Part shown: positions 1-32,000 of the stretch, piece after piece
How positions within the stretch are numbered: the stretch's first letter is position 1
Layout: every line of letters starts with the position of its first letter
From: an uncultured Chloroflexia bacterium
GTDB lineage: Bacteria > Chloroflexota > Anaerolineae > Anaerolineales > Anaerolineaceae
Assembly (NCBI GenBank): GCA_963704755.1
Contig: OY969938.1
Span: 1,380,001 to 1,412,000 of the forward strand
Direction: 5' to 3'
DNA length: 32,000 bases
Position numbers and translations under genes: made by a program
Notes under the pieces: generated by a model
Database searches by the model: none
The model's input: the letters and a program-made list of their open reading frames with translations, nothing else
What the model was told of the DNA's origin: nothing

Positions 1-543
1 CAAATTTTCCCGTATAGAAATTGAATTATTTTAGGGTGGAATAACACACTTAGCAATAACAACCCGATAATCAAGAGTATATACTGGGTGTTCTTTGTGA
101 AAAAAATCAGTATTCCGCTAATAAGAATTACCTGAACCCCAGTCCAAACAACCATCAATATTTCTATTCCACTTGCGAAACCTGAGGTTTTTACATCTAC
201 TCCGCTTCTCTTATATAATGCCATTCTCCCTACCACGTTCATATATGGCCCTGGAAGTCTTCTCCCTGCCAATGTACTCAAGTAAATAATGAGATGCGAG
301 TGGAATTCTCCAGGGATATTAAAAATCTTCGCAATAATTGCCCACAAAATGCCAGAATTGATAGTTACGATAATATATATAGGGATAGTTAGTAACAGAT
401 AAACCCAGTTGATTTCTTCTTTCGAAGATAATACATCCTTAAATCCATTCCATGCTTGAAAACAAATGTAAGCCATTATAAGAACGCTAATAGAAATTCC
501 TAGAATCTTTACGAATAGCGAATTCTTTATATTCTTAAGCATG
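1..543 (-). CDS. Partial CDS (N-terminal ~181 codons; the C-terminus lies beyond the window start). Polytopic membrane protein resembling the flippase-like / lysylphosphatidylglycerol-synthase-TM (UPF0104) family.
   Basis: It is absent from the ORF track because it runs off the edge. Hand translation of the reverse strand from the ATG (complement of 541-543) gives MLKNIKNSLFVKILGISISVLIMAYICFQAW...IIYLSTLAGRRLPGPYMNVVGRMALYKRSGVDVKTSGFASGIEILMVVWTGV... with no stop down to base 1. There are several hydrophobic helices and a GRxLPG..VGR..LYKRxGV motif. It begins a few nt after the stop of the upstream methyltransferase ORF, on the same strand and with the same AT-rich composition. Confidence 0.55.
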
Positions 544-549
544 AGATGC

Positions 550-876
550 TCACTTTTTTTGAAAAAACAAAGTCATGTATGAGCTTTTATTTAATTTTCC
601 CAATACATAATTTATCGGAAAAAGTACTATTCTGAAAAACATGGAATTTGTAAATCTTTCAAGAATTTTATAAAGAAAATTGTTGCTTTCCATATCAGAA
701 TAAATAAATTTAAGCGAAATAACTACTCCCCCAAAATTTCCGGTAAAGCTTTTAATGCCCTTATATTCAAAATCCTCTTTACGAATTAGTTTTCTGATAG
801 TAGAACGCGAGAAAAGAAAAAAGTGCCGGGGAACATCCCATCCTGCCCAATACTTGCCAAAAATTCTGGAGTCCAA
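550..876 (-). CDS. C-terminal fragment of a class I SAM-dependent methyltransferase. It belongs to the same gene as 920..1474, split by a frameshift.
   Basis: The ORF-track protein starts (TTG) DSRIFGKYWAGWDVPRHFF..., the conserved C-terminal block of this methyltransferase family. Reading the same frame upstream gives KPGGWLILNIPNPDSL, which continues directly from the end of ORF 920..1474. Confidence 0.7.
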   Translation of the reverse strand: MDSRIFGKYWAGWDVPRHFFLFSRSTIRKLIRKEDFEYKGIKSFTGNFGGVVISLKFIYSDMESNNFLYKILERFTNSMFFRIVLFPINYVLGKLNKSSYMTLFFQKK

Positions 877-919
877 AGAATCCGGATTAGGAATATTTAA
901 TATTAACCACCCGCCTGGT

Positions 920-1474
920 TTAAAGAATCCTTTTAGTTTCCGTTATAGAGGAGAGCGGATCTTTTAAATGCTCTAATACATCCCAATAAGTTACAACATC
1001 AAAAAAATTATCTTCAAAATTTGATTCCAATAAATCAACATTTCTTACACTTAATCCTAATGTCTCATTCGCGTACTTCGAAGCAATTTCGGAAGTTTCA
1101 ACTCCAAAAGCTTCCCATCCCTTTTCTTTAAATCTCCTGAGCAATAAACCAGTAGCACACCCAACATCAAGAATTCTTCCAGGAAAGCGCACCTTATCCA
1201 TGACCGCAAAATACTTTTTCGTTATAGCAAAGCTTTTATCAATCTTTTGAAATTTACTTTCGTCCGAGTTTATTTTTTGAAAAGCCAAATAGTTGTCTGG
1301 ATAATACAATTCCAGTTCTTTTCCATTTGGGCGCGTTTCAAGAAAATAAAGGCCACATTGTTGACACTGAACTAGCCGAAATTCTCCCCCTAGTTTATGC
1401 AACATATCTTGACCGCTAAATACTAAGGCGAAAGTAGCGCTTCCGCACAATATGCATTGGTTTACTTTCTCCAA
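920..1474 (-). CDS. N-terminal fragment of a class I SAM-dependent methyltransferase: Cys4 zinc-ribbon plus Rossmann motif I.
   Basis: The protein has CILCGS...CQQCG (zinc ribbon), then ILDVGCATG (SAM motif I) and DVVTYWDVLEHLKDP (motifs II/III). It ends ...ETKRIL* exactly where family members continue with KPGG. Confidence 0.8.
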   Translation of the reverse strand: MEKVNQCILCGSATFALVFSGQDMLHKLGGEFRLVQCQQCGLYFLETRPNGKELELYYPDNYLAFQKINSDESKFQKIDKSFAITKKYFAVMDKVRFPGRILDVGCATGLLLRRFKEKGWEAFGVETSEIASKYANETLGLSVRNVDLLESNFEDNFFDVVTYWDVLEHLKDPLSSITETKRIL

Positions 1475-1485
1475 AGAATTACCTT

Positions 1486-2655
1486 TTAATCCTTAATAAG
1501 ATGATCATAAAATACTTCTAACTCATTGGCTCTTTTTTCCCAATTATACTGGGTCTCTGCTATATACCTGGCATTTCCACCCATAATTTTGCGTAATCCC
1601 TCATTGCTTAAGAGAGCAAGGATATTCCTTGCATGCTCGCGAAAATCCGGTTCACATAATATGCCAATATTCTCGTGAGAAAAAACTAATGATATATCTC
1701 CCACATCTGAACTTATGATTGGCTTTCCAATAGCCAAATAATCTGTCAATTTTAAAGGAAGCCTTCCTTGGTTTGCTATAGAGTTTGTTAATGGCAACCA
1801 TAAAATATCACACGCATTAAGGAGATAATTTACTCGACCAATTGGAAGAGCGCCTGTCATTATTACAAATTCCGAATTTGCAATTAATTTTTTTATATCA
1901 AACGGGAAATATCCAATTATAAGAAACAGGATTTTAGGGTTTGTTTTATGCACCTCGTTAATTGTATCGATCATTAGGAGAGCATCTTTGTAAAAGATTG
2001 TTCCTAAATAACCCACAATATGATTAAATGAATTAAGATGCTCGTTTTTTCTGGCTTGATCTATCGGAACCGGATAAAAATTTTCTAAATCTGAGCCATT
2101 AACAATTCTTTTTATTCGCATCTGATCCACACCTAAAGCAATAGCTCTTTCGTATAAACAATTGCAAATTACTGTAGTCCCTTCAGGAATAAGACGAAAT
2201 TTATTTTCAAAGAATGTTTCAATAGGCCTTAATAATAATTTCACTAACGGATTAACTCGTTCTTCGATTGACCCACCTTTACCAAGCCAATCTGCCCAAT
2301 CCAGAAAAATGTGTTTTATCCGTTTTCTAGCCCAAAGTATCGGAATAATGACTGTAGGTCGGGTGTCAAATCCATGAATTAAGTCAAACTTTTTCCCACG
2401 CATCCATAGTATTCTGCGAACAACATTATATAAATCCCAGCCTGATCTCAACGAACCAAAAAGTAAATCGGGCATAAGGACTATCTGAACATTATCAATT
2501 CTTTTCTCTTCTAGAGATATTTTGTTTTTCTCTGAAGTAGCAATTAAATAAACCTCGTGCCCTTTTCGGGCTAAAGATTTTGAAAAATTAAACGCACGCC
2601 AATAAGACCCTTTATAGACCTTGTTATAACAGACCATCAAAATTTTCATAATCAC
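1486..2655 (-). CDS. Glycosyltransferase family 4 (GT-B fold, 389 aa).
   Basis: The N-terminus MKILMVCYN...KGHEVYLIA is typical of a GT4 N-domain. Size and a C-terminal E..G....E-type region fit the family. Its start overlaps the stop of the upstream GT2 by 4 nt (2652-2655). Confidence 0.75.
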   Translation of the reverse strand: MIMKILMVCYNKVYKGSYWRAFNFSKSLARKGHEVYLIATSEKNKISLEEKRIDNVQIVLMPDLLFGSLRSGWDLYNVVRRILWMRGKKFDLIHGFDTRPTVIIPILWARKRIKHIFLDWADWLGKGGSIEERVNPLVKLLLRPIETFFENKFRLIPEGTTVICNCLYERAIALGVDQMRIKRIVNGSDLENFYPVPIDQARKNEHLNSFNHIVGYLGTIFYKDALLMIDTINEVHKTNPKILFLIIGYFPFDIKKLIANSEFVIMTGALPIGRVNYLLNACDILWLPLTNSIANQGRLPLKLTDYLAIGKPIISSDVGDISLVFSHENIGILCEPDFREHARNILALLSNEGLRKIMGGNARYIAETQYNWEKRANELEVFYDHLIKD

Positions 2656-3398
2656 TCTTTAAAAAATATTCCATCCTTCAATCCACGCCAATAAGCTTTA
2701 AAGGATAATATCCGGTTTCTAAATAAAAGACGATAACTCGTTTTTAATGCACTGCAAAATCTCCAGAAAAAGATTATTGGAATTTGAAATTTCTTTGCAT
2801 ATCGCTTAAAAAAAACAACGCTGGACCGCGCCATCCAATAACGTTCGTTTTCAGAATCCGATCCATCGCTAGAAACACTTACTTTATGCCAAATTATTGC
2901 CTTAGGAACTAAATATTGGGGTATTTCAGCTTTATTAAGCCTCATACCAAAGTCACGGTCTTCATAATATAAAAAAAAATGCTCATCAAATAGGCCAATA
3001 CTACCAAAGACTTCTTTAGGAATTAGGAGGGCACAGGCGGTAAGAAAATCTCGTTTAATTATAGTTTCATTCATAAATACCTTTTTTGAGCTCTTTTTTA
3101 CTTCAAGTGTGATTTTATTTAAATCCCCGCCCATTGACCAGATTTTCTCTTTTTTATCGAAGTAACAAATTTCTGGTCCAGTTATGCAGCGGCAATTTTT
3201 TAAAGGCAGGAATAAATTAATTAGCATATCAGGATCACAAACAGTATCATTATTTATAATAAATATAAATTCTGCCCCACAATTTATACAATACTTTATT
3301 CCAATATTAAATCCTCCAGCGAAACCCAAATTTTTCTCAAGCGCAATAATTTCTATATCAGGATGTTTGGCAACTATTTTTTTAATTGAAGTATCCAT
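2652..3398 (-). CDS. Glycosyltransferase family 2, main fragment. The N-terminal ~45 residues lie upstream in another frame.
   Basis: Motifs seen: LEKNLGFAGGFNIG, FIINNDT (DxD region) and YYEDRDFGMR (ED motif). Reading this frame upstream of the annotated Met gives ISFSKIVVVDNGS, the first GT2 acidic motif. Confidence 0.8.
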   Translation of the reverse strand: MDTSIKKIVAKHPDIEIIALEKNLGFAGGFNIGIKYCINCGAEFIFIINNDTVCDPDMLINLFLPLKNCRCITGPEICYFDKKEKIWSMGGDLNKITLEVKKSSKKVFMNETIIKRDFLTACALLIPKEVFGSIGLFDEHFFLYYEDRDFGMRLNKAEIPQYLVPKAIIWHKVSVSSDGSDSENERYWMARSSVVFFKRYAKKFQIPIIFFWRFCSALKTSYRLLFRNRILSFKAYWRGLKDGIFFKE

Positions 3399-3438
3399 TG
3401 AACCATTGTCGACTACTACAATTTTGGAAAATGAAATT

Positions 3439-3543
3439 TCATTTTGACACTTTTAATGAAGAAATACAATCAATGGTATCATCTGGCTTTTTCCAATTTA
3501 CAGTTACTGCAAAAATATTGGGATTACTGGCTAAAACATTCAT
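3439..3543 (-). pseudogene. Detached N-terminal fragment (34 codons) of the GT2 gene at 2652..3398.
   Basis: Hand translation gives MNVLASNPNIFAVTVNWKKPDDTIDCISSLKVSK*, the canonical GT2 start (V.V.NW.....T..CL.SL). Dropping one base from the TTTT run at 3442-3445 fuses it in frame to NEISFSKIVVVDNGS of the downstream ORF. Confidence 0.6.
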
Positions 3544-3721
3544 AAATGTGGGACTATTCCTTTCTTTTATATTAAAATAATAGAAAGCTATAATTACAAA
3601 GAAGCTACGGATCTATATTTCACCAAAATATTTTCCAAAATATAAAATCAATGATGTTGCCTAATCGTATTCAACTTTGAGGTAGAAAAAGTTAAAGCCG
3701 TTTTTAAATTACTTTCCCCCC

Positions 3722-4651
3722 TTACCCCTTCCTCATCCGATACAAAATCTCCTCCAGCAGTTTCCTGTTAAACCCGATCAAATCGGCTACCAGGCCGATG
3801 AGCCAGGTCTGGAATCCCACGATCAGCACCACGGCGGAGATGATCAGCGATTGGATGTGCCCGTTGCCGGCTCCTACGGCGAAGTAGATCAGGAAACGCA
3901 GCACGCCAAGGACTCCCAAAAGCACCAGCCCGGCGCCGATCATGACGAACAAGCGCAGCGGCCGGTATAGGGTATAGGCGCGGATAATCGTAACGGTGGA
4001 ATGGGTCAGGTAGTCCCACATGCCGCGCATCAGGCGGGAAGGCCGTGAGGGCGGATTGGTGCTCACCGGCACGAATTTGACCTGGGTACGTTGGTCGCCG
4101 GCCTGGATCAGTGTCTCCAGGGTATAAGAATAATGGCTCAGCACCACCGTCCGCAAGGCCACTTCCCGGGTCAGGGCGCGGAAGCCGCTGGTTGCGTCCG
4201 GGATTTCGAAGCCGGCTGCCTGTGTGACTACCCGGCTGCCCAGGGTTTGCAGACGCCGTTTGAACGGCGAAAATTCCTTGAGAGTCGCCACACCCCGGTC
4301 GCCAATGACCAGCTCGGCCTCGCCGTGCAGGATCGGCCCGACCAATTTATAGATATCCTCGGCAGAATACTGATTATCCGCGTCGGTATTGACGATGATG
4401 TCCGCACCCAGGCGGGTGCAGGCGTCCAGGCCGGCGGCATAAGCGCTCGCCAAGCCGGAATGGTGCGGCAGGTTGACCACGTGGTCGACCCCACATTCCC
4501 AGGCAACATCCACCGTTTTATCCTGGCTGCCATCATTAATTACCAAAATTTCCACCCGGTCCAACCCGGGCAGGCGCCGTGGGATCTGTTTGACGGTTCC
4601 CGATAAGGTTTCGGCCTCGTTATAACAAGGAATCTGAACGATGAGCTTCAT
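3722..4651 (-). CDS. Glycosyltransferase family 2 with C-terminal transmembrane helices (polyprenyl-phosphate sugar transferase-like, 309 aa).
   Basis: Motifs seen: [25 protein letters not shown] and TDADNQY (DxD). There are two hydrophobic helices at the C-terminus. The gene is GC-rich, unlike the genes to its left. Confidence 0.85.
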
Positions 4652-4932
4652 AGAGGTTAATTCCCACCTGGTGGGGTTAAGAAAAAATGAAAAACCCGCT
4701 TGGAGTGAAGTCGGTACGGTTCATGCAATCGAATAATGTAAGTATACCATCTCCGTAAAAAGAATAGCCAGGCGAGTAGGAAAAGCCTGATCAGGATTGG
4801 GCTGCACAGTTGCCTTATTTTCAACCTGAAGAGTCGCTTTCCGTAGAAAGTGGAGCTTTTTTGTGGTCTCACAAACCCTCTCGCCCAGAAATCACGGTAT
4901 ACTAATACCAATTGTGATCGTTGGATGAGGAT

Positions 4933-6072
4933 ATGATGAAAAAGATACCCCAGCTTCTGATCGGATTGTGCCTTATTGTTGCACTCGCTGCCTGCGCTCA
5001 ACCAACGCCAACGGCTCAACCGACCGCATTACCCAGCCCCAAGGTTGAATTCACGAACACCTCTGTACCCACCGTAATGCCGCCTACGACAGTCCCCACC
5101 CATGCCCCCACCCTGGCGCCGACCGCTCCACAACCCACCCAAGAAGTCCAGGCGGGCGGAACGCCGGCCATCACCGACCAAAAGGGACTGTACCAGGTAA
5201 CCCGCCAGATTTCGCTGCCCGGTTCTCGCCGGATTGTGTGGGCCAGCGACGGTAAATCCCTGGCCGTCCTTTCGGATAACCAGGTGACCCTTCTGGATGC
5301 GCAAACCTTGACGGTTTTGGCCACCAGTACCGTGCCCAACATTATTCTGGACTTTTCTTCAGACGGTAAAACTTTGCTGACCACTACCGATCAGCAGAAC
5401 GTGACCCTGCTGGATGTGACCACCGGTCAGCAACATTCTTACAACACCGGTTCGGTATTTAACGGGGCGTCTTTCTCCCCCAACGGCAGCTTATTCGTCA
5501 CAGCGGCAATGGATAACTGGAAAGGCAGCATTTTCGATTCGTCTACCGGCGTGCTCGACAAAGAGCTGACCGGCTTCGAGACCGCCGCACCCGTGTACAG
5601 CGTCCAGTTTGCCGCCAACGCCGTGGACCTGGTCTGGCTGGCCCGTGGGACGGTCCAATTGCAGGATATTGCCAGCGGACAATTGGCGGCCTCCATCGGC
5701 CATGAAGATTTTGTCAATACCCTGGCAACCGCCCATAATCAGCGCTTACTGGTTACCTCAGCCGCCGGTACCATTGGCGAAGATTTCGTCCCGGCCCTTT
5801 TCGTCTGGGACCCCGATACTGGCGAAAAGCTGCTGGCCATGCAAGTCAGCGCCCCGGTCTATTCGCTGGATTTCTCGACCGACGACAGCCTGCTGGCTGC
5901 CGGTAACAGCGATGGAGTGACCATCTACACCACCAGCGATATGAATCAGGAAACCATTTTGCCCGTCCAGGCCAGCGGCGTAGCCGACGCACGCTTTTCT
6001 CCGGTAGACCACAGCCTGGCCAGCCTGGATGGCAATGGCACACTCTCTATTTGGGAACCGGTAACCCCCTGA
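4933..6072 (+). CDS. Secreted lipoprotein with a Pro/Thr-rich linker and WD40-like beta-propeller repeats.
   Basis: The track ORF 4921..6072 begins at a TTG; ATG codons at 4933/4936 follow a GAGGA-like motif. The signal peptide plus lipobox is MMKKIPQLLIGLCLIVALAAC. Repeated motifs of the type SxDGxxL...LxD are present, e.g. FSSDGKTLL, FSPNGSLF, DFSTDDSLLAAGNSDGVTIY, GNGTLSIWEP. Confidence 0.75.
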   Translation: MMKKIPQLLIGLCLIVALAACAQPTPTAQPTALPSPKVEFTNTSVPTVMPPTTVPTHAPTLAPTAPQPTQEVQAGGTPAITDQKGLYQVTRQISLPGSRRIVWASDGKSLAVLSDNQVTLLDAQTLTVLATSTVPNIILDFSSDGKTLLTTTDQQNVTLLDVTTGQQHSYNTGSVFNGASFSPNGSLFVTAAMDNWKGSIFDSSTGVLDKELTGFETAAPVYSVQFAANAVDLVWLARGTVQLQDIASGQLAASIGHEDFVNTLATAHNQRLLVTSAAGTIGEDFVPALFVWDPDTGEKLLAMQVSAPVYSLDFSTDDSLLAAGNSDGVTIYTTSDMNQETILPVQASGVADARFSPVDHSLASLDGNGTLSIWEPVTP

Positions 6073-6797
6073 TGACTACACCAACCTTCACTGACACACA
6101 GATTATGCACTTCGACCCGGCTGAGCTCGGTCTGGATGTGGATTGGGTCCTGCAAGGCCAGGGCATCGACCCTCAAACCGCGCGTTCACACCATCCGCGC
6201 CTGGTAGATCTGGCCGAGCGCGCCTTCGCCGACGGCTTACCCATGCTGCAACCGGTGGCGGCCGTACGTACTTTCGAAGTGTCCGGTTGGACACATAACA
6301 AGGTCAACTTGCAGCCGCAGGGCAGCCTATCCGGTGACGCCATCCGCCAGCACCTGATCAAAGCCAACCAGATCGCCGTCCTGGTCTATTCCATAGGTGG
6401 AGAAGTGGAGCAGCGCGTCTCTGCCGAGATGAGCCGAAATGGCGCTTATGCCATCGCCCTGGACGGGCTGGCCAACGCAGCCGTGGACGCCCTGGGCGGG
6501 GTAATCTACCACCGGCTCGAATCGATCGCCAGACAGTCGGACTGGAACCTTTCTATCTTCCTTAGCCCTGGAATGGCGGGCTGGAGCGTGGAAGAGGGCC
6601 AGCCACAGGTCGTCCGCTTGCTCGATCCGGCCCTGATTGGGCTCAAAATTACACCCGCCTGGATGATTGCGCCCCAAAAATCCTCTTCGGCCGTGCTGGG
6701 CATGGGCAAAATGCTGGAAACGGGCAGCACCTTACCCTGTGACTATTGCACCCTGCAAGGCACCTGCCATTACCATGGACGCATGCACGACGGATAA
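6072..6797 (+). CDS. Protein resembling the vitamin-B12-dependent methionine synthase activation (AdoMet-binding) domain, with a C-terminal Cys cluster.
   Basis: The track ORF 6051..6797 starts at a TTG. An in-frame ATG at 6072 overlaps the upstream stop (TGATG). The block AIALDGLANAAVDALG...FLSPGMAGWSVEEGQPQV..LLD...IGLKITPAWMIAPQKSSSAVLGMG looks like the SPGYG.W...Q / M.P.KS motif of that domain. The tail is CDYCTLQGTCHYH. Confidence 0.5.
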   Translation: MTTPTFTDTQIMHFDPAELGLDVDWVLQGQGIDPQTARSHHPRLVDLAERAFADGLPMLQPVAAVRTFEVSGWTHNKVNLQPQGSLSGDAIRQHLIKANQIAVLVYSIGGEVEQRVSAEMSRNGAYAIALDGLANAAVDALGGVIYHRLESIARQSDWNLSIFLSPGMAGWSVEEGQPQVVRLLDPALIGLKITPAWMIAPQKSSSAVLGMGKMLETGSTLPCDYCTLQGTCHYHGRMHDG

Positions 6798-7029
6798 TTT
6801 GTAATTACTCAGCCACTTAGAGGATGAGGGTGTTTTTATTATTTTTTGATGGGGTAAAGCCCAGAGCAATCGCATCATGCCAAATTGGCCCTAGCAGGCA
6901 TACTGCAATCGCTCCGAGGTAAAGCCCATATTTGAGGTGTTGCCGCCCGGGATATAATTAGATGGGTAGCGGGGAGGATCCATCCCGAGACACTCCCCGG
7001 TAAGAATTCATACCCATAGCGAGGTTCTC

Positions 7030-7452
7030 ATGCGACCTTCCTGGGATTCATATTTTATGAAAATAGCCCAAGATGTGGCCCTGCGCAGTACCTGTGACCG
7101 GGCCATGGTGGGTTCAGTCCTGGTCCGCGAAAAACATATCATCTCAACCGGCTATAACGGCTCACCGGCCGGGCTGGATCACTGTGAGGATGTGGGCCAT
7201 CTGATGGTGGACGGGCATTGCGTGCGTACCGTCCATGCCGAGGTCAATGCGATCGTTCAAGCGGCTGTGTTTGGGCTGACTACCCGCGACGCCACATTTT
7301 ACGTCACGCATTTCCCCTGCTTGAACTGCACCAAGACCTTGATCAACGCCCGGATTGCCCGCCTGGTTTATCAAGAGGCTTACCACGTCGATCTGATCGC
7401 CATGGAGTTCTTGCAGAAAGCCGGCATCGATATTGTCCAATTGCAAAAGTAA
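7030..7452 (+). CDS. Deoxycytidylate (dCMP) deaminase / ComEB-type cytidine-deoxycytidylate deaminase.
   Basis: The zinc-binding signatures HAEVNAI and PCLNCTK are present. At 140 aa the size fits, and a GAGG lies upstream of the ATG. Confidence 0.9.
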   Translation: MRPSWDSYFMKIAQDVALRSTCDRAMVGSVLVREKHIISTGYNGSPAGLDHCEDVGHLMVDGHCVRTVHAEVNAIVQAAVFGLTTRDATFYVTHFPCLNCTKTLINARIARLVYQEAYHVDLIAMEFLQKAGIDIVQLQK

Positions 7453-7531
7453 AGGTGACTGCCCAGGCAGGGCCAGAAGAGAAGGGTGAGTAGTTGCAAG
7501 TAAATTCGAATAAGGGAGCGGAGCTGCATCA

Positions 7532-8581
7532 ATGAACATCGAAGGCACTTCTCTGTACCAAGAGATCCACGAACAACCGCAAGTGGTGAGCAACCTGATT
7601 GCCAATGGCCTGCGGCCGATCCAGGAATTGGCTGATCGCATTCGCAAAGACGATATTCACCAGGTGGTCATTGCCGCGCGCGGCACCAGCGACAACGCCG
7701 GGCGGTATGCCCAATACCTGCTCGGGCTGGAAAACCAGATCCTGGTCAGCCTGACCACTCCCAGCCTGTTTTCGATCTATCACCAGCCGCCCAACCTCAA
7801 GGGGACCCTGGTCCTGGGCATCAGCCAGAGCGGGAAAAGCCCCGACCTGGTCAGCGTCCTGGAGGAAGCCCGCCGCCAGGGGGTCGCGACCGCCGCCATC
7901 ACCAACTTCCCCGATTCCGACCTGGCCGAGACAGCCGATCACATCATCCCGTTGATGGCCGGCCAGGAATTTTCCCTGGCTGCCACCAAAACCTATACCG
8001 CCGAATTGACCGTGCTGGCTGCCTTGAGCGCCATACTCAGCCGGGATAAAGGCCGCCTGGACGAACTTGCGCAGGTCCCCGAGGCCATTTCAGCCGTCCT
8101 GCAACGCGAGGGTGAAATCGAGCGCATTGCCGAACGCTACCGGTATATGCAGCGCTGCGTAACCATCGGACGTGGCTTGAACTATGCCACCGCCTTCGAA
8201 CTCTCGCTCAAATTGAAAGAGCTGACCTATACTACCGCCGAGCCGTACTCCAGCGCGGACTTCTTACACGGCCCTATGGCCGTCATCGAGCGCGGTTTCC
8301 CCGTGATCGTCGTCGCCCCCACCAGTGTATTGTTGCCTGAATTGGAAGAATTTATCCAGCAGCTCAATGAACGCAGCGCCGAGGTTGTGGTCATCAGCGA
8401 TAATCCAGAGATCATCGCCCAAAGCACCATAGCCTTGCCATTGCCCAAACGCCTGCCGGAACACATCTCTCCTATCGCCGCCATCGTACCGGCTCAGATC
8501 TTTGCCATGCACCTGGCCTTCACCCGCGGTATCGACGTGGATCACCCGCGTGGCCTGCACAAGGTAACCGAAACGCTCTAG
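7532..8581 (+). CDS. Double SIS-domain phosphosugar isomerase/deaminase (GlmS isomerase-domain-only, AgaS/FrlB-like).
   Basis: Motifs seen: [18 protein letters not shown] and [10 protein letters not shown] (SIS P-loop-like motif), with a second SIS half ([22 protein letters not shown]). No amidotransferase domain. An RBS (GGGAGCGGAG) lies upstream. Confidence 0.75.
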
Positions 8582-8639
8582 CCGGTGTGCCAATTTCATT
8601 GGCAAGTGTGCTGGAGCATCATATTGAATGTGAGGAAAA

Positions 8640-9146
8640 ATGCCCGTCCCATTGGTCAACCAATTGATGTTTGCCCGCAGTGAATTTGCCCGCAGCCTGG
8701 ACGGAGTTTCTGCCACGGACGCTGTGTCTCGGCTGGAACCGTTCAACTGCCTGAGCTGGATCCTTGGCCACCTGGCCTCTCAGGAACAGACTTACTGGGT
8801 ACTGATCGCCCAGGGAAAATCGCTTTACCCCGACCTGCACCGCATCGTCGGCACCGGATCGCCCGCCAGCACACCCCCGTTCGAGGAAATGTGGACCACC
8901 TGGCGCGAAGTCACTGCCGCGGCCAACACGTTCCTGCAGGCCCTGACCCTGGCCGACCTGACCCGCCACATGGAGTGGAAAGGCCAGCCCCGCCCTGAAA
9001 GCATCGGCACCATGCTGGAACGTAACCTCTATCACTATTGGATCCACCTGGGTGAGATTTTAACCATCCGTTCGGCAATGGGACATCAAAATATTCCCAA
9101 CTTTATCGGCGACATGACCGCGGCCGCCTACACGCCTGAAAATTAA
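8640..9146 (+). CDS. DinB-family (DinB_2) four-helix-bundle metalloprotein.
   Basis: Characteristic His positions are seen (ILGHLASQEQ, NLYHYWIHLGEI). At 168 aa the size fits, and GAGGA lies upstream. Confidence 0.65.
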   Translation: MPVPLVNQLMFARSEFARSLDGVSATDAVSRLEPFNCLSWILGHLASQEQTYWVLIAQGKSLYPDLHRIVGTGSPASTPPFEEMWTTWREVTAAANTFLQALTLADLTRHMEWKGQPRPESIGTMLERNLYHYWIHLGEILTIRSAMGHQNIPNFIGDMTAAAYTPEN

Positions 9147-9188
9147 TCCGCCGGCGGTAACCGTTCAGTCTACCGAGTAAGAACCCCC

Positions 9189-9237
9189 GATTTGAGGCAT
9201 TTGCGGTCGGAGTCTTTGACCGCAAATGCCTCAAATC
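9189..9237. repeat. Perfect 20-bp-stem hairpin, family 1 (GATTTGAGG-TTTGCGG type). Probable terminator of the DinB gene.
   Basis: The arm gatttgaggcatttgcggtc (9189-9208) is the exact reverse complement of 9218-9237, with a 9-nt loop. Related copies lie at 25187 and 27903. Confidence 0.8.
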
Positions 9238-9501
9238 AGGGAGCTTTTTAAGTAAACCCGTAATCCGATTGACTGGTCTCCAGGCCAAATCATAAATCCC
9301 CCCAACCCACTTAGCAAGGGGGCAAGGACCAGCGAGCTATTCCCCCCTTGGAGGTCGTGAAGCATTCAGAATACGCGCATGAATTCTTGAAAACCTGCTA
9401 TCGTATGGCGCCGAATATAGGCCGGGAGGTTCTTCACAGCCTCAACAAGGGGGGCAAAGGGGGGATTCTTTCTGCTTGCGAAGTAAAATATATTTTCCAT
9501 A

Positions 9502-9530
9502 TTGACAAATCCCGTCAGATTACCTACAAT
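9502..9530 (+). promoter_or_regulatory. Consensus sigma-70-type promoter of the lysine (AAA) operon leader.
   Basis: TTGACA at 9502-9507, an exact 17-nt spacer, then TACAAT at 9525-9530. The ATG of the first leader ORF (9537) is 7 nt downstream of the -10 box. Confidence 0.65.
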
Positions 9531-9536
9531 AGGCCC

Positions 9537-9620
9537 ATGTTTAGCAATCAAGTTGAATTAAACGTTTCCAAGAAGTTCGGTAAGAAGGCCTCCCAACCAC
9601 TCACGTGGTCTGGAAAATAG
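9537..9620 (+). CDS. Leader peptide 1 (27 aa, MFSNQVELNVSKKFGKKASQPLTWSGK), with two AAG-AAG lysine codon pairs.
   Basis: Hand translation. It lies in frame inside track ORF 9348..9620 but starts after the promoter. Lys codons are at 9570-9575, 9582-9587 and 9615-9617. It is followed by terminator 1. Confidence 0.6.
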   Translation: MFSNQVELNVSKKFGKKASQPLTWSGK

Positions 9621-9647
9621 CGCTTACCCGAACGTTGGAATTTGAGC

Positions 9648-9679
9648 CACCTCACCAGACCCGGTGAGGTGTTTTTTTT
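9648..9679 (+). terminator. Intrinsic terminator / attenuator 1.
   Basis: CACCTCACC (9648-9656), a 6-nt loop, GGTGAGGTG (9663-9671), then T8 (9672-9679). Confidence 0.8.
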
Positions 9680-9693
9680 CCCAAAAGGCAATA

Positions 9694-9798
9694 ATGAACA
9701 GAAACAGCAGTTCCGCAAACATTACCACCCATCTCGATAAGAAGGCCAAGAAGCACATGCCGGATGCAGATCTGGATAAGCGCACTTGCCTGGAATAA
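9694..9798 (+). CDS. Leader peptide 2 (34 aa, MNRNSSSANITTHLDKKAKKHMPDADLDKRTCLE), with two AAG-AAG lysine codon pairs.
   Basis: Hand translation. AAGG lies 5 nt upstream of the ATG. Lys codons are at 9739-9744, 9748-9753 and 9778-9780. It is followed by terminator 2. Confidence 0.55.
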   Translation: MNRNSSSANITTHLDKKAKKHMPDADLDKRTCLE

Positions 9799-9817
9799 GA
9801 GAAATCAGTTGGTACCA

Positions 9818-9856
9818 GCGGGCTTGCCAGATCAAACGGCAAGCCCGTTTTTTATT
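9818..9856 (+). terminator. Intrinsic terminator / attenuator 2, 33 nt before the homocitrate synthase start.
   Basis: GCGGGCTTGCC (9818-9828), a 9-nt loop, GGCAAGCCCG (9838-9847), then TTTTTTATTT. Confidence 0.8.
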
Positions 9857-9888
9857 TATATCGGCGGAAACGCCAGGAAAGAGGTCTC

Positions 9889-11103
9889 ATGAGTCTGGAA
9901 CATTTTTCGATCATCGAATCTACACTGCGCGAGGGTGAACAGTTCGTCAATGCATTTTTCACCACCGAGCAGAAAATTCAAATAGCCCACCTGCTGGACG
10001 ATTTTGGGGTGGAATACCTCGAGCTGACCACCCCGGCCGCCTCCACCCAAAGTGCGCGTGACTGCGAAACCATCGCCGGCCTGGGCCTGCGCGCCAAAAC
10101 CCTCACCCATACCCGCTGCAATATCAATGACGTGCGCCAGGCCGTCGAGACCGGTGTGGATGGGGTGGATATTGTGATCGGTACCTCATCCTATCTGCGT
10201 GAGTTCAGCCATGGCAAGAGCATCGACACCATCATCGAAATGGCCCAGGAAGTGTTGGAATATCTGAGCCATTTCAACGTAGAAATGCGCTTCAGCACCG
10301 AAGATTCCCTGCGCAGTGACCCGGCCGACCTCTTCCGGGTGTACGCAGCCGTCGACAAGCTGGGCGTCAACCGGGTCGGCATCGCCGACACGGTGGGAAT
10401 CGGTAACCCCCGCCAGATTTACGAACTGGTCAGTGAACTGCGCTCGCGCGTCCACGCCGATATCGAATTCCACGGCCACAATGACACCGGCTGCGCCATC
10501 GCGAATGCCTTCGCCGCCCTGGAAGCCGGCGCCACCCACATCGATACCAGCATTCTGGGCATCGGCGAACGCAACGGCATCACCCCCCTGGGCGGCCTGG
10601 TCGCCCGCCTGTACGCCATAGATCCCGGGCTGGTATCCAAATACAACCTGCCCATGATGCTGGAGCTCGACCAGACCATCGCCAAAATGGTGGGGGTGGA
10701 CATCCCTTTCAACAATTACATCACCGGTTTCTCGGCCTTCACCCATAAAGCCGGCATCCACGCCAAAGCCGTGCTCAACAACCCCTCAACCTACGAAGTG
10801 CTGCGGCCCGAAGATTTCGGCCTGACCCGCTACATCCACATCGCCCACCGCCTGACCGGCTGGAACGCCATCCGCTACCGCGCCGACCAGTTGAACATCC
10901 CCCTGACCGACGACGAAATCAAAAGTATCACCGAACGGATCAAACAGCTCTCCGACCAGTACAACATTACCCTCGATGAAGTTGACCGGCTGCTCTACGC
11001 GGCCAGCTCGAACGCTGACATTACCGCTGAAACTGTAGTCGAAACCGCTACCCCCTTACTCAATCCGGAAAGGACTTCCCAAAATGGGACAAACGCTCTC
11101 TGA
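9889..11103 (+). CDS. hcs: Homocitrate synthase (AAA lysine pathway).
   Basis: [26 protein letters not shown] and [15 protein letters not shown] are near-identical to the blocks I recall from Thermus thermophilus HCS. At 404 aa the size fits. The genomic context is homoaconitase, HICDH and LysX. Confidence 0.85.
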
Positions 11104-12337
11104 ACAAATTCTTTCGCATGCCTCCGGCCGCTCGATCCGCCCGGGCGACCTGGTTATCGTTGAACCGGAAGTGGTGATGAGCCACAATTCGTTGACTCCC
11201 AGTATTATTAAAATCGCCCAACAGGAATTAGGGATGACCGAGATCCGCCACCCGGAGCGGCTGGTCTTCGTCCTCGACCACGTTTCGCCGCCTTCCACGG
11301 TCGGCACGGCCAATGCGCAGAAAGTGGTCCGTACCTTCGCCCAGGAGAACAATGTGCGCCTGTTCGACGTAGGCCGCGGCATCTGTCACCAGGTGCTGGT
11401 AGAAGAACGTATCGCTGCGCCCGGCAAAATTGTGGTGGGCTCCGATTCGCACTCCACCGGCTATGGTTCGGTATGCGCCTTCGGCACTGGCATGGGCTCC
11501 ACCGACGTGGCCCTGGTGTGGGCCACCGGGCGCACCTGGCTGCGCGTGCCCGAAACGATCCGCATCCGGGTGCATGGCCGCTTTAGCCAATGGGTGGGGG
11601 CCAAAGACCTGGCCCTGAAAATTTGCCAGACCCTGACCATTGCCGGCGGAAACTACGCCGCGCTAGAATATCACGGCCTGGATTGGCTGGACCTGCCCGG
11701 CCGCCAGACCCTGGCCAGCATGGCCGTCGAGGTTGGCGCGAAAGTCGGCCTGGTACCGCCCAGCGGGGAAGCTGCCCGCGATTGGGATGTACCGGATTGG
11801 CTGTTCGTCGATCCTGAAGCGAGCTATGCCCGAACGGTGGACATCGATTTGGACGAATTACACCCACAGGTTTCCATCCCGCACGCGGTCGACCACGTCG
11901 CGGACCTGCCCGAAGTGGCCGGCACCCATGTGGATATGATCTTCCTGGGTACCTGTACCAACGGGCGCTACGAAGATATGCGCGCCGCCGCCAATATCCT
12001 GCGCGGCCGGCACGTCGCCAGCAGTGTGCGCATGCTGGTTACCCCCGCCTCCAGCCGCGAGATGGCCCGCGCGGCCGCCGATGGCACCCTGACCGAGCTG
12101 ATCGAAGCCGGCGCCGTGCTGACCTCGCCCGGCTGCGGCGCCTGTATGGGCCGCCACCAGGGTACCCTGGGTGAAAACGACGTCTGCCTGTCCACCGGCA
12201 ACCGCAATTTCCGTGGCCGTATGGGCGCGCCCACCTCGCAAATCTACCTGGCCTCCGCTGAAGTGGCCGCCGCCACCGCCCTGACCGGGGTCATCACCCA
12301 CCCGGCTGAGGTTGCCGTGGAAAACGCCCGCGCATAA
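11084..12337 (+). CDS. hacA: Homoaconitase / 3-isopropylmalate-dehydratase-type large subunit (short archaeal-type, 417 aa).
   Basis: Aconitase family motifs are present: [16 protein letters not shown] and SPGCGACMG (Fe-S Cys ligands). It overlaps hcs by 20 nt. The homoaconitase role is inferred from context, not from sequence alone. Confidence 0.8.
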
Positions 12338-12366
12338 AACTGATATTGCACATTAATAAATTAATG

Positions 12367-12582
12367 AGGGCAAAAAGCGCCGGCCAAACAGCCCATGGGT
12401 TTGTTAAACCAGCGCTGTGCCCCCCTTCCCCGCTTCCCCCCAAATCAAAAACCGATTTGGAGGGAAGGGCCAGATTCCTCCCCTAAAATCCGCACTTTGG
12501 ATTTTGGGGGAGGCCAGGAGGGGGCAAAAAGCGCCGGCCAACCAACCCATTGGCTTGTTAAACTAGCGCTGTGCCCCCTTTC
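12367..12582. repeat. Two direct repeats of about 62 bp, each a hairpin, flanking two smaller hairpins within the hacA-hacB spacer.
   Basis: gagggcaaaaagcgccggccaaacagcccatgggtttgttaaaccagcgctgtgcccc (12367-12425) versus gagggggcaaaaagcgccggccaaccaacccattggcttgttaaactagcgctgtgcccc (12518-12578). The inner hairpins are cttccccccaaatc/gatttggagggaag and cctcccctaaaatcc/ggattttgggggagg. Confidence 0.75.
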
Positions 12583-12637
12583 CCGAACCTGTTACCTAAA
12601 TCTTCATTATCATTTAGCTGATAAAAAGGAGTTATCG

Positions 12638-13132
12638 ATGCCTAGAGTATGGAAATTTGGATCCGATGTGGATACCGACCAGATCGTGCCCGGGCGCTAC
12701 GCGCCTTACATGCGCCCGGACGCGGATGTCGGCGATGCGGCCTTCATCGAAGCCCGCCCGGAGTTTGCCCAAAACGCCCGCCCAGGCGACGTGATCGTCG
12801 CCCTGGACAATTTCGGCTGCGGCTCCTCGCGGGAATACGCGGTCGAGGCGCTCAAACGGCGCCAGGTCGGCGCGATCATTGCCCGCGGATACGCGCGCAT
12901 CTTCTTCCGCAACGCGCTTAACCTGGGTATTCCCCTCATCACCGCCCCCGACGTGGTCGAGGCCCTCCAGGACGGCGACGAGATCAGCCTGGACCTGGTC
13001 AAAAGCGAACTCTCCCGCGGGAACGAAATGTTTATTCTGCCCGAATTTCCCGAATTCGCCCGCGAGATCCTGGCAGCCGGCGGGATCGTGCCCTACGTAC
13101 GCGAACATCATCGCTTCCCGGGGGAACAATGA
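12638..13132 (+). CDS. hacB: Homoaconitase / isopropylmalate-dehydratase-type small subunit (164 aa).
   Basis: The sequence reads MPRVWKFGSDVDTDQIVPGRY...GCGSSREYAV...IIARGYARIFFRNALNLG. The AAGGAG RBS lies 7 nt upstream of the ATG at 12638. The track ORF 12395.. is an upstream read-through across the repeat region. Confidence 0.85.
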   Translation: MPRVWKFGSDVDTDQIVPGRYAPYMRPDADVGDAAFIEARPEFAQNARPGDVIVALDNFGCGSSREYAVEALKRRQVGAIIARGYARIFFRNALNLGIPLITAPDVVEALQDGDEISLDLVKSELSRGNEMFILPEFPEFAREILAAGGIVPYVREHHRFPGEQ

Positions 13133-14136
13133 GTTCTGCCCAATTGTGCGTCATCGAGGGAGATGGGATCGGCCACGAGGTCATCCCGGCGGCCGTGCAG
13201 GTGCTGCGTATGGCCGTCCCCCAGTTGGAAACAATCCAGGCCGAAGCCGGCTGGGATTGTTTCCAACGCAGAGGGGTCTCAGTCCCACCCGAAACCCTGG
13301 AGGCTTTACGCGCCTGTGGCGCCGGGTTGTTCGGGGCGGTCTCTTCCCCTTCCCATAAAGTCGAGGGTTACCGCAGCGCCATCCTGACCATGCGCCAGGA
13401 GCTGGACCTGTACGCCAACCTGCGCCCGGTCCGCAGTCTGCCGGGGGTCTCTCCCCGGACAGGCATCGACTTCGTCATCGTGCGCGAGAATACCGAGGGA
13501 TTGTACGCCGGGCGTGAGCGCCTGGAAGGCGACACGGCCATCGGTAAGCGCATCATCACCCGCCAGGCTTCCCGGCGGATCGGCCTGCGCGCGCTGGAGT
13601 TGGCCCGTTCGCGACCGCGCAAACGCCTGACCATCGTCCACAAAGCCAACATCCTGCCGGTGACGGATGGGCTTTTCCGCGATACCGTCCGTGAGGCGGC
13701 CGCCGAGACCGGCGCAGAGTCGGCCGGTGTGGTCATCGAGGAGGTGCTGGTGGATAACGCCGCTTATCAAATCGCCGCCAACCCGGAGCGCTTCGACGTC
13801 ATTGTAACTACCAACCTGTTCGGCGACATCCTTTCGGACGAAAGCGCGGTCTGGTGTGGCGGGATGGGCCTGGCCCCTTCGCTGAACTGGGGCGACGGCC
13901 TGGCCCTGGCCGAGCCGGTCCACGGCTCTGCACCCGATATCGCCGGTAAAGGCATCGCTAACCCGATCGCGGCCATCCTCAGCGCGGCCCTGCTGGCGCG
14001 TTATGCCTGGAACATGAACGCCGCCGCCGAACGGATCGAAAGCGCGGTTTCCATCTGCCTGGCCGCCGGTCAAGCCGGCGCCGGGGCCACCACGGCCGAA
14101 ATCACCCAGGCCATCCTCCGGCACCTGGATGAATAA
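13129..14136 (+). CDS. Homoisocitrate dehydrogenase (isocitrate/isopropylmalate dehydrogenase family, 335 aa).
   Basis: Motifs seen: LYANLRP, VRENTEGLY, NLFGDILSDE and GSAPDIAGKGIANP. It overlaps the hacB stop (ATGA). The HICDH assignment comes from cluster context. Confidence 0.8.
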   Translation: MSSAQLCVIEGDGIGHEVIPAAVQVLRMAVPQLETIQAEAGWDCFQRRGVSVPPETLEALRACGAGLFGAVSSPSHKVEGYRSAILTMRQELDLYANLRPVRSLPGVSPRTGIDFVIVRENTEGLYAGRERLEGDTAIGKRIITRQASRRIGLRALELARSRPRKRLTIVHKANILPVTDGLFRDTVREAAAETGAESAGVVIEEVLVDNAAYQIAANPERFDVIVTTNLFGDILSDESAVWCGGMGLAPSLNWGDGLALAEPVHGSAPDIAGKGIANPIAAILSAALLARYAWNMNAAAERIESAVSICLAAGQAGAGATTAEITQAILRHLDE

Positions 14137-14140
14137 GAAA

Positions 14141-14800
14141 TAAACCACGAAGAATTTAACCACGGAGGCACGGACCCTGGCACCGCCCGCCAGGGCAGGT
14201 GGGGCACGGAGAAGAAAAGAGTTTATCCCTGAGCACACAGAGGCCACAGAGAAGAAAGAGGAGAAATGAGTAAAATTGATGGCCGAAAGGACAAAGACCT
14301 GCAGCGGATCGGCCCGGTCTCCAGACCGAGGCCGCTCTTCATTGCAAATTAGTGGTTCGCTGCGATTCGGGTCGTGCGTTTGGTTGTCGTTGCGAGCGGT
14401 TTGTGCGACCCTGCACCTGCGGTTCTGGGCAGGTGAGCAATATCAACAATACCCGAATAGCTCAATGGCCAGCGTTGAGATTGCCACTGGCAGCAAAAAA
14501 CGCTGCCTTCACAACGACAACCAAACGCAAAACCTGAATCGCAGGCAATTCCTTATTTGCGTAGAAGAGCGGCCTCGGTCTGGAGACCGGGCCGATCCAC
14601 CTTAGGCCATCGCTCTTTTAAACAGGACCTTCTCATCCTCTCTTTCTTTTCTCTGTGAACTCTGTGTACTCTGTGGTTAAATTCCTTTTTTCTCCGTGCT
14701 CTGAGATTAATCCCTTTCTTCTCCGTGTTCCACCTGCCCTGGCGGGCGGTGCCAGGGTCCGTGCCTCCGTGGTTTATCTTTCTTCGTGGTTATTTTTTCT
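14141..14800. repeat. Nested imperfect palindrome of about 660 bp. It has outer CTCCGTG/CTCTGTG-type arms, a 35-bp core inverted repeat and an inner inverted repeat around a unique centre of about 110 bp.
   Basis: 14158-14202 is the exact reverse complement of 14730-14774 (45 bp). The core ggatcggcccggtctccagaccgaggccgctcttc (14306-14340) is the reverse complement of 14564-14598. The inner inverted repeat is cgattcgggtcgtgcgtttggttgtcgttg versus caacgacaaccaaacgcaaaacctgaatcg. Confidence 0.85.
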
Positions 14801-14867
14801 CTGTGGTTATTCTTTCTTTACCTAACCCATATTTATTCCCGGCAAGACGCCGGACAAGGAATTCTCA

Positions 14868-15716
14868 ATGAAAATCGGTGTTTTATTTTCTCGACTACGT
14901 GTGGAAGAGAAATGGATCTTTGAAGCCCTGGAAAAACGCGGGGTGGACTATGACCGTATCGACGACCGCCGGGTCACTTTCAACGTGACCAACCCGGGCG
15001 AATGGCTGCAATACGACGTGGTGCTGGTCCGCAGCCTGTCGTATCACAATGGACTATACGCAGCCCAGGTGCTCAACTCCTGGGACATCCCCACGGTCAA
15101 CTCGGCCCGCGTCGCGGCCACCTGCGGGGACAAACTGGTGACCACGACGGCCCTGGCCCAGGCCGGCATCCCCCAGCCGCAGGTCTGGACGGCCTTTTCG
15201 ACGGACGCTGCCCTGGAAATCATGGACCAGATCGGCTACCCGGTGGTGCTGAAGCCGCTGGTGGGGTCGTGGGGGCGTTTGTTATCCAAAGTCAACGACC
15301 GGGACGCGGCCGAGACCATTCTGGAGCACAAAGAAGTGATGGGCGGCCCGCAGCATAGTGTGATTTACATCCAGGAATACATCCACAAACCCAGCCGGGA
15401 CATCCGCAGTTTTGTGATCGGCGACCACACCGTGTGCGCCATCTACCGTGAGGCCGAACACTGGATCACCAATACCGCCCGCGGCGGCAAAGCCGAAGTC
15501 TGCCCGGTGACGCCCGAACTGGACCAGTTGAGCGTCGCCACGGCCCAGGCGGTCGGCGGCGGGGTCATCGCCGTGGATATTCTCGAAGATCCCGAACGCG
15601 GTTACCTGGTCAACGAGGCCAACCACACCATGGAATTCCATTCCACCGTGCCCCTCACCGGTGTGGATATCCCCGGCATGCTGGTGGATTACGCCCTTTC
15701 GATTGCGAGGAAGTGA
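14868..15716 (+). CDS. lysX: LysX: ATP-grasp alpha-aminoadipate--LysW ligase (RimK/LysX family).
   Basis: [53 protein letters not shown] and [11 protein letters not shown] closely match the T. thermophilus LysX blocks as I recall them. Size is 282 aa. Confidence 0.85.
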
Positions 15717-15784
15717 GGGGAAGGGGAGCAGGCAACGAGGCAATAAGGGATAAGGCAACAAGGTAATCAGTGAAGCCCTAAAGT

Positions 15785-15865
15785 GGATCGGCCCGGTCTC
15801 CAGACCGAGGCCGCTCTTATTGGCCGGCCAATAAGAGCGGCCTCGGTCTGGAGACCGGGCCGATC
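15785..15865. repeat. 81-bp palindrome made of two abutting copies of the same 35-bp core found in the 14141-14800 element.
   Basis: ggatcggcccggtctccagaccgaggccgctctta ttggccggccaa taagagcggcctcggtctggagaccgggccgatc. The left flank (15722-15765) is rich in GGCAACGAGG-type words; the right flank carries their complement. Confidence 0.85.
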
Positions 15866-15984
15866 GCTTTGGCCAATTGAGCTTCCTGCCAGATTACTGT
15901 GGTGACTGATCGCCTCCTTGCCTTCTTACCTCATCCCCTCATCGCCTCATCGCCTCCTTGCCCTCTTACCTTATTGCCTTTTTG

Positions 15985-16176
15985 CCTCATCGCCTCGTTG
16001 CCTCATCGCCTCGTTGCCTCATCCCCTCGTTGCCTCATCGCCTCGTTGCCTCATCCCCTCGTTGCCTCATCCCCTCGTTGCCTCATCCCCTCGTTGCCTC
16101 ATCCCCTCGTTGCCTCATCCCCTCGTTGCCTCATCCCCTCGTTGCCTCATCCCTTATTGCCTCATCCCCTCGTTGC
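15985..16176. repeat. Tandem array of 12 copies of a 16-bp unit, CCTCATC(G/C)CCTCGTTG. Degenerate copies extend from about 15910 to about 16195.
   Basis: Direct reading. The units are in register every 16 nt from 15985. Only position 8 (G/C) and one unit (cccttattg) vary. Confidence 0.9.
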
Positions 16177-16332
16177 CTTCTCCCTCCCCTCTTTCCGCCG
16201 TATAATAGTTCCCAACAAGTTAACTAAATCGGGGTTATCCGCAAGCGCCGGTTAGAACTATAAGAATTTTCTCTTCAAAAAAATATCTCTCCTGCCTGCA
16301 CGCCCCTTAAAATTATCTGCATCGAGGAAAAT

Positions 16333-17085
16333 ATGGAATTCAAACCCATCTGGCGCGAAGAATTACACGTGCGCGCCTACGAAACGGATTTTAATAACCG
16401 TTGGAAACCGACCAGTTATTTCCAGGCGATGGAAGAAGCCGCCACCAACCATGCCCGTCACCTGGGCTATGATTATCCTGACATGCTGGCGCAAGGCATG
16501 GTCTGGGTGCTGACCCGCCTGAAAATCTATTTCTACGACTATCCCAGCATTCCCGACCCGGTTATTATCGAGACCTGGCCGCGGGGCATCCAGCAAAAGA
16601 TCTTTTTCACCCGCGATTTCCGCCTGTCTTCTCCCGAAGGCCGGCTTTATGCGGCCGCCACCTCTGCCTGGCTGCTGATCGACCCGGTCCAGCGCCGCAT
16701 GCTGCGCCCCGACCGCCTGTCCAACCATTTACCTCAGAACGAAGGCCATTTCGCGGTGAACGAACTGCTGGAAAAGATTCCCCAGCCGGATAATTTGCAG
16801 GAATGCGCCCGCGTCAAAGCCGAATACAGCGACATCGACATGATCGGGCACGTCAACAACGCCCGTTACATCGACTGGGTCAGCAACTGCTTCCCGATGG
16901 AACAATACCAAAATTCCCGCCTGGACTGGCTGCAAATCAATTACAACAACGAGGTCAAGGCAGGTGAAACGGTCGTCCTTTCGGCTGCCCAGAACAGCGC
17001 CGAACCCAACCGCTGGTTCATCCTGGGCAGCAACCCGTCCAGCGGAATGCCTAATTTCGAAGTCGATCTGGGGTGGCGGGAGTAG
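16333..17085 (+). CDS. Acyl-ACP thioesterase (FatA/FatB-like double hotdog, 250 aa).
   Basis: Motifs seen: YETDFNNRWKP, MVWVLTRLKI and DIDMIGHVNNARYIDW (catalytic D..GHVNN). GAGGA lies upstream. Confidence 0.8.
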   Translation: MEFKPIWREELHVRAYETDFNNRWKPTSYFQAMEEAATNHARHLGYDYPDMLAQGMVWVLTRLKIYFYDYPSIPDPVIIETWPRGIQQKIFFTRDFRLSSPEGRLYAAATSAWLLIDPVQRRMLRPDRLSNHLPQNEGHFAVNELLEKIPQPDNLQECARVKAEYSDIDMIGHVNNARYIDWVSNCFPMEQYQNSRLDWLQINYNNEVKAGETVVLSAAQNSAEPNRWFILGSNPSSGMPNFEVDLGWRE

Positions 17086-17150
17086 CTGTTAGCGGTTAGC
17101 GGTTGGCTTTTAGCGATTGGCCGTTAGCGGTTGGCCGTTAGCGGTCAGCT
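17086..17150. repeat. Heptamer-period tandem repeat arm (GTTAGCG / GTTGGCC variants).
   Basis: agctgttagcggttagcggttggcttttagcgattggccgttagcggttggccgttagcggtcagctg. It is complementary in type to the arm at 17330-17436. Confidence 0.8.
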
Positions 17151-17294
17151 GCAATGGAGGGTGTCGTTGAGCGCGGATGAAGGTAATGCCATCGATTTAC
17201 CTAAAGAAAGATATTTCCAGGCGTGCCTTCAACAAACTAGCAACGCTTGTCTATAATCACCTTGGGCACTAAGAAATGCTCCAGCTAAACCAAA

Positions 17295-17324
17295 AAGCAG
17301 GCCGGTCAAAAGACCGGCCTGCTT
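17295..17324 (-). terminator. 13-bp GC-rich hairpin. Probable terminator for the serpin gene (T-run on the minus strand).
   Basis: aagcaggccggtc aaaa gaccggcctgctt. On the minus strand the stem is followed by tttggttt. Confidence 0.6.
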
Positions 17325-17329
17325 CCTAA

Positions 17330-17436
17330 AAGCTAATGGCTAACAGCTAACCGCTAACGGCTAACCGCTAATCGCCAACAGCTAATCGCCAACAGCTAAT
17401 CGCCAACAGCTAATCGCCAACAGCTAACAGCTACCC
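17330..17436. repeat. Heptamer/14-mer tandem repeat arm (GCTAACAGCTAAC..., then 4 copies of CTAATCGCCAACAG).
   Basis: Direct reading. The first 26 nt (ctaaaagctaatggctaacagctaac) recur at 20966-20993. Confidence 0.8.
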
Positions 17437-17437
17437 G

Positions 17438-18817
17438 CTAATTGCTCGTTCCCGGATTCTCCATCCGGCCCATGAACAAAACCGACCCGCTGGTGTTATC
17501 CAGGATCATGAAGATGAACGGGTGATCCAGCGTGACGGTCACCTCATTCGCCATCATCGAGGTCAGACCGGCCACCACGCCGGTCGCAGCAGCCGCTTCG
17601 GTGCCGTCTTCGTCCACATTGACATAGGCCTTGTGAACGACATTGTTGATGTACAGGTCCTGGCGGCCATCCATCTTCGAAAAATCGGCCGCGGATGGGT
17701 CGAAAGCATCCGTCATTCCCAGCGCTTTGAGCGTGTCGCTCAAGCCGAAGGATGATTCGATCTTGAAGCTGGGCATGCTCAAGGTGACTTCCGCCGGTTG
17801 CAGGCCATCCCGGATCTTCTGGATCTGGTCGGCCGTGAGCGACTGCTCGAACGAACCCAGACTGCCTGCATCCGGCATAACTGCGATCATGGCGTAATTC
17901 CCGCCGGCATAGGGCATTTCGACCGCCTGGTAGCCATCGCTCTTCAGGTAAGTGAGCGAATCGCGGACGTGCATGGTCGGCGTTTGGATGGTCGAGCCGC
18001 CGGCTAGGGTGAAATCGGCCGGGGCTGTCTGGCTCTTATCGAACGGGTACTGCCAGGCTGCCTTGAAATAGATCGCGTTGGCCAGCACCAGGCGGGTCAT
18101 CGGGTCGATTGCCCCTTGCGGAATAAGGTCCTGGATTTTGTTGGCGGTCTGGTCGGCCACCCACTGGTTGATCTGCTGGCGGACTGTCTCAGAATCCTGG
18201 AAGTCCACCGGGTAGATCCCGCTGCCATAATATTGCGCCAGGGTATCCAGAAAGGCCGGCAGGAAATCGAAATCATGCTGAGCCCAGATCGAATTGGCGA
18301 TATCCAGCTTGAAGCCACCCTTTGTCGAGCTATTCTGGCCGCCCTCCAGGGACTGGTCCAGGGCATTGAAGGCCGGGTTCAGCCGGCCGGCAGGCCGGCT
18401 GAAGTGCAGCGTGTCCGCCATCTGGGTGGCGGTATCGTTATTGGCGCCGCTGGCGGTCATCGCCAGGGCCAGTGAAATACTGTAAGGTGAAAAGAACAGG
18501 TTGCCATCCTGGCCGCGCAACTGCTGGTAAAGCGCCGTCGCAAAGGCGGTGTTATCGCTGACCAGTTGCTGAATGTCGTCCTGCGAGACGGTTGCATCAG
18601 TTATGCGGGGCTGGTTCGAGACCAGTTCGACCCCGGGTTGGGCAGGTGTTTTCACGGTATCCTCCCCGGTCTGGGTGGGAGCTGGCGTTATGGGGACGGC
18701 CGGGCCGACGGGAGTCACCGTTTGCGCCGGTGAAGCGGTTGCAGCCGGGCTGCAGGCGGTCAGCCCCAGAAGGAACACCAGGCCAAAAAGAAATATATTA
18801 CGGATATTGGCTTTCAA
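17438..18817 (-). CDS. Serpin-family protease inhibitor, lipoprotein form (459 aa).
   Basis: Signal peptide plus lipobox FLLGLTAC, then a Pro/Thr linker. The serpin body includes NLFFSPYSISLALAM, NAIYFKAAW and the C-terminal signature DHPFIFMILDNTSGSVLFMGRMENP. Confidence 0.85.
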   Translation of the reverse strand: MKANIRNIFLFGLVFLLGLTACSPAATASPAQTVTPVGPAVPITPAPTQTGEDTVKTPAQPGVELVSNQPRITDATVSQDDIQQLVSDNTAFATALYQQLRGQDGNLFFSPYSISLALAMTASGANNDTATQMADTLHFSRPAGRLNPAFNALDQSLEGGQNSSTKGGFKLDIANSIWAQHDFDFLPAFLDTLAQYYGSGIYPVDFQDSETVRQQINQWVADQTANKIQDLIPQGAIDPMTRLVLANAIYFKAAWQYPFDKSQTAPADFTLAGGSTIQTPTMHVRDSLTYLKSDGYQAVEMPYAGGNYAMIAVMPDAGSLGSFEQSLTADQIQKIRDGLQPAEVTLSMPSFKIESSFGLSDTLKALGMTDAFDPSAADFSKMDGRQDLYINNVVHKAYVNVDEDGTEAAAATGVVAGLTSMMANEVTVTLDHPFIFMILDNTSGSVLFMGRMENPGTSN

Positions 18818-18952
18818 ATCGCACTCCTTTCACTGAGCAGTCCTCTCTGATTATAGCAAGCCGGTCAATTTCTACCCCATAGACGCCAAAAATCCCCGGC
18901 AGGTTCCTCTATTGATTTACCTTTGGTTACAACTCAGGCTAGTTCTGAAATT

Positions 18953-19009
18953 AGGGGTGTTTTATTATTTTTCGCATGCTTCGCATGCGAAAAATAATAA
19001 AACACCCCT
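18953..19009. repeat. Perfect 27-bp-stem hairpin, family 2 (AGGGGTGTTTTATT...CGCATGC type).
   Basis: aggggtgttttattatttttcgcatgc (18953-18979), loop ttc, then the exact reverse complement at 18983-19009. Confidence 0.85.
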
Positions 19010-19298
19010 CTCTTTTCCGGTAGCTGGCCGTTCCGGCCAAAGCATTCTCGGGTTGGAAACCCGAGCTGCGCTGCTTAAACGGCAGCTAAAGCTGCACCTA
19101 CAAAAACACAAAGCCCCACCTTCGTAGGGCTCCTTCTTGGCAAGGTGCGATCCTATAGCCAGAGTTATGCCCGTCCGGTGTTTTCTCAGGTTGGGAACCC
19201 GAGTTACCCATCAAGAGAACCTGGCGAAGGCCAGGTTTTGTGTTTTTGTTGCCGCGACCTCGGTCGCCACCGGGCGCCGGGCTCACCAAAACCTCGAT

Positions 19299-20558
19299 TT
19301 ACCCCCGGCGATCTACCCGTGCAGCCAGCGATGCCAACACCTTATCGCCTGCCAGCCCATCACCCAACCGCAGCGTTTTCATCCCCGAATAACCCAGAAA
19401 TTCCGCCAGGCTAACCCACAAAGCTGCCAGCATAGCCTCATCGGGGCTAACGCCGGCCTCCCACCACCAGTTTTGCAGCACCAGGGTCGCGGTCTTGCGC
19501 TCCAGGACGAACTCACAGCGGGCGATTATCCGGTCACCGTACAACACCGGCAGGACGTAAAAACCATACTGGCGCAGCGCGACCGGCTTATAGACCTCCC
19601 AGGTGTACTCAAAGCCGAACACCCACTTCAGCACGTCGCGCTGCCAGATCAGGTTATCCAGCGGCGCGAGGAAGGCGGCCTGCGGTTCGCCCCGATCGGT
19701 CGCAATTTCGTCGAACCGGCTGTAGAAATCCGCCGGGACAAAAAAGCTCTTCCCCGGCGCGCTTTCTACAGCTACCGGCTTTATGCGGCCCTGTTCGCAC
19801 AATCGCAGCAAGGATTGGCGCTTCTGGACACCCTTCAAGCCCAAAATACCCAGCCAGGTATCGGTAATGTTTGGGAAAGCCAGCCCAATACTGCTGACCC
19901 GCCGCTGTACGTGCCAATCCAGGTAATCCTCGTCAGTCTTGAAGGGGTCCGCCGTGTTGACCACCTCAGCCGGGAGCAGTCGCTCGGTCAGGTCAAAATA
20001 ACGCCGCGTGCCGGTACGGTGGTGGATGCCGATTTCGCCCATATTGTACAGGTTTTCCAGCGCCGCCCGGCTGATCCGCATGGGCATGCCCCAGAAACCC
20101 TTCACGACCTTATCGTGTTCCAGGTCGATCGAGGAAAGCGGGCCATGCTGGCGGATCTCGTTCAGCACGACCGTGTGCGCCTCGACCGCTTCGGGATGCT
20201 TATGCCAGTAATTTTCGTGCAGGGTAGCTCGCCGGCGGGCGAAAAAAGGAAAATCCGCGGAACAATAAATGGATTGGAGCTTATCCCAGCCGTCCCACAA
20301 GGCCCGGTCCTGGTACAGCAGCTCGTCCAGGACCTGCGGCCGGTAACCGGCTACGCGCGATTGCAGCACCAGGTGCGGGTTGACCCCCACCACGTTGATC
20401 GGGTCATATTGGATGCAGCCGAGCCGCCGGATGTAATCCAGAATGTCCTGTTTACTCTTCAGGCTGCGCGGCGGCCATAGAGCATGGTGCGCCAGGAACA
20501 ATCGCCGCGCTTCGATGGCGGATAAGGTGATTTCGGGGGATGGGAAAGCAGAGGCCAT
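19299..20558 (-). CDS. Winged-helix DNA-binding protein of the AlkZ/YcaQ (DUF1006) family. Putative interstrand-crosslink DNA glycosylase.
   Basis: The N-terminal block LSAIEARRLFLAHHAL...ILDYIRRLGCIQYDPINVVGVNPHLVLQSRVAGY and the later FGFEYTWEVYKP..R.YG.YVLPVL look like this family from memory. Size is 419 aa. Confidence 0.6.
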   Translation of the reverse strand: MASAFPSPEITLSAIEARRLFLAHHALWPPRSLKSKQDILDYIRRLGCIQYDPINVVGVNPHLVLQSRVAGYRPQVLDELLYQDRALWDGWDKLQSIYCSADFPFFARRRATLHENYWHKHPEAVEAHTVVLNEIRQHGPLSSIDLEHDKVVKGFWGMPMRISRAALENLYNMGEIGIHHRTGTRRYFDLTERLLPAEVVNTADPFKTDEDYLDWHVQRRVSSIGLAFPNITDTWLGILGLKGVQKRQSLLRLCEQGRIKPVAVESAPGKSFFVPADFYSRFDEIATDRGEPQAAFLAPLDNLIWQRDVLKWVFGFEYTWEVYKPVALRQYGFYVLPVLYGDRIIARCEFVLERKTATLVLQNWWWEAGVSPDEAMLAALWVSLAEFLGYSGMKTLRLGDGLAGDKVLASLAARVDRRG

Positions 20559-20618
20559 GAATAATCCTGAATTCGCAATCTACAACAACCCCATTATTAT
20601 AGCACACAATTTCTATTA

Positions 20619-21003
20619 GGAAGGGACCAGGCAACGAGGCGACAAGGCAACGAGGTGCAGGTGTAGGGTGGGTGCAGGGCTCGAATATTACCCGAGCGGA
20701 TTATCCATCTGCATGACATACCAAACCTTGCCCGTAACCCACCGTTTTACATTCTACAGGTAAAGGGACCAGGCAACTAGGCGACAAGGCAAAGAGGTGT
20801 AGAGTGGGTGCAGGGCTCAAAAATTACCCGAGCGGATTACCGATCGGCATAACATACCAAGCTTGCCCGTAACCCACCGTCTGGTTGTAAAATGGTGGGT
20901 TACGGGCAAGCTTGATACGTCAGAAAACTTAATATTTGCCAATTTTCTCAATGAGCCCTGCACCCACCCTTGCTAAAAGCTAATGGCTAACAGCTAACAG
21001 CCA
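20619..21003. repeat. Composite intergenic repeat: two direct repeats of about 140 bp, a 21-bp-stem hairpin, a distal 17-bp inverted repeat, and word-repeat arms shared with the 15.7-kb and 17.3-kb elements.
   Basis: gggaccaggcaacgaggcgacaaggcaacgagg...cttgcccgtaacccaccg (20619-20761) is repeated from 20764. The hairpin is aagcttgcccgtaacccaccg/cggtgggttacgggcaagctt type. gggtgggtgcagggctc pairs with gagccctgcacccaccc. Confidence 0.75.
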
Positions 21004-21023
21004 ATGTCCTCGTCTTCTTCCCC

Positions 21024-22325
21024 CTACACAGGCGCCCTGTTCCCCCGCTTGCCAATCAGCACCAGGCCTACTACCAGGCGCAAGGCCGCCGCGGCCAGCA
21101 AGGTCGCCACCATGCCGATCCAGCCCGCGATCAAGGGCGCCACCAGCCCGCAAAAGAGCAGCGCCGCGTTGATCGCCAGGTTATACCAGGCCAGGTGTGA
21201 GGCGCGGTCGTCCACCGGCACACTTTCGAGCACATAATTGATCAGCCCGGTATTGACCAGCGCCCATCCGGCCCCGCCGATAAGTTGCTGTAACAGGTAG
21301 ATCCAATTATGGAAGGAAAAGGTGAACATCACCAGGGTCCCGGTCACCACGATCATCCCGTAACCGGTCATGCGCTTGAAACCCCAGCGGCTCGAATACT
21401 GCCGGGTTTGCAGTGAGGCAAAAAAATAGGTCAGCCAGTATAAAGCTGCGCCCTGGCTGATCGTCAGATCGGCCAGTTTCAACTGCTGCACCTGGTAAAC
21501 CGGGGCGAGCGGGTTGATCAGCCCCACGCCTACCTGGTAAAAGAAGACCATCAACAGCACTGTGCTGAACGGGCCTAAACAAACATCCAGGCGCAGGGAT
21601 TGCAGGAAAGCCGCTTTCAACGAGTTCCTGGCTGCGGTGTTAATGTCCTTACGGACCTGCGAGGTGATCGGGTCGGGACCCTGGATCGGCAGGGGTGACT
21701 CGGGCAAATGCACCCGCCACAGGTGAAATGCGCTCATGGCTGCGCCGACGAAACCGATGGCAAACACCACCTGGTAGCCGCTATAAAAAGGCATCTTTTC
21801 CAGAATCAGCCCTACCGCCAGCGAGGTGATCATGGTCGTAACGGCCAGCAAGGCGTTGCGCGTGCCGACCACCTGCCCGCGCCAGCCGATCGGCACCGCC
21901 TCGGCGAAGAAGGCGTTGAAAACGATCGCGTTCATCGTGCCGGGGATATTCATGACCAGGGCAATGACCAGGATGATCCAGACCTGGGTCGGATTTGGAA
22001 AAAGCACCGGCAAGGGGATCAACAGCAGATAAAAGAAGCGGTTGGCGATTGCCGAGATCAGGTTCGCCCTGGCCGTTGGCACCCGCCTGAGCATGGAGCC
22101 AAACGGGAAAGTAAACACCAGGTTGATCATGGCCGGGGAGGCAGTCAATAAGCCGATCTGAAAGGTCGAAGCGCCGATCCGCGAAGCGTAAATGGATAAA
22201 AAGACCAGAACGCTCCCGTTGATTAACCCCCACCAGATCACGTCGAAATATAAGTGTGTAAAGTTTCGGCGATATTCCAGGGGAACAGCCGGGCTTGTTC
22301 GGAAAATACGTGGTAATCGAATCAT
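21024..22325 (-). CDS. MFS transporter (433 aa, about 12 TM helices).
   Basis: The protein is uniformly hydrophobic with regularly spaced helices and a GxLxDR-like loop (FGSMLRRVP). The other ORFs across this span are alternative-frame shadows. Confidence 0.75.
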   Translation of the reverse strand: MIRLPRIFRTSPAVPLEYRRNFTHLYFDVIWWGLINGSVLVFLSIYASRIGASTFQIGLLTASPAMINLVFTFPFGSMLRRVPTARANLISAIANRFFYLLLIPLPVLFPNPTQVWIILVIALVMNIPGTMNAIVFNAFFAEAVPIGWRGQVVGTRNALLAVTTMITSLAVGLILEKMPFYSGYQVVFAIGFVGAAMSAFHLWRVHLPESPLPIQGPDPITSQVRKDINTAARNSLKAAFLQSLRLDVCLGPFSTVLLMVFFYQVGVGLINPLAPVYQVQQLKLADLTISQGAALYWLTYFFASLQTRQYSSRWGFKRMTGYGMIVVTGTLVMFTFSFHNWIYLLQQLIGGAGWALVNTGLINYVLESVPVDDRASHLAWYNLAINAALLFCGLVAPLIAGWIGMVATLLAAAALRLVVGLVLIGKRGNRAPV

Positions 22326-22411
22326 GTAAGTGTCTATTATACAAGCCAGTCGTTCTCAGGGTAAGGCATAGCACATTTCACAACCCGCCAAAAATTCTTT
22401 CGTAAATTTTC

Positions 22412-22439
22412 TTGACAGCCCCCTTATTTCCGCTATGAT
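22412..22439 (+). promoter_or_regulatory. Near-consensus sigma-70-type promoter about 235 nt upstream of the GH3 gene.
   Basis: TTGACA (22412-22417), a 16-nt spacer, then TATGAT (22434-22439). Confidence 0.45.
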
Positions 22440-22579
22440 GGTACCAGTCAGGGAAAAATCATCCTTTTGTATTTATCAAAAGTAACTGCTCAGGCAAGTG
22501 CGCAAGGCGAAGACCTCTGCTGTAGCCAAGTAGTTACGATCAAAATACTAAGGGATTCCTGGCCGTTAAACTAAGCCGT

Positions 22580-22626
22580 TTGGATTTTATATTTTGGCGG
22601 CGTTGCCGCCAAAATATAAAATCCAA
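22580..22626. repeat. Perfect 22-bp-stem hairpin (AT-rich base, GC tip, 3-nt loop) in the GH3 5' leader.
   Basis: ttggattttatattttggcggc, loop gtt, gccgccaaaatataaaatccaa. Confidence 0.85.
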
Positions 22627-22675
22627 AACACGTTTTCCATTTCTTGCAAATTCTTACCTGGGAGGAAAAGGCATC

Positions 22676-25156
22676 ATGGATGTTGGACGCCAATTCAATT
22701 CTGTGGACACCTATATCGATCAACTGCTCGACCAGCTCAACCTGCTGGAAAAATGCGCCCTGCTATCCGGCCTGGACTCGTGGCGGACCGTGCCAATTCC
22801 GCACCTGGGGATCGAATCGCTGGTCATGACCGACGGGCCGCATGGGGTACGGGCCACCCGCGATAACGGGCGCATCTTCGAGCCGGCCACCTCCTTCCCT
22901 ACCGGTATTTCCATGGCGGCCAGTTGGGACCCTGACCTGATCTACCAGGTGGCCCAGGCGCTGGGCGAAGAAACCCGTGCACTGGGCTGCGACATCCTGC
23001 TTGGGCCGTGCGTCAACATCGTCCGGCACCCCCTGGCCGGCCGTAATTTCGAATCCTACTCCGAGGACCCCTACCTGGCCGGGCGGATCGGGGTGGCCTA
23101 CGTTAACGGAGTGCAAAGTACCGGCGTCAGTACCTCGTTAAAACATTTTGCCCTCAACAGCCAGGAAACCGAACGCATGCGCGGATCCTCCGAAATCGAC
23201 GAGCGCAGCATGCGCGAGATTTACCTGGCCCAGTTCGAGACCATCGTCAAAGAGGCCCAGCCCTGGACGGTGATGTGCTCCTACAACCGGGTCAATGGCA
23301 CGTACGCCAGCCAGAACCATGACCTGTTGACCAAAATCCTGCGCGAAGAATGGGGCTTCCAGGGTGCAGTGATGTCCGATTGGGGCGCCGTCCACACCAC
23401 GGTCGCGGCAGTCCAGGCCGGCCTGGACCTGGAAATGCCCGGCCCGGCCAAATGGTTTGGCCAGCTTCTGGTCGAAGCTGTGCTCACTTACCAGCTCGAG
23501 CCGGCCGTCATCGACCGGGCGGTGACTCGCGCCTTGCACCTGCTGCAGCAGGTGGGCAAACTGAACGGCAATTCGGCCCCGGCCGGCAAGGTCAACACGG
23601 CTGAGCACCAGCTTTTGGCCCGCAAACTGGCCGGTAAGTCGATCACCTTGCTGAAGAACGAGAACAACACCTTGCCGCTCGATCCAGGCAAGATCAAAAA
23701 ACTGGCCGTGATTGGCCCCATGGCCACCGTCGGCTCGATCGGCGGGGGCGGCAGTTCCTTCGTGCGCCCGCCCTACACCATCAGTCCTCTGCAAGGGCTG
23801 CAAGAAAAACTGGCCGGCAAAGTCGAGATCGTTTATGAGCCCGGCTGTGACAATGCCCTGGTTCTGCCGGTACTGCCATCCGCAATGCTGCGGCCCTCGC
23901 AGGGCAGCGGCAGCGGCCTTTATGGCCAATATTTCGCCAGCCAGGATCTGAGCGGTGCGCCGGCGCTCGAACGGGTCGATCCGCGGGTCGATTTCGAATT
24001 CCTATCCTTCGCCCCGCTCAAGACCACCCCACGGCCGTTTTCGGCTTGCTGGACCGGTACCTTGACACCCGAGTGGAGCGGGAAGCACTCCTTTGCCCTG
24101 GAAAATACCGGTTCCGCCCGCCTTTTACTCAACGGCAAGCAGATTCTCGAAAACTCCAACACCAGCTTTACCCATCTCGACCCGGTGCCTTCCGAAATCG
24201 TCACCGTAGAGATGGAAGCCGGGCAAAGCTATGACCTGCGGGTCGAGTATGTGGCCTTCGAATGGCTGCCCTTTGCCCATCTGCGGGTACGTTTTGCCTA
24301 CACCCCTTCCCCTGCGGAAGACCCGCGCCTGGACCGGGCTGTGGCGCTGGCGGCTAACGCCGATGCCGTGCTGGTCTTCGCCGGCTGGCCGGAAGGCCAC
24401 GAAAGCGAAGGCCACGACCGGGCCGACATCAACCTGACCGGCCGCCAGGATGAGCTGATCCGCCTGGTAGCTGCGGCCAACCCCAACTGCGTTGTGGTGC
24501 TCAACTGCGGCTCGCCGGTGGCCATGCCCTGGGTTGACCAGGTCGCTGCCATCGTAGAAGCCTTTTATCCCGGGCAGGAAGGCGGCCGGGCCGTCGCCGA
24601 AATTCTGCTGGGCGAGACTAACCCCTCCGGCAAGCTGCCGGTCACCTTCCCGCGCAAGCTGCAAGATACCCCGGCTTACAACAATTTCCCCGGCGATCGC
24701 AAAGTGATTTACGGCGAAGGACTGTTCGTCGGCTATCGCCATTACGACCTGCGCGAAATCGAGCCGCTTTTCCCCTTCGGCCACGGACTTTCCTATACGC
24801 AGTTCGAATACAGGGGGTTATCGCTGCCGCAGTCTGCCTGCATGGGTGAGATCGTGACTGTCCAGATCGAGATCGAGAATACGGGCAGCCAGGCCGGTAA
24901 AGAAACCGTCCAGCTCTACGTCGGTGACCTCGAATCGAGCCTGATTCGCCCGCCGGCCGAATTAAAAGCCTTCAAGAAAGTCGAACTCCAGCCCGGCGAA
25001 AGCCAGACAATCCGTTTCGACCTGAACGAGCGCTCCTTTGCCTATTATCACCCCGAGCAGCACGATTGGGTGGTGGAACCCGGCTTGTTCGAGATCTGCC
25101 TGGGCAGCTCATCGCGGGATATCCGCCTGAGTGGGGTTATCGAGATTACAGAATAA
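22676..25156 (+). CDS. Glycoside hydrolase family 3 beta-glucosidase with an inserted PA14 domain (826 aa from this start).
   Basis: Motifs seen: LLSGLDSW, VMTDGPHGVR, LGPCVNIVRHPLAGRNFESYSEDP, KHFALNSQE and VMSDWGA (nucleophile Asp region). A PA14-like block (GLYGQYFASQDLSG...) and a C-terminal Fn3-like domain follow. GGGAGGAAAAGG lies upstream of the ATG at 22676. The track start at 22580 (TTG) lies inside a hairpin repeat. Confidence 0.9.
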   Translation: MDVGRQFNSVDTYIDQLLDQLNLLEKCALLSGLDSWRTVPIPHLGIESLVMTDGPHGVRATRDNGRIFEPATSFPTGISMAASWDPDLIYQVAQALGEETRALGCDILLGPCVNIVRHPLAGRNFESYSEDPYLAGRIGVAYVNGVQSTGVSTSLKHFALNSQETERMRGSSEIDERSMREIYLAQFETIVKEAQPWTVMCSYNRVNGTYASQNHDLLTKILREEWGFQGAVMSDWGAVHTTVAAVQAGLDLEMPGPAKWFGQLLVEAVLTYQLEPAVIDRAVTRALHLLQQVGKLNGNSAPAGKVNTAEHQLLARKLAGKSITLLKNENNTLPLDPGKIKKLAVIGPMATVGSIGGGGSSFVRPPYTISPLQGLQEKLAGKVEIVYEPGCDNALVLPVLPSAMLRPSQGSGSGLYGQYFASQDLSGAPALERVDPRVDFEFLSFAPLKTTPRPFSACWTGTLTPEWSGKHSFALENTGSARLLLNGKQILENSNTSFTHLDPVPSEIVTVEMEAGQSYDLRVEYVAFEWLPFAHLRVRFAYTPSPAEDPRLDRAVALAANADAVLVFAGWPEGHESEGHDRADINLTGRQDELIRLVAAANPNCVVVLNCGSPVAMPWVDQVAAIVEAFYPGQEGGRAVAEILLGETNPSGKLPVTFPRKLQDTPAYNNFPGDRKVIYGEGLFVGYRHYDLREIEPLFPFGHGLSYTQFEYRGLSLPQSACMGEIVTVQIEIENTGSQAGKETVQLYVGDLESSLIRPPAELKAFKKVELQPGESQTIRFDLNERSFAYYHPEQHDWVVEPGLFEICLGSSSRDIRLSGVIEITE

Positions 25157-25186
25157 ATTGTAACCACCCAGGTTTATCTACAAATC

Positions 25187-25241
25187 CCCGAATTTGATAT
25201 GTTTGCGGTGGCAAAGCCACCGCAAACATATCAAATTCGGG
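25187..25241. repeat. Perfect 26-bp-stem hairpin, family 1, downstream of GH3.
   Basis: cccgaatttgatatgtttgcggtggc, loop aaa, gccaccgcaaacatatcaaattcggg. Confidence 0.85.
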
Positions 25242-25271
25242 TTTCTCACCGGATGTAGTTAAATTACGGGG

Positions 25272-25329
25272 AGGTCGTTTTTATTATTTTTTGCATGCGA
25301 AGCGTGCAAAAAATAATAAAAACGACCTG
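25272..25329. repeat. 27-bp-stem hairpin, family 2 variant (one G-T pair).
   Basis: aggtcgtttttattattttttgcatgc, loop gaa, gcgtgcaaaaaataataaaaacgacct. It is followed by ggctgagtagttac. Confidence 0.85.
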
Positions 25330-25361
25330 TTCTTCTGCGATGGCTGAGTAGTTACATTTAA

Positions 25362-27077
25362 TTATTGAATCGGGACCGGGTGAGCGTCGAGCGGGGACTG
25401 CACCACCACTTGCGACAGATCCACACTACCCAGGATCTGCATGGCTTTATCCAGGTTGAAATCGGCCCGCTTTTTGAAAATCCACACCGGGGGATGGTCG
25501 TACACGCTGAAAGCCTCTTCGGAGGCGAAAAAGTTGAAGTTAAACAGCGGAATGGCGGGCTTGCTGTTCCAGGCCACTGTTCCGCCCACATCTGAAATCC
25601 ACAGCGGGCCAATCTGCCAGGGCGAATCAAATTCGGCCACCAGGTCGAACCCCAGGCTGCCGTCGAAAAGGGCCCGGTAATAATCGATCGTCATCGGGTA
25701 GGTCTTTTGTAAACGATCGGTGCTCCAGATGGCGCGCTGGCTGGGCATAATGATGTAATCCACCCGGTTGAGCTCGTCGCGGAACATTTCCAGCTTGTTT
25801 GGAGCATCGTACCAGCGCACTTCCATCGTATCGCCCTGGTACAGGCTGCCAAACGGGTCGTAATTGGCTCGCGGTACCGGCAGGCCCTCGTCCCAGCTCT
25901 CGTTGGTGATCACTTCTTTGTGGAACATGACCGGGACTTCCGAATCCGATTGGATCGTGAGGGTATAAGTTTGGCCGGCAAAAATTTCACCGCCGGGAAA
26001 TACTCCATCGACCTCTTCGCTGGCGCCTTCCGGGTCACCGGCCGGCACCGGCAGGGATACTTGCGAGAGCACATTCTGTCCGGTGGCGTCCGAAATGGTA
26101 AGCTGGAGTGTACTCAACTGCGGGCTCAGGTTGGCGATCTTGGGCAGTTCTACGCTTTGCAGCTCGCCTGTCACCGCCGCGGTAAACGTCATTTGGTAAG
26201 GCACCTGGTTGGTGACCGCCATGCCTTCTGGCACGCCGACCGGCTGGTAAACCGGCCCGTCTGCCCCTTGCAACTTAAGGTGGATTGGCCCGGGGATGTT
26301 GGCATAGATCCAGTCGGTGGCCTGCAGGCGGGTATGTTCCTGGCGGTAGACTGCCCCGACGAAGGCATTGGCCCATACCAACGTTCCGCCCAGCACGACC
26401 ACGCCCAAAACAGCCGCAGCGCCTGTCCACAGCCTGCGCAGGTGGCCGGTCTGGCGCGCTCTCCGCCACAGGTCCACCAGCAGCCAGGCCGCCAGCAGGT
26501 TCAGGAAGGGATAAATGGGCAGAAAATAGCGGATCGATTTGACCCAGCGGGTGCCCATAAACAGAAAATAGCCACCTGTCCACAGCCAGGGTAATAAATG
26601 GGCCTGCCAGTTTTTTCCAAAGCGAAACGCCTGCCAGCCGGCCAGCAGGAAACCTGCCCAGACGGCCAGCCCAAGCGGCAGGCCCAGGCCCCAGACCACC
26701 ATATTCATCAGCGGGAAGACCAGGGCCGGGCGGGCTGCCCACTGCTCACCGGGAGGACCGCTGTTGATCCCATTCAATTCCTGCTGGGCCACCTGCATGC
26801 TGTCCATCCAGTCCTGGTTGAGGTGCAGGGTCAAGATGGTCGTATCGCCGGTGGTCGCACGAAAGCTCATCGGCTGGGTCACGCGGAAGACCAGCACCGA
26901 GACCAGCCCGGCCAGGAAGATTTGTCCGGCCGCGATCAGCAGGATGCGGGTCAGGTCGGGACGATAATGCAGCTTGAGGTCGGCTGCCGCGATGAAAACC
27001 GCCACGGCCACCATCCCGGCCAGGGGCAGCAGGTTGACCTTGCTCGCCATGGCCATCCCAAACGCCACGCCGAACAA
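25362..27077 (-). CDS. C-terminal about 570 aa of a large GT39/PMT_2-like (ArnT-type) membrane glycosyltransferase with a periplasmic C-terminal domain. Same gene as 26746..27762.
   Basis: Multiple TM helices continue from the upstream fragment (AFGMAMASKVNLLPLAGMVAVAVF...), then a soluble domain of about 330 aa. The track start is a TTG directly after an in-frame TAG at 27090-27092. Confidence 0.75.
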   Translation of the reverse strand: MFGVAFGMAMASKVNLLPLAGMVAVAVFIAAADLKLHYRPDLTRILLIAAGQIFLAGLVSVLVFRVTQPMSFRATTGDTTILTLHLNQDWMDSMQVAQQELNGINSGPPGEQWAARPALVFPLMNMVVWGLGLPLGLAVWAGFLLAGWQAFRFGKNWQAHLLPWLWTGGYFLFMGTRWVKSIRYFLPIYPFLNLLAAWLLVDLWRRARQTGHLRRLWTGAAAVLGVVVLGGTLVWANAFVGAVYRQEHTRLQATDWIYANIPGPIHLKLQGADGPVYQPVGVPEGMAVTNQVPYQMTFTAAVTGELQSVELPKIANLSPQLSTLQLTISDATGQNVLSQVSLPVPAGDPEGASEEVDGVFPGGEIFAGQTYTLTIQSDSEVPVMFHKEVITNESWDEGLPVPRANYDPFGSLYQGDTMEVRWYDAPNKLEMFRDELNRVDYIIMPSQRAIWSTDRLQKTYPMTIDYYRALFDGSLGFDLVAEFDSPWQIGPLWISDVGGTVAWNSKPAIPLFNFNFFASEEAFSVYDHPPVWIFKKRADFNLDKAMQILGSVDLSQVVVQSPLDAHPVPIQ

Positions 27078-27762
27078 CGACCAGCCAGCCTATATTTTGG
27101 GTATTCCAACGATAACGTCTCACCAGCCGGCCCCCTGGGGAGGTCTCGCTGGTCCAGGTGGCCGCCGGGAGCTGCGCCACCCGCACGGCCGCGTACATGG
27201 CTACGGCGCAGAAGCCGGTGGCAAAATTATCCACGGTCATGAAATGCGACTGCTGGATTTCCATCACCGCCAGCGAGGACAGCGCTGCAGCGATCAGCCC
27301 GACCCGGTAGTTGTACAGGCGCTTGCCGATCAGGAAGATCATCAAGATGGCCAGCAGGTCGAAGCCGGCCGAAAGTTTACGGCCCAACAGGCGGATGGCG
27401 TTGTAATCGGTGTTGCCGGTTGCCTCGCCCACTGCGCGGATGATCGTGATCGGCCACTGGCCCCAACGCAGGCGGTTATCCGGACCATTGGCCAGGGTCG
27501 AGCCGTCCAGGTTGTACTTGTTGTACGGGCTGATGGTGGAGATGCGGGTGTTGAAATAATCGGCCAGGTTATCCGGTATGCTCAGGTAAGTCAGGGTGTT
27601 GGTCAGCCCATACTCGTCCGGGTGGAGCTGGGCGTCCTGGTTCCAGTTGCCCCAGGAATAGCGAAAGATCACCCCAACCAGGATCAGAGCTACCAGAATC
27701 AGGTCAAACAGCCGGCCGGCCCATGAGGTCTTCTTTTGAATGTTTATTGGATTTAATGCCAT
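26746..27762 (-). CDS. N-terminal fragment of the GT39/PMT_2-like glycosyltransferase. Only about 27087-27762 is in the authentic frame; the rest is out-of-frame read-through.
   Basis: The N-terminus is MALNPINIQKKTSWAGRLFDLILVALILVGVIFRY...HPDEYGLT...LGRKLSAGFDLLAILMIFLIGKRLY...AAALSSLAVMEIQQSHFMTVDNF, i.e. the DE/loop-1 region of the ArnT/PMT family. After ...NTQNIGW the translation becomes R/G/P-rich nonsense, while the 25362..27077 frame becomes membrane-like. Confidence 0.7.
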   Translation of the reverse strand: MALNPINIQKKTSWAGRLFDLILVALILVGVIFRYSWGNWNQDAQLHPDEYGLTNTLTYLSIPDNLADYFNTRISTISPYNKYNLDGSTLANGPDNRLRWGQWPITIIRAVGEATGNTDYNAIRLLGRKLSAGFDLLAILMIFLIGKRLYNYRVGLIAAALSSLAVMEIQQSHFMTVDNFATGFCAVAMYAAVRVAQLPAATWTSETSPGGRLVRRYRWNTQNIGWLVVVRRGVWDGHGEQGQPAAPGRDGGRGGFHRGSRPQAALSSRPDPHPADRGRTNLPGRAGLGAGLPRDPADELSCDHRRYDHLDPAPQPGLDGQHAGGPAGIEWDQQRSSR

Positions 27763-27902
27763 TCTGAACGCTTCGGCGGTGCAGGGATAATAAGTGATTA
27801 TATCTCATGCACCAGGCAAGTTAAATCAGGCTCAATGGCCATCACCACGGCAAATTCCAAAGACCCTTAAATCGTAACTGCTCAGCCTATCAGGTAAGAA
27901 AA

Positions 27903-27955
27903 CCGAATTTGAGGTGTTTGCGGGGGCTTCGCCCCCGCAAACACCTCAAATTCGG
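27903..27955. repeat. Perfect 25-bp-stem hairpin, family 1, in the divergent GT39/pepF intergenic region.
   Basis: ccgaatttgaggtgtttgcgggggc, loop ttc, gcccccgcaaacacctcaaattcgg. Confidence 0.85.
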
Positions 27956-28122
27956 GAACTTTCTAACATAAGTCTGAGTCCTCCGTGGTCATCTTTCTCC
28001 CCAGCCGGCAAAACCCCTGGCCGCATGTGGGGTAAAATTACCTTAACGCAACGCATCAAGATTTGCGTTCTATCCAACGAAAAACCTGTATAAAAACCTA
28101 AACCTTTTAGAAAGGCTGCAAT

Positions 28123-29835
28123 ATGTTTAAATCGTTAGGCAAATCACCGCAAGAACTGCTCAAATGGAATTGGGCGGAGTATGAGCCGTTCGCCAATGAC
28201 CTGGTCGCCCGGGAATTGAATGCCGAATCGATTGATCCCTGGCTGCACGACTGGTCGCGGTTTGAAGAAGCCCTGATAGAAGTGTACAGCCGGTTGAACC
28301 TGGCTGCCGGCCAGAACACTGCCGACACGGAAGCCGAACAGCACTATAAAAACTTCATCAACAACATCTATCCCCACATGCTCCAGGTGGAACAGCAGTT
28401 GAAAGTCAAGCTGCTCGAGTCTGGCCTGGAACCGCGCGGGTTCGAGATTCCCCTGCGGGACTATAAAGTCGATGCGGCCATTTTCCGCAGCGAAAACCTG
28501 CCCTTGATCGCCAAAGAGGCAGAATTGGCCCTGGAATACGACCAGATTATCGCTAAACAAACCGTCGAATGGGAAGGCAAGAAAGTCACTCCCACCCAAC
28601 TGCGCCCGGTTTACCAGGATCGGGACCGCGACCTGCGCGAAACGGCCTGGCGTAAAACAGCCTCCAGTTTTCTGGCCGACCGGCAGACGCTGAACGACCT
28701 GTGGGAGCGCGTGTATAAATTGCGCACCCAAATCGGCGCGAACGCCGGCGAGCCGGACTTTCGCAGCTACGCCTGGAAACTGCGCCACCGCCACGATTAC
28801 ACCCCCGAGGACTGCACCACCTTCCATAAGGCCATCGAAGAAGTGGTCGTGCCGGTCGCCGAGCGGATCTATGCCCGCCGCAAGGAGCGCCTGGGACTGG
28901 ATAAGCTGCGCCCGTGGGACCTGGAAGTCGATTCGTTTAATCAACCGGCCCTGCATCCCTACCAGACCATCGACGAGCTGAAATCCAGGACGGCCGAGAT
29001 CTTTACCCGGCTGGACCTTGACCTGGGCAACCATTTCAAAACCATGATGCGCGAGCAGTTGCTCGACCTGGACAACCGCATGAACAAAGCCCCGGGAGCC
29101 TACACCACTTTCTTCCCGATCGTGCGGCGCCCGTTCATTTTCGAAAATGCGGTCGGCATCCACGACGACGTCCAGACTCTGCTGCACGAAAGCGGCCATG
29201 CCTTCAACGCCTTCGAATCTTCGCACATCCCGCTCATCCAATTGATCGAACCGCCCATGGAATTCGCCGAGGTGGCTTCGATGAGCATGGAGTTCCTGGG
29301 CGGGCCTTACCTGGCCGCCGACCAGGGCGGGTTCTACAGCCCGGCCGACGCCGCCCGCGCCTTTCGCGATCACCTCGAATCCAGCATCCTCTTCTGGCCC
29401 TATATGTCGGTGGTGGACAGCTTCCAGCAGTGGGCCTACACCCACCCGCAGGACGCCGTCGATCCGGCTGCCTGCGACGCCGCCTGGGATGCCCTCTGGC
29501 AGCGTTTCATGAAGGGGGTAGATTGGAGCGGTTTGGAACAGGAGCGCATGACCGGCTGGCACCGTAAGCTGCACATATTCCAGATCCCATTCTATTACGT
29601 GGAATACGGCCTGGCTCAGCTTGGCGCCGGGCAGGTTTGGCGCAACTCCCTGCGGGACCAGAAGCAAGCCGTGGCGGATTATCGCGTTGCCCTCTCGCTG
29701 GGCGGTACGGTTAGCCTGCCGGCTTTGTACCAGGCTGCCGGGGCGCGCTTCAGTTTCGAGGCCGGCACCCTGCGCGAGGTGGTCTCTTTGATGGAAGAAA
29801 AGCTGATCGACCTGGAGTCGCGCATCGGCGGATAA
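28123..29835 (+). CDS. M3-family oligoendopeptidase (PepF-like, 570 aa).
   Basis: The HESGHAF (HExxH) zinc motif is followed by the downstream EFAEVASM Glu ligand region. Size and overall layout are typical of M3B. Confidence 0.85.
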   Translation: MFKSLGKSPQELLKWNWAEYEPFANDLVARELNAESIDPWLHDWSRFEEALIEVYSRLNLAAGQNTADTEAEQHYKNFINNIYPHMLQVEQQLKVKLLESGLEPRGFEIPLRDYKVDAAIFRSENLPLIAKEAELALEYDQIIAKQTVEWEGKKVTPTQLRPVYQDRDRDLRETAWRKTASSFLADRQTLNDLWERVYKLRTQIGANAGEPDFRSYAWKLRHRHDYTPEDCTTFHKAIEEVVVPVAERIYARRKERLGLDKLRPWDLEVDSFNQPALHPYQTIDELKSRTAEIFTRLDLDLGNHFKTMMREQLLDLDNRMNKAPGAYTTFFPIVRRPFIFENAVGIHDDVQTLLHESGHAFNAFESSHIPLIQLIEPPMEFAEVASMSMEFLGGPYLAADQGGFYSPADAARAFRDHLESSILFWPYMSVVDSFQQWAYTHPQDAVDPAACDAAWDALWQRFMKGVDWSGLEQERMTGWHRKLHIFQIPFYYVEYGLAQLGAGQVWRNSLRDQKQAVADYRVALSLGGTVSLPALYQAAGARFSFEAGTLREVVSLMEEKLIDLESRIGG

Positions 29836-29842
29836 ACCCAGA

Positions 29843-29891
29843 AAATCGATGAGGTCGAAGAAACAAAAATTCTCTTCGACCTCATCGATTT
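29843..29891 (+). terminator. 19-bp-stem hairpin immediately after the pepF stop.
   Basis: aaatcgatgaggtcgaaga, an 11-nt loop, tcttcgacctcatcgattt. There is no strong T-run, so the terminator function is tentative. Confidence 0.5.
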
Positions 29892-29940
29892 GAGCTGCTA
29901 ATGATAAAATTATTTTAACTACTCTGCTACCGCAAAAGAG

Positions 29941-29999
29941 AGGGGTGTTTTTATTGTTTTTCGCGTGCGAAGCACGCGAAAAACAATAAAAACACCCCT
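29941..29999. repeat. Perfect 28-bp-stem hairpin, family 2.
   Basis: aggggtgtttttattgtttttcgcgtgc, loop gaa, gcacgcgaaaaacaataaaaacacccct. The flanks are homologous, in inverse orientation, to those of the 18953 copy. Confidence 0.85.
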
Positions 30000-30105
30000 G
30001 ATTTCCGAACTAGCCTGAGTAGTAACAAATTATTCGGCTCGTGCAAACGGGCCAAGCGGGAAACTGATCCTGATACCCATTAATGTTCGCATTGGGGAGG
30101 AATAA

Positions 30106-30831
30106 TTGAAACAAACACTGAAAATTGCCGTTCCAATGGCTGGCCTGGGCACACGTATGCGCCCTCATACCTGGAGCAAACCCAAACCATTGATCGCCCT
30201 GGCCGGCAAGACCGTACTCGACTTTGTGTTGGAACAATTTAACAACCTGCCGGAAAGCCTGGATGTAGAGTACGTCTTTATCATTGGTCCCAACCAGCGC
30301 GAGCAGGTCGAAGATCATATGCGTAAATATCATCCCGAAAAAACGGTCCATTACGTACAACAGGAAGTCATGCGGGGCCAGTCGGACGCACTCTACCTGG
30401 CCCGCGAGTACCTGCATGGCCCTATGCTGATGGCATTCTCGGACACGCTGATCGAGACCGACCTTTCCAAGCTGGATCAGGTCGAGGAAGACGGCGTGGC
30501 CTGGGTCCGCCCGGTGGAAGATCCGCGCCGTTTTGGTGTCGCTATCGTCGATGAGAATGGCATGATCACCAAACTGGTCGAAAAACCCGAAGATGTGACC
30601 CACAACCTGGCTGTAGTCGGCTTTTATTATTTCAAAGAGGCTGAAAAACTGATCGGCGCCATCGAAGAACAGATGCAGCAGAACATCACCTTAAAAAACG
30701 AGTTCTTCCTGGCCGATGCGGTCAATATTATGCTCCAAAAGGGAGCCCAAAATGCGCACCCGGCAGGTCAAAATGTGGCTGGATGCCGGCATCCCCGAGG
30801 CCGTCCTGGAAACCAACCGTTACCTGCTTGA
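30106..30831 (+). CDS. Sugar-phosphate nucleotidyltransferase, N-terminal fragment. It is authentic to about 30745, then out-of-frame read-through.
   Basis: The sequence KIAVPMAGLGTRMRPHTWSKPKPLIALAGKTVLD contains the G-x-G-T-R-x motif of NTP-transferases. The tail ...QNAHPAGQNVAGCRHPRGRPGNQPLPA looks out of frame. Confidence 0.75.
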   Translation: MKQTLKIAVPMAGLGTRMRPHTWSKPKPLIALAGKTVLDFVLEQFNNLPESLDVEYVFIIGPNQREQVEDHMRKYHPEKTVHYVQQEVMRGQSDALYLAREYLHGPMLMAFSDTLIETDLSKLDQVEEDGVAWVRPVEDPRRFGVAIVDENGMITKLVEKPEDVTHNLAVVGFYYFKEAEKLIGAIEEQMQQNITLKNEFFLADAVNIMLQKGAQNAHPAGQNVAGCRHPRGRPGNQPLPA

Positions 30832-30876
30832 AAACGGATACGATAACTCGGCCGAATTAACCTCGAACAAGAGGGT

Positions 30877-31122
30877 GTGGCCATCATCCCGCCCGTCTAT
30901 GTCCATCCCACGGCAAAAATCGTCAGTTCGGTGGTCGGCCCTTACGTGTCGATTGACCGGGACTGCTGCCTGGAGTGCGTGGTCATCCGCAACTCGGTGC
31001 TCGACGAAGGCACTATGGTCGAGCAAATGGTCCTTTCGGACACTCTGCTGGGAAAACATGTTCAGGTAGAAGGCGACGCCGAGCACCTGAACCTGGGAGA
31101 CCATTCCTGGCTGAAAAAATGA
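30877..31122 (+). CDS. C-terminal left-handed beta-helix fragment of the same nucleotidyltransferase.
   Basis: AIIPPVYVHPTAKIVSSVVGPYVSIDRDCCLECVVIRNSVLDEGTMV shows hexapeptide-repeat character. It is in the same frame as 30106... The linking segment (KMRTRQVKMWLDAGIPEAVLETNRYLLENGYDNSAE) is in the frame of track ORF 30716..31069. Confidence 0.7.
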   Translation: MAIIPPVYVHPTAKIVSSVVGPYVSIDRDCCLECVVIRNSVLDEGTMVEQMVLSDTLLGKHVQVEGDAEHLNLGDHSWLKK

Positions 31123-31331
31123 CCGCTCCGGTGGAATGCCATTCCGGTTACGCCTATGCCGGGCGGCCGCTTGCCGTGCACTGGCAGGGCAGCCGGCTGG
31201 AGATCGAAGCGATCGAAAAAGAATGGCGCGGCCCCGAAGGAAAATTTTTTCAAGTGCGGTCCGCCGACGGGCGCCGTTTCGAATTGATCTACAACGAATC
31301 ACAAGACGACTGGCAAATAAAAGAATTTTGA
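31119..31331 (+). CDS. Small hypothetical protein (70 aa), translationally coupled to the nucleotidyltransferase.
   Basis: The ATG at 31119 overlaps the upstream TGA (ATGA). The protein is MTAPVECHSGYAYAGRPLAVHWQGSRLEIEAIEKEWRGPEGKFFQVRSADGRRFELIYNESQDDWQIKEF, with balanced, protein-like composition. The upstream part of track ORF 30975.. is an R/G-rich off-frame artefact. Confidence 0.55.
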   Translation: MTAPVECHSGYAYAGRPLAVHWQGSRLEIEAIEKEWRGPEGKFFQVRSADGRRFELIYNESQDDWQIKEF

Positions 31332-31343
31332 CGGTGATAAACC

Positions 31344-31394
31344 CGAAAATAATGGAATTGCAATGGCAAAGCCATTGCAATTCCATTATTTTCG
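31344..31394. repeat. Perfect 24-bp-stem hairpin (AT-rich stem, TGGC-AAA-GCCA tip). Probable terminator.
   Basis: cgaaaataatggaattgcaatggc, loop aaa, gccattgcaattccattattttcg. Confidence 0.85.
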
Positions 31395-31487
31395 AGAACT
31401 TCCTCAACCCAAGAAACTGGTAAAATTCTTCAATTCAAATTCCTAAATAAATTTCCTTATGGCCCCAGGCCGATCCATGGAGTGAAA

Positions 31488-31766
31488 ATGCGTGAATCCT
31501 ACATCTCCCAGAAGGTGGCGTCACTAAAACCATCCGGAATCCGCCGCTTTTTCGATATTGCCGCAACGATGAAAGACGTTATTTCGCTGGGCATCGGCGA
31601 ACCAGATTTCGATACGCCGCCCCTGGTCATCCAGGCCGGCAAAGATTCTTTGGACAAAGGCCATACGCATTACACCTCTAACGCCGGCGTGATTGAGCTG
31701 CGCCGCACCCTGGCGGCCCACCTCGACCGGCAGTACAGGTCAGCTACGACCCGGAAAGCGAAGTGA
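31488..31766 (+). CDS. Class I/II PLP-dependent aminotransferase (AspC-like), N-terminal fragment. The gene continues to the window end in other frames.
   Basis: The sequence is MRESYISQKVASLKPSGIRRFFD...VISLGIGEPDFDTP...HYTSNAGVIELRRTLAAHL. GGAG lies 6 nt upstream of the ATG at 31488. The frame is lost after ...DRQY. Confidence 0.8.
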   Translation: MRESYISQKVASLKPSGIRRFFDIAATMKDVISLGIGEPDFDTPPLVIQAGKDSLDKGHTHYTSNAGVIELRRTLAAHLDRQYRSATTRKAK

Positions 31767-32000
31767 TCATCACCGTGGGCGGCTCCGAGGCGCTTTACCT
31801 GGCCGCCACGGCCCTGCTCGATCCCGGCGACGAAGTGATTATCCCGACCCCCTGCTTCGTTTCCTACCAGGCCGAGGTTTTCCTGGCCGGCGGTGTACCG
31901 GTGGAAATCCCCTGCCGCATGGAGGATAACTTCGATGTGGATCCCCAGCGGATCGAAGCGGCCGTGACTCCCGCGGACCAAAGCTATCCTGCTCGGCTTT
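31739..32000 (+). CDS. Continuation of the aminotransferase (partial; runs off the window; contains a further frameshift near 31970).
   Basis: Hand translation from 31739 gives VSYDPESEVIITVGGSEALYLAATALLDPGDEVIIPTPCFVSYQAEVFLAGGVPVEIPCRMEDNFDVDPQRIEAAVT. From 31971 in the original frame it reads PRTKAILLGF. Confidence 0.7.

Follow-up and report, generated by a model that had tools for sequence, protein, structure and literature searches.

Attenuation by leader peptides is textbook knowledge, but nearly all documented cases come from Proteobacteria and Actinobacteria, and a census made in 2010 knew of it nowhere else (PMC2965389). In the classical attenuators (E. coli trp, his, leu, thr, pheA and ilv), a leader ORF rich in cognate codons is combined with alternative 1:2, 2:3 and 3:4 helices and an intrinsic terminator, and the position of the ribosome decides the fold. 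These are single modules of Proteobacteria and Actinobacteria, with leader ORFs led by a Shine-Dalgarno (SD) sequence. To our knowledge, lysine leader-peptide attenuation has one known case, Thermus, where the Lys leader-peptide attenuator of the T. thermophilus alpha-aminoadipate (AAA) cluster was reportedly studied experimentally by Tsubouchi and colleagues, in J Biol Chem in 2005. We recovered this leader, MLARAKKLGRRGVG, together with its terminator, CCGGCCCG-GGTT-CGGGCCGG. In all Thermus and Meiothermus loci (L081-L100) with enough upstream DNA, we found one module only, with one KK pair (AAA AAA) in a peptide of 14-16 aa.

Tandem attenuators have been described in the Salmonella mgtCBR leader (mgtM and mgtP), presented as ‘a singular example’ (Lee and Groisman, 2012; PMC3641672). 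There, two short ORFs in one leader have their own alternative structures and act independently, but they respond to different signals (ATP and proline-charged tRNA), and the structures are unlike intrinsic terminators, Rho having been suggested (PMC3641672). Two same-signal termination switches in series are also found in tandem riboswitches and in the tandem T-boxes upstream of Firmicutes amino-acid genes, with a tighter or more cooperative response as the presumed benefit, and double T-boxes are potentially recent duplications (PMC9413887). In both of these, it is the RNA itself that senses the ligand or the uncharged tRNA.

The locus described here lies in a window of 32,000 nucleotides, which is the whole stretch of Chloroflexota DNA that was analyzed; all positions refer to it, and the leader features and hcs are on the plus strand. 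Directly downstream of two leader modules, A and B, are the genes for AAA lysine biosynthesis: hcs (homocitrate synthase, 9889-11103; TIGR02146, 468.7 bits), the first regulated gene, followed by family matches to hacA (homoaconitase large subunit, 11084-12337), hacB (homoaconitase small subunit, ending at 13132), hicdh (homoisocitrate dehydrogenase, 13129-14136) and lysX (LysX, 14868-15716). The leader arrangement goes beyond chance expectation: on both strands of the 32-kb window, the only small ORFs with a KK..KK arrangement are ORF1 and ORF2 of this leader, each followed by a terminator, and the leader folds more stably than its shuffles (z = -4.5). We estimate at about 80% the probability that the 350-nt leader represents two complete, independent ribosome-mediated attenuators in series, sensing the supply of Lys-tRNA(Lys). 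The attenuation reading is strongly supported by comparative evidence, and all computational tests run agree with it; termination itself at both sites, lysine dependence and multiplicative action are what sequence and folding models lead us to expect.

As in Thermus, short ORFs with adjacent Lys codons and intrinsic terminators lie directly upstream of hcs, and a -10 box precedes the leader ATG by about 10 nt. The locus differs from the classical attenuators by its amino acid (lysine), by an apparently leaderless first leader, by its occurrence in Chloroflexota and by its two modules in series. Unlike mgtCBR, it has the same Lys-codon signal in both ORFs and a canonical intrinsic terminator after each, and, unlike tandem riboswitches and double T-boxes, it would sense through a translating ribosome.

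Transcription is predicted to start from a sigma-70-type promoter (9502-9530) made of TTGACA (9502-9507), a 17 nt spacer and TACAAT (9525-9530), which matches the consensus at 11 of 12 positions. Seventeen relatives have a promoter that matches at 9 or more of the 12 positions, and in 14 of these the -10 box likewise ends 6-11 nt upstream of the ATG of the first leader. Because of this 6-11 nt distance the first leader is probably leaderless, with the transcription start probably coinciding with the ORF1 AUG (9537) or lying a few nt from it. ORF1 itself (9537-9620) is a leader of 27 codons, MFSNQVELNVSKKFGKKASQPLTWSGK, ending with UAG at 9618-9620, and homologous leaders with a conserved frame are present in relatives. 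Among its five Lys codons are two AAG-AAG pairs (9570-9575 and 9582-9587), which form the predicted stall sites of module A (9570-9587), plus an AAA at 9615; the AAGAAG-N6-AAGAAG block is kept in alignment A2. A longer version of ORF1, starting at TTG 9348 or ATG 9405, was rejected, as the conserved promoter falls inside it and points to ATG 9537.

Three structures compete for the RNA of module A. Terminator A (9648-9679; -20.8 kcal/mol) has the stem CACCTCACC (9648-9656) / GGTGAGGTG (9663-9671), the loop AGACCC and a U8 run (9672-9679). The putative anti-antiterminator clamp (9566-9640) joins the Lys-codon strand (9566-9584) to a strand beyond the stop (9623-9640) with dG -18.8 and z -2.8, encloses a mini-hairpin (9596-9600:9605-9609) and is the MFE structure of the free RNA. 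Finally, the antiterminator (9600-9668) pairs CUCAC (9600-9604) with GUGAG (9664-9668) and GGUCUGG (9607-9613) with CCAGACC (9655-9661). The earlier note had correctly placed the promoter, both ORFs, the KK pairs, the terminators and the complementarity of GGTCTGG (9607-9613) with CCAGACC (9655-9661), and its proposed pairing for module A, including that of the CUCAC copy with the 3' arm, corresponds to an antiterminator that covaries across the whole family and is the MFE structure once a ribosome occupies the second KK pair.

Module B starts with a weak SD (AAGG, 9685-9688), read from the sequence 5 nt upstream of the ORF2 AUG, and purine-rich stretches likewise precede second leaders in relatives. 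ORF2 (9694-9798; 34 codons, MNRNSSSANITTHLDKKAKKHMPDADLDKRTCLE) is a leader of the KKxKK(x)PDxNLV type shared with relatives, and has five Lys codons: two AAG-AAG pairs (9739-9744 and 9748-9753), which would be the regulatory codons of the module (9739-9753), and an AAG at 9778. Terminator B (9817-9853; -22.5 kcal/mol) is formed by the stem (A)GCGGGCTTGCC (9817-9828) / GGCAAGCCCG(TT) (9838-9849), with the loop AGAUCAAAC and a T6 run (9848-9853); its GCGGGCUUACC-AGA motif is kept across type-B modules. The clamp is here of a different kind, a candidate anti-antiterminator hairpin (9760-9775) in which CCGGAU, i.e. the Pro-Asp codons at 9760-9765, pairs with AUCUGG (9770-9775), while a second pairing joins the Lys-codon strand 9743-9750 to CUUGCC (9785-9791). 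For this module the earlier note had paired a copy of the terminator 5' arm, GCGCACUUGCC, with the 3' arm, and this has to be revised: GCGCACUUGCC is the CUUGC block of the family, which pairs back onto the Lys codons in free RNA, and the conserved antiterminator (9769-9833, 15 bp) is instead made by AUCUGGAUAAGC..., in full GAUCUGGAUAAGCGCACU (9769-9786), with AGCGGGCUUGCCAGAUC (9817-9833), covering the 5' arm and loop of the terminator. Antitermination in module B would still leave room for a weak hairpin of 6 bp (9834-9839:9845-9850) ahead of the U-run.

Each module combines three elements of an attenuator, namely a cognate-codon ORF, an intrinsic terminator, and a mutually exclusive antiterminator near the stop. 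When folded with modelled ribosome occupancy, both switch from terminator to antiterminator as the attenuation model predicts. In free RNA, or with a ribosome at the stop, the terminator forms. When the ribosome occupies the second KK pair, the antiterminator is the MFE structure for module A as well as module B when the full transcript is folded (ribosome covering up to 9598 in module A, and up to 9764 in module B). With a ribosome on the first KK pair, it forms in the partial transcript only, and the terminator is again the MFE structure of the full transcript; therefore, the model leans on kinetics for stalls at that position.

From these data, we propose the following sequence of events. 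The ORF1 leader peptide would be read from leaderless mRNA right behind the RNA polymerase. When lysine is ample, the ribosome would reach UAG (9618-9620) and cover GGUCUGG (9607-9613), so that terminator A (9648-9671 plus U8) would form and transcription would halt. When lysine is scarce, the ribosome would stall at an AAG AAG pair, and more effectively at the second (9582-9587) than at the first, opening the clamp that holds UCUGG (9566-9584:9623-9640 and 9596-9600:9605-9609); the freed CUCAC..GGUCUGG strand (9600-9613) would then pair with CCAGACC..GUGAG (9655-9668), terminator A would not form, and the polymerase would continue. ORF2, with its own weak SD and AUG at 9694, would repeat the lysine test. 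A ribosome stalled at 9748-9753 would cover CCGGAU (9760-9765), leaving GAUCUGGAUAAGCGCACU (9769-9786) available for pairing with terminator B at its 5' arm and loop (9817-9833), so that the polymerase would reach hcs. Read-through into the operon would be the product of two independent decisions, and such a two-step process may be expected to have a lower basal leak and a sharper response. The short terminated RNAs (about 140 and 315 nt long) might in addition have a function in trans, in analogy to rnTrpL of Sinorhizobium, for which this has been reported.

To analyze the distribution of these modules, we built a profile HMM (nhmmer) from 31 of them and scanned 489 kb covering 81 related hcs loci. 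MAFFT misaligns the terminator 3' arms because loop lengths vary, and the nhmmer profile and anchored gapless alignments were therefore used. Seed modules were partly picked by pattern anchors, which was mitigated by a seed-independent set of 18 modules. The profile retrieved 56 plus-strand module copies in 45 of the 81 loci, all upstream of the lysine operon, whereas the four minus-strand matches correspond to the palindromic terminators. Twelve loci (window included) have two modules, 33 have one and 36 have none, the doubled state being found in about a quarter of the module-bearing related species. These belong to Anaerolineae, Caldilineae, Ardenticatenia and other lineages. Mini-ORFs, KK pairs, stop positions and terminators are kept across dozens of species, and the arrangement recurs upstream of hcs in other species. 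A search of a plasmid collection with the leader DNA gave no match.

It may be asked whether both modules of a tandem are active, or whether a single lysine sensor works and the other module is a decaying duplication relic, a constitutive partial terminator or an insulator. One module evidently suffices in many species, since 33 of the 45 module-bearing loci have a single one, which may be of type A or of type B. Leptolinea sp. HRD-7 (L010), for instance, carries one module, of type B. However, in the window both modules keep the start, the two KK pairs, the stop position, UCUGG/CCAGA, the terminator and the U-run, and all functional elements are likewise kept in both modules at 11 of the 12 tandem loci, including the Lys ORFs. 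The 12 tandem loci have strong terminators (-15.6 to -31.3 kcal/mol) in each of their 24 modules. Moreover, the two modules of a locus are no more alike (identity 0.51) than modules of different loci, and the nearest neighbours of a module occupy the same position, which rules out a recent tandem duplication and, since within-locus identity does not exceed between-locus identity, indicates that the tandem is old; A and B are two old subtypes, whose order is preserved in many genomes. This is at variance with double T-boxes, potentially recent, the A and B modules of the window being old and divergent. The modules being old and position-specific and not recent copies, selection on both is implied, and we consider a single working sensor quite improbable. 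The description of the leader as duplicated and in series thus stands for the two modules in series, but not for a recent duplication.

Across the family, covariation is seen in the antiterminator helix, where UCUGG, close to the stop of the leader, pairs with CCAGA in the 5' arm and loop of the terminator. The helix UCUGGU:ACCAGA was picked by RNAalifold on the plain MAFFT alignment, where 74.3% of cells are paired (at most 40% with slid partners) and compensatory cells number 34 against 19.1, a value reached by 0 of 500 shuffles; as the sequences come from related lineages, shuffle controls overstate significance and the slid-partner controls are the safer measure. With the seed-independent set, 70.9% are paired (at most 43% slid), and covariation is 0.180 against 0.134, reached by 4 of 500 shuffles. 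The clamp of type-B modules is also maintained: the ‘Pro-Asp’ codons CCGGAY pair with RUCUGG, with 16 of 17 pairs kept and three Watson-Crick types, the closing pair of CCGGAN:NUCUGG being U-A in seven modules, C-G in seven, G-C in one, U.G in one and mismatched in one. Support for the Lys-codon:CUUGC (1:2) helix is moderate family-wide (60.9% paired against 33-51% slid, mean duplex z -0.97, covariation matched by 33 of 500 shuffles).

Such conservation could also be expected if the RNA were sensed without a translating ribosome, by a fold resembling a lysine riboswitch or by a protein binding UCUGG/CCAGA, with the mini-ORFs being incidental. Indeed, the UCUGG, CCAGA, CUUGC and CCGGAY blocks are kept at the nucleotide level, and the ‘PD’ peptide motif turns out, from the pairing of its codons, to reflect a constraint on the RNA. 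Against this, the Lys frame has both an ATG and a stop adjacent to UCUGG in 40 of 50 modules, versus 1 and 2 of 50 for the other frames, and the leader stop ends at a median of 3.5 nt past UCUGG in family modules; no block is more conserved than the Lys codon pairs, and the promoter lies right at the first AUG. Between the conserved blocks there are short, variable stretches of RNA, and no conserved core that resembles a ligand pocket. Rfam gave no match over the whole window at gathering score, lysine riboswitch (L-box, RF00168) and T-box included, and at E<=1 in the region 9450-9950 it gave only a noise match to a nematode snoRNA, with no riboswitch or T-box; a known RNA family was accordingly discarded. 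Sensing without a ribosome therefore seems highly improbable, and conservation, covariation and occupancy folds together support the reading of two Lys-codon attenuators in series ahead of the AAA operon.

A homology to the Thermus leader was also tested and not found. The Chloroflexota profile (nhmmer) had no match at E<0.1 among loci L081-L160, the Thermus/Meiothermus leader encodes a KKxxxGG peptide with a GC-rich terminator (CCGGCCCG/CGGGCCGG) and is devoid of UCUGG, CCAGA, CUUGC and CCGGAY, and the predicted pairings have a different layout. By its sequence, the system of the window appears to work like that of Thermus, but no membership in a common sequence family is detectable, and the window has two modules where Thermus has one. 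We found no earlier description of the module family in the literature, and, on comparative grounds, rate it as a new Lys-leader family of a known mechanism type, often arranged as a same-signal tandem. The novelty suggested for the in-series version is upheld as far as could be checked, in that the Thermus leader is single and no same-signal leader-peptide tandem was found described in the literature.

More tentatively, and with some doubt on our part, the A-then-B arrangement may represent an ancient and selected two-stage device and not redundancy, where a leaderless first stage would couple the pioneering 70S ribosome to RNA polymerase and an SD-initiated second stage would use a different clamp (CCGGAY:RUCUGG), resulting in an ultrasensitive, low-leak lysine switch. 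If true, this would be the first natural same-signal leader-peptide tandem, in a new and widespread cis-regulatory RNA family of Chloroflexota, and it suggests that leaderless initiation could serve to tether the first ribosome to the polymerase. Whether serial attenuators multiply could also be examined directly on such a natural pair of ribosome-dependent attenuators that stand in series and share their signal. The family, conserved and unannotated (56 copies in 45 species-level genomes), has clear sequence and structure signatures that suit an Rfam model and genome annotation, and gene callers are unlikely to annotate such leader ORFs correctly. It would explain how the AAA lysine pathway is controlled in the largely uncultured Anaerolineae.

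Finally, codon usage in the leaders is distinctive. Their Lys codons are AAG in 136 cases and AAA in 40, against 129 AAG and 215 AAA in the adjacent hcs genes, and AAG is the minority codon in the genes of the window (8 AAG versus 41 AAA). Runs of basic residues are known to slow ribosomes, and leaders so much richer in AAG than neighbouring genes could mean sensitivity to one tRNA. It could thus be proposed that stalling works but reports something other than lysine supply, such as general translation stress, arrest by a KKxxKK(P)D nascent peptide, or the state of a tRNA(Lys) isoacceptor or modification. Yet the regulated genes are lysine-biosynthetic at every locus, which is the classic logic of cognate-codon leaders, that of Thermus included, and the leaders differ freely in the residues between the KK pairs and after them, which makes such a signal very improbable. 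Pairing with CUU, rather than codon rarity, may account for the preference for AAG.

The leader region upstream of the homocitrate synthase gene (hcs, 9889-11103) opens with a promoter, TTGACA-17-TACAAT (9502-9530), that matches the consensus at 11 of 12 positions. Two small ORFs follow, ORF1 (9537-9620; peptide MFSNQVELNVSKKFGKKASQPLTWSGK) and ORF2 (9694-9798; peptide MNRNSSSANITTHLDKKAKKHMPDADLDKRTCLE), each with five Lys codons including two AAG-AAG pairs. A GC stem (9648-9656/9663-9671) and T8 to 9679 complete module A, and a GC stem (9817-9828/9838-9849) with T6 at 9848-9853 completes module B. All of these elements read in the sequence exactly as an earlier note had placed them. Downstream lie homocitrate synthase (TIGR02146, 468.7 bits), the large and small subunits of homoaconitase, homoisocitrate dehydrogenase, and LysX. 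On both strands of the 32-kb window, ORF1 and ORF2 are the only small ORFs with two Lys-Lys codon pairs (KK..KK), and each is followed by a terminator. The leader is predicted to fold more stably than its shuffles (z = -4.5). Rfam gave no match to the whole window at the gathering score, and for 9450-9950 at E<=1 nothing but a noise hit. The homocitrate synthase itself scores 530 bits against the fungal enzyme (S. pombe, 3ivs) and 441 bits against Thermus HCS (2ztj).

A protein scan of species-representative genomes provided 80 further hcs loci (65-82% HCS identity), mainly from Anaerolineae, Caldilineae, Ardenticatenia and Promineifilaceae MAGs, with some Planctomycetota. Many carry Lys-rich mini-ORFs followed by terminators upstream of hcs. 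MAFFT aligned 31 modules in register, with common blocks AAGAAG-N6-AAGAAG, (C)CGGA, UCUGG, GCUUGC, CCAGA and the terminator, and so all form a single family with two subtypes. In type A the stop codon lies directly at UCUGG (peptide ending ..VVW* or ..SG*) and the terminator resembles ..CUCACC-AGA..., and in type B the peptide reads KKxKK(x)PDxNLV.. and the terminator GCGGGCUUACC-AGA.... An HMM profile of the 31 aligned modules, searched against 489 kb (81 sequences), gave 56 plus-strand matches, about 19 of them outside the seed and every one upstream of hcs, some at ~1 kb where a lysX-like gene intervenes (checked in locus L029, with equal spacing in L015 and L028); the four minus-strand matches are all palindromic terminators. 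The mini-ORFs, KK blocks and terminators thus recur in dozens of species, a comparison that the earlier note had proposed, and modules are present at 45 loci, the window included. Two modules are present at 12 loci (the window, L002, L003, L016, L020, L028, L029, L031, L033, L046, L050 and L052), one at 33 and none at 36. Twelve is a lower bound, because a further KK ORF, more diverged but likewise followed by a terminator, is present in L007, L030 and L064. The closest relative, L001, lacks the leader because another gene precedes hcs there.

The reading frame of the leaders is conserved. Modules were scored for an ATG in frame no more than 45 codons away and for a stop whose end falls between -12 and +32 nt of the UCUGG end: 40/50 pass in the frame where AAR AAR encodes Lys-Lys, against 1/50 in frame +1 and 2/50 in frame +2. 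In the Lys frame the stop ends, at the median, 3.5 nt 3' of UCUGG. Lys codons in the leaders are 136 AAG to 40 AAA, versus 129 AAG to 215 AAA in the adjacent hcs genes; six window genes have 8 AAG and 41 AAA. At 14 of 17 loci with a good promoter (10-12 of 12 consensus positions), the -10 box ends 6-11 nt before the ATG of the first leader, leaving no room for a Shine-Dalgarno sequence in that gap, so translation of the first leader probably begins on a leaderless or almost leaderless transcript. The sequence preceding second leaders is ordinary and includes weak purine-rich stretches.

In the putative antiterminator, UCUGG with its neighbouring bases, located where the leader ORF ends, pairs with CCAGA and the bases around it, a strand made up of the last bases of the terminator 5' arm and the first of the loop. 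In an anchored gapless alignment, 71.4% of cells are paired (slid partner 30-38%) and covariation is 0.241 vs 0.166 (0/500 shuffles). Plain MAFFT gives 74.3% (slid partner at most 40%) and 0.222 vs 0.149 (0/500), with 34 compensatory cells against 19.1 in shuffles, and from this alignment RNAalifold proposes the UCUGG:CCAGA helix unprompted. For 18 non-seed modules, with strands placed by HMM columns, the values are 70.9% (slid partner at most 43%) and 0.180 vs 0.134 (4/500). The covarying positions include terminator-loop bases, for whose constraint termination alone gives no reason. The Pro-Asp codons CCGGAN form an anti-antiterminator with NUCUGG in 17 type-B-like modules (closing pair U-A 7, C-G 7, G-C 1, U.G 1, mismatch 1), an RNA constraint that accounts for the conserved 'PD' of the peptides. 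In a second recurrent clamp, AAG and the codon preceding the second KK (GCAAG) pair with CUUGC just 3' of the stop (GGUAAG with CUUACC in window module A); statistics support this clamp only moderately (60.9% paired vs 33-51% slid, covariation equalled by 33/500 shuffles, mean duplex z -0.97).

Folding the leader with ribosome occupancy, as the earlier note had proposed, predicts a terminator/antiterminator switch in both modules. Free RNA forms, in module A, a clamp (9566-9584:9623-9640), a mini-hairpin (9596-9600:9605-9609) and the terminator, and in module B the Lys-codon clamp (9743-9750:9785-9791), an extended CCGGAU:AUCUGG hairpin (9753-9765:9770-9783) and the terminator. With the A site on the second KK, the ribosome covers module A to 9598, and the full-transcript MFE contains the antiterminator (9600-9604:9664-9668 plus 9607-9613:9655-9661) without the terminator; in module B it covers to 9764, and the MFE has a 15-bp antiterminator (9769-9786:9817-9833), with a weak residual hairpin (9834-9839:9845-9850) still possible before the U-run. 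The alternative pairing first suggested for module A (GGTCTGG with CCAGACC) therefore stands, while that for module B is corrected to this 15-bp helix. A ribosome at the stop codon covers 9603-9631 or 9781-9809, and the terminator forms in both modules. In the fold model, a stall on the first KK favours the antiterminator in the partial transcript but loses it once the 3' arm has been synthesised, so thermodynamically the second KK would be the effective site, with the first relying on kinetics. Family and Lys-frame conservation, covariation and these folds all favour the attenuation reading, and we put at roughly four in five the probability that the window leader operates by Lys-codon leader-peptide attenuation.

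Terminators in the 12 tandem loci are strong in 24/24 modules (-15.6 to -31.3 kcal/mol), with U-runs, and 11/12 loci keep a Lys ORF in both modules, some starting far upstream or with GTG/TTG; only the second module of L031 is ambiguous. Identity between the two modules of a locus (0.51) is no higher than between modules of different genomes (0.51-0.55), and nearest-neighbour modules tend to share position in the tandem, indicating that the pair is old and maintained. The earlier note was right about two modules in series, but its 'duplication' is better read as an old two-subtype arrangement. Species with a single module have either type, which suggests repeated loss. In the simplest functional reading, read-through would be the product of two independent decisions, which would cut leak and steepen the response, a gain also suggested for double T-boxes and tandem riboswitches (PMC9413887).

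The T. thermophilus hcs locus (100% identity to PDB 2ztj HCS) carries the leader ATG CTG GCC CGC GCG AAA AAA CTC GGC CGC CGG GGG GTA GGG TAG (MLARAKKLGRRGVG) and a single terminator, and every Thermus/Meiothermus locus with sufficient upstream DNA likewise has just one module, containing a single KK pair. Searched with the Chloroflexota profile, these loci gave no hit at E<0.1, and their predicted pairings are different; the window system, predicted to work like the Thermus attenuator, is therefore not a detectable member of its sequence family. The T. thermophilus ATG (leader at 898-942 of L081) lies ~10 nt after a TTGACA-17-TACCCT promoter, so near-leaderless leader peptides may be common to both families. 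In Salmonella mgtCBR, tandem leader-ORF attenuators, 'a singular example' in the authors' words, respond to different signals without intrinsic terminators (PMC3641672), whereas both window ORFs present Lys codons and have a terminator each. A broad attenuator census held leader peptides to be then unknown outside Proteobacteria and Actinobacteria, and mentions neither lysine nor Chloroflexi (PMC2965389). In literature of incomplete coverage, hence as absence of evidence only, neither a Lys attenuator from Chloroflexota nor leader-peptide attenuators placed in series for one signal turned up, in line with the earlier note, which recognised no duplicated, in-series version as described. We regard the modules as a new family of Chloroflexota Lys leaders in which same-signal tandems are frequent and the first leader is probably leaderless.

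Other hcs loci show different elements. Two Phycisphaerales (L053 and L056) have, ~100-350 nt upstream, a conserved ORF ending ..AKSLKKQ(A/G)K.., followed by a detected GC-rich terminator in L056 only; this may represent a third type of Lys leader, independent of the others, in Planctomycetota. Six metagenome loci (L112-L117) have, at ~80-270 nt, a 'VISKKRGGRRN..' ORF and after it a conserved terminator (AATCGGTGAGAG-CGTG-CTCTCACCGATT plus T-run), perhaps a further kind of hcs leader or the expression platform of a riboswitch.

Within the operon, the hicdh-lysX spacer (14137-14867), where a LysW-like ORF might be expected and none is visible, holds nested inverted repeats (outer arms 14158-14241/14691-14774, 84 nt, 88% complementary; inner arms 14286-14395/14509-14618, 110 nt, 80%), together a ~620-nt palindromic element that may be a MITE-like insertion or large structured RNA. 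Three copies of a ~46-50-nt element with palindromic core CGGTCTGGAGACCG flank lysX (14294-14339, 14565-14614 inverted, 15773-15818). Directly 3' of lysX, a tandem array (15909-16178; 16-nt unit TTGCCTCATCCCCTCG, ~12-17 copies, 87-95% matches) underlies a probably spurious 118-aa ORF (15899-16255). A 63-nt direct repeat in the hacA-hacB spacer (12368-12430 and 12522-12584, 90% identity) accounts for the 'N-terminal extension' of 81 residues that the hacB ORF shows over the family profile, and the true hacB start is probably later.

Elsewhere, positions 1-4000 have a GC of 0.34-0.38 versus 0.49-0.65 in the remainder, with minus-strand glycosyltransferase genes (GT4/GT1 1486-2655, GT2 2652-3398, GT2 3722-4651), and are probably a horizontally acquired polysaccharide-synthesis island. 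A bacterial serpin gene (17438-18817, minus strand; PF00079, 403 bits) has inverted repeats in its upstream flank (17080-17151/17331-17434). Further repeats are a 50-nt inverted repeat (84% complementary) with arms 11 kb apart (18923-18972 and 29980-30029), and a 66-nt direct repeat (89%) with copies 136 nt apart (20659-20724 and 20795-20860).

Follow-up and report, generated by a model that had tools for sequence, protein, structure and literature searches.

A palindrome of some 680 bases, built of nested repeats, in the HICDH-lysX spacer of a bacterial lysine operon

Results

Genes around the palindrome

The window analysed here, a stretch of 32 kb to which all coordinates refer, carries genes for homocitrate synthase (9889-11103), for the large (11084-12337) and small (about 12640-13132) subunits of homoaconitase and, on the plus strand, for a member of the homoisocitrate/isopropylmalate dehydrogenase family (HICDH; 13129-14136; Pfam Iso_dh, 6e-92) and for LysX, the LysW--2-aminoadipate ligase (14868-15716, plus strand; Pfam LysX_preATP_grasp and RimK, with homologues called LysX). 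HICDH and lysX are part of the lysine (alpha-aminoadipate) operon, and leader peptides 5’ of the operon are the seeming seat of lysine control. Judging from its LysX homologues, the host belongs to the Anaerolineae (Chloroflexota); the closest non-self LysX is 80% identical. A check for a replication origin or terminus gave no shift in skew at the locus.

Between these two genes, with HICDH as its 5’ and lysX as its 3’ neighbour, lies a single long imperfect palindrome of about 680 non-coding bases (14137-14815). This intergenic setting had been proposed in a sequence-only reading of the same DNA, and the Pfam matches on both sides bear it out. When the left arm was aligned, with gaps allowed, to the right arm in reverse complement, symmetry set in at 14137, one base past the HICDH stop codon, and ran to about 14815, taking in a third 17-nt unit in the right arm (14799-14815); the palindrome first placed at 14141-14800 is thus real, but both of its ends lie further out. 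The C-terminus of HICDH is complete (..ITQAILRHLDE*) and agrees with the C-termini of relatives. Between the right arm and lysX there remain 52 nt of plus-strand spacer (14816-14867), which contain the lysX ribosome-binding site AAGGAA and are similar in size to the entire HICDH-LysX spacer of relatives.

Nested repeats of unequal fidelity

Both by reading the sequence and with a repeat finder, we recovered all three of the nested symmetry layers proposed earlier, each where it had been placed. The outermost is a perfect 45-bp inverted repeat (14158-14202 / 14730-14774), which can be extended to 84 nt at 88% identity or to 60 nt with 2 mismatches. Inside it lie a perfect 35-bp core inverted repeat (14306-14340 / 14564-14598) and an inner inverted repeat of about 78% identity (14341-14395 / 14509-14563). 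For a 28-mer of the outer block, as for a 23-mer of the core, the number of matches expected by chance was 0. The inner repeat surrounds a unique centre, as had been claimed, although its bounds are now 14396-14508 (113 nt) and not 14395-14505 (about 110 bp).

Read from its outer end, the left arm begins with two 15-17-nt units that are the reverse complement of CTYCGTGGTTWAWTTYT (14137-14157), followed by a 60-nt outer block (14158-14217) that includes the perfect 45-mer (14158-14202), and by an array of CACAGAG and GAAGAAA words (14218-14270) that is about 80% symmetric with 14640-14685 and relative to which the right arm has an additional 29-nt unit. A non-repetitive 29-nt segment (14175-14203), flanked by two GCACGGA words, is mirrored exactly in the other arm. 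Where outer arm meets core module there is a junction (14271-14305) that aligns badly with its counterpart (14599-14639); here the core unit has its GATGGCC..AAAGG flank shifted by about 13 nt compared with the flanks of a second core pair described below. The left copy of the core unit, GGATCGGCCCGGTCTCCAGACCGAGGCCGCTCTTC, a REP-like sequence with a 12-bp imperfect hairpin, follows on the plus strand (14306-14340), and the left arm of the inner repeat (14341-14395) leads into the centre (14396-14508).

Beyond the centre come the right arm of the inner repeat (14509-14563), a perfect inverted copy of the core unit on the minus strand (14564-14598), the right junction and word array (14599-14714, with CTCTGTG three times at 10-nt spacing and two 29-nt units), the right 60-nt outer block (14715-14774, including the 45-mer at 14730-14774) and, on the plus strand, the 17-nt units CTCCGTGGTTTATCTTT, CTTCGTGGTTATTTTTT and CTCTGTGGTTATTCTTT (14775-14815), the first of which already starts at 14765, within the outer block. 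The two arms share a CTCYGTG(GTT) unit on opposite strands, such that 11 of the 12 CTCYGTG words of the window fall in the element, 4 on the minus strand in the left arm and 7 on the plus strand in the right. Arm periods are 9-10, 17 and 29 nt, and the ‘loop’ between the outer arms consists of about 370 nt of other modules.

Overall the arms are about 69% identical, and this identity is patchy, with two perfect blocks (45 and 35 nt), others of 75-80%, an unalignable junction, and indels of whole 17- and 29-nt units. Given a background identity of 78%, we calculate a probability of about 2e-4 for a perfect run of 35 nt. This patchiness would not fit a single old inverted duplication that had diverged neutrally, whereas it would fit a set of separable modules; if some of these were under constraint or recently copied, the perfect blocks would be explained. 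One caveat is that the exact mirroring of a non-repetitive 29-nt segment implies that the two outer blocks are true copies, either one of the other or both of some dispersed unit, which argues, for the outer block at least, for inverted duplication or conversion and not for independent insertions.

The differences between the arms also bear on a concern raised at the outset, namely that the palindrome is an assembly artefact. Fold-back reads are able to create palindromes and could have produced a chimera at this site; however, the arms differ by substitutions and whole-unit indels around an asymmetric junction and are only about 69% identical, the flanking genes are complete, the operon is collinear with that of relatives, further core copies lie in the following spacer, and other spacers of the window contain repeats of a similar style. 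We find an origin in assembly hardly credible.

Predicted folding and searches for encoded functions

The predicted RNA fold of 14137-14867 is one giant hairpin with a minimum free energy of -437 kcal/mol, compared with -232 +/- 7 kcal/mol for shuffled sequences (z = -27.6), in which 220 long-range pairs span the centre and two helices run uninterrupted for 60 and 35 bp. A very long duplex had been anticipated from inspection, and the folding agrees with this, although at 220 long-range pairs and not at the 270 bp or so then suggested. Transcription of the element would thus give an imperfect duplex of about 220 bp, on which RNase III is likely to act according to the predicted fold. The core unit is hairpin-forming when taken alone, as had been stated, but its 12-bp imperfect stem is of modest stability (z = -1.8), and the 113-nt centre folds in an ordinary manner on both strands (z = -1.7 and -1.6).

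The proposal that the centre is a cargo non-coding RNA fared poorly: beyond its ordinary fold, it has no credible Rfam match and no similarity in 1.36 Mb of related loci. Across the whole window, Rfam gave 0 matches at gathering thresholds, and at E <= 10 the only matches were of the arms to a vertebrate lncRNA model, at 17 bits against a gathering threshold of 55, which we consider spurious. The ORFs at 14276-14605 (109 aa) and 14352-14537 (61 aa) had no Pfam match, leaving the centre with no Pfam-supported ORF, and the window encodes no transposase, recombinase or RAYT. Neither strand of 13900-16400 gave a sigma-70-like promoter, and a standard scan for intrinsic terminators flagged only the small core hairpins, whose tails are weak. 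We found no target-site duplication either, in the form of a direct repeat, around the whole element (14137 / 14815), around the inner module (about 14278 / 14612) or around the second core pair; the symmetry of the element fades gradually into arrays.

A second core pair in the next spacer

In the 32-kb window, the 33-mer of the core, GATCGGCCCGGTCTCCAGACCGAGGCCGCTCTT, has four mismatch-free copies at two loci. Two copies form the doublet inside the element, whose 223-nt interior is made up of the 55-nt inverted repeat around the 113-nt centre. The other two lie in the spacer 3’ of lysX, 1.2 kb downstream of the element, and abut with an interior of 0 nt to make a perfect 80-nt palindrome (15786-15865, halves 15786-15825 / 15826-15865). 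Each core copy has about 15 nt of related flank (GGCC.AAAG.), so that the second core pair as a whole spans 15769-15882; its DNA fold is predicted at -58 kcal/mol (z = -14.4). Surrounding it are inverted tandem arrays of an 8/16-nt unit, GGCAACGAGG / CCTCGTTGCCTCATCC (15717-16190; 54 nt to the left and about 290 nt to the right of the pair), the sequence of which is unrelated to the outer arms of the element. The modularity of the element follows from this combination, four identical core 33-mers at two loci with unrelated flanking arrays, and from the patchy alignment of the arms. Since the two core loci are 1.2 kb apart, local duplication instead of genome-wide dispersal could also have produced them.

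The sequence-only reading, which missed the second core pair, had taken the arm sequence to be dispersed because a fragment of it recurs at 27975-27995, and had reckoned with the case that no other copy of core and arms exists. The core at 15786-15865 is such a copy, and makes a stronger case for a dispersed repeat than the arm fragment does. The latter is real, as one 17-nt plus-strand unit, CTCCGTGGTCATCTTTC (27981-27997), standing alone 5’ of a plus-strand gene, but is weak as evidence, with 1 mismatch to a degenerate consensus for which 0.12 matches are expected per whole window. Furthermore, three successive spacers of the window contain inverted arrays, one at either end of the spacer and each spacer with a different type: CTCYGTG at 14137-14815, CCTCGTTGCCTCATCC at 15717-16190 and TAGCGGT at 17080-17448. 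In public collections that do not include the source genome, the exact core 23-mer had 0 matches in each of GTDB genomes, JGI metagenomes and IMG/VR, and a blastn search of plasmids (PLSDB) with the whole spacer gave no match; neither the window nor these collections contain a second full-length element.

The second core pair is also informative on whether the element might be an invertible DNA switch, in which the perfect 35- or 45-bp repeats would serve as recombinase sites around 223 or 527 bp and control lysX. A short segment bounded by perfect inverted repeats immediately 5’ of a gene is what such an inverton would look like. However, the same 35-bp repeats at 15786-15865 have essentially no interior, which leaves nothing there to switch, and in the element the interior is itself mostly palindromic, with no promoter-like site found and no recombinase gene in the window. 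We consider a switch very improbable.

The equivalent spacer in relatives

We took 84 related loci (1.36 Mb), in 13 of which HICDH lies directly 5’ of LysX. Since the best other LysX is only 80% identical and the collections contain no sister strain, an empty site cannot be aligned as DNA, and the comparison is restricted to spacer length. Whereas the spacer measures 731 nt in the window, it is 2-76 nt long in 11 of these 13 Anaerolineae relatives (2, 9, 15, 15, 15, 18, 19, 32, 33, 38 and 76 nt). Of the two longer ones, one (L029) is 462 nt and has lysW inside it. The other (L014), at 720 nt, is unrelated to the window in sequence and similar in style, being composed of array and palindrome: CAGGATR heptamer words and a ~95-nt palindromic unit present three times are followed by inverse CATCCTG words. 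It is an independent, parallel expansion at the equivalent site. The short spacers of relatives, the complete C-terminus of HICDH and the 52 nt of ordinary spacer left before lysX together show that the element is an insertion relative to these relatives.

When all spacers of the window were compared with the 84 related loci by blastn, only the conserved leader region 5’ of the operon was matched, and no repeat module. As regards lysW, which lies between HICDH and LysX in L029 and ahead of LysX in two other relatives (L054 and L058), we ruled out a remnant of it in the spacer: the closest relatives have no lysW here, and the window’s spacer has no LysW-like ORF.

An insertion could have arrived in one piece, and one alternative is that the whole 680-bp element is a single mobile MITE of foldback type, with long terminal inverted repeats of short tandem units like those of Drosophila Foldback. 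The near-continuous symmetry of 14137-14815 suits this, as do the short spacer at the equivalent site in relatives, the exactly mirrored non-repetitive 29-nt segment, which implies that the arms share ancestry as copies, and the foldback-like manner in which the arms differ by whole tandem units. Its parts, however, are separable, since the 17-nt unit stands alone at 27981 and, at 15769-15882, the core doublet stands alone with unrelated arrays on both sides; symmetry fails at the junction (14271-14305 / 14599-14639); and we found neither a target-site duplication nor a second full copy in the window or in collections of genomes, metagenomes, viruses and plasmids. A single foldback element is, in our judgement, unlikely.

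Inverted-array hairpins across the Anaerolineales

Tandem Repeats Finder was then applied to the window together with the 84 related loci, 1.39 Mb of Anaerolineales DNA in all. Arrays of period 7 predominated, numbering 180 against 32 and 39 for periods 6 and 8, and arrays of the same unit within 1.5 kb of each other were more often inverted (53 pairs) than direct (22 pairs). Adjacent inverted arrays formed 25 hairpins of 55-90 nt, of which 18 lie between co-directional genes, starting -18 to +5 nt from the upstream stop codon and stopping 2-26 nt short of the next start codon, just 5’ of the ribosome-binding site. Such a hairpin is found immediately 5’ of lysX in L044, L057 and L058 and immediately 3’ of it in L048 and L081. 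In some relatives, genes of the TIGR02436 (four-helix-bundle) family lie inside the loops of array stems; a tblastn search of the window with the four-helix-bundle cassette protein gave no match. Spurious ORFs cross the array repeats, and some upstream ORFs extend into them.

The element agrees with this class of hairpin in position, its left arm starting 1 nt past a stop codon and its right arm ending 52 nt before an ATG, but departs from it in having neither a 7-nt period nor a loop of 0-40 nt. In our reading the outer arms are a variant of the class, or derived from it, that has longer units and a greatly enlarged ‘loop’, an assignment made on architecture and position and not on sequence.

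A further alternative is that the element is a selected cis-regulatory device, a terminator or insulator or else a processing or stability site, with the lysX promoter located in or just past the right arm. By reading, the end of the right arm is terminator-like, as a U-rich run, UUAUUUUUUCU (14790-14800), comes after the stem base CCACGAAGAA ... UUCUUCGUGG, and an A-rich run lies upstream; relatives’ array hairpins fit exactly between a stop and a start codon, as if tolerated or used at the RNA level; and the 35-nt core is unchanged in four copies. Against this, a scan of both strands of 13900-16400 gave no sigma-70-like promoter, the hairpins of relatives are followed by a ribosome-binding site and not by a U-tract, and 2-76 nt suffice in most relatives, making the structure dispensable for the pathway, lysine control of which seemingly resides in the leader peptides. 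We regard a selected device of this kind as distinctly unlikely.

Discussion

The element between HICDH and lysX is modular, has no coding or known-RNA content, and shows an extreme folding potential. Among the origins considered in the sequence-only reading, nested insertion of repeat elements fits best: the core is found alone elsewhere and relatives have short spacers at this site, although MITEs in the strict sense are not what we see, given that neither a target-site duplication nor a parent insertion sequence was found. Our preferred reading, to which we assign a probability of roughly 0.55, is that the element is a composite, a REPIN/BIME-like mosaic whose repeat modules are specific to this genome and lie inside an array hairpin, which is read through by transcription and cut by RNase III.

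We chart the following course for how such a composite might arise. A lineage-typical array hairpin would first have filled the spacer from the stop codon to the ribosome-binding site, and its centre would then have been colonised by two core units (~35-50 nt) in inverted orientation, a doublet that either gained the extra 223-nt insert or represents a long form of the module. Spread and renewal of modules could proceed through hairpin or cruciform DNA, for example by insertion at the centres of palindromes as for REP dimers, while the arms would be reshaped, and some blocks kept perfect, by slippage of the replication machinery within arrays and by switching of template from one arm to the other. 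The operon transcript would cross the element and form an imperfect duplex of ~220 bp, and cutting of this duplex by RNase III would uncouple the fates of the HICDH and lysX segments of the mRNA. Several observations count against the composite: the window encodes neither a transposase nor a RAYT, no target-site duplication was found, a GTAG/CGTC tag is missing from the core, the arm periods are other than 7 nt, and a mirrored 29-nt segment is present in both arms.

A broader proposal, which we put forward tentatively and think rather less probable than not by a wide measure, concerns the Anaerolineales as a whole. Intercistronic inverted-array hairpins, with units mostly of 7 nt, would here form an undescribed class whose loops act as landing sites or carriers for cargo, ranging from REP-like palindromes to four-helix-bundle genes; they would be the mRNA counterpart of rRNA intervening sequences, processed or excised by RNase III, and the element would be their most elaborate non-coding case. 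In the searchable literature we found no description of such intercistronic inverted-array hairpins, or of the four-helix-bundle genes that some of them carry in the loop.

Long palindromes are normally unstable in bacteria. A palindrome of ~680 bp in the middle of a conserved amino-acid operon is therefore a natural test case, both for tolerance at the DNA level and for effects on polycistronic mRNA, and the element is extreme, yet explicable by the dynamics of repeats. Of greater interest than the single element is the class of array hairpins found between cistrons across the lineage. Should these serve in processing or as targets of insertion, they would bear on operon architecture in a major, little-studied phylum, on the origin of REP-like families outside the Proteobacteria, and on genome annotation.

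Comparison with known repeat families

The core has much in common with REP sequences and REPINs. It is a short imperfect palindrome, its 35 nt falling in the 20-40 nt range of REP units, that forms, at both loci, inverted extragenic doublets folding into one larger hairpin, and it is identical among copies while its flanks vary, as in REPINs (Bertels & Rainey 2011, PMC3116915; PMC3733652). REP dimers have spacers of 1-100 bp, and both DNA between dimer partners and embedding of dimers in longer palindromes are documented for them, including cases in the Chloroflexi genome of Thermomicrobium roseum (Di Nocera et al. 2013, PMC3733652); doublets in longer palindromes and DNA between partners are likewise features of the element. 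In contrast to REPs, which end in a GTAG or CGTC tetranucleotide (PMC3733652), only one of the four core copies has GTAG close by (14561-14564, 2 nt from the stem) and none has CGTC, and the absence of a consistent GTAG/CGTC tag rules out the core as a canonical REP. Further differences are that the window encodes no RAYT, the Y1 HUH transposase that mobilises REPINs and whose gene is flanked by their units, that one doublet has a 223-nt interior compared with the usual 1-100 nt, and that the doublets are set between inverted tandem arrays. REP families number tens to hundreds of extragenic copies per genome; the 32 kb of the window contain 4 core copies, at 2 loci.

The BIMEs of E. coli are mosaics of alternating REPs and other motifs that occur within operons and are thought to affect mRNA stability. 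The element resembles them in being a mosaic, modular and intercistronic, but its sequences are unrelated, its scale is far larger, and it includes short tandem arrays. MITEs such as Correia/NEMIS of Neisseria and the cyanobacterial Nezha are small, non-coding, inserted in spacers, and have inverted ends, and they are co-transcribed as hairpins that RNase III can cut. Inverted ends and the want of Pfam-supported coding capacity are shared by the element, which differs in being palindromic nearly throughout and in that no target-site duplication, parent insertion sequence or second full copy was found.

Filamentous bacteria offer a further parallel in their heptamer repeats, among them the STRRs of filamentous cyanobacteria, which are short tandemly repeated heptamers. 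The TAACTGA repeats of Beggiatoaceae, Cyanobacteria and Bacteroidetes are described as direct, with only one inverted set in the Beggiatoa genome (PMC4679880). As in the Anaerolineales, tandem units of about 7 nt crowd the spacers, often just 5’ of start codons, and in one relative (L010) TNACTGA repeats lie ahead of lysX. The arrays of the Anaerolineales differ in typically being inverted pairs that form hairpins, and the periods in the window are 7, 8/16 and 9-29 nt.

Intervening sequences of 23S rRNA have a stem that is cut by RNase III and sometimes hold, in the loop, an ORF of the four-helix-bundle family. A long stem of inverted flanks with cargo in the loop is common to these and to the element, and TIGR02436 genes occupy the loops of relatives’ arrays; the element differs in lying between protein-coding cistrons and not in rRNA, and in carrying no such gene. 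Taking these comparisons together, we rate the element not as a member of any named family but as an intergenic repeat mosaic.

Repeat-filled spacers in the window

The 616-nt spacer between lysX and the acyl-ACP thioesterase gene follows next after the spacer that holds the palindromic element, and it carries a core-module pair (15769-15882) that includes a perfect 80-nt palindrome (15786-15865) built from the core of that element. Tandem repeats of 8/16 nt (unit CCTCGTTGCCTCATCC, 12-18 copies) occupy a further ~290 nt at 15900-16190, and the 118-aa ORF that runs across them (15899-16255) is spurious. The reverse complement of this repeat unit, GGCAACGAGG, recurs in another mosaic spacer at 20559-21023, where GGCAACGAGG units stand at the start of a 136-nt direct repeat (20621-20724 / 20763-20860). 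A 69-nt palindrome (20852-20920) lies in the same spacer, together with GCTAACA heptamers (20969-21004) resembling those of 17322-17448.

The latter coordinates belong to one member of an inverted pair of TAGCGGT heptamer arrays, at 17080-17151 (~10 copies) and 17322-17448 (~15 copies). Two convergent genes, for the thioesterase and a serpin, have their stop codons right next to these repeats, and the 170 nt between the arrays form a centre that bears a terminator-like hairpin (17296-17325). The 7-nt period of these arrays places TAG in all three reading frames.

Within the lysine operon, the large and small subunit genes of homoaconitase are separated by 302 nt (12338-12639), as compared with an overlap or 25 nt in the relatives' loci L001 and L003. 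This spacer contains 63-nt direct repeats (12368-12430 and 12522-12584) around palindromic C/G-rich hairpins, and its RNA fold has a z of -8. At its longest, the small-subunit ORF (12395-13132) would encode 245 aa; the protein has 164 aa in relatives, so this start is probably too early.

Upstream of homocitrate synthase, two short lysine-rich leader ORFs, MFSNQVELNVSKKFGKKASQPLTWSGK and MNRNSSSANITTHLDKKAKKHMPDADLDKRTCLE, were found at 9537-9620 and 9694-9798; 3' of each lies a GC-rich hairpin and then a T-run. The second is kept in relatives, as in L001:1584-1685 (..VKQVKKQQPDEDLEGRVTLG with a terminator). This arrangement looks like lysine leader-peptide attenuation, which is known in Thermus.

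Apart from these spacers, the first 3600 nt of the window form a low-GC island (1-3600; 28-38%, versus ~58% elsewhere) coding for glycosyltransferases and a methyltransferase, probably a polysaccharide-synthesis segment gained horizontally.

Gene-end hairpins and heptamer arrays

Two more hairpin repeat families, CCGAATTTGAGGTGTTTGCGG...CCGCAAACACCTCAAATTCGG and GGGGTGTTTTTATTATTTTTCGC...GCGAAAAATAATAAAAACACCCC, each ~55-60 nt long, occur at gene ends in the window, with one set of copies at 9188-9240, 25188-25241, 27903-27956 and 31343-31396, and a second at 18952-19010, 25271-25330 and 29941-29999, plus a partial copy at 6826-6848. Their stems co-vary among copies, and both families are likely to be genome-specific REP-like elements or terminators.

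Among Anaerolineales relatives, 55-90-nt hairpins in which 3-5 heptamer units are followed by their reverse complement span intercistronic spacers from stop codon to ribosome-binding site (for example L044:950-1016 and L058:9920-9976). We counted 25 such hairpins in 14 loci (including L031, L034, L044, L048, L050-L052, L054, L057, L058, L061, L080 and L081), 18 of them between co-directional genes, and the heptamer GAATGCA / AATGCAG is common to several different genomes.

Heptamer arrays, mostly inverted, also flank on both sides small four-helix-bundle genes of TIGR02436, the 23S rRNA intervening-sequence protein family (L045:3009-3561, L068:5419-6029, L034:3403-3869, L031:12936-13417, L049:11968-12440, L058:20072-20558 and L052:5162-5660). 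MFE folds of five cases, made without a matched control, all put the entire gene in the loop of a predicted stem of 43-56 bp.

Repeats around lys genes in relatives

In L054, lysW has a copy of a ~115-nt palindromic element (CCAGTCTCTGAGYGGAGG...CCTCCGCTCAGRRACTGG; L054:9445-9938) on either side, a further example of palindromic repeats in both spacers around one lys gene; lysW and its two elements lie directly upstream of lysX. The HICDH frame of another relative (L010:9800-10001) continues for ~25 codons beyond its usual C-terminal end, running into an array of TNACTGA heptamers directly upstream of lysX, and this heptamer is one reported from Beggiatoaceae and Cyanobacteria (PMC4679880).

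Follow-up and report, generated by a model that had tools for sequence, protein, structure and literature searches.

Foldback elements with a common 34-bp core lie in the spacers on both sides of lysX in an uncultured Anaerolineaceae bacterium

The lysX gene in the 32-kb stretch of DNA analysed here (the window) is flanked on both sides by long word-armed foldbacks, elements A and B. According to our analysis, the two elements are probably (about 60%) selfish or neutral repeat DNA of two layers, in which a REPIN- or MITE-like core is nested in STRR-like hairpins. As lysX is an old and fixed operon gene, its flanks are most likely gap-filling repeat DNA and not parts of a mobile gene cassette. 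The genes and elements concerned are listed below.

13129-14136, + strand: homoisocitrate dehydrogenase (HICDH) gene, upstream neighbour of lysX (TIGR02088, 360.9 bits)
14137-14820, no strand: element A, a single composite foldback of ~690 nt that occupies the whole HICDH-lysX spacer
14868-15716, + strand: lysX, the LysW--2-aminoadipate ligase gene, intact and full length (TIGR02144, 350.7 bits; cutoff 275.6)
15717-16200, no strand: element B, a foldback whose arms are word arrays and whose apex carries the core pair
16333-17085, + strand: downstream thioesterase-like gene (TIGR00051, 41 bits, under the cutoff)

The operon order HCS-HacA-HacB-HICDH-LysX is conserved, and lysX is the terminal gene. 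Among the 22 close relatives compared (loci with LysX at least 70% identical), HICDH is located directly 5' of lysX in 20, and the estimated gap is 2-120 bp. In three loci the gap was obtained from called genes, with the same gene order in all three, resulting in 33, 33 and 76 bp; the relatives' counterpart of the spacer filled by A is thus just 33-76 bp. The nearest LysX relatives are Anaerolineaceae or Anaerolineae MAGs, and the best match is 80% identical in collections that hold no conspecific genome. Against contigs of the same relatives, LysX and HICDH reach similar levels of identity. lysX is ancestral and vertically conserved at its present position. Since HICDH adjoins lysX with a short gap in 20/22 loci, element A has been inserted into a conserved lysine operon, at whose end element B is placed. 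The conserved order and the short gap indicate that the flanks do not border a cargo but were inserted into spacers that adjoin an ancestral gene. The earlier note had correctly described lysX as flanked on both sides by one palindromic family, as identical cores are present in both spacers, and had compared the arrangement to a MITE-bracketed cassette. The latter idea is abandoned here, because lysX is a conserved terminal operon gene. The gene of a mobile cassette or composite transposon would be accessory and would vary among relatives in presence or position, whereas lysX follows HICDH in 20/22 loci. The thioesterase gene is not a conserved neighbour of lysX, and no tblastn match to it was detected in any related locus.

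The anatomy of A and B is established. Element A begins at the base after the HICDH stop codon and ends ~45 nt before the lysX start codon. Its parts outside the cores are as follows.

14158-14241, no strand: outer left arm, AACCAC[GA][GA]AG-type words and a GC hairpin (CCCTGGCaccgcccGCCAGGG)
14340-14564, no strand: interior between the cores, partly palindromic, inner arms ~80% complementary, with a 113-nt non-palindromic centre
14650-14676, + strand: CTCTGTG-NN word block of the right arm, identical over 27 nt to a spacer hairpin of a distant Anaerolineae MAG
14691-14774, no strand: outer right arm, complement of 14158-14241 (84 nt, 88% complementary)

The RNA fold of 14137-14820 is one hairpin with a minimum free energy of -437 kcal/mol (z = -27.6). 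The left arm fits the reverse complement of the right arm with a column identity of 79%, and two blocks are perfect. Two cores had been reported from this spacer. Both are present, but they do not stand alone, as the whole 14137-14820 spacer forms the hairpin; the second core starts at 14565 and not at 14564. The interior 14340-14564 shows no match to RNA or protein families.

Element B begins at the base after the lysX stop codon and ends ~130 nt before the thioesterase start. The fold of 15717-16332, which comprises B and the spacer up to the thioesterase start, has z = -10.7.

15722-15770, + strand: left arm, ~6 purine-rich octamer words (CAACGAGG, CAATAAGG and similar; also GGCAACGAGG)
15786-15865, no strand: perfect 40+40 palindrome (core, ATTGGCCGGCCAAT, core') without spacer, centred on ATTGGCCGGCCAAT
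15913-16184, + strand: right arm, ~34 pyrimidine-rich octamers (CCTNNTNN) complementary to the left-arm words
15985-16176, + strand: homogeneous block in the right arm, 12 copies of CCTCATC(G/C)CCTCGTTG
16201-16206, + strand: TATAAT hexamer, 22 bp past the array end

The head-to-head core pair and the left-arm words GGCAACGAGG and CAATAAGG were found as the earlier note had described them. The right arm is indeed the complement of the left-arm words, but its length by the octamer lattice is ~270 bp rather than ~290 bp. In this lattice, 31 CCTNNTNN octamers are in register at 15913-16160, and a few more follow past a 1-nt slip. The 16-mer unit corresponds to two octamers. TRF analysis gives a period-16 array at 15982-16178 with 12.4 copies and 95% matches, in agreement with the 12 copies counted before. 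The array has a regular 8/16-bp periodicity with conserved CCT..T.. positions. As its units are homogeneous, the 12 x 16-mer block looks like a recent one-sided expansion. Length variation of the array, proposed previously, is plausible in view of the homogeneous units and of similar unequal arms in other genomes, for example at the related loci L071, L082 and L057. Classical phase variation is not supported: the array is located outside the ORFs and upstream of a putative -10 site, and no promoter is predicted. Because of this upstream location, a change of copy number would not alter promoter spacing. The putative -10 site is the TATAAT hexamer, which is present as noted before but does not abut the array. 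No -35 hexamer was found at 16-18 bp from it, so a function of this TATAAT is unsupported. A CRISPR array was rejected because the units of B are contiguous without unique spacers, and coding repeats are implausible at a period of 16, which is indivisible by 3.

The core 34-mer (GGATCGGCCCGGTCTCCAGACCGAGGCCGCTCTT) is present in four copies at two loci in the window, whereas none is expected according to 100 shuffles.

14306-14339, + strand: core copy 1
14565-14598, - strand: core copy 2
15785-15818, + strand: core copy 3
15833-15866, - strand: core copy 4, with 1 mismatch at the outer end

Thus the common core palindrome claimed for both flanks of lysX holds as identical 34-mers, one of them with a single mismatch. 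The core, GGCC-CGGTCT-CC-AGACCG-A-GGCC, is an imperfect palindrome and folds as ~9 bp with one bulge. A core pair is placed in inverted orientation at the apex of each element, and the intercore spacer is 14 bp in B and 225 bp in A. The similarity extends over 50 nt at 92% between 14565-14614 and 15769-15818. Only the core and ~13-16 nt of weaker flank are common to A and B, and the word families of the arms differ; cores and words are independent modules. The immediate core flanks are ~60-80% alike, whereas the cores are 100% identical. Identical cores with diverged flanks could reflect selection or gene conversion on the core, rather than recent insertion.

Target-site duplications around the cores were looked for in both elements and were not found. 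The flanks are CCTGCAGC and ACCTTAGG in A, and CTAAAGT and GCTTTGG in B; in both cases they are partly complementary to each other and are not direct repeats. The outer flanks of the four cores are GTGG, GTGG, GCGG and AGCG, with no consistent GTAG or CGTC tag. As neither a target-site duplication nor a consistent tag is present, the mobility of the core remains putative. No transposase, RAYT or integrase gene is found among the genes of the 32-kb window. A scan with a core 23-mer gave 0 matches in the genome, metagenome and viral contig collections, and blastn of A and B against plasmids gave none. When A, B and the core were compared with 86 related loci by blastn, the sole match was a CACAGAG-word match in L046. 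An integron attC site was also rejected, as the window lacks an integrase and the conserved core sites of attC are missing. One arm pair of A reads ATTTAAC...GTTAAAT and resembles the attC motif RYYYAAC...GTTRRRY by chance; other units of A and family members from metagenomes end in GTTTATC, GTTATTT, GGCTAA, GGTGAA and similar sequences.

The window contains several independent palindrome families. Two further loci with word arrays are as follows.

17083-17442, no strand: word-armed foldback in which (TAGCGGT)n at 17083-17149 faces (GCTAACN)n at 17339-17442
20620-20802, + strand: second locus of the 16-mer word family of B, with GGCAACGAGGCGACAAGGCAACGAGG twice (~20620-20660 and 20768-20802)

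The foldback 17083-17442 is located between the convergent thioesterase and serpin genes, and the GCTAACN family is present at two loci of the window (17339-17442 and 20972-21001). The GGCAACGAGG family is common to B and 20620-20802, where it flanks a different and unrelated MITE-like element. This element, at 20800, is located between two non-complementary word arrays and not at a hairpin apex, which argues against the two-layer reading. Arrays of the B words and of the GCTAACN words were absent from 144 loci (1.15 Mb), and a pattern search for the 16-mer array in viral contigs returned 0 matches.

Complementary-word hairpins between a stop codon and the next gene are common in related Anaerolineae. 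In 779 kb of related loci, 68 arrays with a period of 6-9 were detected, whereas shuffled sequence gave none. The lysX coding sequences (68.7 kb) contain 0 arrays, and the flanks within +/-150 bp (23.6 kb) contain 11. At least eight adjacent pairs of complementary arrays are present in the related loci, often with unequal arms. In L016 the same HICDH-lysX spacer carries a palindrome pair with a GTAG tag, in L023 CAGGAT words and a palindromic unit of ~200 bp, and in both L082 and L086 arrays of heptamers. This spacer has thus been colonised independently elsewhere, in two other lineages by unrelated palindromic elements. Hairpins of relatives are found in the HICDH-lysX, lysW-lysX, lysY-lysZ and argG-argH spacers, and most close relatives have no hairpin whatever in the HICDH-lysX spacer. 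The word families turn over completely between relatives, and they also differ between neighbouring spacers. Word arrays are located within 150 bp of lysX in 10/81 related loci, on both sides in L034, and their words are unrelated. The view that the bracketing is special to this lysX is thus not supported.

Promoter prediction gave a single strong promoter-like site for the operon, at 9502-9530, and nothing before lysX or the thioesterase gene. Transcription therefore probably reads through A. Folding of the antisense strand of the elements is equal or superior to that of the sense strand, on which no surplus of G.U pairs is seen; the palindromy of the elements is at the DNA level. The small hairpin of each core with its CTCTT(C/A)TT tail passes a lax terminator scan with a weak score. 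The 40-bp stem of B is followed by GATCGCTTTGG, with no U-run. No Rfam model matched at the gathering threshold. Matches of the 80-bp palindrome to miRNA-precursor and EBV sisRNA-2 models, obtained in the Rfam E-value mode, were rejected as generic matches to a long hairpin. The ORFs inside A and B (61-118 aa) and a 159-aa antisense ORF at 15282-15761, which overlaps the lysX 3' end, show no credible Pfam family.

REP sequences are repetitive extragenic palindromes, which form REPINs as inverted doublets and are mobilised by RAYT transposases (PMC3116915, PMC3337134, PMC3733652); the REP palindrome has a conserved GTAG or CGTC tetranucleotide at one end (PMC3733652). The core of A and B is similar in being a short imperfect palindrome that is extragenic, located downstream of coding regions and identical between copies. 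The cores also form an inverted head-to-head pair and thereby a longer hairpin, with a spacer of 14 bp in B. Unlike REPs, the core has no conserved tag and is longer than typical REP stems; the distance of 225 bp between the cores of A is atypical, and the pair is nested inside tandem-word hairpins. A REP family numbers tens to hundreds of extragenic copies per genome, and its repeats flank a cognate RAYT gene for a Y1 transposase of the IS200/IS605 type; the 32-kb window, in which four core copies are visible, contains no RAYT gene. The elements can also be compared to MITEs, as identical terminal inverted repeats of 34 bp enclose a non-coding interior that is short (14 bp in B, 225 bp in A), with a core-to-core total of 82-293 bp and an intergenic location. 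In contrast to MITEs, no target-site duplication and no parent IS with the same ends was seen, and there are two copies in the window.

The arms resemble the cyanobacterial STRRs, short tandemly repeated repetitive heptamers that include a hairpin between the co-transcribed genes hupS and hupL, where they were proposed to stabilise transcripts or to couple translation (PMC2670836). Tandem words of 7-9 nt in spacers, a few families dispersed over loci, and complementary arrays that form hairpins within and between operons are the common features. The host differs, being a member of the Anaerolineae (Chloroflexota) and not a filamentous heterocystous cyanobacterium. The unit of B is an octamer or 16-mer, its arms are very unequal, and a separate palindromic element is present at the apex; A, with ~690 nt, is far above the described STRR hairpins. 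Heptamer satellites have been noted in Chloroflexus aurantiacus (PMC6749651), and this satellite survey was the only literature found to link heptamer repeats to Anaerolineae, Caldilinea or Chloroflexi.

The nesting has a possible parallel in the SDRs of Nostoc punctiforme. Elhai et al. in 2008 (Genome Res) are said to have described them as hairpin-able small repeats embedded in tandem heptamer arrays and mutually nested; they are reportedly single units of 21-27 nt. The nesting in tandem arrays would be alike, whereas here a 34-bp core is present as inverted pairs, with other sequences and in another host. Eukaryotic foldback (FB) transposons have long inverted arms of short tandem repeats, unequal in length, and a variable centre; they are kilobase-scale elements with their own transposase. 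Their likeness to A and B, the arms of short tandem repeats, is an analogy only and implies no homology.

In the two-layer reading, the first layer would be an STRR-like hairpin between a stop codon and the next gene, composed of a short tandem word array and a complementary array. Such arrays would lengthen and shorten by replication slippage, which would account for the asymmetry of 6 versus 34 octamers and for the homogeneous 12 x 16-mer block of B. The second layer would be the lineage-specific inverted pair of the 34-bp hairpin-forming core at each apex, built like a REPIN or a minimal TIR-TIR MITE. We presume that the hairpins came first and that the cores then entered their single-stranded apex by an insertion similar to transposition. 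A and B would be neutral or selfish DNA that may incidentally affect RNA processing. A may be tolerated inside the operon because it folds back, so that the mRNA is read through and perhaps cut at the long stem. The two copies around lysX may reflect the availability of spacers or local hopping, rather than a cassette.

The hairpins may instead be selected cis-acting RNA structures that are processed by RNase III, stop 3'-5' exonucleases or act as attenuators. As intercistronic or 3'-end stem-loops, they would make the stability or expression of lysX independent of the upstream operon and shield the thioesterase gene, and the core pair would be the functional apex. The exact fit of the spacers from stop codon to RBS and the repeated use of the spacer are both expected of a selected function, and they count against the two-layer reading. 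A and B begin directly after stop codons and end shortly before the next start, many relatives place similar hairpins likewise in the four spacers named above, and the hupS-hupL STRRs with their proposed roles are a precedent (PMC2670836). The weak terminator-like score of each core with its tail, and the perfect conservation of the cores between diverged flanks, point in the same direction. However, the folds carry no strand signature, the sense strand having neither the better fold nor an excess of G.U pairs. The word families turn over completely, and most close relatives lack a hairpin in the spacer. The arms are grossly unequal, and no U-tract comes after the central stem of B. We therefore regard a selected RNA function as unlikely.

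The identical cores, both direct and inverted and 1.2-1.5 kb apart around a single gene, would also fit a recombination module, and excision or inversion via the 34-50-bp repeats, although hypothetical, is physically possible. Exchange between direct cores (14306/15785 or 14565/15833) would delete lysX, and exchange between inverted cores (14565/15785) would invert it, which would make lysX switchable or mobilisable. This is highly improbable, as lysX is vertically conserved in place across relatives, no recombinase or transposase is nearby, and loss of lysX would break the alpha-aminoadipate lysine pathway of the rest of the operon. Furthermore, with 2 of ~25 window spacers occupied, the chance of adjacency is ~8% by a rough estimate, and the relatives' word arrays often adjoin lysX without any shared core. 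A role of the arrays in protein binding is very unlikely. A regulator or nucleoid protein would bind them as iteron-like operators, or they would act as a sponge for an RNA-binding protein specific for CU- or GA-rich words, and the copy number would tune occupancy. The 8/16-bp periodicity with its conserved positions, the occurrence of the B word family at separate loci of the window, and the CAC-N-GAG-type words found across phyla would fit such a role. But no candidate binding protein is at hand, and the word families differ between neighbouring spacers and between relatives. The arrays almost always have a complementary partner, which speaks for hairpins and against arrays bound linearly by a protein. 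Assembly errors are frequent in perfect palindromes and long tandem arrays, and the exact 16-mer copy number comes from a single assembly. An artefact, whether a foldback chimera or a collapsed or expanded repeat, is nevertheless hardly credible: the structures are located between intact genes without duplicated coding sequence, several independent palindrome families are present in the window, and the same architecture is found in many independent assemblies of other genomes.

An exact 25-mer of the arm of A (from 14650-14676) was found in 58 metagenome contigs with a GC content of 0.37-0.63 and in 50 distinct contexts. The word family of A forms simple hairpins in the related loci L046, L022 and L075 and in 31/50 metagenome contexts, with a median loop of 38 nt; the simple hairpin thus looks like the basic state. 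Words of the CAC-N-GAG type cross phylum boundaries. In at least three of the 50 contexts, the 25-mer encloses or directly precedes a GxxExxY gene; no GxxExxY gene or remnant is found in the window or in the 86 related loci. It is conceivable, though doubtful, that the word-armed hairpins are foldback-like mobile elements of prokaryotes and form a class that spans phyla and has not been described; A and B would be extreme nested cases of it. Such elements would have inverted arms of tandem CAC-N-GAG-type words, and their site of insertion would lie past a stop codon, ahead of the following gene. Their apex would be empty, or it would carry either a small GxxExxY gene of the PD-(D/E)XK type or small palindromic repeats like the 34-bp core. 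Insertion into operons would be tolerated if the transcript stem is read through or trimmed, like the intervening sequences of rRNA.

The idea of a mobile lysX is removed from this locus, and a foldback of ~690 nt inside a conserved amino-acid biosynthesis operon takes its place. Element A is a natural test case for transcription through, or processing of, very long intercistronic hairpins in bacteria. Such arrays and palindromes are also of practical relevance, because in MAGs they lead to misassembly and to false ORF and miRNA-like calls. STRR-like complementary-word hairpins are common in Anaerolineae and so are not confined to filamentous cyanobacteria. One word family is present in many genomes from the environment, where it sometimes surrounds a small nuclease-like gene. 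If they are mobile or functional, word-armed hairpins would be a neglected class of intergenic element.

The LysW--2-aminoadipate ligase gene, lysX, is flanked by two foldbacks, element A in the spacer after the homoisocitrate dehydrogenase gene (HICDH) and element B directly 3' of lysX. The window encodes an alpha-aminoadipate lysine operon:

9889-11103, homocitrate synthase (HCS)
11084-12337, homoaconitase large subunit (HacA)
12395-13132, homoaconitase small subunit (HacB)
13129-14136, homoisocitrate dehydrogenase
14868-15716, lysX
16333-17085, thioesterase-like gene, followed by a convergent serpin gene

The best LysX matches in the databases are 80% identical (Anaerolineaceae MAGs), with no closer relative. 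Three relatives with called genes share the order HCS-HacA-HacB-HICDH-LysX; HICDH and LysX are 76, 33 and 33 bp apart in them, and their downstream genes differ. Of 80 further loci from species-representative genomes searched by tblastn, 22 have LysX at least 70% identical, and in 20 of these HICDH lies directly 5' of lysX (estimated gaps, 2-120 bp); the thioesterase gene is found in no related locus. This conserved synteny indicates that the operon ancestrally ended with lysX. Element A is an insertion or expansion of ~690 bp within the operon, and element B is located at the synteny break at its end. No transposase or recombinase is present among the genes of the 32-kb window. The earlier note had likened the geometry around lysX to a MITE-bracketed cassette, with possible excision, and had pointed to a consensus TATAAT 5' of the thioesterase gene; the cassette, excision and promoter ideas are not supported, although every feature it described (cores, palindrome, array, arms and TATAAT) is present in the sequence.

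The sole strong promoter-like site (9502-9530, near-consensus TTGACA-17-TACAAT) is located ahead of the operon leader, and none was predicted before lysX or the thioesterase gene. Thus, according to the promoter predictions, lysX is probably transcribed through A. The TATAAT hexamer (16201-16206) has no -35 partner, and it lies 22 bp past the array end of B rather than abutting it. The leader (9502-9860) consists of two tandem units, each with a Lys-codon leader peptide and a terminator:

9537-9620, 27-aa ORF (MFSNQVELNVSKKFGKKASQPLTWSGK), then terminator 9648-9679
9694-9798, 34-aa ORF (...HLDKKAKKHMPD...), then terminator ~9820-9856

Leader-peptide attenuation is known for the Thermus lysine cluster, which these units resemble, and the region is probably lysine-responsive.

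Element A (14137-14820) is the whole HICDH-lysX spacer, from the base after the HICDH stop codon to ~45 nt before the lysX start codon. The cores noticed earlier are only part of it, as the whole spacer folds into a single hairpin (MFE -437 kcal/mol, z = -27.6). The arm alignment is a mosaic. From the outside inward, it runs from a near-perfect block through degenerate words, interrupted by a 30-nt indel, to the perfect core; the inner arms match at ~80%, and the central 113 nt are unpaired. The core is the 34-mer GGATCGGCCCGGTCTCCAGACCGAGGCCGCTCTT, and four copies are present in the window (0 expected in shuffled sequence):

14306, + strand, core copy 1 (A)
14565, - strand, core copy 2 (A)
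15785, + strand, core copy 3 (B)
15833, - strand, core copy 4 (B), one mismatch

In B, residues 15786-15865 form a perfect 40+40 palindrome without a spacer. The array at 15982-16178 has a period of 16 with 12.4 copies and 95% matches (Tandem Repeats Finder, TRF), and belongs to a longer run of octamers CCTNNTNN: 31 in phase from 15913, and a few more past a 1-nt slip. The C variant is present in 7 of the 12 16-mers, six of them consecutive. The complementary left arm (15722-15770) has only ~6 words. At either end, outer or inner, the long arm can be aligned with the short one, indicating that the excess is an internal expansion of ~28 octamers. The lysX-thioesterase spacer containing B (15717-16332) gives a fold z of -10.7. 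No coding content and no known RNA family were detected in A or B. The 80-bp palindrome matched EBV sisRNA-2 (47.2 bits; Rfam gathering threshold, 41.8) and, in E-value mode, several miRNA-precursor models; these are generic long-hairpin artefacts, which could mislead automated annotation. The 3' end of 16S rRNA is GATCACCTCCTTA, which GATCGCCTCCTTGCC at the inner end of the right arm (15908-15922) resembles, and the left-arm words are purine-rich and Shine-Dalgarno-like. This likeness is probably a coincidence of composition.

A and B carry the identical core and belong to one family, as the earlier note had proposed. Only the core and ~13-16 nt of weaker outward flank are common to them, and the word families of the arms differ. 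The better-conserved core flank is on opposite sides in A and B, indicating opposite orientations. The four cores are identical except for the mismatch in copy 4, whereas their immediate flanks are only ~60-80% alike. A simple recent insertion leaves this unexplained. The result points to constraint or gene conversion acting on the core, or suggests that sites of the form GGCC-N-AAAG are preferred as targets.

Words and cores are separate modules: one core is found in two word contexts, and one word family surrounds different centres. The 16-mer word family of B is found again at 20620-20802, next to a different MITE-like element. The word family of A is not lineage-specific, and its hairpins, typically AACCACAGAG..CACAGAG - loop - CTCTGTG..CTCTGTGGTT, are found as follows:

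window 14650-14676, in A; exact 27-nt match to the L046 hairpin
L046:7156-7228, lysY-lysZ spacer hairpin of a distant Anaerolineae MAG
L022:4036-4092, argG-argH spacer, CACAGAG/CACGGAG words
L075:2783-2818, CACAGAG/CACGGAG words
L087-L145, CACAGAG-NN words

An exact 25-mer of these words is present in one viral contig and in 58 metagenome contigs (50 distinct contexts; contig GC, 0.37-0.63). A complementary arm lies within 200 nt in 31 of the 50 metagenome contexts (median loop, 38 nt). A GxxExxY gene (TIGR04256, E = 3e-44 and 7e-46) lies between arms ~400 nt apart in L113 and L135, and in L103/L142 such a gene directly follows a word arm. As simple short-loop hairpins are the commonest form, they may be the basic state, and we infer that the core pair and other apex contents were acquired later. 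The nesting of small repeats within heptamer arrays recalls the Nostoc SDR elements.

Word arrays (period 6-9, at least 4 copies) were also detected by TRF in related loci: 68 arrays in 26 of 81 non-redundant loci (779 kb), against 0 in shuffled sequence. None is inside lysX coding sequence (68.7 kb), and 11 are within 150 bp of lysX ends, L034 having arrays on both sides. At least 8 arrays lie next to a complementary one, and the two often differ in copy number:

L057, 4.6 vs 7.9 copies
L062, 8.9 vs 5.5 copies
L082, 9 vs ~3 copies
L071, downstream of lysX, ~5 vs 17 perfect copies

These pairs indicate that the architecture of B is a recurrent type: directly after a stop codon, a short arm leads through an apex into a complementary arm that is expanded. 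With homogeneous 16-mers in B and unequal arms also in these four loci, the length variability proposed for the 16-bp array is plausible. Heptamer arrays occupy the HICDH-lysX spacer of L082 and L086. This spacer is enlarged in L016 and L023, from two other Anaerolineae lineages, with unrelated palindromic DNA: a GTAG-tagged inverted pair TCGTAGGGGCGCAGCTATACGGGCC...GGCCCGTACAGCTACGCCCCTACTGG (L016:4740-4935), and CAGGAT words with complementary ATCCTG words (L023:1690-2410) and 3-4 copies of a ~200-bp palindromic unit GTCATCCTGAGGA...TCTTCAGGATGAC, partly N-masked. GGTAATT/AATTACC heptamers form spacer hairpins in two genomes, between lysW and lysX in L022 (5960-5999) and after a stop codon in L034 (888-962), indicating word families common to genomes of the class.

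In folding comparisons of 17 hairpins, the antisense strand equalled or outdid the sense strand in 11, A and B included, and G.U pairs showed no enrichment on the sense strand. These palindromes are symmetric at the level of DNA. Replication slippage would change the length of word arrays, and the homogeneous 16-mer run in B may be a recent expansion. The core pair may be a non-autonomous REPIN- or MITE-like element that entered the single-stranded apex of already existing hairpins. Folding back on itself would explain why A is tolerated within the operon.

Other repeats are present in the window. TAGCGGT words facing GCTAACN (17083-17442) show the same design as B. At 20612-21010, a complex MITE-like structure contains a ~150-bp unit (GGCAACGAGG words and TGTAGGGTGGGTGCAGGGCTC...CTTGCCCGTAACCCACC) duplicated in tandem, followed by an inverted copy of the unit end, with GCTAACA heptamers on the right; according to these flanks, the element has word arrays on both sides that are not complementary to each other. 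Several families of perfect palindromes (arms 23-28 bp, loops mostly 3 nt) are intergenic:

18953-19009, 29941-29999, 25272-25328, 6828-6848, family 1
25187-25241, 27903-27955, 9185-9241, 6930-6941, family 2
31344-31394, 22579-22627, further palindromes

The copies differ mutually and most are internally perfect, indicating that changes are compensated on both arms. Many have inverted GTAACTGCTCAGSC / GSCTGAGTAGTTAC motifs 15-30 nt away, which suggests MITE-like units of ~120 bp. Positions 1-3500 (GC ~0.33 vs ~0.58 in the rest) carry minus-strand genes for glycosyltransferases and a methyltransferase. This stretch is probably an island for polysaccharide synthesis gained by horizontal transfer; otherwise it would mark an assembly join.

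The core pair resembles REP/REPIN sequences as an inverted doublet and short imperfect palindrome, extragenic and 3' of genes, but has no consistent GTAG/CGTC tag (PMC3116915, PMC3733652). It resembles MITEs in its TIRs and non-coding interior, but has no target-site duplication. The arms of A and B agree in every structural respect with cyanobacterial STRRs, such as the hairpin between hupS and hupL (PMC2670836), whereas the host here is a member of Chloroflexota and the unit of B is 8/16 nt. Heptamer satellites were noted in Chloroflexus (PMC6749651), and no description of word-array hairpins in Anaerolineae was found in the literature searched. At this locus a REPIN/MITE-like palindrome is combined with STRR-like arrays, each of a kind already known among bacterial repeats. 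What sets the locus apart is how large a foldback is tolerated inside a conserved operon, and that one of the word families is spread across phyla.

Follow-up and report, generated by a model that had tools for sequence, protein, structure and literature searches.

The hairpin elements dispersed between the genes of the window, i.e. the whole stretch of 32,000 nucleotides from an uncultured Chloroflexia bacterium that was analysed, are very probably non-autonomous MITEs, either members of the ISBst12 group (IS66 family) or elements mobilised by it. This identity rests on the presence of terminal inverted repeats, on 8-bp duplications, on an empty site and on the match of the ends with those of the ISBst12 group. 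The elements of the window are 43-121 bp long, non-coding and located between ORFs; since their ends and the length of the duplication are of the ISBst12 type, they are MITEs by definition. The kind of element is therefore an ordinary one, occurring in a hairpin-rich form that has not been described: a literature search for MITEs derived from ISBst12 or IS66, or for these end sequences, returned nothing relevant apart from the paper on ISDge4. A complete copy consists of a 14-nt terminal repeat GTAACTNCTCAGSC, a subterminal segment of about 13-17 nt, a palindrome, the mirrored subterminal segment and the second terminal repeat. The palindrome is perfect and measures 20-28 bp, with an AT-rich stem, a G+C-rich apex and a loop of 3-4 nt.

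Family 2 is represented in the window by the copies A, B, C and D, all of them intergenic. Copy B, a complete 112-bp MITE in minus orientation located 80 nt past the gene of an M3 peptidase, gave a score of 114.9 bits with the covariance model described below. The initial annotation had placed this element at 29915-30027; its presence was confirmed, and the 3' limit was corrected, the exact span being 29915-30026 with 8-bp direct repeats abutting on both sides. The left end as oriented, at 30026, is formed by the terminal inverted repeat GTTACTACTCAGGC (30013-30026, minus strand; one mismatch to the consensus), and the other end by the degenerate repeat TTAACTACTCTGCT (29915-29928, plus strand; three mismatches). 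The predicted fold contains a central perfect stem of 28 bp with a 3-nt loop at 29941-29999. The flanking duplication AAATTATT is identical in all eight positions between its first copy (29907-29914) and its second (30027-30034).

Copy A (18926-19030, plus strand; 97.7 bits) has the left terminal repeat at 18926-18939 and a perfect stem of 27 bp at 18953-19009. It had been described as about 90% identical to the reverse complement of B, and the comparison of A on the plus strand with B on the minus strand gave 91 identical positions out of 101 shared columns (90%). The likeness stops past GGTAGC, at about 19030, and the right terminal repeat of A is missing; neither inspection by eye nor a motif search at up to three mismatches revealed a right end or a duplication further downstream. 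Both stems are uninterrupted Watson-Crick helices, as had been claimed, each closed by a 3-nt loop, with z-scores of -12.4 (A) and -11.1 (B) against dinucleotide shuffles. The three differences reported between them (T4/T5, ATTATT/ATTGTT and GCATGC/GCGTGC) are indeed each mirrored on the opposite arm. Copy C (about 25264-25355, minus strand) is situated between convergent genes and abuts a family-1 element; it has a terminal repeat at 25342-25355 and a stem at 25272-25328, and it has no right end of its own. The replacement at the base of its stem, AGGTCG/CGACCT on both arms, and the retention of the flank GGCTGAGTAGTTAC were found as noted earlier. Its stem, which had been counted among the perfect ones, in fact contains one apical mismatch, GCATGC vs GCGTGC, which reads as G-U on the plus strand and as C/A on the minus strand. 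The half copy seen previously at 6826-6850 is the left stem arm of the truncated copy D (6801-6850, plus strand), which additionally retains the terminal repeat at 6801-6814.

With up to three mismatches allowed, the window contains 13 occurrences of the flank motif GTAACTACTCAGSC; shuffled sequences contained 2.5 on average and none out of 100 reached 13. The motif bounds, as inverted pairs or singly, the elements of family 2, those of family 1 and two mini elements that have no long hairpin. Being common to elements with differing interiors, it is therefore a terminal inverted repeat and not a sequence specific for family 2. The suggestion that the outer ends are inverted in the manner of a MITE was thus borne out: true terminal inverted repeats of the form GTAACTNCTCAGSC are found at both ends of B, of the metagenome copies L063, L065 and L067, and of the two mini elements. 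The family-1 elements, all read on the plus strand, are located at 25160-25263 (terminal repeat of the same kind, GTAACCACCCAGGT; perfect stem of 26 bp), at 27874-27985 (terminal repeat GTAACTGCTCAGCC; perfect stem of 25 bp) and at 9157-9265 (degenerate terminal repeat GTAACCGTTCAGTC). The mini elements, also on the plus strand, consist of a pair of terminal repeats without the long hairpin and measure 56 bp (22482-22537) and 43 bp (7455-7497). A covariance model built from seven copies recovered, within the window, the family-1 copies as well as A, B and C; the control, 400 kb of unrelated DNA taken from the loci of chance single-arm matches, gave nothing below E = 0.8.

Target-site duplications had been proposed as a check on the transposon character of the elements, and they are present, 8 bp in length, in the complete copies. 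The direct repeats agree in eight of eight positions in B and in L063/L065, and in seven of eight in the mini element at 22482 (TATCAAAA/GATCAAAA), in that at 7455 (AAGTAAAG/AAGTAAAT), in L067 and in the element of L083. For random 8-mers of the window taken 110 nt apart the chance of an agreement in at least seven of eight positions is 0.0005. Copies A, C and D are incomplete, so that the duplication is checkable in none of these three, and in L070, one end of which is a variant, no recognisable duplication was found.

The parent group was recognised by comparison of the ends. ISDge4 of Deinococcus geothermalis, a member of the ISBst12 group of the IS66 family, has the ends GTGACTACTCAGCA and GTAACTGCTCAGCA, an 8-bp direct repeat and a transposase of 449 aa (PMC12898284). 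In addition, the ends of seven copies of insertion sequences were read directly, the transposase being either annotated as IS66 family in the record or represented by PF03050 among the Pfam hits of the locus. Duplications identical in eight of eight positions flank five of the seven: the IS66-like ISGka4 of the Geobacillus plasmid pHTA426 (ends GTATCTATTCAGCC and GTAACTATTCAGCC, flanks GACGAGTT), the copy on a plasmid of Ca. Chlorohelix, a member of the Chloroflexota (ends GTAACAATTCAGCC and GTAACAGTTCAGAC, flanks AATTATTT), that of Deinococcus wulumuqiensis (GTAACTGCTCAGCA at both ends, flanks TAAAAATC), that of Acaryochloris (GTTACTGCCCAGGC at both ends, flanks CTTCATTC) and that of the metagenome locus L079 (ends GTAACTATTCAGCC and GTAACTATTCAGGT, flanks AAGAAATA). 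The remaining two, from Bacillus thuringiensis (GTAACTACTCAGCT at both ends; flanks 5/8) and from the metagenome locus L081 (ends GTAACTACACAGGG and GTAACTACTCAGGA; flanks 3/8), have no duplication. The GTAACTNCTCAGSC-form ends of the window elements are identical in 12-13 of 14 positions to those of ISDge4 and of the insertion sequences read, the length of the duplication is the same, and the targets are likewise mostly AT-rich. Moreover, the group is found in the Chloroflexota, with ISBst12-type transposases both on the Ca. Chlorohelix plasmid and in a MAG of the Ktedonobacteraceae. In three insertion sequences checked (L075, L076 and L077) the stop codon of the transposase lies inside the right terminal repeat, which explains the conserved CTGA/TAG of the terminal motif. 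A likeness to the ends of IS1 (GGTAATGACTCC) had also been considered, and was dropped after the ISBst12 ends had been read directly.

The differences from the parent group concern size and content. The insertion sequences, of about 1.45-1.64 kb, code for a transposase of 449-495 aa, whereas the window elements are too short for a protein of about 450-500 aa; conversely, long perfect hairpins are present in none of the full insertion sequences read. No Pfam match to a transposase was obtained among the 27 window ORFs scanned, and the elements themselves contain no ORF. They are therefore not insertion sequences themselves, but at most non-autonomous derivatives or passengers.

Further copies were obtained from metagenomes by a search for the AT-rich stem in which both arms had to be present. 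It gave 11 loci, four of which were chance matches on contigs of 23-35% G+C. L063, L065, L067 and L070 (44-63% G+C) carry the terminal repeat of the window elements on the flanks of the stem and have the AT-rich stem TTTTTATTATTTTTTG in common; the apices vary between them (GGTTGC, GGTGC, GTCCCGC), with full complementarity except for one mismatch in L070. The scores of the two orientations relative to the window copies are close, because the elements are near-palindromic. The metagenome copies come from Anaerolineae-like contigs, and the named matches of the nuoB gene beside the copy of L063 are Anaerolineaceae MAGs, at 77-82% identity. A scan of species-representative genomes with TTTTATTRTTTTTYGCRYGC gave 59 single-arm chance matches in unrelated AT-rich genomes and no true hairpin, and viral contigs scanned with the two-arm hairpin pattern gave no match.

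The initial annotation had recommended a search for empty sites in related genomes, and one was found, in a sister lineage and for a metagenome copy rather than for a window copy. In L063 and L065 an element of 111 bp is inserted upstream of nuoB in the arrangement CAATAAAC[element]CAATAAAC, with the perfect 8-bp duplication GTTTATTG. In L083-L087, the nuoB of which is 96% identical to that of L063, the site occupied in L063/L065 contains a single CAATAAGC, and a different hairpin element of 93 bp is present 8 bp further on, with the flanks CTTATGTT/CTTATATT. Removal of each element together with one copy of its duplication gave two colinear sequences of 79 nt, so that the empty site of either insertion is seen in the other lineage. 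More distant relatives, with nuoB 85-88% identical, have neither element.

The outcome of transposition is seen in the 8-bp target duplications and in the empty site at one metagenome copy. As to the mechanism, both terminal repeats would be bound by a DDE transposase (DDE_Tnp_IS66 type) whose gene lies elsewhere, and insertion into AT-rich intergenic DNA would proceed via an 8-bp staggered cut. The hairpin is, as judged from the sequences, cargo lying outside the presumed recognition site of the transposase, because identical ends are found around the hairpins of at least two unrelated families and, twice, around an interior that has no long hairpin. The mini elements also weaken the idea that a foldback is needed for mobility, unless they are products of deletion after insertion. 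It is unlikely that the palindrome is a working part of the MITE, either as a foldback in single-stranded DNA which aligns ends about 100 bp apart for the ISBst12 transposase or as a stem re-perfected from arm to arm. If the foldback were needed, only copies with intact stems would keep transposing, and the hairpin elements would make a small and convenient substrate for studies of IS66/ISBst12 transposition. If stems were re-perfected by templated synthesis, compensatory evolution would occur without selection, and hairpin modules could diversify and be swapped between elements with the same ends.

The complementarity of the stems differs between separate insertions and orthologous copies. 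The 13 hairpins compared, drawn from families 1 and 2, contain 315 Watson-Crick pairs and, as written, not a single G-T pair; their three mismatches all read C/A. The mirrored differences include changes of run length and transversions. For the seven family-2 copies RNAalifold predicted 30 pairs, 11 of which were changed on both sides, so that the compensatory pattern for which a covariation test had been advised was reproduced in further copies; frequent unpaired substitutions, the observation that would run counter to it, were not seen among separate insertions. The orthologous copies behave otherwise. Between L065 and L063, which represent the same insertion in different samples, an indel and a substitution are found at the base of one arm together with one subterminal change, none of them mirrored; the 111-bp element contains 4 differing columns vs 12 in the other 1,081 aligned columns. 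Compared with L083, both L084 and L087 have a C-to-T change in the right arm only. The selection at the level of RNA or cruciform DNA which had been read from the mirrored differences is therefore not upheld site by site: the changes scored in or at the base of the stem in orthologous copies (L063/L065 and L083/L084/L087) are uncompensated, and no Rfam family was matched. Since separate insertions are perfect and orthologous copies decay without compensation, perfection is kept in the transposing lineages and not at resting sites. From the two orthologous sets available we infer that perfect stems are probably a property of the source or transposing copies rather than the result of upkeep at each site, and that the mirrored differences mark distinct source lineages of the element. 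In such lineages perfection could be kept by selection for foldback at the level of the element or by templated correction from arm to arm at replication. The hairpin, AT-rich in its shaft and closed at the apex by a G+C clamp and a triloop, seems better suited to fast folding of a single strand than to extrusion of a cruciform from duplex DNA.

A mutational process without selection might also keep the stems perfect, and it would be compatible with the identity of the elements as MITEs. The initial annotation had named the copying of one arm from its partner as an alternative to selection, and this corresponds to a known process. In quasipalindrome template switching, studied by Ripley and by the Lovett laboratory, the nascent strand folds back at replication and copies the opposite arm, so that a change is erased or transferred; the process is established in E. 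coli, where it turns imperfect inverted repeats into perfect ones, and with one arm serving as template for its partner, mirrored changes would arise with no need of selection (PMC7202029). The purely Watson-Crick composition of the 13 hairpins in both families agrees with it, as does the fact that mirrored changes of run length and transversions cannot pass through a wobble intermediate. A further point in its favour is the locus L062, which has several hairpins with a constant apex and quite different, perfectly complementary stems. However, the demonstrations concern short quasipalindromes in E. coli, yeast and reporter genes of phage T4, not the stems of MITEs, and the orthologous copies examined here give no sign of its action: the changes at the stem base of L065 and in the right arm of L084 and L087 have stayed uncompensated, so that over the time separating these copies resting sites are not rapidly made symmetrical. 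The cases are few, and recent amplification from perfect masters accounts equally well for the perfect stems. Template switching is consequently regarded as a tentative explanation, possible and rather unlikely.

It is quite unlikely that the hairpin has been selected as RNA, i.e. as a cis-acting structure in the transcripts of neighbouring genes such as a stabiliser of the 3' end or a site for RNase III, despite several features that would fit. The copies are all intergenic and often lie just downstream of a gene, as B does, the predicted folds are very stable, and the single mismatches in C and L070 become G-U on one strand; for bacterial MITEs, moreover, transcription and an effect of their folding on mRNA stability have been reported (PMC3733652). 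Against this, the search of Rfam 15 that had been suggested gave no match at gathering thresholds, and permissive settings returned only generic eukaryotic models of miRNA hairpins, equally on both strands and below the cut-offs. Wobble pairs are common in RNA stems, but the 318 stem positions contain no G-U as written and three at most on either strand, and orthologous copies decay without compensation. The absence of a U-tract also means that the hairpin is not an intrinsic terminator; this candidate was rejected, since on both strands the G+C apex stands between a T-run upstream and an A-run downstream, which pair with each other, and a scan for terminators did not report the family-2 hairpins. 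Copies, once inserted, may have a secondary function in the mRNAs of adjacent genes.

It is extremely unlikely that the elements are palindromes of the REP/BIME or IS200/IS605 type, which a tyrosine (HUH) transposase, for example a RAYT, moves in the form of single-stranded DNA. The elements resemble REPs in being abundant extragenic palindromes, and they have a GTAG tetranucleotide near one end, within the terminal repeat (GAGTAGTTAC); reports of GTAG-tagged repeats exist for Chloroflexi (PMC3733652). However, the repeat of copy A (GTTACAACTCAGGC) has no GTAG. REPs, which carry a GTAG or CGTC tag and are linked to tyrosine transposases, measure 20-40 bp, vs 93-121 bp for the hairpin elements found here. 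Neither REPs nor IS200/IS605 elements are known to have terminal inverted repeats or to duplicate their target, whereas the present elements have both, repeats of 14 nt and duplications of 8 bp, and their ends match those of the DDE-type ISBst12 group. An assignment to integron attC sites, or to another target of site-specific recombination, has a practically negligible probability. The likeness is superficial and lies in the layout of an imperfect palindrome (about 60-120 nt) whose centre varies between conserved outer boxes. The stems of attC sites are imperfect and have extrahelical bases; those of the elements are perfect and have none. The copies occur one by one between housekeeping genes (lysine biosynthesis, GH3, peptidase), with no cassette arrays, no Pfam match of the integrase family was obtained among the 27 window ORFs scanned, no Rfam family was matched at threshold, and the 8-bp duplications and the empty site point to transposition.

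As ISBst12-related MITEs the elements can be compared with the foldback MITEs of other bacteria. Correia/NEMIS of Neisseria, ERIC, RUP and Nezha of cyanobacteria depend for their movement on a transposase acting in trans, which recognises their ends, and the window elements resemble them in being small, non-coding and intergenic and in being repeated, here within the window, with terminal repeats, target duplications and stable single-strand hairpins (PMC3733652). They differ in the parent IS family and in the length of the duplication. Correia elements, for example, duplicate TA. Further differences are that the hairpin module between one pair of ends is exchangeable here, being of family 1, of family 2 or absent, and that the palindromes are central and perfect, with 20-28 Watson-Crick pairs, instead of imperfect and extending over the whole element. 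The GTAACTNCTCAGSC ends together with the 8-bp duplication provide a signature for annotation, and the elements are tied to a group of insertion sequences whose transposition is poorly characterised. For the discovery of RNA motifs they carry a warning, as mirrored substitutions in long stems can stem from subfamilies of transposons or from palindrome-specific mutation, besides selection on RNA.

The window codes for the alpha-aminoadipate pathway of lysine biosynthesis, a serpin, a GH3 enzyme and further housekeeping genes. Its low-G+C left end contains glycosyltransferases and a methyltransferase and no mobile-element genes. The nearest homologue of the GH3 enzyme is 65% identical, and the named homologues are mostly from Chloroflexota/Anaerolineae. 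In the closest syntenic relatives (GH3 64-65% identical), a search of which revealed none of the elements, the genes of the serpin, an AlkZ-like protein, an MFS protein and GH3 follow in the same order. The spacers of these relatives are compact, 14-207 bp, vs 206-465 bp in the window, where they are filled with repeats; with 9-10 elements bearing these ends in 28 kb, the elements account for a large share of the repeat-filled intergenic DNA.

The second set of long-hairpin elements in the window, designated family 1, was found in four copies (9157-9265, 25160-25263, 27874-27985 and 31343-31396), with stems of 24-26 bp which are perfect in three of them. The stems differ between copies at many positions, and every one of these differences is mirrored on the opposite arm. 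Three of the four copies carry the ISBst12-type terminal repeat, that is, the inverted repeat of insertion sequences of the ISBst12 group, as in family 2, the hairpin MITEs of about 110 bp; no recognisable end was found on the copy at 31343. At window 25160-25355 a family-1 hairpin and hairpin C of family 2 stand back to back within one outer pair of terminal repeats, flanked by AATAAATT and ATTTAATT, which match at six of eight positions. Either this region is one composite element with two hairpins, or it arose from two insertions that are adjacent or nested.

Elements with ISBst12-type or variant ends were also found at metagenome loci. Two sister lineages carry different hairpin MITEs, both upstream of nuoB (L063 1627-1753 and L083 2848-2964); the insertions are independent, with cut sites 8 bp apart and target duplications overlapping by 1 nt, which suggests that the AT-rich, promoter-proximal DNA upstream of this gene is a local insertion hot spot. 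The copy at L070 590-733 has one standard end (GTAACTATTCAGGC), while a variant end, GGTWCTTCTCAATAAA, of the same type as the ends bounding the L083 element, occurs at the opposite side and again immediately outside the standard end. The presence of standard and variant ends in one copy gives it the look of a nested or hybrid element; no target duplication was recognisable. At locus L081 paired ISBst12-type terminal repeats of 23 bp (GTAACTGTTCAGCCAACCATGTC / GTAACTACTCACCCAGCCATGTC, 6156-8693) enclose two hydrolase genes, with no transposase between the repeats and no target duplication seen, and a complete ISBst12-type insertion sequence (9960-11433) lies beside this pair. The hydrolase-bearing pair may be a non-autonomous element carrying cargo.

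A further perfect hairpin, AT-rich, 23 bp long and capped by GGCGGC (TTTGGATTTTATATTTTGGCGGC gtt ...), is located at window 22579-22627, just upstream of what is probably the actual start of the GH3 gene, and no terminal repeat was seen adjoining the hairpin. It resembles the hairpins of L062, a metagenome contig of 59% G+C in which a three-hairpin unit is repeated at 2690-2870, 7660-7850 and 9000-9135. In the middle hairpin of this unit the apex is always GGCGGC-TTC/GAA-GCCGCC and the ends are T5/A5, but the stems, all perfectly complementary, are quite different in sequence from copy to copy. The L062 units are without ISBst12-type ends.

Other repeats were observed in the window. A perfect G+C-rich palindrome of 40+40 nt (15786-15865) has partial copies nearby (14307-14339 and 14565-14614), and long inverted repeats with arms of 84-110 nt fill the homoisocitrate dehydrogenase-LysX spacer (14158-14774). 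At 15863-16185 about 25 repeat copies (CCTCGTTGCCTCATCC...) are arrayed in tandem with a period of 8/16 nt; inverted matches to this array lie 4.5 kb off, at 20620-20655. Heptanucleotide blocks GCTAACN / GTTAGCN (17080-17156, 17314-17446 and 20961-21016) lie in inverted orientation on either side of the thioesterase-serpin spacer and again upstream of the MFS gene. The AlkZ-MFS spacer, 465 bp long in the window compared to 33 bp in the nearest relative, contains a 23-bp perfect G+C-rich hairpin (AAGCTTGCCCGTAACCCACC...) adjoined by two repeat families of 40 and 66 nt, spaced by 142 and 136 nt (20621-20860 and 20836-20939). A 63-nt direct repeat, 90% identical and with a spacing of 154 nt (12368-12430 and 12522-12584), overlaps the start of an ORF matching the aconitase C-terminal domain.

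The left end of the window (1-4000) has a G+C content of 34-38%, compared to 52-65% elsewhere in the window (49% in one 1-kb bin), and its ORFs encode glycosyltransferases (GT1, GT2 and GT4) and a methyltransferase. On the basis of this composition and gene content, it has the appearance of an island for polysaccharide synthesis acquired by horizontal transfer.
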